Shown one piece after another: positions 1 to 64,000 of a DNA stretch of 64,000 nucleotides (the first letter of the stretch is position 1; each line of letters opens with the position of its first letter). The stretch comes from Aplysia californica (taxonomy: Eukaryota). The stretch covers positions 107,017-171,016 of the forward strand of contig NW_004797961.1 of NCBI RefSeq assembly GCF_000002075.1, in the 5' to 3' direction. The notes beneath the pieces were generated by a model. That model was given only the letters and a program-made list of their open reading frames with translations. It did no database searches and had not been told where the DNA came from. A program made the translations under genes and the position numbers.

Positions 1-247
1 CTGATGATGCTATAGTGTGAGTACCGTGAGCCGGCTGAACTGGCGAGAGGCGTAAACTAAAAATAATAAAAGTCAGTACTCACATTGTTGAAGACCTGTT
101 GCTGTCGTCGCGTCTTCTGTTGTACTACTCACATCTGTCGTTGCGTCTTCTGTTGTACTACTCACATCTGCAGTGCGTGGCGTGGAACCCATCGGCCCGT
201 GGGCGTACAGGATGAGCGTAGAGATAATAAAACGTGTGTCACGACGC

Positions 248-567
248 GGTGGAATCAGGCGCTCGTCAACTTTTAGGCTTACGGAGTTACTGTTATATCC
301 ATAAATCCTATTCATTCGCCTAGCTGTTGATGAAAAAAACACACCAATACCCATCTGTCTGAATAAAAGCCTAGATACTTGCGATTGGACTGAGGGAGGT
401 GGGGATCGTTTGGTGTCATAGGTAAAAATAGCGAGAAAATGGTCGCCAAAGTGTGGTAATTTCCCAGGCCTTTGTGTCCTTTTTGGAAACTGATCTAATT
501 GCCTAACGGGAAGAAAAATGTCAATTTCTCCCAGTTCATTATTTTGACGAGCACCTGATTTCACTAC
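248..567 (-). mobile_element. MITE family F
   Basis: TIRs GGTGGAATCAGGCGCTCGTC / GACGAGCACCTGATTTCACTAC; related copies at 12081-12473 and from 44268. Confidence 0.75.
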
Positions 568-1281
568 GATGCGACACAGTTGCCCTGTCTTAAAACACAC
601 GGTGCAGGATTCTGTACGGTCAAGCATTTCAGGTTACCGGAAAATAATATTGTTTGTTTGCTTGTTTGTTTGGTTGAATAAAGAGCTGCATATCGACGCA
701 ATAATCTAGCCTCTGCGTTTGTTGCCAATTTTTTTTTGTCCAGAAGTTGCCAAAAGTTGCCCTCAAAAAAGGGCAAAAGGTTGCTATAAAAGTTGCCAAT
801 AATTTTCAAGCTTTCATCTCTCTGTGAAGACGTGTAGCAATTTGTGGATAGAGATAACTTAATCTAAAGCACCAGAATTTCTTGTGCTCTGTTTTAAGCC
901 CCCGGGAGAGTAAAGAAATAGGACCTACCAGTGACGCCCTCCAACCATCTGCTAGAAACTTTTTATTTTTACTATATTCTGTTGTCTTGAAATAGTGTTG
1001 CTTATTGTATCACAAATGTATGTTTTCTTTAAATATTTTGTCTATATTGTGTTTTCTTGAAAAATCTGGAAACTTCTTAGATCACGATATCTGGTTGGCG
1101 AGAGAAACTTTAGTTCGTATAATCCCAGGCAGAGGCGGCTTGAGTCAGCCTTGGCTCAAGTTGTCAGTTTCTGCAGTCGTGACTTATTTTGTTACTATTT
1201 GGCTATTTAATTTATGGATATTAGAGGACGGAAACACCCACCCACCCATACCCCCCAACCCACCATACCCCCTCCACACTT

Positions 1282-1282
1282 A

Positions 1283-1315
<33 letters not shown>

Positions 1316-1336
1316 ACACACACACACACTCACACG
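1282..1336. repeat. (CA)n microsatellite
   Basis: Direct reading. Confidence 0.9.
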
Positions 1337-2012
1337 CTGTTTTTGTTCGTCCTACTACCCCTGCGCTTTTGAAGATGGCCTTGACTTCACAAACTGGTCA
1401 GTTGACGGTGACTGTGTGTCCGGAGATGGCTGATGAGGCACATCCGGTCTCAGATTGTTCGCCCTCGGTGTAGGGGGCACGGCTGTTCTGTCCCCGTGGT
1501 TTTATGCACCCCGCATAATTTAGCAAAATTTGATCATTTTTTTCATTATTTCTGATTATTTTCTTTTATCATTCTTTGTTAAAAATCAACAGAATCGCAT
1601 AATTTCTCATTTTTGGGCTCAGTTTGCATAATTTCAGAATTTTTCTTGTATAAAACGACGGGGACAAATTTAAACTGACCACTCTTCTCCGACAACAGAT
1701 GGTCCTCTTGGACAGGTTCAACTGTACTTCGTCCTTTTTTACTCAGTTAAACTTCTTTCATACGTTGATTCCCCAGACAGGCTGTTGGACTTGTGGTGGA
1801 GGCACGTGAGGCCTCTGAGTGACCCTCTCGAGTAGATTTAATATTACAAGCGACGACAATGGCATATTGTTGAGCCTCTTTGACTGACCACACACAGATC
1901 AGGATCTGTTCATAGCCCGAGTGGGCGAGATATTTCTCGACGACCTGACGTTCATGACACGGGGAACTTTGGAGGGAAATGACTAAACTTCTCTTCTGGG
2001 GGTTTTCCTTAA

Positions 2013-2259
2013 CCCTATCCGTACGCCCTGGGGTCATTTTGTACCCTCGGGGTTGTATTCTTCACATTTTAGAATACTTCTAGTGCGAAGATCTCTTTGA
2101 AACGTTCAGTATTTCTCAAAAAATCATTTTGACAAATTTCTGTGCAAAGCGTACGGATCGGATTAAAGAGTAAATTTCCTGTTTGGAAAGTGGTGGCACA
2201 GAGTGGTGCAACTGCAACGTCGTATGGATACGATAGTAAAACACGACGTACGGATAGGG
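2013..2259 (+). mobile_element. piggyBac-type MITE
   Basis: TTAA on both sides; TIR CCCTATCCGTACG/CGTACGGATAGGG; inverted sister copy at 31696-31936. Confidence 0.88.
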
Positions 2260-4308
2260 TTAAGTAATATAAGCTAAGTATGGGTTAATTAAGAATTAGA
2301 CTACGATGAGTCAATTTGTTGACTGTTATTAAAAAGTGCTCTCAGTAGCGTCATGATACGAGGACATTTTTAGGGAAGTGACTTCCTTTTAGGTTGTTTT
2401 TCTTTAACGTGAGATACGCTAATTATACATGTGTAGTTTAATTACAAGAATTACGGTATGCGTGAATTTATTATTATCTTTTAAGAAAAAGTAACTGTCT
2501 GTGGCGAACTTTTTGGATTTTTTGGCCATGTTACGAGGACAGACGTTTTCCTAAGAAAATATTGGAAATTAAACCTCAAACTTGACACACAAATTTATTA
2601 TCTTTGATTAGGGGAGGGGATTTTTTTATATCATTAAAAAAAAATAAAAAAAATCAGCCGTATTGAATCTATCACGGGATTACAGTGTGTTTCCGAAAAA
2701 AAACCCAGTACAGTGACTCAGGAATATTTTAAAAGGAAGTGTGTAGCCGCTCGTCAAGAACAGCATACACAGTGGGGTAATCGCTCGTCCAACATACATA
2801 ATAAATGATGACGCCAAACGCACGTTTCAGTCTTCTTCCGGGGATCACGTGTCAATAAAGTATCTCACCACCCAAGATTGAAAAATACCATGATGGGACA
2901 ATAGGCCTCATTTCCGGTCTAACTGGCTCCCCTTGGAAACAGTAACCAGCGCGTATAAACAAACAACAGGAAAGCAAGAGCACGCTGTTCAACTCAGTAC
3001 TTTGATATTTTCATATGTTAGACGCTGTTTTGCCTTGTCTTTGTCCATGTAAACTGTTTGGAAATTATTTTAACTGGCTTTTGTTCACACTTTGAATATA
3101 TAGTGGGTTGAAAATAAAAAACCCCGAAACCACAGAGTAGAGACCCTCTCTTGAATTAGAGCCTAAAGGTTGGATTTGGATACAAAATAATTCAATCCCA
3201 GTTGAATGTGGTAGAGGGAATTGTTTCGCCTGATGTTAAGCTTTTAGTTTAGTTTAGTTTTAGTAAGGTTTTACGGCCCTCGCAACTGCATAAGGGGTGG
3301 ATGTCAACAGATAAGTCCAAACGGGGAATCCGGCTTACTCTGCTCACCTCTCTAGCCTGAACAGCACAAAGTCTAAGTCTAACACATTTACAATTCTACT
3401 GTGCATTAGAACATGTTAATATCCCCCTTTTGGGAATGGCCAAAAGACAACTTCAGAAATTGACTCCTCTTGCGGTTAGAGACAAGACTCAACAAATGCC
3501 CTTACGATTACGAGTATGAGAACTATGGTGTCTCTATTTTGTCCACCCCTTTGACTGAAGCCAAAAGTTCAGCTGATTAAAACCTGTAAATTCTTTGCCA
3601 TATGGACAGACCGAAGTGCTAGAACCCAAATGGCCGTTGGATCGGAAAAGTAAAAAAGTAAAGTAAGCCACAAGTTCTGAGGAATATCATGTGAAAACGT
3701 TTGAGCTTCCAGTTCCCGGTATGCCTTTAGTATACTCTAGTCTCTAGTAAAGACCTTATTGATGATACACACCACTGTACACAGACAGTAAAGTAGGGAA
3801 ACGACAGAAGAAAAAAAACAACAAAACAATCACTCATTAGTACACAGCATTTTTTTCTTTATTCTTTTGCCGGGAAAATGAAGTGAGCACAAATATATAT
3901 GCAATAAATGAAGAACACAGGTCAAAAAATATTTCTACCTTCAACATAACGTACTAACATTACACGTATAACAACTGTTCACCCGACCCCACTCTCCCTT
4001 TCAAAACAAAACTACCCACATTTCCAACTCCCTATTTTCAACAGAGTCAACAATGTTTTTTTGTAAGTAGAACACAAATGACCCAAAACACAACTATCAA
4101 AAGACAGTTCTCTCTCTCTCCAGAAAACCGTCCTCAAAAAACCCAAAAGTGCAATAATATTTTGTAATGTTGCTACTACTGGCCCTGGTAAAAACATGCC
4201 GTTCTGTCTCACAAAGAAAAGTTCTTTCCAGAACATCTCTGCTCCTTCTCTTTACATACAAGACGCAGTCAAACCTGCCATTATAGCAACCTGTCCAAGA
4301 CAATCACA

Positions 4309-4392
4309 TGTACAACTGACCACTTCATCTGTACAACTGACCACTTCATCTGTACAACTGACCACTTCATCTGTACAGCTGACCACTTCATC
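4309..4392. repeat. 21-bp tandem repeat x4
   Basis: TGTACAACTGACCACTTCATC units. Confidence 0.9.
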
Positions 4393-4649
4393 TCTTGTGT
4401 TTTTAAAAATATCATGACACTGTCAATGAGTCCACCTATCTACGACAACCACTTTTCCTCTAGACAACTTCGACTCTATAATCAATCCCTCATAACAAAC
4501 AGTATCAAACAAGCCATAATAAAAGCGTTACTGTTACCACCAACTGTCCTGAGAACAGTTTTCTAAATTCTCACATAGAGTGGTGTTCCATCAGGTAATC
4601 TCACGTAGAGGAGTGACCCTTCTCGTACTATAAATAAATGTTATCACCA

Positions 4650-4840
4650 GCTTCTCCGAGAACGTTATTCTAAATAACCTCACACACAAAAGAGTGACTC
4701 ATTTTGAAATATATAAACGTTGCCACCAGCTTTTCGGAGAACGTTTTTCTAAAAAACCTCACACACAAAAGAGTGACTCATTTTGAAATATATAAACGTT
4801 ACCACCAGCGTTTCGGAGAACGTTTTTTCTAAATAACCTC
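4650..4840. repeat. ~79-bp tandem repeat (~2.4 copies) in the RBM22 3' UTR
   Basis: CCTCACACACAAAAGAGTGACTCATTTTGAAATATATAAACGTT..CACCAGC..TTCGGAGAACGTTTT repeated. Confidence 0.8.
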
Positions 4841-4927
4841 CAACAGACAGAGGAGCGAACCGTCTCGCAGCGTACGGTCTCGGCAGACGGTGCAATAAAA
4901 CTAGCACTAGTACGACAAACACAATCA

Positions 4928-7573
4928 TCAAGTCTCTCTGCCGGGCTTGGACTTGTTGGGCCCCGGCGGGTTCTTCATGGCTCCCATCCTGGTCGGGTCT
5001 TGTGAGGGGTAGTGGACGGCGCGGCCGTGGCCTGGAGGGGGACCACCGGGGCCACCGTGCGGGGGCTGCTGTTGTTGTTGCTGTTGCGGAGGGGGCATGC
5101 CTGGTGGGGGCCTCATGGGCAGGACTCCGGGCGGGGGTGGGGGCATTCGCATTCCTGTGGGGGTGGGGGGGAGGGCAAACGAAGGAAAATGTGTGTGTGT
5201 CACAACCATGTTTTGTTTGAGTACAGGAAGTACATCAATAATAAATAATAATATATTATTATATATATAATAAATTTAAATTAATTTTTTTTTAAAACGA
5301 TCCCAGAAGGGCACTTTGGTTTACAATGGTAAACACACATAAATATATATAATTATAAATACATGAACACATAAATAATTATAAATACATACATAAATAA
5401 AAATACACAATATTACACCAATGCAGAAGAATTTCACAACATTGCCAATGCTGGTCGCCACTGTGCACCGCCCAGTTTTTTTTGCTCCAGGGTTTTCGTG
5501 TCTTGCTCAAGGACACACCCCAGTGACCACCCATCCGATCCCTGTGTCACCGCCACTTGGTCAAAAAGTAAGACACACAGACAGAAACAACAGAGGAAAA
5601 GTAAACAAGCAGGACTTAACAGTGGCGCTCTCCAACTTTAACCACCAGCTTGTCATTTTTCGTAAGAGTTTTACGGCACTTGCAACACAATAAGGTCATA
5701 TAAGTGCCGAAGATTAGAGGTGTTACAAGAGAGTAACAAACACAAAAAAGGAGGGGGGAGATCAGGACGACAGATGTTTCATATGAAAGAAGGAGCAAAC
5801 CACACCAGAGCACCCTCCAACTCTAAATCACCAGTTTGTCACGCATGACCAGCCGCGGGGGTTTGTTTGAGTAAAGGGAATCACATTATCCACACCATAA
5901 TGAGTGCAGGCGAAAAGTAAGACAGAAAGACAGAAACAAAGAGATGGAAAGAAAGAAAAAAAGTAGGACAGAAAGACAGAAATACAGAGGGTAAGAAAAA
6001 GAAAAGTGGGACTGAAGAAGTAAACCACCTAAATGATCTGAATTGAGAGGAGTAATGTCAAGCAAGTGTCGGTGAAATGGGGATCAGATGGGTGGTCACT
6101 GGAGTGTGTCTTTGAGCAAGAAACGACAACCCTAGCTCAAAATAGAGGACGCTGCACAGTGGCGACTGACAGTGGCATGGTTGTTAAATGTTCTGTATTT
6201 GTGTAACAGTGTGTATTTATGTATGTACGTATTCATAATTATGTATTGATGTATGAATATGTATGTTTGCCATTGTAAACCAAAGTGCCCCTCTGAGACA
6301 AATAAAAGTGTAATTATTTTTTAAAATATTTTATAGGAGGGTAAAACATTAACAAAATAAGCACACCATGGATCCATTAGAACAACTCGCAAGCACACAA
6401 TGGATCCATTAGAACAACTCGCAAGCACATAATGGATCCATTAGAACAAATCGCAAGCACACAATGGATCCATTAGAACAACTCGCAACTTCAATGCACA
6501 AGACATGAGTGGTTTTTGTCTCATTTTCTCATAAGGCGAATCTTTTGGTAAGAACTGTTCCAAAAAGGATCTTTTTCTAAATGCTTCAAAGTAGAAAAAT
6601 AAAGTAGAAAAAGCAGGATACTGTGTGGCTCAATGAGTTACAGTAAAAAAAAATATATATAAATTAGTGCTTGGCAACAGCTCTGGTGTGGTTTGCTCCT
6701 TCTTTCCCCATCAAACATCTATCATCCTTATAATTGCTTTCCCCTTTTTTTTCCCTTCTTTGTTATTTCCTCAAGTAACACCTCTTATCTTCCCCTGAGA
6801 ACTATTTAGTCCAAAGCGCACTCTACAGATAAGTACACTTTGGACAAATAAATAGTCCTGAGGTGACATAATCTTTGGCACCTATAAGACCTCATTGTGC
6901 AGCAAGTGCCGTGTAAAATTCTCACACCCCCCCCCCCCCTAAAATAGGGGGGGGGGGAGGAGAGAATGAAAAATAAAAAAATTAAAAAACCCACTTTGGA
7001 ATAGACCACCCAGCCAAATTCACTTCAAGTACAGACAAAGAAGTAAGACACACATACCGGGTGGAGGCGGTCCTCTGGGCATGCCAAAGGGCATGGGTGG
7101 TGGAGGGCCCCTCATCATGGGAGGGAAGCCCCGTGGGCCGCCTGGAGGACCCCCTGGTGGGCCGTTTGGTGGGCCGCCGGGCGGGCCACGCATGGGTCCT
7201 CGGGGCGGGAGGCCAAACGGCTGAGGGGGTGGGACTCCGGGGCCGGCCAGGTTGAAGTAGTTGTTGGTCAGCTCTTCTGGCGGCATCGGCAGTGCTGGGG
7301 GGAGATGGGAGGACATATTAATAGGTAGCGTAAACAGCCATTTAGAGACAAATTTGATCAAATTTTAAACAGCTACCATTTTCTTTAAAATTGACGGAGA
7401 GGTTAAAGAATGGGTACCGAATTTCTCAGGAGATATAGGCCTTTCATATGGAACAGATACATTTGACATACGGCAACTTGGAAAATTCACTTTCTGGTAC
7501 CTAATATTAGTATGATCAGTTTACTGAGCGTGTGAAGAGTTTTGTGAGTGTGGGGTTGTTGGTTTTTTTTGTT

Positions 7574-7605
<32 letters not shown>

Positions 7606-9451
7606 GTGTGTATGTTACTGTGTGATTTTTAACAAATTGGGGAGAAAAAAAACAGCCAAATTTTAGAAGAATTTTAGGTAGTCCACCCTGTGATTCGCCA
7701 TTAAACAAAAGCATACTCCAAACACAAATGAAATTTGTTGTAAAGAAAAGATGGAAAACATCCAGCACCGACATCAGAGCGAAAACTGGTTGATTTTAAT
7801 TAGTTTTATTTTTAACTTTAGTCTGTTTTAGTTCATACTATTGTTTTTTAAAAAAAGTTTTATTTAAACAAGTTTTCTCGTGCGCAACCTGAAACACTAT
7901 TTCAATTTGACACCTCCCCCCCCCCACCCAACTGAATTGGAGTAAAGCAGTCTGCTGCCTGCCCACTATGTGACTACCACTCAGAGACAGTGGAACATCG
8001 TCTGTTCTTCTGTAGAAAACTAACCGATCTGGGGGAATGTTTTCTTCCCAAGCTACCCCACACACCCAACTGCCTCTACTCCTCAAGACAACAATTAGGA
8101 CAGACAGTCAGCTATTACAGAATGGCATCATGCAGAACAGTTAATGCTCAGATGCTACTGGATCGCTAACAAAAACAACAACATCCGGCGGTGGCATCTC
8201 TTTGGGGAGGATCCAGGAAGGTTGGACTGCCTCACCCGCTAACCAAGAGAGGCAGTGGCCCTGGCGAAGAGCACGCTCTTCGGGACTCCAAACATTTTGA
8301 ACGGATAGGCTACCACACACACACACACACACAACAACAACGACACCCCCCCCCCCCCCCTTGAAAACACCTGAAATCAAGCAGGCAAAGCAAACCGGAG
8401 AACGTACCTTGAGGCAAGCCAGGTACAGGCTCCAGGGCAGGCTGGGGCGGACCCTCGCCCTTCTTCACCGCCAGCGTCTGCTGTCCCTGGGAGCGACCCC
8501 ACTTGATGTTCAGCCGCCGGCCACACAGGATGAGCTTGTTGAACGCCTTCTCCGCGGCCGCTTCCGCCGACGCCCGGTTGGTGAACTGCACAAACGCACA
8601 CTGCTGTTTCGCCACGTTGACGGAACGAATCTCACCGAACTGGTAAAAATAATCCCTGTGGAGGACAAAAAAACCCCGCACCCACACACAAATTAAAATC
8701 CCATCAACTTCAACAAAGACAGAGAAACTTGACTAACAAAGAACACACTTATTCTAGAGCAAAATACAGTAAAAAATTGTCCCAAGACAGCCCTCACCGT
8801 GGAGGAGAAAAGGGGCTGTCCTGGACAAGTGGATGTCTTGGAACTCACCTTCATAATGAAGGGGAAAAAAATTTTAAAAGGGGGGGGGGGTGAAGAGGGA
8901 AGTGGTCCTTTGTAGAGGTGATTGTCTTTTGACATGTGGCTATTTGAGAAGGTTTGACTATACATGATACAAAGTGAAGAAATAAAGAAGTACCCACAAT
9001 TTTTTGAAAACTCACTCAAATGCTGACTGCTCCAGCACAGCCAGCAAAGGCTGAAAAGGATGCAGCATCCCAGCAGACAGGTGAGACACTCAAGAGAATT
9101 TACAACTTCCCACCGTGAAAAGTGAACTAAGATACTTTGTTTTAGTAAGAGTTTTACAGCACTTACAACACAATCAGGTCATGTAAGTGCCGAAGATCAG
9201 AGGTGTTACAAGGGAGTAACAAACAAAAAAAATAAGGAGAGATCAGGACGACAGATGTTTCATACGAAAGAAGGAGCAAACCACACCAGAGCACCCGCCA
9301 ACCACATACTTTGCATGCCAGAGACCAGAGCATTAACATTATACCATAGAATAGATGCTGGTAAATGGAAGGGGTGAACAGAATTGTTTCTAAAGATGAA
9401 GAGAAAAAAAAGCTGAACTTCTCAGAAAGAAAAATCATGATAATAAATTAT

Positions 9452-9483
<32 letters not shown>

Positions 9484-12400
9484 TTTCAGTCTGAATCACC
9501 ACAAATCTGAACACAACTAACCTCAACTCTGTTTCCCCGACTTTGTCCCCCAGATTTCCCACATAGAGGGTGGTGACTGTCTTGTCTTCCGGAGGCTCCA
9601 GCTTGGGCATGCTGCTGTAACGACTGAGAAGTTTGTCCGCTACCGGGTCATTCATTCCGTAAAATCTGTCCTTGATGTTCTGATCTGCCAAGGGGTCGTC
9701 TGGGTCTGTCGGCTTTTCGTGCCTGGAGGAAAAATAAACAATACACATCAGCCATATATATATGCAGTAATATACTTTTTTCTCTTTGCTAAACATTTTT
9801 GAATACAAAGTCACTACTCCACAACACAAAAGCATTGAAAAAAAGAACCCCTAAAATAAATCAAAAGACAAAATATCATTTACGACCCTTTAACAGGGTT
9901 TCTAAGGTACCATTGAACATTTAGCAAATGGTAGTAGGTCTACTGTTCTTTTGTTAAAAAAAACAAACCACCTAATGAACAATTGACTAACAAAATCTTA
10001 TCCTTGAGAATGTCTTCTTACGTTGGACTTTCATGCTCAGCTTCATAAAAAAACCCTCCTGCCTTCACATCTTCACATCAAATCAGTTCACCTGTCGACT
10101 CAAGCTCTAAGAAAGATTTCCCTTTCCGCCTTGTTCCAAACACATGCACGCACACATATCCCAGAAACAGGGATGCCAAATGATTTGGGGAAAAAAAAAC
10201 CTGAAAATGAGCGGAGCATCATATCTCACCTAACACGTACTTTGTAAAATCTTTAAATGAGCAAATAAAAACATTTCTCTTACCATTCCCCTTTCTTTTG
10301 TAAGTGTATGGAAAAACCAGAAAAAGCAGAAAAAAACTGCAGAAACTGCGTACCTGTAAGGACATTCCTGGCCACGCCGACACTCTCCTTTCACCCAAAA
10401 CGAGCAGATGTGAGGCCGATTTCTCTTGTAGTAAGGAGTTGTTCTTGCCAGTTTGAGCAACATGTCGCTAGGAGTCTGTGCCTTCCCCGCCAAAGCTCCC
10501 ACAGGCGAGATACCGTCACTGTTTGCTATCTGAAAAAAGTATTAGTTTCAGTAAAAGTTTTATGGCACTTGCAACACAAGTCACGTAAATGCTGAAGATT
10601 GGAGGTGTACAAGAGAGTAACAAACACAAAAAAGGAGGGAAGATAAGGACATTAGATGTTAGATAAGAAAGAAGGAGCAAACCACACCAAAGCACCCACC
10701 AACCATCCGCTATCTGAAAAAGGAACATGAAACAGATATTCACAACGGTCCAGCATCATGACTCTAGCCAAGAAAGGGGTCCCAAAAAATACATTAAATA
10801 CATCGCCAAAAATGAAAATTCTGCATTGACATACAATTCTCTAGGAATAAACATTTTCAACAATTCAAATCGATGCAGTTTAAAATCATGAACCGCCAAG
10901 CTAGCTAAACTGCCTACCTCTCTTTCCATATTCTGTGTGTAGTACTCTTTATTAACGTCGGATTTGGGCATGTTATCCTGGAGCTTCAAAGCAGCATCTC
11001 GAACCTGGACAGGCAAACCTGAAATTGCATAGAAGCATTTCTCATGAAATGTGCACACAGTAAGACATTTTCCCAAAAAATAAGCTACAAGGGTAGGGGA
11101 TGGGTGGGGTGGGGGGGAAAGAAGATCTTTTCACCTCTACTGACCTCTGCGGCTCATCCAAAGAGGCCAGAACACTACGTACAAATACACTTTCATCAAG
11201 GAAAGCTCAGAATATTCCTCAAAAAAAGGTATAATTTTTAAAATTAAAAAACCCAAAAAAAAAACCCAACCCCCCTCCCCCTAAAAAAACAAACAAAAAA
11301 CCCCATCAAACTTCCTTGCGTAGAAGGCAGAAGTTGGACCTATAAAATATGAGTTTGATTCCTGGTTCTGTCAAACAGGACGCCACACCCTTAACTTAAA
11401 TTAAAAAGTACTTTATCTATTTGCCTTGGTTTCTCAAGCTGCAAAAAAGATACTTGGCAAATCAACACAGACAAAATTTGGCAAAAATACTGGTGTGCGC
11501 TTAGCCAATGGGCAAAGTGTAGTACGCCTCCAGGGGGGGCTGAAGTAGTACACCGGAAAGAGCAGGCCAGCCAAAAGAGTAATTGTTTAGTTTTAGTAAG
11601 AGTTTTACGGCACTTGCAACACAATAAGGTCATATAAGTGCCCAGGATTTGAGGTGTTACAAGAGAGGTAACAAACACAAAATAGAAGGAGGGGAGAAAA
11701 GGACGACAGATGTTTGATAGGAAAAAAGAGCACACCACACTAGAGCACTCACCAACCACCCTCAAAAGAGTAATTGAGAAGACCTGTGAACATTTAGGGA
11801 GACAAAATACTACACACAAGCATTTCAACTTTCACAATTCAAGAGTCTACAAAAACAAAAATATCAGTTAATAGCAAATGAGTTTTTCCAGGGTTGGATT
11901 ATGATATGTCAGCCAGAGATGATGTTAGTTTTAGTACGGTTTTACGGCGCTCACAACTGCATAAGGTCATATGAACGCCAAGGGGTGGATGTCAACAGAG
12001 AAGTACAAACAGCAAGAGGTGAGGTAGGAGCAACACTTGGTCAACACAGTTAAAGACTTTCAGTGCGATACTCGAGGCAGTGTGGTGAAATCCGGCGCTC
12101 GTCAAAACAATGAAATTGGAGAAACTGGCATTTTTCTGCCAGTTTGGCAATTTTTATCGAATTTTTTTTTTTTTTTTTGCCGAACACCAATGTTGTTCAA
12201 TAAGGAACACATTTCTGGGGGGATTTTACTGGAAAAATGTTGATTAAAGTCATAAAAATGTATGTTTTCAGTTTCCACGGACTCTAAAGCTAAGGAGAAA
12301 ACTAAATTTTTGGCAGCCATTTTCTCACTAACCTTTTTTTAAAAATCTGAAACCAGGTGACCCCCACCTCCTTCATTTGCAAATTTCTCGATTTGTATTC

Positions 12401-15400
12401 AAGACAAATGGATATTTTTCTCATCCAAAGCAAGACAGATGATCAAGCTTTAAGACGAGCGCCTGATTCCACCACATCGGGACACATATATTCTCAATCA
12501 ACTTATATATTTAAAAAAACAAGCGCCAACTCTCAATGTCACGTAACGACAAACTCAAACATACCATATTCAAGGTCCAAGAGACACGTCTGACAAACGT
12601 TTTTCATTTTGCTACACGTCTGGCATACTTCCGTCTTCTTGAATCTCATCCTGGCTCCAGGGCACCATTTGAATACAGTGAATGGTCGGGCACAGATCTT
12701 GCATTCTTTGCCATATTTTTCTTTCATCTGATGACAGAATTGAATTCAATGATAGTTTACATGTACTTTTTTTACTTGCAAAAACTTAAATTCACATTTA
12801 ATTTACACTTGTATTTATTAAGATGTGTGTATATAATCTGTGAGCATGACTTAAATACGACCACTGAAATAGATGTGACAAAACAAATTTGTTAAATTAC
12901 TATCCAGTATAATTTTTTTTTTAAATTAAAAAAATCAAAGTCTGATAGAACTTTAAAAAGCTTCAATTTTTCTCCCCCCCCCCCCCTACATTTCCAATGG
13001 TAAGTTATTAGACAATTCTGTAATTATTTTTAAAAAATAGGCCTACGATATAAACCGTTTTTGATAAAAGTAAAATAATTGTCACTGACAAAAAAAAACT
13101 TACCATCCGAATGTATGGATTGTCACCGAGACACGTCTGACAGAGTATAGGGAATTCCTGAAAAAAAAAGATAGCAACCATTATATTTAGCATGACAGAA
13201 CAAAATAAAACATGATAATTATATATGTGTAGTAAACAAATAGCCTATGTGTACCTTTCTGACATCAAAATCAAAAGAACATTCTGAGCGAAAAAAAGGA
13301 AGGACTTCTGTAACGAGTGACTACCCCAACAAACACAATAAAGAAGAGACCAAACCCTAACCTAAACCCTAATCATAACCCTACCCCTCTCCCCTGACTC
13401 CTCTGTTCTACTCTGTCTCATAGTGGTCGCTCGTTACGGAAGTCCTCCTGAAAAAAAAAAAACCCTCTCTGCCAGGTGGCCAGGTTTACAGCAGTCTGGA
13501 GACAATATACGCCTTGAAATGACTACAGTGTCAGTGAAGTGAGTAGGATCCCTGGACTTCCAGGACTAGTCTAGTCACAATTAGTATATATATCGCATTA
13601 TAGGCCTAGGCCTAGACCTAGATCTATTTACCTCAGGCTACCTAATTTTTTAGAAAATTAGTAGACACCTAAAAAAATAAGTATAGATCTAGATTTTTTT
13701 TAAATGCGGACAGACAAGTGCACTCTATACAAACTATAAACTATAGAGGCCCAGAATAAGCCTTATGGTATTGAACTGGATCCAGCTAAAAGAAAGCAGA
13801 CTAGATCTAGATTAGATAGATCTACAGTCTAAAGTACAGTGTAGGCCTACAGACTAACTGTTGCTGTACTGAGTAGGCTACTGAGACTGTGATAGCACTG
13901 TAGATTCTGTGCTAGTGCTAGGCATAGGCATCAAAATGGAAAGCAAATATACATATCTGATCCGGTAAAAACTTTGCGTTTGCCAAACTTTGGGCCTACT
14001 TTCAGACCGGTAAGATCGAACTTTGGCGGATCGAACACCGAACGAAGCTGGAACTACTTTTGAGTCTTGCTCAGTGCTTCCACCAGCTGAAGCTGAAAAG
14101 TAAGGAAAATTCTGCTGCGGCCAGCAGGGTCCAGGGACAGCGGCCCAGTAGGGGATTCCGCACACGGCCTGCACCAACGCGCATTTGCAGAAAGCTCTAA
14201 TCAAAATTCTGAAATTTGCTTCCAAATTTTTGTCCTCTGGTGTTGCCTTCGCCCCCCCCCCCCGAGTGTATCTTTAAAAAAATAAAATAATCCCCTCCCC
14301 TATTCCGTAGTCCTATACTTCACAACGCAGAAACTCCAACTAAAGACGGTCTTAGCTCACACGATGCCTCATTTATTTATGATGCGAAAGCGCGCAGGTT
14401 CAGTGACCGGTCACGATGCCAGCCAGACAATCTAAAAATTGGACGACGCTTGTATTTTCGTTTCTTTCTTTCCCACACGTGACAGCACAGGGACGAGTCC
14501 GAGTGTTGATTAAATTTTATTTGCACGGCAACACAGCGTTTACACTGTACAACCTGCATGTCACAAATGTTGCGTTATCAGACTACCGCTGGCAAACGGC
14601 GGTAACGAAAGCGAAAGTAGATCTTGATTTTCCCGATCGAGCATCTGTGTCACATACACTTCCGCCTGCCGCCATAGCCGCCTGTTCGCGTGAAACATAC
14701 TCACCGACAGGGAAAAGGTGAACGAATATAATATCACAATCGCGACCGGCAAAAATGAAGTTACTGACCTTATCGGACTTGGTTTTCAAATATTCCATTT
14801 CCGCCACACTGATACTATTTTGGCAAAAGATGGGACTGAGATAAAATTAGGTTTCCTCGCCCAAGCTGAATCTCGTATTTTTCGCATTCCAGGATGCATA
14901 TTTTTTCATGAAAAGTCGTATTCGCGTATTTTCGCCAAAAAATCGTACTAAAATATGTAAAATCGTACTGGTAGGCATCTCTGCTAGATCTAGGCCTACT
15001 ACTAGTCTAGGCTAGATCTACAGTCAAACTGGCCCTGACGGCCACCTCTACAATTGGTCACTTTCCATTCCCCCCATTATGTTTTTTCTATATTTAACTG
15101 TGTATAACGGGCACCTGTCCAACGCGGCCGCCATATTTCAACACACAACCCCTATCACACCTGTCTTAGACGGCCACCTTTGACTCCATAACGTTTTGTC
15201 ACATAAAGTTTGCATTGGCCTCTGGCGTTGTGAGTTGTGGGCGAGCCGTCATAATTCAATCACCTGTCGTTGTTTTTAAAGGTAGTCCCTCCAACCGATC
15301 ATGTTGCGTAGGCCCCTCCCACTATTGACCGTTCATTAGCTACCAATTTAATTTTCAGCTGCTGGTGAGGTTGCGTGTGATCCCTTATAACCCATAAGCC

Positions 15401-16096
15401 CCGCCCAGAACTCATACACAAATCGTAAGTGAGATAAGTGGTCACTGTTTACCCAGTCTGTAACAAAGTAACAAAAAGGACGTCAACATGAACTTGTGAC
15501 TTGTGACTTGTGACAGAAGCGTCGCTCGTTCTCCGACTCCGAGTGGTGGCAACCCAAGGACCCATGTGTTTGTTTTAATATGGCACTCGGTCTTCCTCGT
15601 CTGAAAATTTGGTTGTATTGTCACCCTTAAAACCAGCAACAAAATAAAAATTACAGACAAAATACAAACCAACAACAACAACAATGACAATGCTGCTACT
15701 TTCGATTGGGACCTCAGATGGGAATGAGAATGGTTTGTTTTCTTTCATCTTGATCAGTCCTGCCTAAGACAGCCACCTGTGTTATACTGCCACTTTTCTC
15801 CTTGACAATGTGTGGCCGTCTTACACAGGTTTGACTGTACTACAAATTGTTATTGCACTGGAGTTGGAGTTAGGGAAAGTCACTGCTTGGTTATCGATAT
15901 TTGGATAGATTGGTCAATCTCTAGAACAGGACGTTCAGCTTCTTCTCAAAATTAAGAAAAAGAACAGATCAACTAAAAACAAATTATCTGTTGTTATTTT
16001 CAAACTCAGAGTGACATAGGAAGGTAAACTAGATAAACTCACAGCATCTTCCCAATTTTGTCTGTTGTACGTGTTTGCTCCCTTAGACGTCGCCAT
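4928..16096 (-). CDS. RBM22: Pre-mRNA splicing factor RBM22 (Cwc2/Slt11 family), 9 coding exons, 486 aa
   Basis: Exons 16096-16043, 13157-13104, 12727-12565, 11018-10918, 10529-10354, 9722-9522, 8655-8408, 7294-7058, 5154-4928; all GT-AG with matching phases (1461 nt). Motifs: [58 protein letters not shown] finger [24 protein letters not shown] (TLYVGNL...CAFVQF), Pro-rich tail with [11 protein letters not shown]. Confidence 0.97.
5300..5558 (-). mobile_element. SINE-like family B, inverted copy
   Basis: Reverse complement of 6050-6315. Confidence 0.7.
6050..6315 (+). mobile_element. SINE-like family B (inverted copy ~5300-5558; interrupted copies ~24853-25440 and ~27563-28150)
   Basis: GGATCAGATGGGTGGTCACTGG, GTGTGTC(C/T)TTGAGCAAG, (TATG)n and CCAAAGTGCCC..CTG(A/G)GACAAAT tail. 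Confidence 0.75.
6361..6488. repeat. 32-bp tandem repeat x4
   Basis: GCACACAATGGATCCATTAGAACAACTCGCAA units, contiguous with no spacers. Confidence 0.92.
10539..10708 (-). mobile_element. Short retroposon family A inserted at the RBM22 exon 5 acceptor
   Basis: 13-bp TSD GCTATCTGAAAAA at 10525-10537 and 10709-10721. Confidence 0.88.
11586..11762 (-). mobile_element. Short retroposon family A (other copies ~5661, 6680, 9139, 24828, 25689, 27539, 28399, 29091, 30901, 34332, 39061, 39537, 39765, 41518)
   Basis: 14-bp TSD CAAAAGAGTAATTG (11572-11585, 11763-11776); head GGGTGGTTGG..GTGCTCTGGTGTGG; tail GTGCCGTAAAAC plus (ACTAAA)n. Confidence 0.88.
12081..12473 (+). mobile_element. MITE family F
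   Basis: TIRs GTGGTGAAATCCGGCGCTCGTC / GACGAGCGCCTGATTCCACCAC. Confidence 0.8.
13298..13448. mobile_element. Short MITE with ~26-bp imperfect TIRs and a CCCTAA-like core
   Basis: GGACTTCTGTAACGAGTGACTA / TGGTCGCTCGTTACGGAAGTCC. Confidence 0.65.
15021..15837. mobile_element. Tc1/mariner-like non-autonomous element
   Basis: TA-CAGTCAAAC...GACGGCCAC and GTGGCCGTC...GTTTGACTG-TA; TA target duplication. Confidence 0.8.
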
Positions 16097-17147
16097 TTTG
16101 TCAAAATTGTCAATGGAATAGATAGACAGACAGAGATTGTGGAGAAACGTCTCTTCCTTTAAGCCAGGGTCGTTCAATGTTGTGATGTTAAAAATGCTTG
16201 AATATTTTCAAAGCTTGTTTACATTTTCAATAAATCAATGTACTATGAATAACATACTAATTATAAATAATTATGGTATTTTAAGTAAAGCTAGGTGGAT
16301 GGAAAATAACATTTCACAGTTTCAGTGACAATTTTTACTTCCTCATTTGACATAGGCTAGGCCAACTGGCATATTACCAATTTACATGAATATTTCCTGT
16401 TCCGCCTTACGTGGAGTAATCTGCCCTTGGCTATGAATTTACTTTTCCTTTCGAATTCTACTGACTGCTGATTTAGATCTAGGGCCTAGATCTAGATCTA
16501 GTATTATACTAAGTATACTGATAGTAGCAGATCGTACCCAGACTTATCTTGTGACCTAGATATGCATCTATTAAACCGAAATTGAAAGGAATGATTTTTA
16601 CTTTGTTCCTTGAATACGAATCAACTTCAACAAGCAGTAGGATTTCCAAGTGTAACCTCTAATCGGAGAGGCAGTGTCCCTCTCTTCTTCCACTTGCTGC
16701 GCTGTGTGTGTAGGCCTACTGTACTGTACTCTACTTGATCTAATGTAATGAACTGTTGTCCCGTTGACTATTCAGAATTCAGGGTTTCCTCAGCTGTGTG
16801 TTAGTGACATTTAGATCTAGTGTCTCGGTTTTGGTTTCAGTTAGATCCGCAGCCTTTTGCCTAAACTTTGACAAATTAAAACAAGAAGTGAATTTATAAC
16901 CCACATTGATTCAAGTTTTGAGGTGGTTCGTGAATTAATTTGAACATTAGATTAGAGATTCTGAATTCTGTTGCTATTTGCGACATCATAAACTTTAAAA
17001 TTCTGCTGGCCAAAGGAATGTGTCATGTTCCAGTAGGCTTTTCTCTGATTGCCACTGCGTCTTTTGACTTAATTGAAAATAAAAATAAAAAACGCTGACT
17101 AGATCTAGATTCTAGATCTAGATCTAGATCTATCAAGAATAGAGTAC
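16097..17147. promoter_or_regulatory. Bidirectional promoter/5' UTR interval between RBM22 and DXO
   Basis: Divergent start codons 1051 nt apart; a YY1-like AAAATGGCG overlaps the RBM22 ATG. Exact TSSs are not visible. Confidence 0.7.
17099..17132. repeat. (CTAGAT)n palindromic microsatellite just upstream of the DXO ATG
   Basis: Direct reading; similar tracts near 13615, 13801, 14984, 16475, 17705, 45346. Confidence 0.8.
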
Positions 17148-19029
17148 ATGACAATGGAACAATCTGTTGGGTCGCATAAACGGCACAGCACAGAGTCAGC
17201 AAGTCCGGCTCTCAAGACGTCTCCGTTATATCGATTTGAAAAAAGTTTTCCGTACTTCCGAGAGCCAGGAGAGATTGGAACCTTTAGCCTCGACGCTGAC
17301 AGGCAGTTTCACAATGACAAGCGGCAGTTGAAAAGTTATTTTCCTCCAAAAGATCCTGGACATTGCAGGTTTGATCTGAAACATGGCTATGAGATTATGA
17401 TACACAAAGATGAGAGCGTGAAAGAGTACTTACATACTCTTCTTCAGTGGATTATGGAGAGCAGAGACAGATTTGTGGTGAAGAAAACTCCGTCAAAGGG
17501 CAGTTGCAGTTCTGGAATGACAGAGGATGCTGTGAAAACAAAATCGTCAGATGATCTAAAATTCCAAAGGTTTGTCAGTTTTCAGAGATATTTCAATGTT
17601 ACTGGCTAATGATGTTGAAACGATCTCTTTGTTTTTCACTAGTTGTTTTTTTAAGATAAAAGATAGAAGGCAGTCTTAAAAGTGTCATTATACAGATAAA
17701 AACTCTAGATCTAGATCTAGATTAGAAATGTATAGATCTATATAGAGCTGATATTTAAAAAATGTAGATTCCATTATATTCTATGCCATGATGTACTAGC
17801 CTTTTCTCGAAAAGCTGTTACTAAAATAATGGAGATCGTCCCCTCTGCATTGTTTTTATATATATTTAAATTTTGGTGCCTATATATATTATATAATATA
17901 TATAATATATGAACCATATTTCAATAAAATGTAAGTTCAAATGCTGCTATATTTCATGCATAATAACCTGTAAACATGTTCATCCCAAAAGGATTTGTTA
18001 ATTTAATGTTTGTCATCTTAATACACAATGTTAAGATCATGTTATCTTACCTAATGCTATGGGTGGGGGCTCTCGTGGCCTAGAGGTTGAGGTGTTGGCC
18101 TCTCATACAAAAGTCCCGGGTTCGAATCCGGGTAGCGACCGAAAAATTTTCTTCTCTAAAATAGTCTCCTTTCACCTTCTTTCCTGCTCTCTAGCTATGT
18201 TCTGTTGTCTGCTTTCATTTCCACTTTCTGCCTCCACCCCGTCACCTCCTTTGCCCCTCCCCCCCTCTGGGCTCCTGACTCTTTCTGCAGCCTTTCTACT
18301 GCTACTCCTTGGCTCCTCCTTACTGCTGTCTTTCTGCATCACCCCTGATCTTCTGGTAGGAAAGATCTACACCTAGCCTTCTCGGACAAGGGCGAAAAAT
18401 CTCGGAGAGCCCGTGTGCAAGTTGCGCATGTTAAAGATCCCTTGGTGGTCTAAAATCGATAAGAGTAGGCTTCGGCTGCCACCCGGGCAAAATTCTAAAT
18501 TTCCTACCAACTGAAAATATTAGGTGTGTCCCGTGCGCTCATATGACCTTATGCAGAGTTGCGAGCGCCGTAAAACACTTTCCAAGAAAAAAAAAATACT
18601 ATGGGTACCCCCCCAAGATATTTTCAAATTTTGTGTAGGCCCTATTAAATTAGCAAATGTTTGTGTAGTCTATCGACAGATTTTGTTTGCTGGAGGGGCT
18701 TGCTCACCAAGCTGCTGTGCGTGCCATATGAAAAAAGAGATGGTCTTATGCTGGCTGTCATCAAGTTTCGAGGGACATACTACATGTGCGAATTCGAAAC
18801 GGAGTCAAAGAAACTAGAGAAACAGCAGACCACGCCACGACAGGAGCAGATGTGTGCTTGGGGTTTCAAATTTGAGCAGTATGTTGTTGCAGGTAATTAC
18901 AATGTCTTCACATAAAGGAGTTTGGTATCATAAAACCATTTTTTTCCCTCTCGAACAAGTAATTTGTTGTACAAGACAATGTATATTTTATTACAACCCA
19001 GGGATGTAGTGAACACTCCAAAATTGAGA

Positions 19030-19061
<32 letters not shown>

Positions 19062-22000
19062 TAATAGATGGATTCACTCTTTCCCCAGCAGGAGTGTGCA
19101 ACCCCTCTGATCATGGAATGGAATAGCATCAAATATGATATATATGATGATTAACATCTGTCTAAGCTCATAGATGCTCATGTGTTAAATTTACTTTTGT
19201 ACACTGGTGGTATGGTCTTTCTCTTCCTCCTTGTTCTTCCTTTCTTAGTCTTTACTCCACTTCAGTGTCCTGTTTGATTCATGAGGGCTATTAGAACAGT
19301 ACAAAATTGTACGTAATCAAAAAGAAGAGTAGAATTCAATCATTTTTTGTGCATGTCTTATCTGGGCAAATCATGTGAGTTTTAAAAACAAGATTTTATC
19401 TTTTTATCTTAGCATGATAGCTGATGATGGTAAATGTTTGCGGTTGATGTTTTTGAGATAGGTTTTATGAAAGATGTACTTCAGGCAGCAGCTTTTTGTA
19501 ATGATTGCTAGATCAGATATGTTTTTTTGGTCCTTTTCTTTCTTTGTATTTTCCTACTTTGCTCATAATAGTCATAATGATGTAGCGTTAGGATACACTT
19601 TTTTCAGGTTTTTTTAACCTTTTATGATACAATTGCTCATGATTTTACATCTCCAATTACAGACAAATCAAGTGAAAGACCAGACACTTCAAAACCCGTC
19701 AACACTAATGAAGGTTTTTGTACTATTGTACGATCTCGGCTTGAGTCCCATTCATTAGGTTAGCTTCATTTTTTTACTTTGACTTTTGACATTCTGTTAC
19801 AACATGTGCTTTCTGGTTGTTGTTGTTGTTGTTGTTGTTATTGTTGTTATTGGCACATTCTAAAATTGATATAAGCTAGACCCCAGTAATGCCAATGTAC
19901 CCACACCTTGATATAAGAATTAAGACATTTTACACATCTTACAATGCCTATTATCTACATTTACACATCTACATGATGGAACTAACTTCCTTTTTAAAAC
20001 TGGGTGAAAACAGCAGTGTAAGGAGTGCAACTTACAGATTGCTGCCTCTGAGATCTGAGGGCGAGATCCAGGTCAGGAAGAAGACACATTGTTATATGGC
20101 ATTGCTTTGACGAAGTTGGTTGGTTTGGACCAGAGAATGGCATAACAATTGAACCTGTCCAAGAGGGAATTGCAAGGGAGCCAGAAAAAAAAATGTTTTA
20201 GACATTTTCTGTCTTGGACAGGGGAAAAGAGAATAAGTAGAAGGAGGAGGAGGGAGGGGGAAGGGAGGTGTGTTCCTGAGTGCCAACCCATAAGTGATGT
20301 GATCAAGGGTCGCCTATATATAGTTGGCAAGCAGTAGTAGTGAAAACTACACTTCCAGAGTGCTATCCTTGTCTCTCTGTGCTGAGAATGGCATGCATCA
20401 GTCTTACTTATAATAAATATCCATGGTCACCAGTTCTTTTATCTTATTATAGGACCATTGATAGACCAATTAAAAACAGAAATGATTGAACCTATCTTTC
20501 CCACTCTAAGCCCCCACCCATTGATGTAATAAGCACAATCAACCAATACTACCCCCCTACCTTGCATGTTATAATGACTCAGATTATGTGAAATACATTA
20601 AGTAAATGTATGGAGTACTGTCTCTCACTCTAACTTCTTCTTAATCTTGTTACTGTTTTCTTTGGGCAAAAACCTCAGCTTTTTAAATGACTTGTCTGTG
20701 TCTAGTACAGGTTTAAACTTTTTATCTGTAGAAAGACAAATAGATTCTTATTTTTAATTTTTGGTTTTTATCTTTTCAGTTTTTGGTGCAGAAGTAGATT
20801 GTGAAGACCCTTGGCGGAAACAAGGCAATAAATACGTTGAGCTGAAAACCTCTCGGCTCATTGATACCCAAAGGCAACATGAAAATTTTTGCAGGTGAAT
20901 AGTTTTCTATTAAGCTCTGTTGTATTGTTGAGAAACAGAATCAAGCCATTGTGACTCTGCTTTCATCAATGAGTAAGAAATTACTTTTTTGTGGCAATGG
21001 GCATCAACAAGTACTAGATCTGCGACAGACATCGGCCGTAATGGTTCTTTATTCATACCTTTGCATAGATGGTAAAAAAAAAGCAACATTATCATGATCT
21101 GTCTCCATCACCCAGCTGTTTAGGCTCTTCAAGTGATACAATTGTACAATTGTCCTTGGAGCACCAACAGTTGGTCGCTTTTAAGCACAAGGGGGCTATC
21201 CCTAAAAATGCTGTTTTGAGAAAATCAAAGTTTAAGTTCTTGGGCTCTTGTCCAGTTTCTTTAAAAGACCAGGAGAGTTTTCTCTATAACCTAACAAATA
21301 TCAATTAAACCAAACTTCTCTTATAGGTAGGGCAATGCCCACTTTTGTTGTAGGTCAAGATTTCTTGAAACCCCCGTAATCTGAGTTAGCCCTCTTGTCC
21401 TTAAGATCGACCATTTGTAAGTTAGATTATGTAGCAGGAAAAGGGCTCAAAATATTATGGTTTTTTTCCCTCCTGTCAGATTCAAATTGATCAAGTGGTG
21501 GGCCCAGAGTTTTCTGGTGGGGATTCCTGTTGTCATCTGTGGTTTCCGTGACGACAATGGAGTCGTTCATTGCCTGCAGAACTATCCCGTGAAGGAAATG
21601 CCAGCCTTAACGAAAGTATGTCGGCTTTACTTTTCTGTTATAAAAGTAGTAAATGTAAAATATAACACCCCCCCCCCCCCACACACACACATTCTCATTA
21701 CGTCATGCACAGTTATGCTGTTAGGGTATACATGTGGCGTCGGTGGCCTAGTAGTTAGGCTCTCGGACTAGCAACCGTAAGGTCGGTGGGAATGGGTACC
21801 CAGCTATAGACAGCGAAAGATCTTGTCAGTTTGTTATTGTTTGAGCGCTTAATCAGCTGCTTGCACTGTATGCTTCCCAGGAAGCTGAGAATGTTTCGGA
21901 GTGTTCTATGGTCTGCTGGGGTGATAATATAGTATAAAGTGCATAGAGCTTGCTGTTGAGCGGAGATACGCTCTATACAAATGCTATTTATTATTTTTAT

Positions 22001-23888
22001 TATTACATATATCTTTACAGCTCTCAAGGTGTAAAGTGTCCGTTTACTAGCTGTTAATTATACTCAAGGTCTGGGTTCAATTTGCCCTAGTAACAGTAAT
22101 TACTAATAATATAGAATGTAGAATGCCCTTTTTGTTTACACACTAAAATACACATGAAATTGCTTATATAATCATTAAGTGTGTTACAAAGCACTTTGTG
22201 TTATGTTCTTTTGAAATTTGCAGTAGGCCTACTTTCAAATTCTTAAAAGATGATCATAATTTGCAATTGTCAAATTCGTTAACAATCTGTATGACATTGT
22301 TTATGATACTCTCTGTAAATAATTGTCAGTTACTTAACATTATATCAGAACTATTTTTTTGTTATTGTCAGAACTATTTACCCTTCTAACTGAGACTTTT
22401 CCTTTTTCTCTCGCCAGGATTCTATACGCCAACCGTGGAAACCAAATGTCTGTTTTAACTTTCTCAAAGATTTCCTGGACTTTGTCAAATCAAATATCAC
22501 TGAAGACAATGAAAGGTATTTTACTTTGTGTTGTGAGTTCACTTTTTTCAAGTTACAGTTTTTGTAAAATCTAAAAACATTGGTGAGGTATGCTACCACA
22601 ATCAGTTACATTGACTTTTAGGAAAATATATATAAAATTTACAGGTGGATTTTGTACAATTTGTAATTATGAAAAAATAAAAGACATTATACTTGAAGAA
22701 AATGGCATCGATTGAAAATCTGCAAATTTGACCCCAATGTCTATTTTCAGCTAATATCTCCATTCAGGGATTGCGAGAAGTAACTCATTTTGTCTGCATG
22801 CCTTACATTTGTTTTTTTCTGTTATTGACAATTTCTCAGAACAGAAGTCATTATTATTTTATCTCTGGATTATTCTGTGATTCTTTTGTGCATAATGTAA
22901 TACAGATGTCGTGGGACCCACCTCGCTTAATTACACGCTCACAACTTGACAACACGGATTACTCGAGAGAAGTTCTTGGTCCAGGTTGTTTTCTCAGGTG
23001 TATCAATAGTGTTGTTATGCTCTGTTATTACTGTTAACAGTGTAAACTATGTTTTTCTAGTTTTAGTAGAGTTTTTACTGCACTCACAACTGCAAAAGGT
23101 CATATGAGCGCCAATGTAAACTATGTATTTAATTTAGCAGTGCACCGTCTATTTCCGTCTGTCTTGTTTTTTCACAATTTCAATATGATCTTTGCTGAAA
23201 ATGTCACTGTAGTAGTAGATGCCTGTCACGGAATGCGCAAGGGTAAAGGTTGGATCCGAGTTTTCCTCTTCTATGGATGGACACATCCTTTGAAAAAAAA
23301 GTTGCATTCTACAAGAGCTGAAGAATTCAACTGGTTTTAGTTAGTCCAGTTTTAAAATTAATCTTTTTGTTATGTTTGCTGCTAAACTTTGATAACTTGA
23401 TTGCAAAATATATTATATACCGGTAATAATCATACAAGTATGATGAAATGAAGAATCGTTTCTCTCGCTCTCAAACTACTGTCTACAGAAATTCAATAAA
23501 TAACAGAATTTCTTTTGATTCGATATTTTTCTGACCATCATCATCACATTTTTCTTTATGGTCTTTACTGATTGTGAGTGTACAGTGAGTGAGCACTAGA
23601 GACATGATGGGTCCATTGTTACAAATGTATTTTTATATGATATGATAACTGTTTACAGAATATATATGTGTGTCCTATCTTTTATTTTTTATTTTGATAT
23701 TTATTTCTACATTACTTTTAGACTATGTCCTTTTCACCCATGATGACAGGTGTGCCCATGTTTTCCGCTGGGGGCCGGGAAAAGACATGACTTACGAGAG
23801 GCGGGACAATGACGAAGAATTCAACTTCCTACCGCAATGGTTCGTCTCATGGGATGCATGGGACAAGCCGGTGTTAGCCGACGCCTGA
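17148..23888 (+). CDS. DXO: Decapping exoribonuclease DXO (Dom3Z/Rai1 family), 7 coding exons, 409 aa
   Basis: Exons 17148-17569, 18669-18892, 19663-19758, 20780-20894, 21480-21615, 22418-22515, 23750-23888; phases consistent (1230 nt). Motifs: FPYFREPGEIGTFSLD, DFVCWRGLLTKL, WGFKFEQY, catalytic FGAEVDC and YVELKTS, KWWAQSFLVG, FLPQWF. Confidence 0.95.
18062..18585 (+). mobile_element. tRNA-derived SINE with Meta-domain-like core
   Basis: A box TGGCCTAGAGG, B box GGTTCGAATCC, GCGCATGTTAAAGATCCC resembling the MetaSINE core; 3' tail TATGACCTTATGCAGAGTTGCGAGCGCCGTAAAAC shared with family A. Confidence 0.75.
21172..21413 (+). mobile_element. MITE family E (other copies 23963-24261, 26753-26999, inverted 38398-38646)
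   Basis: TIRs TGGTCGCTTTTAAGCACAAG / CTTGTCCTTAAAAGCGAC(C/T)A; conserved internal GGGGGCTATCCC...AAATGCTGTTTTGAGAAAATC. Confidence 0.85.
21735..22005 (+). mobile_element. tRNA-derived SINE, internally deleted (sister copy inverted at ~31140-31497)
   Basis: GGTGGCCTAGTAGTTAGG head, AATGGGTACC, GCACTGTATGCTTCCCAGGAAGC body, (TTA)n tail. Confidence 0.7.
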
Positions 23889-25032
23889 TTGGTCCTCCCC
23901 GGAGGACTCGGCAAGCCTTGGGGGAGTCTACTGGCTCAAAAAAGCAGTACAAATATTGTAATTGGTCGCTTAAAAGCACAAGGGGGCTATCCCGAAAAAT
24001 GCTGTTTTGAGAAAATCGAAGGTTAAGTTTTTGCCCTTTGTTCAGTTTCTTTAAAGGACCAGGAGAGTTTTCTCTTTTACCAAACAAATATACACACCAA
24101 TGAAACCAAACTTCTCTTATAGGTAGGGCAATGCCCACTTTTGGTAAAAAAGGGGTGAAAATTAGTCAAATGAGTGAGAAGGGGAGAAAAAGAGAGAGAG
24201 GTCAAGATTTTTGGAAACCCCCCAAAATCTGGGTTAGCTCTCTTGTCCTTAAAAGCGACTAATTTTGACCCATACAGTCGAACCTGTGTGAAATGATCAG
24301 CCATCAAGGAGAAAAGTGATCTTCCAAGACAAACATAATTTAAAAATTCCAAGGCGGGAAATGGTCGTTTGTGCAGGTGATTGTCTTGGATATGTGGTTG
24401 TGAGAGCATGATCAACTGTATTTTGTTACAGTTACAGTACATGTACAGGATAATTTTGCACTGTGTTTGTCCGTACTGTTACTGTTAGTGAGGGTGGAAA
24501 TGAGTCAAATGAGTGAGAAGGGGAGAAAAGGAGAGAGAAGGAGGGTGAGAGAGAGAGAAGAAGGAGAGAAATAGAGAGAGAGGAAGAGTGAGAGAGAAAA
24601 ATAGAGAGAGATGTCAATGAGATGCTATTTTATGCTGTGAAAGGATAGTTAATTTCTTCCAATGGAAGATTGATAATGATAAGGTACCATATGTCTTTTC
24701 TTGTCTCTCTATGGAGATGGAGAACATGCACACATCACGTACATACATAGTAAATGTATCTTTCACTGTGTTTGTCCACCTTCCAGAACAGAGAACCTGA
24801 ACATTTTATTCCCCTCCCTGTCCAGACGGGTGCTCTGGTGTGGTTTGCTCCAGTGACTAAGTGAGCAGTGAGTTTAGACTCGAGTAATGTCAAGCAAGTG
24901 TCGGTGACACGGGGATCAGATGGGTGGTCACTGGGGTGTGTCCTTGAGCAAGACACGACAACCCTAGCTCAAAATACAGGGTGCTGCACGGTGGCAACCG
25001 ACAGTGGCATGGTTGTAAACTGTTCTGTATTT

Positions 25033-25286
25033 TTGTAAAAGTAAAGTTGTTCCCGCATCCGATCCGGACATTGGGGATTGCCTTGTTAGTGAGACAACTT
25101 CCTGGGCCTTCGGCATATTGTGGTAGGGTGACCAGTTCTTTTCCACGCAGCCTTTACTTCCCCAACTCAAAGTCAGGTACCCATTACTGCTGGGTGGGCA
25201 GGAGGGGGCGAAAAAAATGCGTGTCCGAACCAGGGCTCGAACCTGGACTATCCGCTTCGCACTAACCGCTCCGCCACCACACCCTC
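25033..25286 (-). mobile_element. tRNA-derived SINE C nested in SINE B (duplicate ~27744-27997)
   Basis: B box GGTTCGAGCCC on the minus strand, CACCCAGCAGTAATGGGTACC motif, 8-bp TSD CTGTATTT. Confidence 0.8.
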
Positions 25287-25773
25287 CTGTATTTGTGTAA
25301 TATTGTATATTCATGTATGTATTTATGTATGTGCACGTATTGATAATTAAATGTATTTATGTATGCATATGTATGTTTGTCATTTTAAACCAAAGTGCCC
25401 TTCTGGGACAAATGGAAGTGTAATTTATGTTGGGTTTTTTTTTTTATTCTTTCCTATCCAACATCTATCATCCTTATCTCCCCTCTTTCTTTTTTTGTGT
25501 TTGTTACTCTCTTGTAACACCTCTAATCTTCGGCACTTATATGACCTTATTGTGTTGCAAGTGCCGTAAAATGCTTACTTTAAAAAAATCCCTGTCCAGA
25601 GGAATTAGCCTACCGACACCTTTTTTCACTTCATTCCATGAACTTAAATAATAATAATATCATCGGCCAACTGTTCAAATGTACAAGGTGGGTGGTTGGT
25701 GGGTGCTCTGGTGTGGTTTGCTTTTTCTTTCCTATCAAACATCTATCATCCTTATCTCCCCTCCTTTTTTATT

Positions 25774-25873
25774 NNNNNNNNNNNNNNNNNNNNNNNNNNN
25801 NNNNNNNNNNNNNNNNNNNNNNNNNNNNNNNNNNNNNNNNNNNNNNNNNNNNNNNNNNNNNNNNNNNNNNNNN
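25774..25873. other. Assembly gap (100 N)
   Basis: Run of N. Confidence 1.
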
Positions 25874-26539
25874 GCCCTCACGAACGAAGGTTAAATGAGC
25901 ACAAAAAAATATCAAATTAACCTACCGCCTACGTCCATTCTTCTATCTATTTTTTAAGAAGTCAATATGATCTCCGCTGAAAATATACAGTAGTACTAGA
26001 TGCTTGTCCGGCATGCCCAAGGGTAAAGGTTGGAACCGGAGATTCCCTCTTCTATGGATGGACACATCCTTTGAAAAAAAAGTTGCATTCTAAAAGAGCT
26101 GAAGAATTCAACTGGTTTTAATTAGTCCAGTTTTAAAATTAATCTTTTTGTTATGTTTGCTGCTAAACTTTGATAACTTGATTGCAAAATATATTATATA
26201 CCGGTAATAATCATACAAGTAAGATGACATGAAGAATCTTTTCTCTCGCTCTCAAACCACTGTCTACAGAAATTCAATAAATAAAGAAAATAAAAAATTT
26301 CTTTTGATTTGATATTTTTCTGACCATCATCATCACATTTTTCTTTATGATCTTTACTGATTGTGAGTGTACTGTGAGTGAGCACTAGAGACATGATGGG
26401 TTTATTGTTACAAATGTATTTTTATATGATATGATAACTGTTTACAGAATATATATGTGTGTCCTATCTTTTTATTTGTTATTTTGATATTTATTTTTAC
26501 ATTACTTTTAGAGTATGTCCTTTTCACCCATGATGACAG

Positions 26540-26666
26540 GTGTGCCCATGTTTTCCGCTGGGGACCGGGAAAAGACATGACTTACGAGAGGCGGGACAAC
26601 GACGAAGAATTCAACTTCCTGCCGCAATGGTTCGTCTCGTGGGATGCGTGGGACAAGCCGGTGTGA
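26540..26666 (+). CDS. DXO: Second copy of the DXO last coding exon (allelic haplotig or tandem duplicate)
   Basis: Same acceptor (gatgacag) and same peptide CAHVFRWGPG...WDAWDKPV as 23750-23888; 5 synonymous changes, and the stop is 4 codons earlier. Confidence 0.75.
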
Positions 26667-28398
26667 GCGAACACCTGATTGGTCCTCCCCGGAGGACTCG
26701 GCAAGCCTTGGGGGAGTCTACTGGCTCAAAAAAGCAGTACAAATATTGTAATTGGTCACTTTTAAGCACAAGGGGGCTATCCTGAAAAATGCTGTTTTGA
26801 GAAAATCGAAGGTTAAGTTTTTGCCCTTTGTTCAGTTTCTTTAAAGGACAAAGAGAGTTTTCTCTATAACCAAACAAATGTATACCCCAATGAAACCAAA
26901 CTTCTCTTATAGGTAGGGCAATGCCCACTTTTGGTGTAGGTCAAGATTTCTGGAAACCCCCGAAATCTGGGTTAGCTCTCTTGTCATTAAAAGCGACTAA
27001 TTTTGACCCATACAGTCGAACCTGTGCGAAATAAATGATCAGCCACCAATCATTGTCAAGGAGAAAAGTGATCTTCCAAGACAAACATACCTATAATATA
27101 TATATATATATTTAAAAATTCCTAGGCGGGAAAATATGTGGTTGTGAGAGCATGCTCAACTGTATTTCGTTACAGTTGCAGTGCATGTAAATTTTGCACC
27201 GTGTTTGTCCATATTGTTACTGTTAGTGAGGGTGGAAGTCAGTCAATGAGTGAAAAGGGGGAGAAAAGGAGAGAGAGGGAGGGTGAGAGAGAGAGAGGAA
27301 GGGTGGGAGTGAGGGAGAGGGAGAGAAATAGAGAGAGAGGAAGAGTGAAAGAGAAAAATAGAGAGAGATGTCAATGAGATGCTATTTTATGCTGTGAAAG
27401 GATAGTTAATTTCTTCCAATGGAAGATTGATAATGATAAGGTACCATTTGTCTTTTCTTGTCTCTCTATGGAGATGGAGAACATGCACACATCATGTACA
27501 TACATAGTAAATGTATCTTTCACTGTGTTTGTCCAGACGGGTGCTCTGGTGCGGTTTGCTCCAGTGGCTAAGTGAGCAGTGAGTTTAGACTCAAGTAATG
27601 TCAAGCAAGTGTCGGTGACACGGGGATCAGATGGGTGGTCACCGGGGTGTGTCCTTGAGCAAGACACGACAACCCTAGCTCAAAATACAGGGTGCTGCAC
27701 GGTGGCAACCGACAGTGGCATGGTTGTAAACTGTTCTGTATTTTTGTAAAAGTAAAGTTGTTCCCGCATCCGATCCGGACATTGGGGATTGCCTTGTTAG
27801 TGAGACAACTTCCTGGGCCTTCGGCATATTGTGGTAGGGTGACCAGTTCCTTTCCACGCAGCCTTTACTTCCCAAACTCAAAGTCAGGTACCCATTACTG
27901 CTGGGTGGGCAGGAGGGGGTGAAAAAAATGCGTGTCCGAACCAGGGCTCGAACCCGGACTATCCGCTTCGCACTAACCGCTCCGCCACCACACCCTCCTG
28001 TATTTGTGTAATATTGTATATTCATGTATGTATTTATGTATGTGCACGTATTTATAATTAAATGTATTTATGTATGCATATGTATGTTTGTCATTGTAAA
28101 CCAAAGTGCCCTTCTGGGACAAATGGAAGTGTAATTTATGTTGGGTTTTTTTTTTAATTCTTTCCTATCCAACATCTATCATCCTTATCTCCCCTCTTTC
28201 TTTTTTTGTGTTTGTTACTCTCTTGTAACACCTCTAGTCTTCGGCACTTATATGACCTTATTGTGTTGCAAGTGCCATAAAATGCTTACTTTAAAAAAAT
28301 CCCTGTCCAGAGGAATTAGCCTACCGACACCTTTTTTCACTTCATTCCATGAACTTAAATAATAATAATATCATCGGCCAACTGTTCAAATGTACAAG

Positions 28399-28575
28399 GT
28401 GGGTGGTTGGCGGGTGCTCTGGTGTGGTTTGCTTTTTCTTTCCTATCAAACATCTATCATCCTTATCTCCCCTCCTTTTTTATTATGTTACTCTCTTGTA
28501 ACACCTCTATTCTTCGGCACTTATATGACCTTATTGTGTTGTAAGTGCCGTAAAACTCTTACTAAAACTAAAACT
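28399..28575 (+). mobile_element. Short retroposon family A
   Basis: 11-bp TSD AAATGTACAAG (28388-28398, 28576-28586). Confidence 0.85.
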
Positions 28576-30676
28576 AAATGTACAAGAACTAGACCAAGCC
28601 CAACATTTTGATTTTTTAAAATTATGTTGCAGTTTTTTAGTTTGTGACATTGTTTGCATGAGAACAAGAAATATTTTGTCAGAATTCAAATTTTTAATGT
28701 TGACAAAAGCAAGAAAAGGTACATAAAATAGAGATACAATTGTTTAAAAAAATGAAACCATTTTTTGTGTCACTCTCCTGAAAAATTTAGATTTTTTGGG
28801 CTTTGGACATTTTTACAGCTTGTTGATGATAGGGTCCGCTTAAACCAAACACTCAGTTAATCCTTAAGTTAATAAACAGCAGGAAACTGATGCCTGAAAG
28901 AAAATAGAAGAATCCTATCTTTTTTGCTATTTGTACAATCTCTACGGAAAACACCACTAAACAGAAGAAAATCCAGTGGCCCCACAGATTTCGGTTTAAG
29001 ACATTTAATTTTATGTGTCATCTGAATGTTTCTTTGCAGCTGGCCTGCTGTTTTTCTGTCTCACGACCAAGGGTGCAAACTGTTGTTCTTGGGTGGTTGG
29101 TAGGTGCTCTGGTGTGGTTTGCTTCTTCTTTCCTATCAAACACCTGTCGTACTATCTCCCTTTAAATTTCCCCTCCTTCTTTTTTATGTTTGTTACTCTC
29201 TTGTAACACCTCTAACCTTATGGCACTCATTTGATCTTATGCAGTTGCGAGCGACGTAAAACTTCTACTAAAACTAAACTAAATTGTTGTTCCCTTGTTT
29301 GTGTAGCCGTTACTGTTGTTACAGGACATGGGCTTATTTTGCTTTTGCTTTGGTACCAGTTTCCAGATAACTAAGTGCCATGTTTATCAGTAATTCTATG
29401 TAATAATGTGGTACTGGGTTACCGAATCTTACTCACCTCCTATAACACGAAGAACAATTTTTCAAAACGGAATATTCTTCTTCCCCTGCCTTTTGTAAGG
29501 AAGGCTTTGAGGTCTCACTCTATATCAATTGTTGTTGGAGAAAAAAGAATACTAAGATAGTAAAAGGTGCCAGGCGGCTATGAAAAAATATCCTGAACTG
29601 TTCGGACCCTGTAGAAACGCTAAGCATCTGATATCAAAAGATTATCTGGGGAAAAATTCTGGACGATTTGAGAAAATCCAGATTTATTTTAAAAAATTGG
29701 CACCTCTAGACGGTGTTTTCAGAAGCTTCTCTCCTTGTTCATTGCACAAGAGCTGGGAGAACTTCGAGTGAATATAACTCAACGTTGATTACGAAATGAA
29801 AATTTGTGTATGGACTCGGCTTTTGCACTGTAAATTTATTTTGTTTCTGTAAATTTTGTGTCATACTCAAGTCGTCAGATATGAATTAAATTCTCCAACA
29901 GTCTAACTCTAATGTTTGTTCTTTCTTATATTTCTGTTAAACCAATTTGCTTTTCTTGTTGATGTTTTAAAATAGTTTTTACTTGTAGGCCTGCTAGACT
30001 TGCAGTGAATTGCTTATATCCCTTTTGATTTATTAATGCTCCCTTCAATGTTGAAGATTCATAGTTGGCTATTGTGTGAATGCCAAGTGTTGTAGTTGTC
30101 TTATAAATCTATGCAAATTTGCTCATACTCATACAGTGGCAGTAGTTTCTGCTCTGGATCCCAGTGCTATGGATGTTTGGCGAATGAAATTTTTAGCTCG
30201 ATTTGGGTTGGGACCAACCCACCCAATAATTTATAATGCGGGTTGAAGAATTTCCTCTACTATAAAGTAAAAGTAAGATGATGTGAAATTAGCAGGCACA
30301 ACCCTAGTGAAAGTTGTCTGAACAAATTTTTTTTCTAGCATCTGGTGTCCGGTCCTTTTACTTTTATTCTCATTCTCTTCCTTATATTTATTTATATTTA
30401 TATTATAGTCGTTAAAGTTAGATTTTTGTGTCAAGGTAAGTTTTTGAGCCCTTCTGTCACTCAGAGCTGTTGTTTCGAGAGTATTTAAAACTGTTTTCTA
30501 TGTCATTTCATTTATCATTCAATCTTTCAATCCAAATCAAGCTTGTCATGTACATCAAATTAAATGGATGCTTCAAATGCTGTGATTGTGAACAATTTTC
30601 ATGTTGATGTAGTTTTTTTCCTGATTTTTCAAATATGGCCCAACTGGAGAACTTTCGCTAAAATAATATACTGATG

Positions 30677-30682
30677 AATAAA
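30677..30682 (+). terminator. Candidate distal DXO polyadenylation signal
   Basis: AATAAA followed by T/GT-rich sequence; another AATAAA lies upstream (~28872). Confidence 0.3.
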
Positions 30683-31139
30683 GACAATATGAAATGCATG
30701 TTTCGAAGTTGTTTCAGTCTTTTGTACTATTGAAATGATAAATTATGTGGAAGCACGTGCAAGTTATTATTTTTTTTTAAGTTCCACGGAAATGCTGGTG
30801 TGAGTGTGAGCCAATGGCGGTACTTTCCTTTTGACTGAATACAGTCTGGCCTACGTCTGGATCCAACACTACACTAACGCAAGTTACTAACATTCAACAC
30901 TTAAGTTTTACTGAAACTTTTAGTTAAGGGTTTTACGGCACTTGCAACACAATAAGGTCATATAATAAGTGTAGAAGATTGGAGGTGTAACTAGAGAGTA
31001 ATTAACACAAAATAGAAGGAGGGGAGATAAAGAAGATACATTTTTTAAAGGAAAGAAGGAGCAAACCACACCAGAGTACCCTCCAACCACCCTCATTCAA
31101 CACCTGATGCACACACAGATACAGTAATGATGAGGCTGT

Positions 31140-31497
31140 AGTTGCATTTATACAGGGCATATTTCCATGCTCTGCAGCATGCTCTATGCACTCTATAATA
31201 CTATATATAATAAGTATTATTACCCCAGCAGACCGTAGAATACTAAGAGACATGATTCTCTGCTTCCCAGGAAGCATACAGTGCAAAAACTTTGCTTTGC
31301 ATGTGTACAAACACTAATCAACTGACAAGATCTTTTTGCAATCTTTAGCTCCACCTGGATGAAGTGAAGAAAATTTGGGTAAAGTGCCTTTTCCAAGGAC
31401 ACAGCTTAGGGCTGCTGGCAGCAGATGGGATTCAACCTACGACCTCTTACAAAATAATTACAAGTCGGAAAATGAAAGCCTAACCAATAGGCCACCT
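31140..31497 (-). mobile_element. tRNA-derived SINE with CORE-like segment
   Basis: On the minus strand: GGTGGCCTATTGGTTAGG head, GGTTGAATCCC B box, GTGTCCTTGGAAAAGGCACTTTA; body shared with the 21735 copy. Confidence 0.7.
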
Positions 31498-31532
31498 ATG
31501 CTACAGTTTACTTTGATGTTCTCAGGTTACGG

Positions 31533-32106
31533 TAATGCTTGAGGGATTAGAATCTTCTCAGACATTTGAAGGGGTGAGAAAAATAAAGGGTCTAAGTACC
31601 GGGTAACATTCTGCTAAATTTTTAGTATGAAGAAACACGTCAGGGAAGATAACACATAGCATAAGAATGAAAATGAAATATCTGGATGACTTTAACCCTA
31701 TCCGTAAGCCGTGCTTTACCATCGTATCCATACGATGTGGGGGACTCTATGCCACCACTTTCCAAAGAGGAAATTTACTCCTTAATCCGATCCGTACGCT
31801 TTGCATAGCAGTCTGTCAAAATGATTTTTTGAGAAATACTGAAAGTTTCAAAGAGATCTTCGTACTAGAAGTATTCTAAAATGTGAAGAATACAACCCCA
31901 GGGGGTACAAAATAACCCCAGGGCGTACATATAGGGTTAAGATAATGCTTGAAGGATTAGAATCTTCTCAGACATTTGAAGGGGTGAGAAAAATAAAGGG
32001 TCTAAGTACCGGTAACATTCTGCTAAATATAGAGTTGTTAGTATGAAGAAACACATCAGGGAAGACTACACATAGCATTAGAATGAAAATAAAATAGCTA
32101 GATGAC
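31533..32106. repeat. ~160-bp direct repeats (31533-31690, 31943-32106) flanking a piggyBac MITE
   Basis: TAATGCTTGA(G/A)GGATTAGAATCTTCTCAGACATTTGAAGGGGTGAG...GATGAC occurs twice. Confidence 0.88.
31696..31936 (-). mobile_element. piggyBac-type MITE, second copy
   Basis: TTAA-CCCTATCCGTA...TATAGGG-TTAA; body is the reverse complement of 2013-2259. Confidence 0.88.
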
Positions 32107-32693
32107 CCTTTATTTTTCTGACCCTATCAATTTTGAGTAGGGTATGTGGGCATAATTTTCATCAAACAGATCAAAAACTTTTCAATGGTGGACAAGTCTA
32201 CTTTGAAATTGCAACCAAAACTTGCTCCCAGCTTGTCTAACTTTAATTTCGTTGTCATCATCACTACGCTGAACAAAAGTAGTAATGTTTTCTTCCAGGA
32301 ATATTTTGGAGAAGGAATTTTTCCTTTACTTTAAAAAAGTATTTAATGGCTTTTGAGAGGCTATAATTGATATATTTTAAAAATCAAATTTATCCGGTTT
32401 GGTTTGTGGCTCCTACATGAGTGTAGACAGATGATAAATTACCCCAATTTTTTCCCCACTTGCGATGTGGATATAGCATTTTGCTCAAATCCCTCCCATC
32501 TGCTCAACCAAATCTAAGAATTCATCTCCAAGATTCCAGATGAACTAAATTGTGTTGATAAGAGCATAAAACATTAACAACCAATCGCCAAGTAGCACTA
32601 GACCAAAAAGCTTCTTGTGAAAAAACAAACAAATAAAAACCATGAAAAACTCAAAATTCACAACAATCAGTATCATTAGCACTTTCATGAACA

Positions 32694-32699
32694 TTTATT
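32694..32699 (-). terminator. Probable NUF2 polyadenylation signal
   Basis: AATAAA on the minus strand ~175 nt after the stop codon. Confidence 0.55.
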
Positions 32700-32871
32700 T
32701 ACAGTTATGAACAAAGCAAACAGATATTTCACCAATAACTTCATGCAAAGGTAGAAAACTGGTAATAATATTGTCACATACTTTCCTTTTCCAAATGACA
32801 TTGGTTGACAAAAATAGTAGCTAATACGTTTAGCATGAATTTAAAACAAATTAAAAACTACTTGGGATAAT

Positions 32872-35800
32872 TCAGTTGTCTGTCATTGTCATTCTGAAAT
32901 CCGCAAAACCATCAGCGACTATTGAATGCACGGCGTCGATCTGTGGAAGACAAAGGTTACAGAAAGTTGAAAGCTCAGAAAACTAAAGTAAGTAAGTAAG
33001 TTTATTCAGTGTCTATTCATTGGTTAGAGGGTGATATAGCCTGAGCCTGACTTAGTTTATAATGCTTCTATTAGCTAGGGGGAGGAGCTCTAAAAATTGG
33101 TACCAAATTTACACTCATTATGATTTGATAAATATAAAGTTTCCATATGAAAAAGTACAGGTTGTGCACTGTGCAATGGTGCAAAGGATATATTTTAAAA
33201 AGAGAACCAACAAACAAACCCCCCCCTAATAACAACAAGTAAATTTCAACATTAAAAGAAAAATNNNNNNNNNNNNNNNNNNNNNNNNNNNNNNNNNNNN
33301 NNNNNNNNNNNNNNNNNNNNNNNNNNNNNNNNNNNNNNNNNNNNNNNNNNNNNNNNNNNNNNNNNNNNNNNNNNNNNNNNNNNNNNNNNNNNNNNNNNNN
33401 NNNNNNNNNNNNNNNNNNNNNNNNNNNNNNNNNNNNNNNNNNNNNNNNNNNNNNNNNNNNNNNNNNNNNNNNNNNNNNNNNNNNNNNNNNNNNNNNNNNN
33501 NNNNNNNNNNNNNNNNNNNNNNNNNNNNNNNNNNNNNNNNNNNNNNNNNNNNNNNNNNNNNNNNNNNNNNNNNNNNNNNNNNNNNNNNNNNNNNNNNNNN
33601 NNNNNNNNNNNNNNNNNNNNNNNNNNNNNNNNNNNNNNNNNNNNNNNNNNNNNNNNNNNNNNNNNNNNNNNNNNNNNNNNNNNNNNNNNNNNNNNNNNNN
33701 NNNNNNNNNNNNNNNNNNNNNNNNNNNNNNNNNNNNNNNNNNNNNNNNNNNNNNNNNNNNNNNNNNNNNNNNNNNNNNNNNNNNNNNNNNNNNNNNNNNN
33801 NNNNNNNNNNNNNNNNNNNNNNNNNNNNNNNNNNNNNNNNNNNNNNNNNNNNNNNNNNNNNNNNNNNNNNNNNNNNNNNNNNNNNNNNNNNNNNNNNNNN
33901 NNNNNNNNNNNNNNNNNNNNNNNNNNNNNNNNTTAATAAATAAAATAATTAAGTGTGAAGGAAAAATAAGAGCTATTTGCAAAAGAAATCCTACCTCATT
34001 CAGTTGCTCCGTAAACTCTTTCTGCCACTCCTGTTTCTCTTCCTCGACTTGTCGATCGATTTCATTCGCCTCCTGTAGGACGTACGACGTTTTGTTCCCC
34101 ACTTGCTCGATGGCTGCCTTCAGACTCCTCATGTCTTCCTCTTTCTTCTCCTTGTACCTGTCCACAAAAATTAAGTATGAATACCATCCTCTAAAAGATT
34201 GAGCTGAGAGTAAATGTTTTCACCCCCCAACATAAAATGAGACCATTTGGGGCACAAGCTGCTTCCATAAAATAATTTCTACACGTGGGAATCAAACTCA
34301 CATCTTCTGCAAGCGGGGTCAATTTCAGATACTTCTCAGTATGAGTTTTACGGCACTTGCAACACTATTAGGTTATATAAGTGCCGAAAATTAGAGGTGC
34401 TACAAAAGAGTAACAAACACATAAAAGGAGTAGGAGAGATCTAGGGACGGTAGAAGTTTGATAGAAAAAAAAGGAGCAAACCACACCAGAGCACGAGCCA
34501 ATCGCCAACAATTTCAGATAGTTTGGCCAAAAAAAAACCCCTGGTAATATTAAAATGACGCCAAAAAAAACAACCCATCACCCCAGTTTTATTAGTTACC
34601 ATTGATCGGAGTTTGCTTCTAGCAACATAATTGTGTTATAAAATTTCAAAAAACATAAATTTGAGTGTGTCTTTGTTTGGGAGTGCATATATGTCAAGGT
34701 GTATCATCAGTTTTGTTGAAACAAAGCATATGTTGTTTATTTCCCCTACATTTATGGACTGTCGTTCAAGGCATGTATCAGAGTCGGTACTGAATGTGAA
34801 TTTGAGCCCAGTTCTCCTAATTTTACAGACAGAGAACATCTCCGCACAAAAAGTTTGTTGTTTTTTAAGCGATAGGGAAGGAAAGCTTGCCCAAGACAGA
34901 AAAGGACGGAGGAAATCGGTTGAGCGTGGCCTATATCCTGTCACGGGTGAAGGGCATCGACAATGACAACAACAGCAACAATCAGCTGTTCCAACTTACT
35001 GCCTGAGGTCTGTCAACTTCTGGTGCTGGTGTTGTTTGTTGATGTCGGTTTGGAGAAAGATCTGTCGCTTCTGCTCCTGTCTGACCGTCAGCTTCTCCGC
35101 CAGATCCTCCTGTTGTTTGTACAGCTGATTGTGTTTGTCTCGCAGTTCGTTACGACGTTCCATAACTTTCTGGATTTTGCTCGCAACCTCACTGAAAAAC
35201 AATTTTTTTTTCAAGTGGCATTTGAAGACTACAGGGGGGGGGGGGGGGGCACGAGAAAAAATATTGAGGACTGCTGCCTTTGTGTGTGTGTGTGTGGTGA
35301 AACACTAAAGCAATGTAATGTGAATGTGCCAGCTGTTTGTCTTGTACCATTAGCCATTGACAGTCTTCTTCATTATGAAAATACAACTGCTACGAAACAC
35401 TTGCTACAGTACCACTAGATCAGCGGAAATCCCCCCCCCAAGACCAGAGCATTTTTCTTTGCAAGATGTCCTCACTACCTGAACGTTAGTAACATCCGCA
35501 CTATTTATTGAACCATTGAAATTATAAAATGAAAATTGTCTGCTCAGTGTAAGACTGTCATACGTCTGCGAAGTCTTACTTACACTAAGCAATGGAAATG
35601 TTACTAGAGAATGGAAAATGAGATGACAAAACAGAAAATCAACCATTTTGTCTAAAAAGCAATTAAAGTTGTACTTTTCCTTGTCTAAAAAGCAATTAAA
35701 GTTGTACTTTTCCTTGTCCAAACACCCTTGGACTTCGACGCTTGTCTTCACCGCCCTCTCTGCAGCAAGTCTCTTTCCTTCCGTTTGTTCCTGGGGAGGA

Positions 35801-38800
35801 AGAGAAAAATGACATTGTTTAGATAGAACTAAGATTTCAACACTCTGTTACAACACAAAGAATTGGTTATTTTGAAAGAGGAAAACCACATCCCATATCA
35901 AGTGCTCCAGCTCCGAGAAAAAACCCCCAACAACTTCAGGAAAGATATACGGAAAATGCTAAACAACAAGGATTTGAACCTACATCTTTCACGTAATAGT
36001 AAAGTTGATAACCGTCACAAAAGTCAAGCAAATCAATTTTTTTCTAGCAGGCACATTTCCTAGCAACAGCACTATGAGGTTTTCAGAAGTAGAATTACCA
36101 AGAGCTGTCTGTTCTCAGAGAGAATCTGCTCCTTCCGCGCCAGTTCCTCCTTCAGTTCGTGAACTCGCTTCTGAAGACGTTCCTGCTCCTGCTTGTATCT
36201 CTCCGGAGAGTGGATGATTTTACTGGACAATTTTTCGATCTCCAGTTGGACCTCTGAGATCTGGTGCTTGAGATTTTCCTGAAGGGGACACACAAATTTA
36301 GGAAAATGAGATGAAAATAATTTTTTAAAAACTTTTTATAAGGTTAGGAAAAGATACAATTAGTAAAAACCCAAACTAGTTGACCTGTCTTCGTAAGATT
36401 TTTATTAAAAACTTTCCATTTAAGTACAGCACTAATAAAGGCAAATCAGTGTCTGCGGTCGGGCTCCTAGTACCTGCATGCACAAGATTTGTGTTTTATC
36501 CTTCCATAGTGAAGTCAGTTTTGAAGAGTGTCTCTGTTTTTCTACTGGGATGTTGTCGCACTCAACCAAGGTTAAACCTTTCAGGCAGGGTTAAAACAGC
36601 CTTCTTCCTATTAATTATCTAAATTGTATGGATAGGGGTGAAAAAAGTTTACAACCTAAACCTCGAAAAAGAAAAAATGCCCCTCTACTTCATCTAGAGT
36701 AATAGATTTCCACTTTAGCATATATGAAAAAATATGACAACTTTACAGTGCGTTTTTTTAAAACTCAAGCCATACAAAAATAATTGATTCAAAGCGTGCA
36801 GCAAGAAGACTTTTAGTTGGGCTAGTAAGAACCCTGACGAACATCATCACAACAAAGTACCAGATCCGAGACAGACATCTGTCTGTGATTATGAATATCC
36901 AATTATTTCCCCACTCGGATGCTCTTAAAAATCCCATACCATTCCGGTGTTTTCCCATCATCCCCTATCTGTTCAGGTTCCCCAAACAAGTTTCTCTGGG
37001 TCTGCCCCAAGCCTGGCCAACATATGAGGAGGTCAGGATAAAAAATACTCAGGCTCTATGAGGCTGAGGTGACTGAGAAAATGAGGAAAAACTAAAATCT
37101 ACTGTGCACATTATGTCCGTACAATGTTGTGTTTATATGATATTGTATAAGATCTACGGATGACGTTAAGTGATTATCATTGCTGGCACATCACGTTTAT
37201 GTAAAAGTTGGCACTTAGTACATTTTGATTATGACATTTATGTATTTTTATGTCTTTAACCCAAATTCCCCCATGGGAATCAATAAAAAGCAATCTATTT
37301 ATTATTTCTTAACTCTTTCACGACCGCAAGCCATGATTCACGGCTCATGTTACCCCCTATGTTGGACTGTGAGCGATGATTCACGGCTCGCTTACATCCT
37401 GCTTCAAAACCACACCTATTTTTGTAATAATCGAATCTGAAATCTCAGGCTGAAGACTGATAATTTTAAACAACATGTTGAGATAGGTCATTATTTCCCC
37501 TTTATTTTCATACATATATACATAATACATGCGGCTACTACAGAAAATTGAACTAAAAAATCTGTTATTTGTCCGACAGTAGACAGAATCAGAAAGTAGG
37601 TCACAGACCGGGCCCAGTCCATGTGAGCCCCCCCCCCGCAGTGAACGAGTTAATTACATACGGCCAGTTTTTCCCTTTCCGAGAGGAGCAGCTTGAGCTC
37701 GTCCACACTCCTCAGCTCGGCCTCCTGCTGCTTCCCCAGCTCCATCATCTGCCGCTTCGCCTGCTCCTGCTCCTCTTGAAGCTGAACGACGGGGAGCAAA
37801 TCACTCAATAATAAGAATCATAATACTGATGATAACAATAATAATCATAATATAACAATAATAATCATAATAATGAGAATACAAATAAAAATAACACTAA
37901 TATATAATAATAATACCATATATAATCAAAATAATAATATAATAAAAACAATGTAATAATAATAATAATAAAGTATAATAGTAACATATATATGTGACAT
38001 TTATACAGTGCTCAACCGCGATTAAAAAGAGCACAGGCTCTGAGCCCATTACAAATACAAGAGCAGCACATAAATGGAACACTGTTTTCTGACTGAAAAT
38101 CTAGATATATCTCTTGAACACTATGCCCCCACGGGACGCTGATCGGCGACGGTAAGAAGCTGTCTCTTTTCCCCAACGGACGCCGATCGGTGACAATGTC
38201 AAGTGATATAGCATGTACCGCACCTGTATCCTGGTCTGTGTGTTAATCCAAAAACAATATCTGATATGATTTGAGAGCTGACTTGTGAATAAATCAAAAG
38301 ATTTGATTCCTCATAAATTACCTAAATCATTTCTTGAAGTTTGGAGAAACTTGGAAGAGAAACAGGTCACATAAATCAGAACCATGACAAGAGCATTTGG
38401 TCGCTTTTAAGGACAAGCGGGCTAACCCAGATTTCATGGGTTTCCAGAAATTTTGACCTACACCAAAAGTGGGCACTACCCTACCTATAGGAGAAGTTCT
38501 GTTTCATTGGTGTGTATATTTGTTTGGTTATAGAGAGAACTCTCCTTATCTTTTGAAGAAACTGAACAAGGGGCAAAAACTTTTACCTTCGATTTTCTCA
38601 AAAACAGCATTTTTCGGGATAGCCCCCTTGTGCTTAAAAGTGACCATGTGTAATTTCTAAATTAAAACACTAGGACGGAAATAGCAAAACAAGACAGTGC
38701 TGTCTTTTTTCAAATCCAGTTGAAACTGTCCAGGATATCCACCCACTGTCACCATAATATAGAGAAAAAAATTCATTTTTTTAGTAGAGGACTTACGGCG

Positions 38801-41800
38801 CTCGCAACTGCATAAGGTCATATGAGAAATTCAAGGGGAAAGTGTTCATTTATTAAGGTGAATTTATGGCTTACAGCAACACCCCCCCCCCCGGGTTGCT
38901 GACAAAATGTGATACAAATTTTACATTATATGGCAGTTATGCCTACAGCTGGCCCATTTTGTAAAATAGGACCCTGCGTTGTAGCTGACCACACAGGGAG
39001 TGGAGACACAGGATCTGCATCGTAGCTTCCGCAAGTTCTGAACGGAGAGCTTGTTTTTTTATAGTTTAAGTAAAGGTTTTACAGTGCTCGCAATAGCATA
39101 AGAGCGCCAGAAGATTACAGGTGTTATAAGAGAGTAACAAACAGAAAAAAGAAGAAGGGGGAGATAAAGACGACAGATGTTTCACAGGAAAAAAGAAGAA
39201 GGGGGAGATAAAGACGACAGATGTTTCACAGGAAAAAAGAAGCAAACCACACCAGAGCACCCACCAACCACCCACTAAACAGAGAGTTGTGGTGGAGCTT
39301 CAGCCAAAGATCATTCACGTGGGGCCATCACTTAATTAGGGCCCGTCGACAAAACTCACGGTTTTATGAACGTAGCAGCCAGTTGACACAAGAGTACTCA
39401 CTTGCTGTTTTTCCGTTTCCCTCTGCTCCCGAGTTTCATTCATTTTGGCCAGTTTGCTCTTGAGTTCTCTCTGCCTGTTCACCACACTGTCATACTCTCC
39501 TCTTGATCGCTCCTGAAAATGAATACAAACAATTTAGTTCAGATTTAGTAGACGTTTTACGGCGCTCGCAACTGCACAAGGTCATACGAGTGCCAGAAGA
39601 TTAGAGGTGTTACAAGAGAGTAACAAACATAAAAAAGAAGAAGGGGAGATAAAGACAATAAATGTTTGACAGGAAAGAAGGAGCAAACCACACCTGAGCA
39701 CCTGACAACCACCCACAGACAATTTATACCATATACTCATACTCAAGAGGATTTTGTACACAGAGTTTTAATTTTAGTACAGGTTTTACGGCGCTCGCAA
39801 CTGCATAAGGTCATATGAGCGCCAGAAGATTAGAGGAGTTACAATAGAGTAACAAACATAAAAAAGAATTAGGGGAGATAAGGACGATAGATGTTTGATA
39901 GGAAAGAAGAAGCAAACCACACCAGAGCACCCGCCAACCACCCACTCAAAAGAGTCTGTCAAAAAAGTTTAGGATTTTTAATGTGGGTGTTTTCACTCCC
40001 CCATCTACAAAATTTATATAAATAAGGAGACGAGTTTCCGACACTTGTCTATCAGAGCCAACCCAGGCAGAAACAGATACACCCCAGCAGAAAGATATGT
40101 GATGATAAAAATGTTTCCCACAATGTAACAGTGAAACACCTAACTGTTACATCACAGACATCAGTTATCTGTCAGGTATAACTAATCATTTAAAATCAAA
40201 CAAGAGGGTAGAGAGAAGTCTGTCAATAATCACGTCACATCATGTGAAAAAACATCAGCTCATCACTTAGATATTACCCTAATTGGAAGCACATTCTAAA
40301 AGTATGTTGAGACGAACTTTTACAACAAAATGCAACACACATTCTGAATTTGTAACACTTTCACAAATTTCTACATATGGTCAAAATTATCTAAGATAGC
40401 CACACATTGTCAAGGAGAAAAACGGTTGCTTGACAAGTGGACATCTAGAACAGTGTAATTACAAGATTATTTTTTTAACTCAAAGGAGGAAGTGGGCATT
40501 GGTATAGGTGATTGTCTTGGACAGATGGCCTTAGAGTTGGTTCGATATTATAGACTGAAATGTCACGATGCTCCCTGTAAAACACATTGAAAGAAAACTT
40601 GGTGAATCGGTGAAGAAAAGAATGACAGTAAATTACACGTAATGTTAAAACAGAAAAAGAAAGCATGAAATTCCTTACTATATTCTGTTTCTCCTCATCT
40701 GCAAATGCCCTTCTGATCTCAGAGTGACGAGAAAAGTTGATGAAGGCACTTAAAATCCTTGAAGACCGCTGTGCAGCTGAAAATAGAAAAACAGTAAGTG
40801 AGCTGATAAAAGGACAATTATGCATTAAAAATAGTTCTTTTAAAAAGCAAAACCCATGAACAAAGTAATATTACAGGAATGCTCCCCAAACTATAAATAG
40901 CTAGATGAACTTGATCATTTCAAGAATTCTGACTTGATGGAATTGAGAGGTTTGAAGCAAAATGTTCAGCACAGTAGTTGTCAGTACAATAAGTGGGTTT
41001 AAAAAAAAAAACGTCACTCAACAAGCCAATTCTCACAAGTTAGAAGTGTTCTCCATCTAAAAAACTGACAATAACAAGTCCAGCTCCAGCTATTGTCCAG
41101 TGTTCAAGAGAGAAACGCAACCTCAGTGCTTTCTTGTCGTATCACCCTTTTTTTTTTAAATATTGAAATTGTGACTTCTTCTTAAACTCACTCTTTGTTA
41201 CAAATTGTTTTCACTGTTTAAAAAAATGGAGGTACAACAAGAAAGCACTGAGTTCGCGAAACAAGTAACTGAAACTTTATAAATCTGATGCACTGCCTGT
41301 TGGATAATCTTAGTCTTCAAAGGGGCACCAAACCAAATTTCGCACAAACAATACTTACTGGGCGCTATGACATCTTCCACAGAAAAACTTTCAAAACCAC
41401 AGCTGCACAAAACCCTCTGCCTGTGAAGTTGAAAGAAAATGGACAAATTGACTGAAATGTTCATGATAGTGCAAACACAAACAGTGCTGGAGGTAGATTA
41501 CAGCAAGTCAGTTTTAATCTTAGTTTAAATTTTCATTTTATGGCACTTGCAACACAATTAGATACAAAAGAAGTTTTTTACCATCTAGTATAAGGCTACT
41601 GTCAGAATACATCAATGTGTACTGCAATTTTGAACATATTCATTTATCCATATATATATATAACTCTAAAGGTCTTGTGATAAATTCATGCACATGGTCG
41701 AATGATGCATCATCTAATGTGATATGTACATTATTGTCTGATGTCAGCTTTACTTTTATTTTCATATTGAATTTTAATGAGAGTAATACATAATTTAATT

Positions 41801-43823
41801 TCTATGTATACCTGCATGTGTGTTTTTAGTCATATACAGCCAATAAAAAAATGTCCCTCTGGGACAATAAAGTATTACCTTATCTTATAAGTGCCAAGTG
41901 CTAGATGTGGGACTAGCGAGTAAAATATAAAGAGAAGGAGGAGCAGAGATATAAGGATAACAGATTATTGGAAAGAACCCTGTAGAAAGCCATTCGGAAC
42001 CAGAACACCCACCAACCACATCATGTCAGTTTGACAATGACCACTGAAAAGACTTAGCAGACCACATCATAGTTCCCAGCTACAAGCAGCTTATCCAGAC
42101 TCCATCATTTTAGTAAAAAATAAAGATTAAAATGTAGACTATTGTTCAAGAATGTTAAACTGAATAGATACTTTCAAGAGAACTGGGTCAAAGATTGAGT
42201 AGATAAAAAACCAATGATTGACATAAACTGTTTCAACTTTTACTTGTGCGACTCCCAATATTCAACAAAAATTAACCGCATTAAGTGGCTTCTAAAACCT
42301 AAAATTAAAATAGCATAATTTTAGAAAATGAATTCACACAAACTTCTGAATTACTGTACCCTGAAGCATAGCGACATACTATGAAAAATAGGTAGATCCA
42401 TTTTTAAAGACATAAATTGTCTCTTCAACGGAATGTTGCATAAATTATAGTACCTTCAAGAAAAAAATATAACTTTTCCCAAAAAATTAATAGAATCCAG
42501 AAACATGATTTAATTAATCATAAGTCACAAAGGTGCTTGAATTATACTGACATGCAGAGCGTAAAAGCCATCTGTGCAAACCCTTCTTCGTATAGCTCAG
42601 GGTGGGTAGTTCGCATCGGAAGAGTGCGGCACAAGGACTGAAGAAGAGGAAAAAATTGGAAGAATTTCAAAAGTAAACACCAGAAAATATCCTGTATCGA
42701 TCATTACAACTGACACGTTACACTTCACTGCTTGTCAAAGACAAAAATAAGAAAGTGCTAACTTAAGACAAAAAGACTTTCACTTTTTTGCATTTACTTT
42801 AGTTTGAATAAATAAATACACCCATTCATACTGTTTTCTTTATCATCAACAAAGTCATTTTTGATTAAATATTATGTTGTAGTTTGTTAAATTTTAAAGT
42901 ATCACATCATAATATAACCCAAAGTCAAAGCAGTCTCTTGATGAAAATGTCCACCAAAAAAACAAACAAACAAAGAGCAGAATTAGAATGCTGGCCAAGC
43001 ATATAACATATATGCAGAAAATAAAGTCGAGATACCTGTGTTGCTTGCTCGATAGACCGCGAAGTCAGCCATTCAAATATTTGACCATAAATCTCTCTCC
43101 ATCTCCTCGGCTGTTCACAGTTGAAAGAAAAAAACAATATAAATATATGTCAGTTATGACCGTTACTCAAGATGCAGAGAAGAGAATAAATACTTGATCA
43201 TAATTCATAGTTTGAGTAAAAGAATCTGAATGTTTTCACTTTATTGAATATGGAGAAACAGGAAAAATCTAACCCTGACTAACGGTAGTAGGCGATTGCT
43301 GATCAGATCAGTTTGGGTTTTCTAAAGTAGAAAGGTATCAACAAATCATAAATGATATTTTCAAAACATGGTAATAAACAATATGCAAATGAAACCATAC
43401 AAAATAAACAAAAGGTTAATATTAGAAACTGAGAAACAGATGATGAAACATGTCATCTTATTTTTATGAGAGAAAAAAAAATTGCATGCTGAGGGCATAT
43501 TTGGTCATCTAACTTTCACAACTGGCTTATCAGACCATGAAGCCAACTGGTATTTAAAGAGTAAACTGAAGAGAAAATAAAACTCGTGGCACTGAGAAGT
43601 GACAACAAACAAATTAAATATAAATTAAGTACAGATTTGTATTGCATATCAAACTCCTGATAACTGACATTTTCTGCAAGACATGCAGATGTGTATTAGG
43701 TGATAAAACAAACAATTCCCTTACATCAGGTCTGCTCAAATCATTTTCATTCAGATTCACGTCAGATTCTCTGAAGGCAGCCAAAATCTCCGGGACTGGC
43801 AATAAGGGTGATTCGAAGTTCAT
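32872..43823 (-). CDS. NUF2: Kinetochore protein Nuf2 (NDC80 complex), 12 coding exons, 445 aa
   Basis: Exons 43823-43725, 43110-43036, 42637-42552, 41420-41359, 40776-40679, 39512-39402, 37781-37662, 36278-36099, 35790-35708, 35191-35000, 34157-33995, 32940-32872; phases consistent (1338 nt). Nuf2 CH-domain motifs CGFESFSVEDVIAP and RSSRILSAFINF; KIIHSPERYK matches the Nuf2 IVxSPE motif; long coiled coil. An extra exon in the 33265-33932 gap is not needed but cannot be excluded. Confidence 0.9.
33265..33932. other. Assembly gap (668 N) in the last NUF2 intron
   Basis: Run of N. Confidence 1.
35648..35719. repeat. 33-bp tandem duplication spanning the NUF2 exon 9 donor
   Basis: TTGTCTAAAAAGCAATTAAAGTTGTACTTTTCC x2 plus TTGTC. 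Confidence 0.92.
38398..38646 (-). mobile_element. MITE family E, inverted copy
   Basis: Reverse complement of 21172-21413 with both TIRs. Confidence 0.85.
39061..39945 (-). mobile_element. Cluster of three family A copies around NUF2 exon 6
   Basis: Copies ~39061-39275, 39537-39714 (TSD ACA(A/G)ACAATTTA) and ~39765-39945. Confidence 0.85.
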
Positions 43824-44267
43824 GTTTCCTATGGAACGATAGAAAAGTATTAATCGTTCGTAAAACAGAATTTGTGTTCCAAACAAAATGAAGTAACACT
43901 TAAGAAAAATTAAACAGATTTATATCCATGTAACAAACGGACAATAAAAATTTATAAAATGTTTTTTTTTAAAGAAGAAAAAAACAATACTGTAACATAA
44001 AAGTCAATTGTAAAACACTCAGGTTCTGGCACAGGCGCATTATCAAAGATTTCTGTAAAACGATGATTGCAATTCAGAGAAGTGCAATAAAAGGAAATCA
44101 AATAGGCCAAGGTCTACACCTACACCTTCTCAGAACAGAGAAAATCTTTTACTATTCTCCCAGCCTTGCATAAAGTTGGTCCTGTGTTAACCCTGTCATA
44201 TAGTCACAGTGCTTTTATAGCAGAAAGCTTCATCAAATCTCAGTTTGATTTTGATAAGTGAAGCATA

Positions 44268-44775
44268 GTGGTGAATTCAGGCGCTCCTCAAAATAATGAA
44301 ATCGAAGATGCCGGCATTTTTCTGACCGTCTGGCAATTTTCGAATGTTCTTTTCTTTCTTTTTTTGGTCAACTCCTTTTATCTCCATTTAGAAACACATT
44401 TCTGTGTTGATTTTTTTAAAAATAATCTATTAACATTTGGTCACTTGGTGCAATAATGCGCTGGTGAAAATATCCGTTTCGGTCACCTGGTGCAGTTCTG
44501 CGCCAGGCCCGAGAAGCCCGCTGCAGTCGCTCTCCTGGCTGGGTGACCAGATGGGGTATTTTGTACTGCTGGCTGAGTGACTGGAAAGTGTTAAAGGCAC
44601 AAAAAATGTTAAGGACCCTCAAGCTTTGAAAGTCACCATATTTTGACAACCATATTCTCGCTATTTACCCCTTAAGCCAGGTGCCCCCCACCTCCTTTAA
44701 AAGCAAATCTCGACTGTCATTTTTTGTTCAAAAGAGTGACAAATGAATAAAAGCTTTAATCTAAGATGACACCAA
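44268..44775 (+). mobile_element. MITE family F, diverged copy with internal insertion
   Basis: Left end GTGGTGAATTCAGGCGCTCCTCAAAATAATGAAAT matches the 12081 copy; right end degenerate. Confidence 0.55.
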
Positions 44776-45015
44776 TAACTCCCATCCAAAAAAGTGACAC
44801 ATATTGCATGGTTTGGTGTATGTTTAAAAGCAGTCAGGTTTTCTGGGTTGTTTTTTTTAACTCATGCACCCATCTCATGCATACGATTGATATAGTTTTC
44901 TAAAGTATTTTGTATGCTGAACACGAAATGGCCTTCATTTTGGCAATTAGGATTGATATTTACTTGAAAACAATTGATTTGCAAGGGTTTTAGTGTGCTC
45001 TAAAGCAAAAACTAA

Positions 45016-45240
45016 GGCGATTGTCAAGATTTCCGCGTTTAATTCCGATGTGCGCTTTTCAAAGCCTAAGGTATGTTTCGCTTTGGTGCATTTGGAGTTA
45101 TGGTTAGGGTTAGGAGGGTCAGGGTTAGGGTTAGGGTTGAAGAGTTAGGGTCAGGGTTAGGGTTAGGGACCAAAGCGAAACATACCTTAGGCTTTGAAAA
45201 GCGCATATCGGAATTAAACGCGGAAATCTTGACAATCGCC
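45016..45240. mobile_element. Foldback MITE with 72-bp TIRs and a (TTAGGG)n core
   Basis: 45016-45087 vs 45169-45240 are inverted with 1 mismatch; direct AAAACTAA flanks. Confidence 0.9.
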
Positions 45241-46298
45241 AAAACTAAGGAAGTTTATCCCTCAAATCAATGCATCTGTAATCTGTGCGTGGGTGAATAA
45301 AAGGAAAATTTTTCAGGTTTTCTTTCATGGAGTAGCAAAAACTACTAGATCTAGATCTAGATATCTAGATCTACCATATCGGCACAATTTTTAAAAATCC
45401 TCTAAAATCAAAAGTATTTGATTTTGAGCAGGTTTAGAATCTAAAATATATGATAAGTTTGATGAAAGCAGCAGCAGCCAATCAGGAGGCTAAGTCTGTG
45501 CATTGATTATTTGTGTGTGTGACTGTGTATGTGTGTGTGTGTTGTAAGGGAGGGGGGGGTGCAACTGCTTAAATAAAATTATGCTTCTATTCCTCATTGG
45601 AGAACTGTTGCTGGTAGTGGTCAGCAGAATCTGCAGGAGTGAGAAAAAGAGCAAAGAGGTAACAGCAGCGCCAGCACAGTAGTTATTCTGGTTACTGAAA
45701 GTTACTGGTTGTAGTCCTTAGTCTGTGTCTACTTGATGTTTAGAGACAGCAATGTCAGTCAGAAGATCAGACCTGAGGAGAAGATGCATGAAGAATCACA
45801 GTCACACCACTCAGGGCCAGTAGACTGCAAAAAATACAATAATTCTAAAGTAAAGTGAAGCCAATGATAGATGGGGGTAGGGCAGGGGGCTGAGGCAGCC
45901 CTGAGGCTACTAGATCTATACTAGGGGTAAAAGGTCATCAGTCAGGACACAAACAAGAGTTCAAAGGATCCCAGATCAGGGCTCACCCAGAACAGATACA
46001 TTGTGAACGAGCATCTAAATGGACAATTAAGAAGTGCTCCCGAGTTATTGTGCGGGTGTTAATAGTAATTATAATGTGTGTAGCCTAACCAAAAACTGAC
46101 GTCACTCACTCTCACTGAACTGGAACGGGTCGCCAGGGCTTGGCACACTCAAGTCACACTGTGTGTGACACTATTTACACACTCTATTATAATTTTCAAA
46201 TAGGTTATCTGCAGATTTTGCAAGTGTCTTGAACAACACATGACGATGACATATTTGCTACTGCGTCCCCTCTGAAAAAATTCAAGCATAATTCTCAC

Positions 46299-46657
46299 CT
46301 TTGAACAGGACAGTGTTGAAAGAACGTCAAATCTAAAGTAAACAAATCATGTTTACAAACAAGCCTCTGTCCAGTGTGTTTGTGTCAACTTCCGTTTGAA
46401 AGTGGCGCTATCCGGAAGTACACATCTCGGCGTCATAGAATTAAAAATTCTGTTGGCACTTTTTCCACGGTTTTAATAAATACTTTTGTCTCACTTCATA
46501 AAGAGTGTAACTTCCCCAAAAATTTCATTTTATGAAAAAAATATTAAAAATTATTCTACTTATTTCTAAGACAGTTGACGAATAACAAAGAGTTAGACGG
46601 GATATTTGTTTCGACTCCATTACCCACATCCTTGGGCACTTTTTATAATGTGGAAAC
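46299..46657. promoter_or_regulatory. Bidirectional promoter NUF2/ELP6, including a probable non-coding NUF2 exon 1
   Basis: Minus-strand donor AG|GTGAG at 46299/46298 pairs with the acceptor at 43829-43830, 5 nt before the NUF2 ATG. Opposed ETS cores ACTTCCG 46388-46394 and CCGGAAGT 46412-46419; TTTGAA at 46395-46400. Confidence 0.65.
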
Positions 46658-49600
46658 ATGCTGGCCCAGATTTGTCAGTTTCTTGCTGTTGACTCAAGCT
46701 ATTTTCCTCAAAATGAGCATATAATCATTGGTGATAGGTCTAATGAAGGTTGCTTCTTGGTACATTATTTCCTTAACTTGTGTGAGAAACAAAACAGACC
46801 AGTGTGCGTGATCGGATTATCTCAATCTTTCCATCATTACAACACGGTTGCCCACAAGCTTGGGACCAACCTACTTTCAGCTTGCGATGAGAACAAAAAC
46901 CTTCATTTTATTGAAGGCCTAAAATTACTTGGTGGTTGTTTTGACGTTGTTTCGACTGATTCTGATATCTCCAAACCATTTCTAGAGTTTGTTAATGGTA
47001 TTAGCACCCCACTTTTGCAATATATCCAATCGTCAGTTGATAAGTTAACCCAAATTGAGTGCCCTGTGGATAATGTCCATGGTCCTGTAGTAATTGTTGA
47101 TGATTTATCTGTGCTTTTGACTGCTGGAGCCTCAGCTAAGGACATAATACTGCTCCTGAATGGGCTACGCCGCATAGTTTCATCTCAGAAAGTGAAGGGC
47201 TCGTTAATTACATTCTCAAGTCTTGAAAAAGAGGATGAGGAAATCGAGGAAGTCTGGGCATACATGTCACACATCAGTACTCTGAAAATTGAAGTTTCAG
47301 CTTTGAGCTCAGGTTTCTGCAAAGACGTACATGGTCAGGTGAGTTTATTGTGGGTGGGTTGATTGATAGGCCTACTATCCATTTTCCCAATGTTGGATAT
47401 GTTGACTAGATAGGTCGTTTGGTTCTTAATTCATAATTATAAAGTGTAGTGGCAGCCTGGTGGTGGATTTTCTTGGTTTGGGCAGCTAAAATTGAGGTCT
47501 GCTAACCAAGTAAGATTACTGGGTTGGTTTTGAGCTTGTCTATAATCTATCATGTATGTCTATGATTGAGAATTAGAAAAGTTTGACCATTGATTGCGTA
47601 TAATGTGCTCTTTTGATCCAACAGCATAAAGCCTTTATGTATGCAGATGTTTTCCTGTTTCAAAGTTTGGTCGTCGTGAAATGAAACATTTTGGACCAGC
47701 CAGGTATTGTTGTTTGCAGGACCAGTGTCACAGTGTGGGCCTCCTGTCCAATCCAGTGTCCATTCCTATTGAGATGCTGTGATCTTTCACAGTGGTTATA
47801 CTGTGGGGTAAAAATAGGCCTGCTTATCGACATGGCCACCTCTATTCTCACCCGGGGTGAGAATAGTGCAGGCGAGTCTTTTGGCTATTCTCACCCGGTG
47901 CGCGTTCACCGTTATAGCCTAGATCTATTCTAGGCCAACAAATTTTGCGTTCACCCTAAACCACAGAATTCTACACTGTGATAACACAAAAATTGTAGAA
48001 TTCTGTGCTGTGAACAAACGTTCCATTACAACTGTACTTGTAGCCTACTAAAAGCGTACAATTTTGTCTGTGGGCAGTGGAGAGAGTGAGAGAGAGAAAG
48101 AGAGAACAAAACAAAATGGCGACCCGCGTAGTTCGGCTCGATTCGAAAAGTTAAATAGCCGTAGCATCTTTGTAGACAACCAAATTAATTTACTTTTGTG
48201 TTTTAACATCATTTTTTAACTTTGTTTTGGTCAATTTGATCGTCCACACCGATAGACAGTATTCAGACAGAGAGAGAGAAGAGGGGAGGAGTAGATCTTG
48301 CGAGAACTTCCGGGCGGGTGAGAATAGCCACTTTCATGAGGTTTCTATCGACATCGTTGTCACGACACTGTTGGCCTCATTTTGCATTTCTGACCACACA
48401 GCAATTCTTGTCTCTTTTTGAGTCATGTTTTTGAATTCCAGTCATTTCGTCACACCGGTGCAGTCAAGACATCACAGTCATCTCGTCACACCACAAATCC
48501 ACAAGGTTGGATGGAGACAATCATTTCGTAACACAATTGCGAACATCAAACGCGCATTGTCATGTCAATCGCAAATCACGATTTTTGGGGAGGGTTGGGG
48601 GGCTGTGTGTGGAAGGACGGGTGGGGGGCTGTGCGAGTCGTTGTGCCTACCTAATTAGCTACACGGTTCATTAATATGTAGGTTTATTGACAATATCGAG
48701 TCAAATCAACAAAGATTTTAAGTATTATTGATGAAAGGTGTGATTGCCAAGATCATAATATTAGTTCTGTTAAAAATAAATTAGCTATTTAAATGTATGG
48801 TACTGCAATTTTGCTAAAAGCTAGACCCTTACTTTCAAACAAAGCCTTACTTACTTTTTACCAGGCATTGTTTTTGCCTTATTTAAACTATTATTTAGCT
48901 ATGGAACAGTTTGGACGAAGATTTAATTTACATTAATAATTTATTTAACTTCCAAAAAAGCTTTAAGCTAATCCTTGAAAACTCTACTAGCATATATAAC
49001 AATTTTAGAGAGATAGCCTAAGGGAAGTCATTTCATCACACATATTATTTCGGGTGTGACGAAATGACTGGTTACCATGTTTTTCACTTGACTGCTGAAT
49101 GCTGTAATGGTGCTGAAGCATTAGTTTGTCACTTACACAGATGCGCTTAGGAAAGAAAAACGTTTATCTGCTAGTTAAAACTGTCTTGAAAAGAAAGCAA
49201 CACAATTTAGTTGTTTTTTTAAATAGTGGGGTCGAGCAGAAATAAGCACTGGTAATTTTTACGAATAACAGTTACAGAATAAATTATAAGCTCAATGTCT
49301 GGGGAATTGTATCCTAAAAATTATAAGAATCAGCCCTGTCTTTGTACAAAACATAGAGGGATATATTTCCGGTAACTAAATCATAACACTGGTTAGTCTA
49401 TATTCCTATTTGCTCTGTAGTGGCTGGATATTTTCACGAGACCTAGATTGCCATCTTTTTTAGTTTTAATCTGGATTCGTTTCTATGCCTTGAATCCTGA
49501 ATTCGGCATATGATTTTTTAATTACATTTCATTTGGTTTTAGGGCAAACTTTTACTTTGCTTAAAATTTGTTTGTTTTTAACATCTCATGTTTCAAGAAT

Positions 49601-51531
49601 TGTGTTCAATGATAAGACAAGGTCTGTTATATAATAAGGTCATTTGCTTAACCTATTTAGCTAGATTTTTCCATAACCCTGCCCTAATCAGGTCTGCATC
49701 TTGTGTGAATATGAACAGATCTCTCTCAAACAAGAGCCAGTGTTGAAGATTGGGTTAGTGACATGGCTGGGGGAGACAGCATTGTAATGGTGGCAGTTTG
49801 TCTGACTTCATGGAGAAAATTGTTCAGATCAGTATGGTGAATTGTAGACGATGACCAACTCAAAATGAAGGTTTACTTCATGTTGAAGTAATTGCTGAAA
49901 ATGTAAAACAAAAGAAAAAGGGGAAAAGATTTTCTTAAATCCAAGTCCATGCGAGCAGAGTTCCAGTTCTGTCATTGTTGTTCCATAAATGTATTGTGTG
50001 TGTTTTTCAAGCCCGTGTTTCTTTTTTTAAAGCTTGAAGTTCTTCTGTCTGTGTATGGCTTTAACTATTTACAATTTTACGTGTATCGTTTTTTTTTTAA
50101 AGATTGGAGTCGCTCAATCATTTCTTAATTTCACTCTGTGAATGTAAAACAATCATTTTTTTTAGCTCTTATTAAATTTCAGTCTCAGCGAGTAAGGTGA
50201 CTATTAAAATTTAAATGTTTTGCACATTTCATGGAGATTTTGTGCAGTGTCTAATTGGATACAAAGTGTGGGGTGTACTAAATGGGCAGATATTTCAGAA
50301 GCTCACTTTTTATAATTCATATTTTCATAATCTTTTTGTGTATGGTGTTATGTTAGTACTCTTTGAATAGTAAAGCACCTGAGTTCTATGGTGTTTCTAT
50401 AAAAGACGGTCACATTAAAGTAATGAACAGTTCAGAAGTATGAAAGGGTTTGAGCATGCCTTAGAATTAATGCAAAAGTTTTTATAGGCATGTTTATTTG
50501 GTCAAGATTTCGAAATATGAAATGAAATGGGATGCGCATACCTAAGTCCTTTATTTTTTTACTCAAGGGAAATTACAAGTGTTTTAAATTACATGGAAGT
50601 TAGTTCTGTAATTTCCGAGAATAACTGATTGAGGCTCCAGATTCTTCGAGCCTATTTCAAAAGACTAAGAATTCAGAGCATGAAAGAGGCCCATTTTCCT
50701 GTCACTTTAGACTATAATTTTTGTTCTAATTAAGATTCAGTAGTATCTTTTGTCTTGTTTGTGTTTCTCTCTTTAAAAGTCCGCTCCTGTAGTGTACCGT
50801 CTGCTCACGCAGGTTCATACACGTGTTTTAAGGGTTGGGTTGTTGTTTGGGTAGTCTTTACATACATTATTTTAGCTATCAGCATATTTAAGTTTAGCTG
50901 TTAATGTTTTAAAGTCCTCTAAGTGTTGCTAACAAGTAGTTTGGAAATTATATCATTTCACCTTATAAGTTTTTGGAAAAGTTTGAGAATGGGCAAACCA
51001 GGCAAATAAAGACTATTATAAATAAACCGTTATATTTTGAGAAAGTAGATTCATATAGAATAGGAAGTACTGTTCATTGTTGAAAGCATTGAAATGTTTG
51101 GGGATATTAAAAACAGGATGAACAAACCGAAAAAGTGACTCAAATTACAACCAGTAACATCGGTGGCAACACCACAGAACAAAATATTTGGCTGTCGATA
51201 CTAGGAGGGGTGATTTTTTAAGAGTCGCAATTGTACGTTTGTTCATGTGCCATCACTCAAGCTGTGGGAGGGAAATAATTTATTCAGATGCCCAGACTAT
51301 ATTCTTAAACTTTCTTGATTTGAAGATGGTAGGACTGTTCCGGGGGGGGGGGTTGGTTTTAAGAAATCTTTTATAGGTAGTAGTGTGAGGGTTTTTTTCA
51401 CCCTGTTTCTTTATAATCTGAGTCGTCACTTGTGTCTTATAAATGACAATTAACCAGGGCTCAGCTTTTGGGGTGTAATTACTGGTTTGTGTTCGGATTC
51501 AGTTGAAACAGTTGCCCTATCGAGCAAACAC

Positions 51532-51563
<32 letters not shown>

Positions 51564-52505
51564 AAAAAGAAGAAAAACAACAACCCCAAAGCCTCTGGCA
51601 TTTCTCAACAGTTTTTACACACTTCTGTCTTAATTGAACACAAAGTAAAGCCTGGAAAATCTAACACGTCCCTCTTTTTAGAAAGCACCTGAAATGACCT
51701 AACCCTGAAGCATTCGCTGCTATCATGTGTTTAAAGATGAAGCAGCTTTGTGTCAGAAAAGGAAATTATAGATCTGTCATTAGTCGCAAACAGATTGGAA
51801 CATGAGTCCTCTCAATTTCGGTACGATTTATACCACCAGCAAACTGCCATATTTGAGACTGACTTACTATCTTTCATATATGTGTTGAAGTGGTGGTCAA
51901 AAATAGCGTTTGATGGGATGGAGTAGTGTGATCATTTGTTTGTTTCAGATTGAGCGCAGTGAATTTGGGCATTGTTTGGGATTTCACAGGCTACAGTCAT
52001 GAAAGCTTGATTCGAGGCCTCTTTTTTTCTCTCTCTCTCTCATGTCTTTACTTCAAACAATTCATGTCAATGACATTTTTACACAGAGACGTAAGTCTTG
52101 TTATAAAAACCTTTAGACTTCTTACTGTGAAAAAGAGAGAAAAGGTGTATGAATAGTTTTTGTTTTTAGTATTTATATTTTTTAATGAAAGGAAATAGTA
52201 CTTACACTTTCTGTCAATTACCAGGACTCAGAGCTTACAAGGAGTCTTTGATTCTAAGATACAGAAGTTTAGACCTCCATGTGGGTTAAAATCTCAAACT
52301 CTTTTAGGCCTATTGTATACCCACTAAATCAGTCTGCCAACAATTTTGGTTCTAAATTGGCCATTTCTTTATTTTGCAGATGAAAATTGAATGGCAAGAT
52401 AGCTGCACAAAACCAAGGAAGTCCAACTCAAAGCACACCCAGTTTAAGCTGTCTGACAAAAGTGTTGATCTCTTCGCTTCTGGTATGTCCGCTGCTGTGC
52501 TCTAA
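46658..52505 (+). CDS. ELP6: Elongator complex protein 6, 2 exons, 268 aa
   Basis: Exon 1 46658-47338 (QSFHHYNTVAHKLGTNL, FIEGLK, VVIVDDLSVL, LSSGFCKDVHGQ|GT). Exon 2 52380-52505 (ttgcag|MKIEW...QFKLSDKSVDLFASGMSAAVL*), matching the conserved ELP6 C-terminus. Phase 0 intron. Confidence 0.93.
47838..48330. mobile_element. Inverted-repeat element (MITE-like)
   Basis: CTATTCTCACCCG at ~47840 and ~47885; inverted GGGTGAGAATAG at ~47855 and ~48316. Confidence 0.5.
48438..49071. mobile_element. Inverted-repeat element, possibly Helentron/DINE-like
   Basis: Exact 19-bp IR CCAGTCATTTCGTCACACC / GGTGTGACGAAATGACTGG; extra partial copies at ~48475 and ~49026, the latter forming a terminal hairpin. 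Confidence 0.65.
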
Positions 52506-52808
52506 AGCAGCACTGTGATTGTTTTGGAGGAACGGACAGACTTTTTGAATTAACGCCACAACTTTGGATTCTGGCATCATAGAGAAAGAAAAAACCTGCG
52601 TCGTTTTTGTTGAACGGTAAATCCACTTCTCTCTACTGATCTCGTGTTCTGAAGTGACTGTAACCTCACTGGTCGCACCTATTTATGCACGTAGCGTCTC
52701 AGGCATGTTTTGGAAGCCACCAGGCGAATCAATTAAACTCTGCTTTGTCTTGCACATCAATCAGCGTAGTCGTTGTTGTGCGGGTAAGTAGGTTTGGATA
52801 GAAGCACC

Positions 52809-55800
52809 ATGTCATCGTCGTCTCCCTGGGACGCGTACTCGCAGCACACAGGGCTCACCTCCTCCCTGGAGCCCTATGCTCACCCTTTCTCCACCGACAT
52901 GCGAAACCTGGCCGGAGGGACTGGAGCTCCTGGCATGAGCAGCCTGACAGGGGAGAGCATGCTCGGGTACCCCAAGTCCAGCGATTTGTCGGCTGCCGCA
53001 AATCTGAATCTGGCGTCTCCGTACGGTGCGTATGGGCAGTCGTATCCTGGGATGCCAGATCTAGGGTTCCCGGGCGCCTCCCTGAGGCCCAGCTCGGCGA
53101 CTCACTCGCCCGTTGCTGCGGCAGCGGAAAACCTCCCAGCATCCTCCCCTCACGGACAGTATTCCGGCACACCCACCTCGGAGACCCAGTCGTCGTCTCC
53201 CGCCTTCTCCAACTCGACGTCTCTGTACACCCCGAGCACCATCTCCAGCAGCATTGCCTCCAGCCCCTACGCCCAGGCCTTTGGGAGCAGCAGCAGCTCT
53301 GCCGCCGAATCGGGTTCGAGGGGCCCGCACTTTTCGCCGTTCGCCCAGTCCTACGGGTACCCGATGTACGGCTACAACCAGGTGGGCGGTTTCCCGACTG
53401 CCAACTCTCTGGACGGGGTCAACCGCTACATGAGCGGCATCTCCTCGTCCCAGCTGATGCAATCCTCGGCCATGGGCCTCTACTCCAACAGCCAGGCGGG
53501 CCAGATGCCGTTCGCCTACCACCCCTCCATGGGGTGGAGCCCCAGTGCTATCCCAGGGTTCCAGTTGAAGGAGGGAGCAGATCTCATGTCGCCGGAAGAG
53601 CTGGAGCGCTACCGCTACCGCCAGCTGTCCAACCCGTACTTCCCGGGCCTGCCGCCCGGGGGCCCGCCCGGACGGAACTTTCCCCCCCACCCCTTACAGC
53701 AGGGTATGATGAGGAGCGGCCCGTTCCTGGACGACCGCGTGCACAGCCCTGCTCCAAAGAAACCCAAGAAATCCACAGAGGAGGCGGAACGGCCCCCGAC
53801 GCCAGCCCCAAGGGATCCCGCGTCGTTTCACTCGCAGAGAGGTATCTACTTGTTCACATCCAACTCCGAGCCGGGAAACCCCAAGTTTTATGGTGACAGA
53901 TACGTTCTTTACGAGAAAGATTTGTGTGAAAAGCTGTCTCGTGTTAGCCTTCCGGGGAAAATCCAGTATGTTTACAATCCTCTTGAGTATGCATTTGAAT
54001 CCCATTTAAAGTTTGTGCGCCGGTTTTGCACTGGGGAGAAATACATATTGTTTGTTGGGATGAATCCAGGACCTTTTGGTATGTCTCAAAATGGTGTACC
54101 GTTTGGAGAATGTCAAATTGTGAAAGAGTGGTTGCAGATTGATGGGGAAGTATTGAAGCCTGTATTGGAGCACCCGAAGCGACGTGTCGTCGGGCTGGAT
54201 TGTTCTCGGTCCGAGGTCACCGGGGGGCGGTTCTGGCAACTGTTCCGAACTCTTTGTCACACTCCAGAACATTTCTTCAGGACAAGCTATGTGCACAATC
54301 TATGTCCTTTTGCCTTTTTAACGGACACTGGTAAAAACGTCACCCCTCCTCAGTTAACGTCGTCTGTTTTAGACCAGATCAACGCGTTGTGTAACGCCAC
54401 TCTGGTCGAAGTTGTCCGGCTACTAAAATGCAAGTACGTCATATGCATTGGGAAGTATGCCCTGGCCCAGGCTCAGAAAGCATTATCTGCCGACGAATTC
54501 AGTGGCATCACCTTGGAATGTTTGATGCACCCCAGCCCCATCAACCCTGCTGCGAACAAGGGCTGGGCGGATATAGCCATCAAACAGTTAACGGAAATAG
54601 GTATCATTGAAATCATTCAGTACGGAAGGGTGCCCTACCAGCCTCAGAGCCAGCCTCCCCCTTCCTTGTCTCACCCACCTCACGCCTCTTCCTCATCCTC
54701 CATGAGTCACCATCCGCATCACCACCACCCTTACCACAACAAGCAATCTCCGGGTCACTACGGATTTCAGTCACCTCCCGTTCAGTCATATCACCACTCG
54801 CCAGCTCAAGGGTCCAACAACAACCACCACGGCCAGTCTCCGGCGCACGCTTCCGGCCTGAGTCAGTCCCCGGCTCACGCCCCGTCTGCGCGGAACCAGT
54901 CATCGCCTGCCCACGCCTCGTCCCGCGCTCAGTCATCCCCGGCACATTCATCCTGTAGTCAGTCTCCGGCCCAGCCCCAGCAGAACCAGGTGGCGGCCGC
55001 CAACCAGTCCCCCAGTCAGACCACAGGTAGCGGCAGCAGCAGCAGCACCCTTCCAGGACAGCCGTCCTCAGAGCAACTGCAGGACGGGCAAAAACTTTTG
55101 AACAAAGACAATGGGGAGAAGGGGGGCTCGCAGGACTCCTCTCTAGACTCGTCTGCCGCGGCCGCAGAGAAGACTCAGGAGGGCAAGGGCTTGCCCCAGC
55201 TGAACACAAACGGCATTCCAGCATATTCAGGGGATTCACAAGGTCATGAAAACGGGTTGCAGAACCCTCACAGCGAGCCCGGCTCGCAGGGATCGGAGGT
55301 GTCCAAGGGCAACTCTCCCAGTATACAGTATCCTTCCGCAGGAAATCCACAAGTGAACGCAACAGACTCTCAGCTGCAAAACCCCCAGATGAGCTCTGCG
55401 AACCCCCAGATGACCAGCAGTAGCCAGATGAACACGACAAATCCGCAGATGCACATGCCCCTGGGCTCGGGCCACCCCCACATGGGCATCGGCATGTCCA
55501 TGTCGGACTCGCCAAACCTCCAGCAAGGCGCTCCGGTGGACCAGCACGCCAGCCTGACCAACCAGCAGATCGGCTCGCCGCAGATGAGCAGCCAGAACTC
55601 GCACCTGGGTGTGTCCCAGAACTCGCACCTGGGCTCCATGAACTCCCACATGGCCTCCTCCATGGGGGCGCACATGGGCATGGGCTCGCAGATGGGGATG
55701 GGCGTCGGGGTGCCGATGGGCCGGGACCAGGGGATGAGCCTCCACGGCCAGATGGGCTCCATCAACCCCTACAGCCAGCAGCAGCTGGACATGTCCCAGA

Positions 55801-56156
55801 TGAGCGGCAGTTACGGCGCCGGCCCCAACAGCATGTCCCTCAACAGCTACTCGGGCATGCGGCCCAGCAGCTCGGAGATGCCGGGCTACGCGGCCTCCCA
55901 CATGGGCCTGCAGAACCCGTCGGCCATGGGCATGGCCTCGATGAGCAGCATGCACTCGTCGGCCGGCGGTGGTGGGCCCATGTCCGCGCAGCAGCTGGGC
56001 ATGTTCAACCCGCACATGAGCCGCATGATGGGCCCGCCGGAGCAGCAGATGGGCATGCACGCCGGCCTCAGCTCCATGTACGACAGCGGCCAGCTGGGCA
56101 AGGAGATACCGCCCTACGGAGGCCACTACACCGATAAGCCGCCCGAGTGCAGTTAG
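52809..56156 (+). CDS. SMUG1: SMUG1-family uracil-DNA glycosylase with very long low-complexity N- and C-terminal arms; intronless, 1115 aa
   Basis: First ATG at 52809 (gcaccATG) with an in-frame TAA upstream at 52785. UDG family-3 core ~53900-54625: YVYNPLEYA, FVGMNPGPFGMSQNGVPFG, SEVTGGRFW, YVHNLCP, MHPSPINPAANKGW. The frame is uninterrupted for 3.3 kb with strong C/G-ending codon bias. Confidence 0.93.
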   Translation: MSSSSPWDAYSQHTGLTSSLEPYAHPFSTDMRNLAGGTGAPGMSSLTGESMLGYPKSSDLSAAANLNLASPYGAYGQSYPGMPDLGFPGASLRPSSATHSPVAAAAENLPASSPHGQYSGTPTSETQSSSPAFSNSTSLYTPSTISSSIASSPYAQAFGSSSSSAAESGSRGPHFSPFAQSYGYPMYGYNQVGGFPTANSLDGVNRYMSGISSSQLMQSSAMGLYSNSQAGQMPFAYHPSMGWSPSAIPGFQLKEGADLMSPEELERYRYRQLSNPYFPGLPPGGPPGRNFPPHPLQQGMMRSGPFLDDRVHSPAPKKPKKSTEEAERPPTPAPRDPASFHSQRGIYLFTSNSEPGNPKFYGDRYVLYEKDLCEKLSRVSLPGKIQYVYNPLEYAFESHLKFVRRFCTGEKYILFVGMNPGPFGMSQNGVPFGECQIVKEWLQIDGEVLKPVLEHPKRRVVGLDCSRSEVTGGRFWQLFRTLCHTPEHFFRTSYVHNLCPFAFLTDTGKNVTPPQLTSSVLDQINALCNATLVEVVRLLKCKYVICIGKYALAQAQKALSADEFSGITLECLMHPSPINPAANKGWADIAIKQLTEIGIIEIIQYGRVPYQPQSQPPPSLSHPPHASSSSSMSHHPHHHHPYHNKQSPGHYGFQSPPVQSYHHSPAQGSNNNHHGQSPAHASGLSQSPAHAPSARNQSSPAHASSRAQSSPAHSSCSQSPAQPQQNQVAAANQSPSQTTGSGSSSSTLPGQPSSEQLQDGQKLLNKDNGEKGGSQDSSLDSSAAAAEKTQEGKGLPQLNTNGIPAYSGDSQGHENGLQNPHSEPGSQGSEVSKGNSPSIQYPSAGNPQVNATDSQLQNPQMSSANPQMTSSSQMNTTNPQMHMPLGSGHPHMGIGMSMSDSPNLQQGAPVDQHASLTNQQIGSPQMSSQNSHLGVSQNSHLGSMNSHMASSMGAHMGMGSQMGMGVGVPMGRDQGMSLHGQMGSINPYSQQQLDMSQMSGSYGAGPNSMSLNSYSGMRPSSSEMPGYAASHMGLQNPSAMGMASMSSMHSSAGGGGPMSAQQLGMFNPHMSRMMGPPEQQMGMHAGLSSMYDSGQLGKEIPPYGGHYTDKPPECS

Positions 56157-59100
56157 TCGCGGCTGGTGGTGGTGGTGGTGGTAGGAGGTGTGACGCCGCG
56201 CAACCTAGTGGGGTTTGTTTTGTTTTTCTTTTCTTTCTCTTTAAAAAATTTTTTTTTTAGAAAGAGTTTTGTTGGCTTGGGGACATGCATGTTATTCATA
56301 TTTGGTTGCTTGTTTGTATTGTTATGAATTGTTGTGTTTTGGGGTCTTTTCTTTATTTTTTCTTTCTTTTTTTTTTTTTTCTTTCTTTGTTTTGTTTTTG
56401 TTCAAAGTTCCATGATTTAGTGTCAGAAGGTTCAGGAAGTGAAGAATCCATGTGACAGATCAGAAAATTCCTCGCACACATCACTTTCATCTCATGATTT
56501 TATTTTAACCTTAGTTGTCTCTGGTCCACTGATATTTTTGTCGCATTGTTTTATCTTCGAAAAGGATGTCATCTTTCTCTTTGTATGAAAATGTTTTTAG
56601 ACCCATTTACCTTGATGGGGGTCCTTATTTTATTTTTAGGGACGATAAGTATCATCATCTGAAGGTAATGCTTTAACTTTTATGTCATTTGTATATATTG
56701 TAAAATGTATAGTCAGTATAGTTATTGATGGTAAGATGTATTTTTATAGAATTATCTACGTATTGGTCTCATGAAAGAAATATTTTGTAATGTGTAGATA
56801 ACATATTCCTACAATTTGTTTCATGAAGCAATGCTTAATATACCTTGTCAACAAAGTGTACTGAGTGTAAGTGTATGCGTACACTTATTATATATTATGT
56901 GAGAGGGAGTGTTTGATTATGATGTCTTGACGTTGTTGTTGAATGGTTCGACGTTGGTTGTTTGGAATATATATTATATATATATATACAATACTTTGGT
57001 TGTCTCTTGCTATGTTCCTGTTTGTTTGAATGCCTGTCCTTTCAAGACTGCAGAGCAGAATTAGTTTCTGTACCCCTAAACGCTGGACCAGAAGCATCAC
57101 TGCATCTTCACTGGACACGACGTTCAGATTCAAAATCTTCGTGTTTACACACCAACCAAACTCAGTCTTCCGCTACTAATTTACTAGGGATGATGTGTGT
57201 GTGTGTGTTTTTATCTAGGTTCTGTTCCAACGTCCTCCGCACAGACACCCCCAGTTGTCTGCTCCCTCTCCAACAATGTCTTTTTTGTATATTTTGTACC
57301 TGGTTGTTCATTCGTTGTTTCAGAACTTTTTTTTGACAAGGGTATTGTTTGCTGAAGAGTGTATGTTGTACTTGCAGAGCGGCAGTGATGTGGCAGAATT
57401 GTGCGTGTGAGAGAGAAGAGGATACAGCACACTAAAATGAGGACAAAAGTTGGAAAAATATATCACTCTGGTCAGAGTGCGGGATATTTTTAGCACATTT
57501 TTAAAATTTGATTTATTTGGGGTAAGGGAGGGGAGGGGGGTGCTTTGCTGATTTTTGAGTCTGAAATATGTTGAAACAGTCTTTTAAAAGATTTTTCTGG
57601 TATTTCTATGCGGCACTCTTTTATGAAACCCTCTTTTTTTTTTCATCTTAAAGTTAATGGTTAAACCAATCTTTTTGTCGTGCACAGGATTTCCTATTTT
57701 CAGTCTACGGCAAAATACCTTGTAACGGACATGAATCGTTACTTATATTACTCCTCTTCCTTTGCTGCTGCGATCTTGCAGTTCATTTATAAATTAGGAT
57801 ATTATATATAAAAGTTGTTCAAATTATTTGTTTTATTTGGCTAAAAATATTGCTGTTATCGCTGTCAATGCAAGTTGTGAGATTTTTATGATTGAGAGAA
57901 ATGAATGGTCATGACTGCGTGTGAGTAGAGATCTCTCCACATGTTGCAACGGCAGCGGGAATCACAAAGATTTTTAAGCCTGACAAATTCTTTATATGAA
58001 CAGAAAGATATTGATTTTTTTGTTGTGCACAAATGGAAGTGACAGTGCTATATTGGGGGCATTTTACATTTTATTCAAGAAAGTTCAGCTCTAGTCCACG
58101 CTTTCTTCAAAACCTACTTTTCTTTGTTTGTTTGGGTTTTTTTGTTTGTTTGTTGCTGTTTTTTTGCTTTTTTAATCCCATGCTTTACTGTATGACACCA
58201 TTTTTGTCTTATGTTTTCCTTTCTTTTTCATGATTGTCTTCCTGGCTGGTCCGCTCTTCTAAACTACCGTTACAACCACATAATGTAATTTGCAAATTTA
58301 CATGCTAGTGAAAGTTTTTGCCACTGATGTAGATTTGTCAGGTTCGGTTTGGTGAGAGTTTGATGGCCCGGTTACACGTAACGATAAATTGTGTCAAATT
58401 CGTCGTGTGCGAAAACTATCCGTTTTATCGACTGTGTAGTCTGTTTAGACGTTCGGATCTGTCGTCCAGTTTTCTTTTGATCAGGGAGATTCCTAGTAAT
58501 TGACTTGGCTGCAGATGTGCAACGCACCGGGTGACCTTGATACACAACTTCACCATTGATGATCAACTGAATAATAAAAATGGTAAATTGTACATAATTA
58601 CGCATCAAATCAGGTTCCTGGAGAGCAACCTTACTTAGTTTGAGACGCTGTTTCCGAATATGAAATCAGTTTTACCTGCGATAAATATTTTTAAATTTTG
58701 AGCCCTAAGTTAATCCAGCGCAGCGGCAAATTTCCAAGTGATTCTACATCACAGCGTGTCTCCCCCAAAACTGACAGTGATCGCACGGAAAATATCTAGC
58801 AGCGCTTGATTTCTCAACCGAGTCTTCAAGCCATCGTCCAAGCTTTGTACAATTTTGTGCTTACACCTGATGATTTGTCTCATGATCGATAGATCATCCA
58901 GTTTTTGTACAATTTATTGTTGCGTGTAACCGGGGCTTTACTGCGCTCGTAAGTTAACTGCATAAGGTCATATATGAGGGGGCATGGTAGATTTGTCAGT
59001 CTGCAAATCTTTTCCAATATTTAAATTTCTTTAGCGGCAACAGTTTCATTTGAATTCGGAGTGTAGCTTTCCTTGCATTCCTTTTTTAAAATAGGGTAGG

Positions 59101-62100
59101 GTACAGTTTTTCTGCCTTTTGTGATATTTATATGTTCGAGCTATTCAGTTTCAGGAATTTTTTTTCCTCTGAAAATGAAAGTTCATGTATGTCCCCGCTA
59201 CCCATCTTTTCCTTCCCCTTGGTACTCGCTGGTCCTGGGTGCTGGGTTTCCCTTAACCTTATTGTCACCGTCTCTTGATACGTGTGGTCATAGGCTGCTC
59301 CCGTCACTGCTTTTTTTTGCTGTACACAGCTGCACGCGTTCGAGAGTTCGAGTCTGTCGTTAAGCCCAGGTGGCAAGACTAGCTGTTCTTCAACTCTGAA
59401 TAGTGCTCATCCTGTAATAAATAATGGTTAGTAATATAGTGATGCATAGCCATCCATCAATTTCTGATGTCGACCTATGTATCTGTAGAGGAGAATATTT
59501 CTGAAAGAGAAATAGAAGAATCAAGAGTTAGTTAAGATGACTTTTTGTCTTCTGGTGTTGCCAGTGAGACCACTTCTGGTAGGGGAGAGTGCTCTCTGTA
59601 GTCTTTGTGAAGCTTCCCCCTTTTCTCGTGTCTGCTAGAGAGTTGGATAATATATATAATGCAGGGCGGTTGGGTAAGTGAATATTGATTATTATATATA
59701 TACTTTTCGCTGTTCAGAACCTTGTGTGTGTTGGGAGGAGGGGTGGTGGTTATAAACTTTAATAACAGCCGGGTTCGAAGTTGTTCAGGGCTGGTTCATT
59801 TTTTTCATTGTCTTCAGTGTAAAGCTCACGAAGAGAGTCTAGTTGAAATGTAGCTCAGAAGATGAGAGTGATCAAATTCCTTTTTATTTTTGATTAATGA
59901 TTGGGATTTGGGGGGGGGGGGAACAAATTAATGTGCTGGCAAATGTAGCATCTTTTAAATTTTCCTGTAGACCTTGATGGCAGTTTGAGTTTTGGTTTCT
60001 GTGCTAGAATCCAGTGGCTCAACTGACTTTTTGAAAAGAAGCAGCTGATCTGTTTTGCACCGGGTACGCATATATTATTATACCTTTTCTTTGTCAACTT
60101 CCTTACAGAACCATCGTGTTGTTTATGTTTATGATTCCATTTTTTCCCCCCCCCAGTGTTTTGATGCATTATTTTACCTCTCTTTGAATCTCAGTTGGAA
60201 AAAGAGTTGTTTTTTTTTTTTTTACAAAGCAAAAATGTGTCTTCTATTAGAAAGAAGCCCATTTGGTGCTTACTGTCTCACCAGCAAACTATTATAATTA
60301 CCCTGCGAGCAGCTGAATCCACAGCTTTACTCAGTGCTAACCCGAATTATGTGTGCAGTTCTGTATTATGTGAGCTGTACTGAATTATATGTCCTGTACT
60401 GTATTATGTGTGCTGTGCTGTATGTGCCAATATTGTCATGTTCATCGTGTGTGTGTCTTCACACATGGTATAGTATAGAGAGAGAGGGATGAGCGAGAGT
60501 CGGGGAAAATTTGAAACGTTGCGTCGGGATACTTGAAATATTTTGATGACTTATTGATGTGTACGATGGTTGAAAACATGGGAACAAGAGTTTATAATGT
60601 GAAAGAACTCCTGAATGTTCACTGCCGTGTGCGTCATTCCTGGACTTCAGTCTTCTCTCTCAATGTTAAGTGTTACACGAGTTCAGCAGTGAGAATCTTT
60701 TCGGTGTTCCTGGGTTTCCTCAGAGCAGGCCTACTCTGTGCTTGAGTTTGTCGTGTGGTGTTGTGAGGTGTGGAGAGAAAAAAGTGAGGCTTGTTGTGCA
60801 ATGCGTTTGTGAGGAAACGACGTGACTTTGTTGGTACGAACTGAAAGGGGGGGAAAAACCAAACTGTTTGACATTGTGCCTGTAGCGTTCTTGAACTGAA
60901 TGCGAAGAAGCACCAGTACCAATAATGTATGCGTGTTGTGTTCTCCGATGATGATTCATGATGACCGCCTGTTTCTGCTCTGTTCAGAGATTTGTGTTTT
61001 CTGTGGCTTGCTAATTTGTGACGGCAAGTTGGCAGTATAATCAAAGAATTGTGCGTCTTTTCGTGTGGAAAAACCAAAGCTACTGGCTCAATGGAAAGTA
61101 TTAAAAGAAAATGGTGAGGTCTTAGTTTTCTCCTCTCCTGTGGATTGAAAACACTGTTTTAGTGTGTGTCTGTGAAGGTTTGATGGTGACTTTTTGTCAT
61201 AGCTGTCTCAAATGAAATTATTTTTTATAGAATTGCAAAGTTTGATTTTGCGTTTGTTGGTTGTTGGGTTGTTTTTTCAAAAGTGTGCTTCTGAACCTGA
61301 CATGGAGTTGAAAGGAAGCCCTCGAAAGGGAAACTTTCTTTCCATCTTTGAGCTCCGATTTCAGCAACTGTTTGGAGTTACCAAATTTTTTCCCCTAATC
61401 GTTCTGCTATTCTTATGTTCTGAAGTTTGAATATGAAGGCCATGGGTGTCGGAGCTATGTGTCTTAGTATTTCATGCTCTTTAGTATTTCGGGTGTTCTG
61501 TCATCTCCATCTTGAGTTTGGAACATTGGATGTAGTTTTGACTATTTTTTAAAGATCGCCAAGATCCATCGTTTGTTGCAGGGCTTGTACATTGGGCATT
61601 CAGGAAAAAGTCTTCAAGTGGGTTCTAGTAACGCTTTGTCGTGAGAAGCAGAATTTTTTTGTATGAGCTTGCTTTACCACTTATTGTTTCCTTTGACTTT
61701 GAATTTGATTTTGATAAAGTCGTCTGATGGAAGATAGCGCTTAAGTTTTTTGGGTGTCCAAAAAGCAAAGTGTCTTTGCTTACGTGTTCTACCAGTGCAC
61801 GTTTACTTGTGTTGACCATGGTGGTTGATATTGTACACGTTTTATCCTTGTGCATGTGTACGGCATCACTGGTTGTAGATGAAGATGTCGTCAGTGAAGC
61901 GTCTGTACTTGGATATATCAATAAATAAGTCGTAGTTCCTTGGGTTGGACATTGATTGAGAGAGGGCTTGGTCTTTACTGATGAAAAGAATAATTTCTTT
62001 ATGATTGACAAAAGTAGTTTCGAAGGTGGAAGACATTGATCTATCCTCTCAACAAATCTCCAAGCCAGTAGAAAGTGTTTCGTAAAAGATAAGAAACGTA

Positions 62101-64000
62101 TAAACTCCATCCGAATTTGCATACAGCAGACCTCTAGAAGGCTATATATCTGTGTGTTTGAAAACTTTGCATCCGATTACTCCAAGGTGGATTTTTTTTT
62201 TTTTAAATTGTTTTTTAAGAAAGTGAAATGAGCAAGTAAATACTTAGATACTCTTGTGAAATGAATCAAATGATGATTACTGGTTGGATAAAACGTCCCC
62301 TTTCGCTTGTAATTTATAATATTATTTCCTTCAGCGGTGTTTCGAAATTGACACAAAAGATCGAGGCGAAGCACACCATTCGTTTTTGCAACTATGAGGA
62401 ATTGAGCGGGGACACAATTACGGCAGTCAGCATTTGACGGCAAACGGTTGTTGTGTTGTTTTTATGTGTGAACTTTACACTGGAAGGTTGACGGGATTTA
62501 CAATTCTACGTTGTTGGGGATCATGATAAATTGTGAAAACATCTGTCTCCTTCATACAGAATGCAGAAGCGTATTATGTTGATGTAGAAACGAGAATACT
62601 TTATTTGAAGTTATGGTTGTTTCCAAAAAAGAGATGAAGCTTTATTTTTTCAACAATATTTTGTACTTGCTTTCTTGCAAATTGTTTGCTCTCATTCACT
62701 CCTTTCCACCTTGCGCCTGGGTTTTGCTTTTGTTTTGTATTTGTTTTTTGGGTTGTTGTTTTTTTTTCTTGTTCAGTATGGATTGGTTGTTATGGCGGAA
62801 AAAATATTTCTAAAATCAAGTTATGATAATTAGGACATTCATTTTCAAAGACATTTTTGGGGTGTTTATTTCAAGACGTTGATTTAAATTTCCCTGCTTG
62901 TGCAGATTAACTTTTGTTTTAGTCTAGTGGTATCCAGACTACTGTAGGAGAATATAAATGCAGACTTTTATGGGTAAGTTTAAGATTTGTGAAATCTACT
63001 TCTGGTTAATAATGGAATAATGTCCAACACTGTGGAGAATTAAAACAGCCCAGCATCTATGGAGGGGTCTAGTGAAATCAGGCATTCTTCTCTCTAAAGT
63101 ATTGCGTATGGACTCGTTTCAAGTTGTAGTGCGTAGTAGCATTAGATACACTTTTCTTTTCCTCTATCGTTAGATATTTGGTTTCAACTTGAGAGTGAAG
63201 TTGTTGCTCGATTGTAGATGAATAAATTCCATTTTGTTATACAAAGGCATTGAAAAAATTATATGCATCAATATAATATACTTGGTTTTTATAACAATTA
63301 TACTCCAGTTTATTAAATTAATGTTTTTTCGCCCCCCCACTCAAATTCCAACGATGAATGTTTTTCTTTATGATGGCGTGTTTTAATTAAGCTTTGCTCT
63401 ATTGGATTGACAGTGTGGACGAATGTTGTGTTGGGTTTCTGTTGTTGTAGTTGTTGTTGAGACTTTGCCTCCACTCCACGCGTCGAGGGAGTCTGCGGGG
63501 CGACAAAGTGGCGTTGGGTCTCAACTGTTTGCATTGCCTGGTTCGTTGCCGTGTATCAAAAGTTGTCATGTGAGAAGCGACGAGTATGACGACAGAAGAG
63601 CTTTGTTATGATGATTAGCCTGCTCAAGAGTAGATTTCTATCTCTACCTCACCCCCCCACCTCAGCTTGAGCTTCATTTTGTCATTCCCTCCTTCATCCT
63701 TTTATTATGATTATAATTATTATTACTATAACAATTACTACTATTACAATAATTATTATTCTTTTTGAAAGGAAAAATCAGTATGTGTGTAGGTTCTTGT
63801 CCACAGCCCTTCTTTTGTTGAAAAAAGCCCTTATATGCAAAGTGAAGTGATACGTTATTCTATTTTAATTTTTCGTTTGCAAGCAATATGTAACATGAAG
63901 TAATATTTATGTACTTAAAAAAAAAAAATTTTTGTCAGCGCACTTCGTTGTTTCGTCTAAAGTTGAATGAAGGAAAGATGTATTTTTTGCAGGTTTCTGC

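Follow-up and report, generated by a model that had tools for sequence, protein, structure and literature searches.

In the Aplysia californica RBM22 gene, an old short retroposon lies in sense orientation at the 3' end of intron 4, between two copies of a target-site duplication that contains the splice acceptor. The intron has probably taken the element in as an addition of 184 nt that is neutral and fixed. The site is a real case of an architecture already known from the merle allele, in a variant form that is sense, old, apparently fixed and recurrent. The gene occupies part of a 64,000-nucleotide stretch of contig NW_004797961.1 that was analysed as a whole (the window), and positions are those of the window. 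The features that matter are the following:

4927..16096, minus strand: RBM22 gene, nine coding exons, 486 aa.
10918..11018, minus strand: RBM22 exon 4, 101 nt (exon model; covered by the RNA-type contig X18-9).
10918/10917, minus strand: exon 4 donor, GAG/gtaggc (exon model).
10709..10721, minus strand: upstream copy of the target-site duplication, TTTTTCAG/ATAGC, holding the spare acceptor (10714/10713) with the native pyrimidine tract.
10538..10708, minus strand: family A short retroposon, 171 nt, sense to RBM22, in intron 4.
10540..10556, minus strand: element tail with putative branch-point motifs TTTAC (-23), CTGAA (-19) and CTAAT (-13).
10525..10537, minus strand: downstream copy of the duplication, holding the acceptor in use (10530/10529; joint 10529-10918).
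10516..10518, minus strand: TGA ending the predicted 189-aa upstream-acceptor isoform (exon model).
10354..10529, minus strand: RBM22 exon 5, 176 nt, intact (human RBM22 match, RNA-type contig, gastropod orthologues).

The nine-exon model keeps its frame open over all 486 aa, with GT-AG ends in 8 of 8 introns. Exon 5 matches residues 125-181 of human RBM22 at E 1e-28, the best named homologues of the protein are gastropod, and the exon 4 region has a single match in the 927-Mb genome. Five copies of the retroposon family lie in introns of this gene (5658-5821, 9136-9304, 10538-10708, 11587-11761 and 6680-6792); four are sense, and the sole antisense copy is the most decayed.

The minus-strand 13-mer TTTTTCAGATAGC occurs in two identical copies, at 10721-10709 and 10537-10525, on either side of the sense element, where the sequence-only reading had placed them to the nucleotide. 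The duplicated segment comprises 8 nt of intron and 5 nt of exon and lies across the intron 4/exon 5 boundary; the acceptor is contained within it, as in merle. The insertion had been described as falling inside the exon; since the duplication straddles the boundary, insertion into the exon and insertion into the pyrimidine tract are names for one event. Behind the downstream copy stands an intact exon 5, as claimed. The upstream acceptor is, also as claimed, out of step with exon 5: its use would add 184 nt and yield a 189-aa product ending at the TGA at 10518-10516. Exon 5 runs on for 162 nt past this stop and four further junctions follow, a placement shared with the stop codons of autoregulatory poison splice events.

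Elsewhere in the window, 15 further copies or fragments match the 171-nt element (10708-10538) with 73-88% identity. In the genome, exact motif matches number 11,773 for the family's tail and 19,090 for its head. Copies have a start in common, GTGG(G/A)TGG, and end in ACTAAA-type tails. Repeats of 8-18 nt at element-length spacing accompany 62 of 140 family loci (a few perhaps being tandem-copy artefacts), and duplications of at least 13 nt accompany 15 of the 140. Short length, high copy number, the common 5' end, target-site duplications of variable length and a simple-repeat 3' tail are all SINE-like. Rfam gave no match in 9000-12200 at E up to 1 and ARAGORN no tRNA in the window, both being searches that decayed heads escape; with no RNA-gene head found, the element is named a short non-autonomous retroposon, SINE-like. 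Mollusc SINE families have been described (PMC4758252), and the available part of that source allowed no assignment of family A to one of them. The best other match to the RBM22 copy, among 40 candidates scored out of 5455, is 88% identical; against the majority of 218 aligned copies it differs at 17 of 171 positions, by which measure it is old. Pyrimidines make up 64% of the element's sense strand, which has 2 AG in 171 nt; purines make up 64% of its antisense strand, which has 21.

Spliced RNA uses the downstream junction. A 541-nt contig (X18-9, depth 147.7) covers exons 4, 5 and 6 without a break or a mismatch; in it 10918 is joined to 10529, 388 nt being skipped with canonical ends (CT..AC). 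It belongs to one of four runs examined (X5, X8, X11 and X18), all of assembled contigs, for which 15 of 61 joints are listed; no run is annotated as RNA, and X18 (organism label B), guessed to be RNA, is the only RNA-like run of the four. Other runs guessed to be RNA had word shares of 0.28-0.29 and were left out of the evidence. X5 (sample S2) and X8 (sample S5) are DNA-like, with intron cover, and their contigs span both element junctions (10271-10573 and 10678-11150 in X5; 10271-10631 and 10678-10883 in X8); X11 has no listed contig over either junction. Neither an empty allele or element-free joint nor, in the one RNA-type contig run of the four, a joint at the upstream acceptor (10713) is found among the 15 of 61 joints listed. 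Assembled contigs lose rare variants, decay would mask the upstream isoform in steady-state RNA, and the X18 junction would look identical had it come from an element-free allele; that it derives from an allele carrying the element is likely. The rescue by a duplicated acceptor that had been proposed thus finds support, in the RNA-type contig from 10918 to 10529 and in the presence of the element in other samples. As to the two junctions to be compared, from 10918 to 10529 and to 10713, the first was found in one RNA-type contig and the second was not seen: the competing poison acceptor was correctly read from sequence, but its use does not appear in the one RNA-type run, as far as joints are listed. 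The RNA joined at the second acceptor copy codes for the normal protein, so harm to RBM22 from the insertion is unlikely.

Other samples carry polymorphisms in this gene. The element's first base (10708) varies, from G to T on the gene strand in X5 and X8; further differences are 12 nt inserted after 9956 and two substituted letters at 9760-9762, near the exon 6 acceptor. An 866-nt contig of run X8 matches 10678-10883, with its remaining 660 letters not listed on the window, and is possibly another insertion allele in RBM22 intron 4, 35 nt from the donor.

The protein on either side of the junction is that of other gastropods. EREIANSDG, or a near variant at the same spacing, marks the exon 4/5 junction in gastropod orthologues, and the span of 43-44 aa is found in 85 of 86 motif-matched proteins (120 homologues examined). 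Because the junction is the orthologous one, intron 4 has kept its position and gained 184 nt with no sliding; the "intron-boundary sliding" of the sequence-only reading is a misnomer, mRNA junction and protein being unchanged relative to the orthologues. The beginning of the poison peptide occurs in none of the 120 homologous proteins, as is expected either way of clusters from other species.

Contrary to absorption, the better pyrimidine tract belongs to the acceptor for which no use was seen. The pyrimidine fraction at -5..-25 is 0.81 before the upstream copy, which did keep its long native tract as the sequence-only reading maintained, and 0.62 before the downstream copy; a 48-nt AG-free zone also precedes the former. 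The branch-like motifs are distributed the other way, with CTAAT (-13), CTGAA (-19) and TTTAC (-23) before the downstream copy and TTCAT (-15) only in the 60 nt before the upstream copy. That argument is weak by itself, because a strict CTRAY lies within 60 nt of one of the seven other RBM22 acceptors; the element tail is a plausible candidate for the branch point.

The sequence of events may have been as follows. Target-primed insertion between staggered nicks, one in the intron 8 nt from the boundary and one in the exon 5 nt from it, would have rebuilt the acceptor behind the element at once. The sense strand, being pyrimidine-rich and AG-poor with a branch-point-like tail, likely passes as intron, and the downstream copy would win on the strength of this intron-like character and of the putative branch adenosines of the tail at -13, -19 and -23. 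Exon definition would presumably favour the 176-nt exon over a 360-nt exon with a U/C-rich beginning, the first 184 nt of an exon opened at 10713 being intron-like. The upstream copy would persist as a cryptic site, any leak through it being frameshifted, a substrate for decay and devoid of regulatory role.

Such a leak might also be measurable, a few percent and unregulated, with decay removing the product and some RBM22 output lost. The richer tract and AG-free zone of the upstream acceptor, a stop codon followed by 162 nt of exon and four later junctions, and the example of merle dogs, in which a SINE at an acceptor makes competing sites (PMC7349775, available part), would all agree with this. 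It is nevertheless unlikely: the contig is unbroken over the exon 4/5 junction at depth 147.7, the upstream branch candidates are weak, and the insertion is old and apparently fixed in a single-copy spliceosome gene.

Much less probable again is co-option of the spare acceptor as an autoregulatory poison switch, with the RBM22 level shifting the choice between 10713 and 10529, as the sequence-only reading had suggested. RBM22 is a splicing factor, poison-exon feedback is common among splicing factors, and the upstream copy is still perfect despite the element's divergence of about 10%. At 10% divergence, however, a perfect 13-mer is expected about 1 time in 4 (0.9^13), and at 15 of 140 other family loci a duplication of at least 13 nt is kept; selection on the upstream 13-mer was rejected as a reading, being indistinguishable from the ordinary survival of a duplication. 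The base directly after the upstream copy (10708) varies between samples, use of the upstream acceptor is not seen among the joints listed, and no report of RBM22 poison-exon feedback was found in the literature (titles and abstract openings); in the available part of PMC12427521, RBM22 comes up only for a general effect on NMD. Autoregulation is unsupported, and perfect duplications of 13 nt are ordinary in this family. That the two 13-mers reflect a chance match or an assembly artefact instead of a target-site duplication is hardly credible, one such 13-mer having a probability of 3e-8 at a given place and about 1e-6 over 30 allowed positions, with element-length repeats at 62 of 140 family loci, both element junctions found in two other samples, and no point in favour of that reading found.

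Absorption into the 3' end of an intron is not unique to RBM22 in this genome. Element ends followed by YYYYNCAG were collected in four sets, sense tail and antisense head at 0-18 and 40-58 nt, giving 227 and 331 matches for the former and 387 and 316 for the latter; within 18 nt the raw rates are equal for both ends (227/11,773 and 387/19,090). Seventy loci per set were taken, these being the first listed places, on the largest contigs, with 1, 4, 2 and 0 duplicate or overlapping rows dropped (sense near, sense far, antisense near and antisense far), and every frame of at least 20 aa opening at the AG was scanned against Pfam (103, 95, 69 and 70 frames in the four sets). A host Pfam domain lies in a frame opening at the AG, which is presumed from that frame to be a used acceptor, at 9 of 70 sense loci at 0-18 nt (7 above the curated cut-off) and at 10 of 70 at 40-58 nt, a set in which two duplicate pairs remain; among antisense loci the counts are 0 of 70 at both distances. 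Pooled, 19 of 140 sense loci against 0 of 140 antisense loci have Pfam-matched exon starts (Fisher p 2e-6), some of the antisense loci having been judged by Pfam alone. Extrapolation gives about 29 Pfam-visible abutting cases among exact-tail copies alone, or about 25 (abutting) versus about 40 (40-58 nt) per 10,000 copies. Five matches were set aside: L142 (NapE, E 0.009, 0 stretches), L201 (DUF5316, below cut-off), L191 (inside the L054 exon), L089 (a reverse-transcriptase frame) and L299 (E 0.0025, below cut-off, starting at residue 16). With L201 and L299 counted, the comparison becomes 20 versus 1 of 140 (p 1e-5).

Near and far sense loci do not differ (9/70 versus 10/70, p 1.0). Targeting of the tail to the branch-point position, or its selection there, is thereby rejected; the absence of an abutting excess speaks for tolerance with an orientation bias, and for the same reason the sample gives no specific support to a branch-point role of the tail. 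Tolerance recurs in the sample for sense copies and is unseen for antisense copies, of which the purine- and AG-rich composition may be the cause.

Individual loci show the range of arrangements. At L104 (G000:C70:506018-506951, minus strand) the duplication AACTCCTCAG spans the acceptor around a sense copy, and the exon encodes a gelsolin repeat (E 0.0013; gelsolin-family gene). At L040 (G000:C518:338562-341602, minus strand), a candidate outside the Pfam test, TCTTTTCAGGT spans an acceptor-like AG followed by a purine-rich exon-like stretch. L124 had been flagged by script as spanning an AG and showed no clean duplication when read. Sense tails lie directly before exons at L048, L054, L059, L066, L109, L117, L127 and L129 (dynein, reelin, PHD, MFS, CDK5RAP3, astacin, kinase C-terminal and SLC52 domains), with the duplication, where found, in the pyrimidine tract. 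In the window itself a sense copy at 39714-39541 (minus strand), with an imperfect duplication of about 12 nt, ends about 20 nt before an exon-like stretch of 111 nt in another gene (39512-39402, minus strand; AG...GTGAGT, open frame). A near-identical stretch at 25447-25770 and 28158-28575, beside the N gap at 25774-25873, is perhaps an assembly duplication.

The comparisons that follow refer to the available portions of the sources cited. In the merle allele a SINE sits at the PMEL intron 10/exon 11 boundary, with a 15-bp duplication holding the acceptor (PMC7349775). RBM22 shares the acceptor-containing duplication (13 as against 15 bp), an acceptor behind the element that allows normal splicing, and a competing site whose use would exonise element sequence. 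The merle SINE is antisense, young and segregating, uses its poly(T) as pyrimidine tract, has the competitor acceptor within itself and sets the phenotype by tail length; the RBM22 element, in contrast, is sense, old and apparently fixed, lacks a poly(A/T) tail and contains just 2 AG, and its competitor is the upstream copy of the duplication. Four de novo Alu insertions in NF1 acceptors likewise put a retroposon with target-site duplication into a 3' splice site, at the AG or in the pyrimidine tract, but cause exon skipping and disease (PMC3219598), whereas the RBM22 insertion is spliced correctly. Introners, mostly DNA transposons, make a new intron in an exon with a donor of their own and an AG from the duplication (PMC11282704). 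RBM22 also owes to its target-site duplication the 3' AG that lets the element be spliced out; unlike them it gains no intron, the old donor at 10918 staying in use and the protein junction unchanged. Near human exons sense SINEs exceed antisense ones, which is ascribed to selection against antisense cryptic acceptors, and elements less than 20 bp from a mammalian acceptor are very likely harmful and scarce (PMC3088655). The present family has the same sense excess, but in the sample its sense copies occur about equally often abutting acceptors and at 40-58 nt from them. A fixed sense SINE that provides the branch point of an acceptor in a mollusc was not found reported in a literature that was mostly non-subscription and without supplements.

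The insertion probably matters little to RBM22 itself and is of value as a clean natural experiment: two identical AG acceptors lie 184 nt apart, and RNA shows splicing at the one whose pyrimidine tract is weaker. The pair tests the weight of branch point and exon definition in invertebrate acceptor choice. That the family as a whole is a splice-compatible cassette, sense copies of which have taken over as branch point and pyrimidine tract in dozens to hundreds of introns, is a tentative reading, rather less probable than its opposite; that, beyond this, an acceptor-spanning duplication gives such a cassette a one-step poison acceptor, of which RBM22 has made a feedback switch, is very improbable. 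The orientation contrast (19/140 sense, 0/140 antisense) suggests that a retroposon can replace the 3' ends of introns harmlessly, unlike what mammalian depletion of such insertions would lead one to expect, and the sample offers dozens of loci suited to lariat mapping.

What the first reader, a model, noticed from the sequence alone, without database searches (positions are those of the whole stretch)
52380..52811. ELP6 and SMUG1 may share one transcript/exon (candidate bicistronic or operon-like unit)
Seen: the SMUG1 ATG is only 303 nt after the ELP6 TAA on the same strand. By my reading the first canonical AATAAA after the ELP6 stop is at 58573, beyond SMUG1; only a variant ATTAAA (52732-52737) lies in the spacer. 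There is no strong acceptor next to the SMUG1 ATG and no CTAGATCTAG cluster like those at the other promoters. ELP6 exon 2 begins exactly with ATG, so in any transcript lacking ELP6 exon 1 it becomes a 41-codon uORF. Two further uORFs (52685-52801, 52705-52791) stop 7 and 17 nt before the SMUG1 ATG. Inference: SMUG1 is translated by re-initiation, trans-splicing or from a shared terminal exon. This would couple a tRNA wobble-uridine modification gene with a uracil-processing enzyme.
Basis: partly seen in the sequence, partly recalled or inferred. Interest (0 to 1): 0.82.

Follow-up and report, generated by a model that had tools for sequence, protein, structure and literature searches.

The report
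ELP6–SMUG1 tandem pair with read-through RNA
In the sea hare Aplysia, the only SMUG1 DNA-repair gene is an intronless ORF starting 303 nt after the ELP6 stop codon; this layout is conserved across euthyneuran slugs and snails, and RNA runs from ELP6 into SMUG1, but it is not shown that SMUG1 protein is made from such a two-gene message.

Summary
The window is Aplysia californica. ELP6 has two coding exons (46658-47338 and 52380-52505). A 303-nt spacer follows, then an intronless 1115-codon SMUG1 ORF (52809-56156).

- A spliced RNA contig in Aplysia joins ELP6 exon 1 to exon 2 and runs unbroken through the spacer, 173 nt into SMUG1.
- A 4.7-kb contig from a lymnaeid snail carries an uninterrupted ELP6 ORF, which I infer to be spliced RNA, plus a 254-nt spacer and the whole SMUG1 ORF.
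- The NUF2(-)/ELP6(+)/SMUG1(+) order is seen in four genomes. The ELP6 exon 2 to SMUG1 junction, with a 208-303 nt spacer, is seen in seven heterobranchs. In Patella and Babylonia, SMUG1 has three exons and no ELP6 within 10 kb.

Three results argue against an obligate bicistron.
- The few poly(A)+ raw reads stop near 52600.
- Sixteen AUGs precede the SMUG1 AUG on a full two-gene RNA.
- The spacer is unconserved and unstructured.

My best reading is a retrogene-like SMUG1 lodged in the 3' flank of ELP6. ELP6 polyadenylation is weak and leaky, giving read-through RNA, and SMUG1 probably has its own start site in the spacer. I found no sign of trans-splicing. Single-molecule reads are needed to settle it.

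The parts
37938..46445 (-). NUF2-like gene exons, divergent from ELP6. The first exon lies about 210 nt from the ELP6 ATG, which suggests a shared bidirectional promoter region.
   Evidence: tblastx matches collinear with the Nuf2 genes upstream of ELP6 in Biomphalaria and Physella. Pfam Nuf2 gene calls.
46658..47338 (+). ELP6 coding exon 1 (227 codons). The donor is CAG|gtgagt.
   Evidence: Pfam PF09807 E=6.7e-43. 100% identical to NCBI Aplysia ELP6-like P0001. Single copy in the genome.
47339..52379 (+). ELP6 intron (5041 nt). It holds a SINE-like high-copy repeat at about 47832-48335.
   Evidence: A GT..AG joint skipping 5041 nt in RNA contig X5. An intron at the same codon position in Physella, Biomphalaria, Plakobranchus, Okenia and L013.
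52380..52505 (+). ELP6 last coding exon (41 codons plus TAA).
   Evidence: tblastn identity of 54-82% to the ELP6 C-termini of ten other loci. The Pfam ELP6 profile is completed only with this exon.
52506..52808 (+). ELP6-SMUG1 spacer. It is fully transcribed and holds the candidate ELP6 3' end and the candidate SMUG1 promoter and 5'UTR.
   Evidence: RNA contig X5 runs colinear from 52377 to 52981. Spacers of 208-303 nt in seven species, poorly alignable. Folding z-score +2.9 and no Rfam match. Single copy.
52575..52596 (+). A-rich tract 70-91 nt after the ELP6 stop. This is the candidate proximal ELP6 polyadenylation region.
   Evidence: A comparable A-rich tract at +37 to +81 in five of seven species. 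All poly(A)+ raw reads of ELP6 lie before 52600. In a related Tara species, two metatranscriptome contigs end at +89, just before an A-run.
52685..52801 (+). uORF of 38 codons ending 7 nt before the SMUG1 ATG. A second uORF (52705-52791) ends 17 nt before it.
   Evidence: The peptides are not conserved. uORF stops within 17 nt of the ATG occur in five of seven species, and this may be chance.
52732..52737 (+). ATTAAA variant poly(A) signal, 77 nt before the SMUG1 ATG.
   Evidence: It is not positionally conserved; in Physella and Biomphalaria the ATTAAA lies at +38 and +53 instead.
52784..52790 (+). Donor-like GGTAAGT, probably not used.
   Evidence: It lies in an Aplysia-specific stretch of about 26 nt in the spacer alignment. 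RNA contig X5 passes through it without a joint.
52809..56156 (+). Intronless SMUG1 ORF (1115 codons plus stop). The glycosylase core is at about 53895-54617 and is flanked by low-complexity arms.
   Evidence: Pfam UDG. E=3.2e-77 to Xenopus SMUG1 1OE4 over 240 of 247 residues, with the GMNPGPFGM and HPSP.N motifs. Single copy in the genome. Orthologues of 1031-1073 aa, 61-75% identical over the full length, in other heterobranchs.
58573..58578 (+). First canonical AATAAA on the + strand after ELP6, 2.4 kb past the SMUG1 stop.

Best explanation
ELP6 and SMUG1 form an ancient, tightly linked head-to-tail gene pair.

Inferred origin: in the ancestor of euthyneuran heterobranchs, an intronless, retrogene-like SMUG1 came to lie 200-300 nt behind the ELP6 stop codon and became the only SMUG1 gene.

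Inferred 3' end of ELP6: ELP6 has no canonical poly(A) signal. It ends mostly at a weak A-rich site about 90 nt after its stop.

Shown: the whole spacer is transcribed, and RNA contigs link spliced ELP6 to SMUG1. I read this as polymerase often running on through the weak site, giving ELP6-SMUG1 read-through RNA.

Inferred source of the protein: SMUG1 protein is most likely made from shorter transcripts that begin in the distal spacer, roughly 60-130 nt before the ATG. A ribosome on the two-gene RNA would have to pass a 268-codon ORF and 16 AUGs.

On this reading the pair shares a chromatin and transcription neighbourhood and overlapping RNAs. It is not an obligate bicistronic message.
For: 1. 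Aplysia RNA run X5 holds a 782-nt contig that joins 47335 to 52377 (GT..AG) and then runs colinear to 52981. That is ELP6 exon 1, exon 2, the whole spacer and 173 nt of SMUG1. ELP6 exon 1 and the stretch 52380-52900 (exon 2, the spacer and the start of SMUG1) are each single-copy in the genome.
2. Lymnaeid contig L001 has the ELP6 ORF uninterrupted at 26-820, a 254-nt spacer, SMUG1 at 1075-4296 and 450 nt of 3' sequence. Related genomes carry a 3.2-3.6 kb intron at that ELP6 position, so I infer L001 is spliced RNA.
3. The same junction occurs, with spacers of 208-303 nt, in Aplysia, Physella, Biomphalaria, Plakobranchus, Okenia, a stylommatophoran and the lymnaeid.
4. Patella and Babylonia SMUG1 have three coding exons and no ELP6 within 10 kb. 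Aplysia has one SMUG1 copy.
5. There is no AATAAA in any of the seven spacers, and an A-rich tract lies at +37 to +91 in five of them.
6. In poly(A)+ raw reads, ELP6 has about 1x sense-strand depth in exon 1 and in 52380-52599, and zero depth in 52600-53199.
7. Sixteen AUGs lie upstream of the SMUG1 AUG.
8. uATGs occur at the chance rate in the proximal spacer (27 observed, about 24 expected). They are scarce in the last 50-70 nt (2-4 observed, 6-9 expected, P about 0.03-0.05).
9. CpG observed/expected jumps from 0.41 to 0.97 at 52600.
10. A block of about 20 nt is conserved at about -80 to -105 from the ATG in three hygrophilan snails.
Against: - No SMUG1 transcription start was observed, and none could be with the one read-laying run allowed.
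- The raw-read evidence for an ELP6 end near 52600 rests on fewer than ten reads. The tool also warns that dips in depth are not findings.
- The uATG depletion test used cut-offs chosen after seeing the data, and the species are related.
- No consistent TATA or Inr motif is shared by all seven spacers.
- Keeping stop and start within 300 nt for this long, with no canonical poly(A) signal, is what a true bicistronic unit would also look like.
- In X5 no RNA covers the last part of the intron, so a start upstream of exon 2 is unlikely. That leaves little room for a promoter.
Confidence: 0.5

Rival explanations
1. True conserved bicistronic mRNA. SMUG1 has no promoter of its own. A long ELP6 isoform that skips the weak proximal poly(A) site carries SMUG1 in its 3' part. 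SMUG1 is then translated by internal entry or by re-initiation.
For: Spliced ELP6-to-SMUG1 RNA contigs in two species. Conserved spacing of 208-303 nt in seven heterobranchs. No AATAAA in any spacer. A retrogene-like origin, which would initially leave SMUG1 without a promoter. An unstructured spacer, compatible with scanning after termination. uORF stops within 17 nt of the ATG in five of seven species.
Against: Sixteen AUGs and a 268-codon ORF lie upstream. Re-initiation after long ORFs is inefficient in eukaryotes (general knowledge). The spacer has no conserved sequence or structure that could be an IRES. uATGs in most of the spacer are not depleted. Poly(A)+ reads show ELP6 without downstream coverage. 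The SMUG1 contig depth in X5 (9) is about twice that of the bridging contig (4.9). Contigs are not single molecules.
Confidence: 0.25
2. Alternative splicing from the ELP6/NUF2 promoter. A non-coding or short 5' exon splices onto the exon-2 acceptor, or into the spacer, and skips most of the ELP6 ORF. The resulting SMUG1 mRNA has exon 2 in its leader.
For: The exon 2 acceptor is strong, and in Aplysia exon 2 starts with ATG. SMUG1 depth exceeds ELP6 depth in X5.
Against: The only joint seen onto 52380 comes from the normal exon-1 donor. The ATG at the start of exon 2 is absent in five of the seven linked species. No alternative contigs were reported.
Confidence: 0.1
3. Operon-like unit resolved by spliced-leader trans-splicing at the SMUG1 5' end.
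For: A short intercistronic distance, as in nematode or tunicate operons.
Against: No loose 5' end or foreign leader was reported at 52500-52810 in any run (low power). There is no acceptor-like site by the ATG. A full-text search found no paper reporting spliced-leader trans-splicing in molluscs.
Confidence: 0.03
4. The bridging contigs are uninformative by-products, such as nascent unprocessed read-through or assembly joins of two overlapping mRNAs. The two genes would then be fully independent, and the linkage would be kept only by chance or by shared enhancers.
For: The tool itself warns that a contig across two genes shows no single transcript. Annotators call separate genes in Aplysia, Physella and Biomphalaria.
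Against: The X5 contig is spliced, so it is not genomic DNA or raw pre-mRNA. The same continuity appears in a second family of snails. Seven lineages keeping a spacer under 310 nt while the ELP6 intron varies from 3.2 to 5 kb argues for constraint.
Confidence: 0.12

Closest known systems
Mammalian bicistronic genes with a second ORF in the 3' part of the mRNA (RPP14/HTD2, GDF1/CERS1; reviewed in PMC4705651)
   Same: Two unrelated, conserved proteins are encoded head-to-tail on one strand with a short gap. RNA contains both ORFs, and the arrangement is conserved over long times.
   Different: For those genes a single mature mRNA and translation of both ORFs have been shown experimentally. Here only assembled contigs link the ORFs. 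The downstream ORF is very long (1115 codons), and ELP6 appears to have its own proximal 3' end.
Conjoined / read-through transcription of tandem genes with weak poly(A) signals (general phenomenon; plant example with NMD control in PMC9768141)
   Same: The upstream poly(A) signal is weak or non-canonical. RNA is continuous across a short intergenic gap. The upstream gene also makes its own short mRNA.
   Different: Typical read-through pairs are not conserved at a fixed distance under 310 nt across a whole subclass of animals. They also often splice out the intergenic part, whereas here the spacer is retained.
Polycistronic loci of green algae (PMC7896298, PMC11892635)
   Same: They are conserved bicistronic-looking loci, without trans-splicing, in a eukaryote.
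   Different: In algae the upstream ORF is short and poor in AUGs, so leaky scanning reaches ORF 2. Here 16 AUGs precede the SMUG1 AUG, which excludes that mechanism.
Retrogenes that land in or next to a host gene and borrow its transcription
   Same: SMUG1 is intronless, while Patella and Babylonia have three exons. It has moved to a new neighbour, sits just behind the host stop codon, and shares RNA with the host.
   Different: No poly(A) tail remnant, target-site duplication or surviving parental copy was found. Intron loss plus rearrangement cannot be excluded.

Membership tests
Eukaryotic bicistronic (dicistronic) mRNA gene pair | Two complete non-overlapping ORFs on the same strand, separated by a short spacer | tested here: met
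   303 nt between the TAA at 52505 and the ATG at 52809.
Eukaryotic bicistronic (dicistronic) mRNA gene pair | One mature, capped and polyadenylated RNA molecule carries both ORFs | tested here: inconclusive
   Spliced short-read contigs bridge the ORFs in Aplysia and in a lymnaeid. No single-molecule read was available, and the sparse poly(A)+ raw reads did not cover the distal spacer.
Eukaryotic bicistronic (dicistronic) mRNA gene pair | The downstream ORF lacks its own transcription start | not testable with these tools
   No 5'-end data. Indirect hints (uATG pattern, CpG step, a conserved hygrophilan block) lean towards a separate start.
Eukaryotic bicistronic (dicistronic) mRNA gene pair | The downstream ORF is translated from the two-gene RNA | not testable with these tools
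   No ribosome profiling. There are 16 upstream AUGs and no structured or conserved spacer element.
Spliced-leader operon | A common leader is trans-spliced onto the downstream gene's mRNA | tested here: inconclusive
   No loose end or leader was reported at 52500-52810, but depth was very low. A literature search found no mollusc spliced-leader report.
Read-through (conjoined) tandem genes | Weak or absent canonical poly(A) signal behind the upstream gene, plus RNA continuity across the gap | tested here: met
   No AATAAA in any of seven spacers. The X5 contig is colinear from 52377 to 52981.
Retrogene | Intronless copy, where orthologues in outgroups have introns, at a new genomic location | tested here: met
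   Patella and Babylonia SMUG1 have three coding exons with two introns in the core and no ELP6 within 10 kb. The heterobranch ORFs are uninterrupted.
Retrogene | Poly(A) remnant and target-site duplication flanking the insert | not tested
   Not expected to survive this long. The sequence after the stop is T-rich rather than A-rich, judged from the reverse-strand ORF translation.
SMUG1 (UDG family 3) | Full-length similarity to solved SMUG1, with the GMNPGP and HPSP.N motifs | tested here: met
   E=3.2e-77 to 1OE4 over residues 6-245 of 247. Both motifs are visible in the alignment. Pfam UDG.
ELP6 (Elongator subunit 6) | A match to Pfam PF09807 over its whole length | tested here: met
   Exon 1 alone covers profile positions 6-231. 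The annotated 268-aa protein P0001 covers 6-252 of 252, E=5e-47.

The most novel reading that the evidence does not exclude
Across euthyneuran gastropods, over a span I would put at 200 million years or more (my own estimate, not computed here), the only SMUG1 gene is expressed as the second cistron of the ELP6 mRNA and translated by a non-canonical initiation mechanism. That would be a deeply conserved animal bicistronic gene, born by retroposition into a host 3'UTR, without trans-splicing.
Probability: 0.22. Interest if true: 0.75.

Novelty: new member of a known kind. Interest (0 to 1): 0.45.

Why it matters
If SMUG1 really depends on ELP6 transcription, this would be a clear and datable example of a retrogene surviving by riding on a host gene's 3' end. 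It would add to the few conserved bicistronic units known in animals that lack trans-splicing. Aplysia and Lymnaea are experimental neurobiology models, so it could be tested directly. If SMUG1 has its own start site, the locus is still a good case of extreme, long-lived gene packing. A weak ELP6 poly(A) site and the SMUG1 promoter would have to coexist within about 300 nt, which makes it useful for studying termination and transcriptional interference. For annotation, read-through contigs at this locus should not be taken as fusion genes. The suggested functional tie between tRNA wobble-uridine modification and uracil excision has no support beyond adjacency.

Tried and rejected
- Exon 2 alone against Pfam and against solved structures gave nothing, because it is too short. 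It was confirmed instead through the annotated protein P0001 and tblastn.
The joined step was left out.
- Looking up the Aplysia ELP6 protein in the contig collection found no record.
- L012 and L013 at first looked like possible transcripts starting in the ELP6 intron. L012 comes from a genome-skimming DNA run of Okenia hiroi (PMC7995900), so it shows synteny only. The library type of L013 is unknown and I treated it the same way.
- Run X1 proved to be genomic DNA, because it covers the intron evenly.
- The Rfam scan and RNA folding of the spacer gave no known RNA element and less structure than shuffled sequence.
- A TATA-like motif search found no element shared by all species.
- uORF peptides are not conserved.
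- The NCBIfam scan was empty, because that library covers prokaryotes.
- Literature searches found nothing on this locus.
- ELP6 contigs from the Tara Oceans samples (L002-L008, L016) do not carry SMUG1 downstream.
- Earlier notes of this scan held only first-reader remarks, with no follow-up.
Full report
**What is in the sequence**

The window is from Aplysia californica. The 227-codon ORF at 46658-47338 is 100% identical to the first 227 residues of the NCBI protein 'elongator complex protein 6-like [Aplysia californica]' (P0001, 268 aa). The remaining 41 residues are encoded by 52380-52502.

Exon 1 matches Pfam ELP6 at E=6.7e-43 and ends at a CAG|gtgagt donor. Exon 2 follows a ttttgcag acceptor, begins with ATG and ends with TAA at 52503-52505. 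The annotated protein covers the ELP6 profile to its last position only with exon 2 included.

The next ATG-initiated long ORF starts at 52809 and runs without interruption to 56156, 1115 codons. Its core matches solved Xenopus SMUG1 at E=3.2e-77 over 240 of 247 residues, with both catalytic motifs. It hits Pfam UDG.

The remaining details of the finding also hold.
- The spacer is 303 nt.
- There is no + strand AATAAA between 51021 and 58573.
- ATTAAA lies at 52732-52737.
- The two uORFs end 7 and 17 nt before the ATG.
- There is no CTAGATCTAG cluster near SMUG1.

**RNA evidence in Aplysia**

Only one run search and one read-laying run were allowed. I laid 47200-53199 so that the ELP6 splice, the spacer and the SMUG1 start would all be visible.

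Run X5 is a small 2018 run kept as contigs. It holds one 782-nt contig, mean depth 4.9, that joins 47335 to 52377. This skips 5041 nt with GT..AG ends, which is the ELP6 intron. The contig then continues colinear to 52981. It therefore contains spliced ELP6, the entire spacer and the first 173 nt of the SMUG1 ORF. The next contig, 53025 onward, has depth 9.

ELP6 exon 1 and the stretch 52380-52900 (exon 2, the spacer and the start of SMUG1) are each single-copy in the 927-Mb assembly. The contig therefore comes from this locus and not from a processed copy. X5 has no coverage of the last part of the intron. No joint or loose end was reported inside 52506-52808, and the donor-like GGTAAGT at 52784 is read straight through.

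Run X1 covers the intron evenly and is genomic DNA.

The two poly(A)+ raw-read runs (X19, X20) are very thin here. They give about 0.9x in the exon-1 bin and 0.2-1.5x in 52400-52599, all on the sense strand. They give nothing in 52600-53199. By my rough calculation from the table, X20 has about 3-4 reads' worth of letters in 52380-52599, whereas about 10 reads would be expected in 52600-53199 at equal depth. This suggests that most ELP6 mRNA in those samples ends near 52600, just after the A-rich tract at 52575-52596. It rests on fewer than ten reads, though, and the tool warns that dips in depth are not findings.

In the run search, several other runs hold 0.96 of the sampled words of 52300-54400. 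That is what RNA lacking only the 80 intronic bases would give. This is an inference, not a test.

**Other species**

The ELP6 word search led to a 4746-nt Logan contig, L001. Its contents are:
- ELP6 ORF at 26-820, uninterrupted;
- a 254-nt spacer;
- a 1073-codon SMUG1 ORF at 1075-4296;
- 450 nt of trailing sequence.

Its proteins are 98% (SMUG1) and 88% (ELP6) identical to those of Lymnaea stagnalis, so it is a lymnaeid. Physella and Biomphalaria have a 3.2-3.6 kb intron at exactly this ELP6 position. From that I infer that L001 is spliced RNA, and thus a second, independent case of RNA continuity from the ELP6 start to beyond SMUG1. The library type of its run is not on record.

Genomic loci show the same order, NUF2(-) / ELP6(+) / intronless SMUG1(+). 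Stop-to-ATG spacers are 242 nt in Physella, 210 nt in Biomphalaria and 208 nt in Plakobranchus. The Aplysia window also has NUF2-like exons on the minus strand up to 46445.

Two further contigs carry the end of the ELP6 intron, exon 2, a spacer and SMUG1. L012 has a 226-nt spacer and is from a DNA skimming run of the nudibranch Okenia hiroi (PMC7995900). L013 has a 223-nt spacer and is 88% identical to a Candidula SMUG1, so it is a stylommatophoran.

The junction is therefore present in Nudipleura, Euopisthobranchia and Panpulmonata, which covers crown Euthyneura.

In Patella and Babylonia, SMUG1 has three coding exons, with two introns inside the glycosylase core. No ELP6 lies within 10 kb. 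Aplysia has a single SMUG1 locus. Simultaneous loss of both introns together with a new neighbour is the signature of a retrogene that replaced its parent. This is an inference. No poly(A) remnant or target-site duplication was sought, or could be expected to survive.

**The spacer itself**

The seven spacers are 29-45% G+C and almost unalignable.
- None contains AATAAA. Variants such as ATTAAA, AGTAAA and AAGAAA occur at varying places.
- Five of seven have an A-rich tract at +37 to +91 after the ELP6 stop.
- In a related Tara Oceans species whose ELP6 is not followed by SMUG1, two metatranscriptome contigs end at +89, exactly before a genomic A-run that the DNA contigs continue through. This fits a short ELP6 3'UTR as the family habit.
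- The Aplysia spacer folds less stably than shuffled sequence (z = +2.9) and has no Rfam match. There is therefore no sign of a structured or conserved IRES.
- A full ELP6-SMUG1 RNA has 16 AUGs before the SMUG1 AUG: 12 in exon 1, 3 in exon 2 (counted per exon, without joining) and 2 in the spacer make 17 ATGs, one of which is the ELP6 start. That rules out the leaky scanning used by algal bicistrons (PMC11892635).
- Across the seven spacers, uATGs occur at the chance rate further than about 55 nt from the ATG (27 observed, about 24 expected). They are scarce in the last 50-70 nt (2-4 observed, 6-9 expected, P about 0.03-0.05, cut-off chosen post hoc). This is what a short SMUG1 leader starting inside the spacer would give.
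- CpG observed/expected rises from 0.41 to 0.97 at 52600 and stays high through SMUG1, unlike the ELP6 body.
- Three hygrophilan snails share a block of about 20 nt at about -80 to -105 from the ATG, in otherwise unalignable sequence. The peptides that would start there are not conserved, so it looks like a DNA or RNA element.

All of these are hints, not proofs.

**Reading**

Shown:
- The two genes are real, and the spacer is fully transcribed.
- Spliced ELP6 sequence and SMUG1 sequence sit on one RNA contig in Aplysia.
- A lymnaeid contig carries both complete ORFs.
- The arrangement is conserved across Euthyneura and absent in two outgroup gastropods.

Inferred:
- SMUG1 arrived as a retrogene.
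- ELP6 mainly ends at a weak proximal site, and polymerase often reads through.
- SMUG1 is mostly translated from transcripts that start in the distal spacer.

I give this overlapping-units model 0.5. A true bicistronic mRNA gets 0.25, an alternative 5' exon model 0.1, uninformative by-products with fully independent genes 0.12, and trans-splicing 0.03. No report of spliced-leader trans-splicing in molluscs turned up.

**Comparison with known systems**

The closest experimentally proven relatives are animal bicistronic genes such as RPP14/HTD2 and GDF1/CERS1 (reviewed in PMC4705651), and ordinary conjoined read-through pairs. The two defining features of a bicistronic gene could not be tested here: one mature molecule carrying both ORFs, and translation of the second ORF from it. 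I therefore do not file the locus as one.

It meets the tested criteria for a read-through tandem pair and for a retrogene-like relocation. It is a new member of a known kind. The deep conservation of the sub-310-nt spacing is the unusual part.

**Relation to earlier notes**

Two first-reader notes bear on this.
The motif lies in an Aplysia-specific stretch, and the RNA contig passes through it unspliced.

Noticed in passing
window 13612-17720 and 45345-45919: The palindrome CTAGATCTAG (up to 1 mismatch) occurs 22 times, against 1.1 expected. The copies often overlap in tandem. They cluster in two regions, one of them inside the 5' part of the NUF2-like gene about 1.3 kb upstream of ELP6.
   Followed up: partly
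window 47832-48335 (ELP6 intron): A SINE-like high-copy repeat with enormous depth in both DNA and RNA runs. Many reads have poly(A) tails starting at 48264-48267, and there are fixed junctions at 48147 and 48194. It looks like an expressed retroposon family.
   Followed up: no
L002-L007 (Tara Oceans contigs): A planktonic relative, whose ELP6 is 62% identical to that of Aplysia, has ELP6 without the coding intron in DNA contigs and no SMUG1 within 440 nt downstream. RNA contigs differ from the DNA, and from each other, upstream of a 5'UTR acceptor, which suggests alternative first exons. They end at +89 after the stop.
   Followed up: partly
L008:1156-1899: In a second Tara species, ELP6 is followed after only 125 nt, on the same strand, by an ORF for a C2H2 zinc-finger protein. 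This is another very tight tandem pair behind ELP6.
   Followed up: no
L001:965-995, L009 about 13376-13400, L010 about 13725-13750: A block of about 20 nt (core GATGGTGTACATGAC) is conserved in the ELP6-SMUG1 spacer of three hygrophilan snails, 80-105 nt before the SMUG1 ATG, in otherwise unalignable sequence.
   Followed up: partly
window 46445-46658: The first NUF2-like exon (minus strand) and the ELP6 ATG are only about 210 nt apart, and CpG observed/expected is 1.4 there. This is a likely bidirectional promoter linking a kinetochore gene with ELP6.
   Followed up: no
P0021 and P0023 (Candidula unifasciata): This land snail has two giant SMUG1 paralogues, which are 72% and 65% identical to the lymnaeid protein. 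L013 matches the second. Whether both sit behind an ELP6 copy is unknown.
   Followed up: no
window 52500-56200: The Aplysia SMUG1 ORF is about 60% G+C in a 35-40% G+C neighbourhood. By eye, the lymnaeid orthologue (L001) looks much less G+C-rich; I did not compute its composition.
   Followed up: no

Follow-up and report, generated by a model that had tools for sequence, protein, structure and literature searches.

The UDG-superfamily members TDG and UNG2 combine an alpha/beta catalytic core with disordered tails that serve localization and partner binding, and a 2022 review contrasted them in this respect with SMUG1, which it described as 'compact' (PMC9266487). Vertebrate SMUG1 is about 270 residues long and works in nucleoli and Cajal bodies together with DKC1 (dyskerin) (PMC7922111). 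SMUG1 substrates include oxidation products. Among the best 120 short SMUG1s, the medians are 282 residues for the total length, 38.5 residues for the N-terminal extension and 1 residue for the C-terminal extension.

Here, we describe a SMUG1 locus of a different build in Aplysia californica. The analysis covers a window of 64,000 nucleotides (contig NW_004797961.1, positions 107,017 to 171,016); all coordinates refer to this window and all features lie on the + strand. An earlier note, made from the letters of the window, had described the locus as a giant intronless SMUG1 with transcription-factor-like arms and had proposed that it could act as a chromatin or RNA-granule regulator rather than a plain repair enzyme.

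Results

In the ORF listing of the window a single ORF spans 52794-56156, with the first ATG at 52809, and 5' extension of the frame is blocked by a stop codon immediately upstream of 52794. The complete coding sequence of the long SMUG1 (52809..56156; ORF list, homology and alignment) is one unbroken frame, i.e. a single exon of 1115 codons plus the stop, as had been noted before with respect to both length and lack of introns. The frame is also open and single-exon in 7/7 further heterobranch loci that were read: in Biomphalaria the gene span equals 3 x aa + 3, both Candidula copies are unbroken single-exon frames, and the Lymnaea locus is open over 1075 residues, through the N-arm. Chance is excluded by the codon-for-codon conservation of this 3.3-kb open frame in seven other heterobranch loci, and these comparisons indicate that Aplysia SMUG1 is a genuine single-exon protein of 1115 residues, in which an intact catalytic core is placed between two long arms. 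An exact-protein look-up with the 1115-residue sequence gave no match.

The SMUG1 catalytic domain comprises residues 363-605 (53895..54623), as delimited by Pfam, PDB phmmer, residue comparison, structure model and Foldseek, in line with the core of ~240 residues recognized earlier. In the phmmer search of the PDB, residues 363-603 align over their full extent, against chain residues 6-245, with Xenopus SMUG1 (1oe4, E=1.1e-75) and human SMUG1 (9ggs, E=3e-72). The sole Pfam match, UDG (PF03167), is above its cut-off. An AF2 model of residues 255-612 has a mean pLDDT of 84, with a pLDDT >90 in the core, and in Foldseek this model matches Xenopus and human SMUG1 with a target-normalised TM of 0.96 and an rmsd of 1.0-1.2 A, with SMUG2, UNG and UdgX scoring far below SMUG1. 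A full-length AF2 run built on 8 near-identical sequences gave a mean pLDDT of 32 with the core itself unfolded, and was used only for the lone helix in the arms.

All four core motifs listed in the earlier note were located: GMNPGPFGM (residues 417-425; 54057..54083), GVPFG (residues 429-433), VHNLCP (residues 495-500) and HPSP (residues 574-577). In the alignment, motif 1 with the C5-substituent recognition loop (G87-M91 in human SMUG1) contains the catalytic Asn N419, corresponding to human N85 and invariant in 145/145 sequences compared, and F423 and M425 are likewise identical to human. Motif 2 and the DNA-penetrating loop, HPSPINPAANK (54528..54560), contain the catalytic His H574 (human H239), and H574, S576 and N579 of the HPSPxN pattern are retained, as are the base-stacking Phe (F432; human F98) and the uracil-specificity Asn (N497; human N163). 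Altogether, the equivalents of human N85, M91, F98, N163, H239, S241, N244, N248 and K249 are identical. The human DNA-contact arginines are not kept: R187 is replaced by Leu and the wedge R243 by Ile (I578), the latter in all heterobranchs. The wedge residue is Ile in 28/115 and Ala in 10/115 non-lophotrochozoan SMUG1s and, given this variation, is not family-defining; in human SMUG1 the R243A substitution lowers kcat/Km 7-fold (PMC13230825). Sequence and model together show a complete SMUG1 fold of UDG family 3 in the core, with all catalytic and base-recognition residues intact. Separately, we observed that the N163 equivalent is Ser in land-snail copy A only, and not in Aplysia.

The N-arm (residues 1-362; 52809..53894), as defined by composition, searches, alignment and model, is a low-complexity region rich in Ser (18%), Pro (13%), Gly (10%), Ala (9%) and Tyr (6%), with no predicted fold and with a heterobranch-specific sequence. 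Within it, the conserved motif EELERYRYRQLSN (residues 262-274; 53592..53630; alignment and AF2 models) forms the sole helix predicted in the arms, at moderate confidence. The NLS-like basic patch PKKPKK (residues 316-321; 53754..53771; alignment and motif scan), which lies exactly where it had been reported, is the only match to K[KR]x[KR] in the protein, and a basic patch is present at the equivalent place before the core in other lophotrochozoan long SMUG1s. Residues 335-362 (53811..53894), including FHSQRGIYLF, are predicted from the alignment and the AF2 model to be ordered and to pack against the core as an N-terminal cap (pLDDT block means of about 84-98). Conservation in the N-arm depends strongly on residue type: shared by seven or more of the 8 sequences are 19/21 Tyr, 14/15 Phe, 2/2 Trp (35/38 for the three combined) and 13/13 Arg, as opposed to 7/33 Ala and 39/66 Ser.

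The C-arm, 510 residues long, has the H/Q/S/P-rich and then M/G-rich composition anticipated in the earlier note. Its first part (residues 606-880; 54624..55448; composition, alignment and search) is rich in Ser, Gln, Pro and His and contains a His run and SP-rich repeats, among them a cluster of SPAHA/SPAQ repeats (residues 676-722; 54834..54974; alignment and composition) that is kept across heterobranchs and provides candidate proline-directed phosphorylation sites. The second part (residues 881-1115; 55449..56153; composition and alignment) is rich in Met, Gly, Ser and His. These last 235 residues contain 14% Met (34 Met) and 16% Gly; Met makes up 14-19% in 8/8 orthologues aligned, and 16/34 Met positions are conserved compared with 28% of positions overall. 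The alignment ends in the conserved C-terminal motif HYxDKPPECS (residues 1106-1115; 56124..56153). Parts of the C-arm align poorly, and only 28-32% of positions in it agree in seven or more of the 8 sequences.

Across their entire length, eight full-length orthologues share 67-79% identity, all orthologues aligned share the start MSSSSPWDAYSQH and the end DKPPECS, and discrete motifs are conserved in the arms (SPWDAYSQH, QSYGYPMYGYN, ELERYRYRQ and HYxDKPPECS). Synonymous divergence between species is saturated (pS 0.59-1.0), and dN, one pair of paralogues and neighbouring genes were used as yardsticks in place of dN/dS. Between species dN is 0.09-0.23 for the N-arm, 0.04-0.09 for the core and 0.26-0.49 for the C-arm, and the pair of paralogues from Candidula gives omega values of 0.09, 0.06 and 0.19 in the same order. 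The N-arm is 86% identical to that of Biomphalaria, whereas exon 1 of the neighbouring ELP6 reaches 58%. These data indicate that both arms are coding sequence under purifying selection across Heterobranchia and, because aromatic, Arg and Met positions are also conserved, that the arms are functional and not junk; the check on arm conservation that the earlier note had called for (ORF length, introns and dN/dS) found them open, single-exon and constrained in heterobranch orthologues. The fraction of charged residues in the arms is 0.06-0.12, and composition, absence of predicted structure and a low-confidence stretch of the model (residues 275-317) suggest that the arms are disordered.

When the N-arm was searched by phmmer against 1.8 billion representatives, only heterobranch SMUG1 was matched; the C-arm search likewise matched only heterobranch SMUG1, and Atlas searches gave no match for either arm. 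The arms are therefore lineage-specific low-complexity regions without relatives outside these SMUG1s, and of the description as transcription-factor-like only the composition stands, since neither transcription factors nor other protein families proved homologous to them. The 927-Mb assembly contains one SMUG1 locus, which answers the question of a second, short SMUG1 in the negative. A search of the genome with Pfam PF03167 returned no match and missed the long SMUG1 locus itself, so that it is uninformative on UNG and TDG. Whether such long forms were already annotated had been left open: equally long SMUG1s are present in public annotation for Biomphalaria, Physella, Elysia and Candidula, mostly unnamed, and the literature searched contained no characterization of them.

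The gene directly upstream is ELP6, the first coding exon of which (46658..47338; BLAST and sequence reading) comprises 227 codons followed by the donor GTGAGT and the last of which (52380..52505; BLAST and alignment) comprises 41 codons plus TAA and ends 303 nt before the SMUG1 ATG. The 303-nt spacer (52506..52808; alignment) contains one ATTAAA at 52732 and is not conserved between distant species. A GGTAAGT at 52785, 25 nt 5' of the ATG, was considered as a donor serving as a conserved switch and was rejected, being absent from the other four species aligned. The SMUG1 stretch is contained in 18 runs from 5 studies, and 75-85% of its sampled words are found in runs among them that comprise no more than 42-53 million letters. 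Shotgun sequencing of genomic DNA could not yield this with a 927-Mb genome, and we infer that the stretch is transcribed. Logan contigs L002 and L011 were rejected as evidence for a cDNA or bicistronic mRNA: they contain the full ORF and the last exon of ELP6 with unalignable intron-like sequence 5' of it and are probably genomic.

Long N-arms are widespread in Lophotrochozoa. In caenogastropods, Patella, bivalves, Owenia and nemerteans the cores of long SMUG1s are orthologous to that of Aplysia, with a tree that follows the species tree, and are preceded by a basic patch as in Aplysia; their N-arms, of 223-1169 residues and mostly encoded by a giant first exon, cannot be aligned with the Aplysia N-arm. 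They have introns inside the core and no ELP6 neighbour (e.g. Babylonia, Pecten and Owenia), whereas the Aplysia gene is a single exon behind ELP6, and a C-arm is absent or reaches only 160-224 residues in caenogastropods compared with 510 in Aplysia. Heterobranchs are set apart by the long C-arm, by intron loss, by the location of the gene about 300 nt downstream of ELP6 and by a core tree with a burst followed by stasis (stem 0.41 and crown branches 0-0.07 vs a median tip of 0.33). The gene shows the features expected of a retrogene or intron-loss copy that replaced its parent, being intronless where outgroups have introns, lying in a new neighbourhood and having left no parental copy. Any poly(A) or target-site traces would by now probably have disappeared; alternatively, introns may have been lost stepwise.

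Discussion

Aplysia SMUG1 shares with human and Xenopus SMUG1 the fold (TM 0.96 at an rmsd of about 1.1 A, with 45-48% of structurally aligned residues identical), the catalytic Asn and His, the stacking Phe, the specificity Asn and the GPFGM loop, and differs from them in the addition of a 362-residue N-arm and a 510-residue C-arm, in Ile instead of Arg at the wedge, in Leu at R187 and in its single-exon coding sequence. With a core of 243/1115 residues the protein is not compact. The layout of a core plus disordered tails is common to TDG and UNG2, and the analogy to TDG drawn in the earlier note is apt as far as architecture is concerned; yet TDG, for which binding to transcription factors, CBP/p300 or SUMO is documented, belongs to family 2 (MUG/TDG) and UNG2 to family 1 with no sequence similarity to this family 3 protein, their tails are about 100 residues compared with arms of 360-510 residues, and the Aplysia arms resemble no other protein, which places it outside the TDG-type co-regulators. 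With its S/G/Y/Q/P-rich composition and conserved aromatic and Arg positions the N-arm is reminiscent of prion-like/FET-type domains, and the Met/Gly/Ser-rich C-arm of Pbp1-type domains, without homology in either case. The Aplysia arms have a proline content above that of FET proteins. Pbp1 is discussed in the literature as having a Met-rich low-complexity domain, and the domain of yeast Pbp1/ataxin-2 is reportedly a reversible oxidation sensor.

Combining these data, we consider it fairly probable that the locus encodes the snail's sole SMUG1, made as the full-length 1115-residue protein and active as a glycosylase, with arms that set its location and its partners. In this model, the enzyme would still excise U and oxidized uracils, and the arms, as functional disordered modules, would determine its site of action and its partners: the basic PKKPKK patch would give nuclear import, about 25 SP/TP sites would permit control by phosphorylation, and conserved 'stickers' (Tyr/Phe/Trp/Arg in the N-arm and Met/Tyr/His in the C-arm) would allow the protein to bind partners multivalently or to partition into nuclear bodies. 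On the heterobranch stem the gene would have lost its introns, acquired its long C-arm and come to lie immediately downstream of ELP6, and the burst of change in the core followed by near-stasis would be consistent with recruitment into new, tightly constrained interactions.

The earlier proposal goes further in suggesting that the protein is chiefly a chromatin or transcription co-regulator, or an RNA-granule scaffold, in the manner of TDG, with its glycosylase chemistry secondary. In its favor the arms account for 78% of the protein and are strongly constrained, the whole surface of the core is almost frozen in heterobranchs after the stem burst, suggesting many protein contacts, and TDG is a precedent for a long-tailed co-regulator in the UDG superfamily (PMC9266487). 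The arms, however, lack homology to any activation domain or regulator, and because every catalytic residue is intact in the only SMUG1 of the genome, a duty in repair or RNA quality control could not be passed to a paralogue and the ordinary SMUG1 job would have to be carried as well; we therefore find this reading, in which the protein is not a plain repair enzyme, improbable. We assign the same low likelihood to arms in which only length and composition are selected, acting as entropic spacers or as determinants of solubility or half-life without specific partners. Such arms could explain why the C-arm keeps a constant Met content of 14-19% with only 28-32% of its positions conserved and why other lophotrochozoan classes have long N-arms that cannot be aligned with this one, but not the position-specific conservation of Tyr, Phe, Trp and Arg, the discrete motifs or an N-arm dN almost as low as that of the core.

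By analogy, the Met-rich terminal 235 residues could be a reversible oxidation sensor that tunes the self-association or localization of an enzyme removing oxidized pyrimidines. The 34 Met, their constancy in 8/8 orthologues, the preferential conservation of 16/34 Met positions and the oxidation products among SMUG1 substrates would fit this idea, which we nevertheless regard as quite improbable, as it is by analogy only and Met-rich regions also act as plain hydrophobic stickers. We see very little chance that the arms belong to UTRs or are removed by splicing to leave a product of ~270 residues. The GGTAAGT upstream of the ATG and one public Lymnaea model of 718 residues without an N-arm point in this direction; however, both arms are under codon-level purifying selection, start and end are conserved in all orthologues, the GGTAAGT is missing in the other four species aligned, the open Lymnaea frame shows the 718-residue model to be merely truncated, and 75-96% of the words of the stretch, 58% of which is arm sequence, are present in small runs. 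More speculatively, and with a low but somewhat better likelihood than these alternatives, the full-length glycosylase that we favor may have been rebuilt on the heterobranch stem into a scaffold-type enzyme, in which an aromatic/Arg N-arm and a redox-sensitive Met-rich C-arm bring it into a nuclear condensate or large complex and the frozen core surface serves a new interaction network, possibly with co-expression of the upstream Elongator subunit ELP6. If so, the location or activity of a glycosylase would be switched by oxidative stress via its own low-complexity domain.

The finding is comparative and descriptive, and the enzyme family and its chemistry are already well known. It identifies a large animal clade in which the tails of SMUG1 far exceed those of TDG and UNG2, contradicting the picture of a compact, tail-less SMUG1 (PMC9266487), and in heterobranchs these tails change at a slower pace than a folded housekeeping protein encoded next to them (N-arm vs ELP6) although they resemble nothing known. 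It thereby opens three questions to direct testing: how a base-excision enzyme is steered by disordered regions, whether the role of SMUG1 in nuclear bodies and RNA quality control is ancient, and how 'sticker' residues of disordered regions persist over deep time.

The ORF and its catalytic core

A single ORF occupies 52794-56156 on the forward strand with a stop codon directly 5' of it, and the first ATG, at 52809, gives a protein of 1115 aa in which the UDG superfamily domain is the sole Pfam match; the GC content of the region is 52-58% versus 35-40% in the flanks. The coordinates, motifs and arm lengths that the earlier note had read from the DNA were all correct, as was the basic PKKPKK at 53754-53771. 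In PDB sequence searches, residues 363-603 align end to end with SMUG1 of Xenopus (E=1.1e-75), human (E=3e-72) and Geobacter. Gap-free rows of the human alignment place human N85, F98, N163, H239 and R243 at N419, F432, N497, H574 and I578 of the Aplysia protein. Across 145 aligned SMUG1 cores, Aplysia has identical residues at the positions of N85, M91, F98, H239, S241, N248 and K249 and retains R124; R215 is replaced by Lys, which half of all SMUG1s have there, R187 by Leu and the duplex-penetrating R243 by Ile. In human SMUG1 the R243A substitution lowers kcat/Km 7-fold (PMC13230825). Because 28 of 115 non-lophotrochozoan SMUG1s also have Ile here, the Aplysia change falls within the variation of the family.

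A structure model of residues 255-612, built from a 95-sequence alignment, has a mean pLDDT of 84, exceeds 90 in the core and superimposes on Xenopus and human SMUG1 with a target-normalised TM of 0.96 and an rmsd of 1.0-1.2 Å. In this model residues ~335-362, including FHSQRGIYLF, are predicted to form an ordered cap packed on the core, EELERYRYRQ (262-274) is a moderate-confidence helix, and residues 275-317 have pLDDT <50. Judged by its residues and predicted fold, the core is an intact SMUG1 enzyme. The second, short SMUG1 for which the earlier note had left room is not present in the 927-Mb assembly, which contains one SMUG1 locus only.

The arms as selected protein sequence

In a search limited to long proteins, Physella, Biomphalaria, Elysia, Candidula (two copies) and two further transcriptome or genome assemblies yielded full-length relatives (1035-1071 aa). 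Eight of these proteins align over their entire length with 67-79% identity and have a common start, MSSSSPWDAYSQH, and a common end, HYxDKPPECS. In Lymnaea stagnalis the genomic frame (L012:6930-10157) is open for 1075 aa, and its N-arm is 83% identical to that of Aplysia; the arms are open in orthologues, as the reading of the earlier note required. Public models cut this one frame into 76, 246 and 718 aa, which is an annotation error, and the 718-aa model was rejected as a short isoform given the open genomic frame.

Between species, dN is 0.09-0.23 in the N-arm (residues 1-362), 0.04-0.09 in the core (363-605) and 0.26-0.49 in the C-arm (606-1115), with synonymous sites saturated (pS 0.71-1.0). 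Omega was taken from the two Candidula paralogues, the only pair with usable dS in all three regions, and is 0.09, 0.06 and 0.19, respectively. Aplysia and Biomphalaria are 86% identical in the N-arm and 63% in the C-arm; local yardsticks for the same species pair are 58% for the folded neighbour ELP6 and 38-56% for Nuf2 fragments. Conservation of the arms is position-specific: when identity in 7 or more of the 8 species is required, the N-arm keeps 19/21 Tyr, 14/15 Phe, 2/2 Trp and 13/13 Arg, compared with 7/33 Ala and 39/66 Ser. The last 235 residues are 14-19% Met in each species, and conservation there is highest for Met, Tyr and His. Both arms are almost uncharged (charged-residue fraction 0.06-0.12) and together contain 25 SP/TP sites with a conserved SPAHA/SPAQ cluster. 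Sequence comparison thus identifies both arms as real protein sequence under selection.

A phmmer search of 1.8 billion cluster representatives with the N-arm gave no matches outside heterobranch SMUG1, the C-arm search gave heterobranch SMUG1 and no other family, and Atlas searches with both arms gave no matches. These searches trace neither arm to any known protein and, therefore, the label transcription-factor-like in the earlier note holds for their composition and not for their ancestry.

Distribution of long SMUG1 proteins

The best 120 short SMUG1s have a median length of 282 aa, and their median N- and C-terminal extensions are 38.5 and 1 aa. Long N-arms are found throughout Lophotrochozoa (other gastropods, 223-484 aa; bivalves, 382-1169 aa; the annelid Owenia, 425 aa; nemerteans, 345-404 aa) and are unalignable between classes except for a basic patch; the RGIY-F cap can also be aligned among gastropods. 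Heterobranchs (435-510 aa) and caenogastropods (160-224 aa) are the only groups with a C-arm >150 aa. In venerid clams SMUG1 is 1414-1442 aa long, and ~1150 aa of this is an N-arm with no sequence relationship to that of the snail. Two possibly chimeric models were also seen, a 1535-aa goby model in which a kinase is fused to SMUG1 and a 673-aa protein with PF04734 beside the UDG domain.

The single-exon CDS and the ELP6 neighbourhood

The core tree agrees with the species phylogeny (gastropods 99/94, caenogastropods plus heterobranchs 98/96, heterobranchs 100/100). With a heterobranch stem of 0.41, crown branches of 0-0.07 and a median tip of 0.33, the history of the heterobranch core is a burst followed by near-stasis.

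The intronless CDS reported earlier is likewise a single exon in Biomphalaria, Lymnaea and Candidula copy A; SMUG1 of Pecten, Owenia and Babylonia has introns within the core and no adjoining ELP6. In Aplysia ELP6, an Elongator subunit gene, has two coding exons (46658-47338 and 52380-52505, forward strand, 268 aa), and its stop lies 303 nt upstream of the ATG of SMUG1, which is on the same strand, the distance being 215 nt in Biomphalaria and 229 nt in Candidula copy A, with Nuf2 farther upstream in all three. The Nuf2 fragments of the window lie at 43030-43820 on the minus strand, matching the gene order of Biomphalaria and Candidula. ELP6 is also upstream of SMUG1 in Lymnaea, and the tandem is kept in two further heterobranchs. 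Both SMUG1 copies of Candidula unifasciata are full-length and single-exon. Upstream of copy B only a decayed remnant of ELP6 exon 1 is left (2532-2708 of its locus, L007) and, therefore, duplication of a segment or of the whole genome gave rise to this copy. At the position of the uracil-specificity Asn (human N163), copy A and a related land snail have Ser and copy B has Asn. The overall pattern fits retroposition or cDNA recombination in the heterobranch ancestor with subsequent loss of the parent gene; alternatively, the introns may have been lost stepwise.

Transcription and composition

The spacer between ELP6 and SMUG1 (52506-52808, forward strand, 303 nt) contains a single ATTAAA at 52732, and conservation of the spacer between distant species was not found. 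A consensus-like 5' splice donor, GGTAAGT at 52785 (within 52781-52790), lies 25 nt upstream of the SMUG1 ATG; it is absent from the other four species aligned and is probably a chance occurrence. It is possible that ELP6 and SMUG1 are in a shared or overlapping transcription unit.

The 4.5-kb stretch 52300-56800, of which arm sequence makes up 58%, is present in 18 sequencing runs from 5 studies, three of which contain 95-96% of its sampled words. Because runs of just 42-53 million letters contain 75-85% of these words, beyond what shotgun DNA of a 927-Mb genome would give, we infer that the arms are present in RNA.

The arm-coding DNA (52809-53894 and 54624-56153) has a GC3 of 0.78-0.80 in Aplysia only; the core has 0.52, ELP6 0.39 and the flanks a GC of 0.35, and in six other heterobranch loci the GC3 of the arms is 0.32-0.53. 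The arms remain conserved as protein despite a strong shift at synonymous sites in Aplysia. On the minus strand the C-arm coding region also contains antisense ORFs of 296-300 aa (54613-56126), which are taken to result from its high GC content and scarcity of stops. Runs of N at 25774-25873 and 33265-33932 are assembly gaps or masked sequence.

Interpretation

Long SMUG1 proteins are already in public databases under automatic names, and no paper in the literature searched links SMUG1 to molluscs or to long tails. That the long SMUG1 is a co-regulator, as the earlier note proposed, is a less likely reading, the architecture being the one point in its favour. By likeness to yeast Pbp1, whose Met-rich domain is discussed in the literature and is a redox-switch precedent, the Met-rich C-arm might be a redox switch. 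The best-supported reading from sequence is that of a predicted-active, sole-copy SMUG1 in which the arms would be functional disordered modules. In a 2022 review SMUG1 is described as compact and mostly deuterostome (PMC9266487), whereas the Aplysia protein of 1115 aa has long arms on both sides of its core. These arms would serve nuclear import and regulation, together with either multivalent binding or targeting to compartments. Vertebrate SMUG1 binds dyskerin and is found in nucleoli and Cajal bodies (PMC7922111), so that a targeting role for the arms would be only a modest extrapolation.
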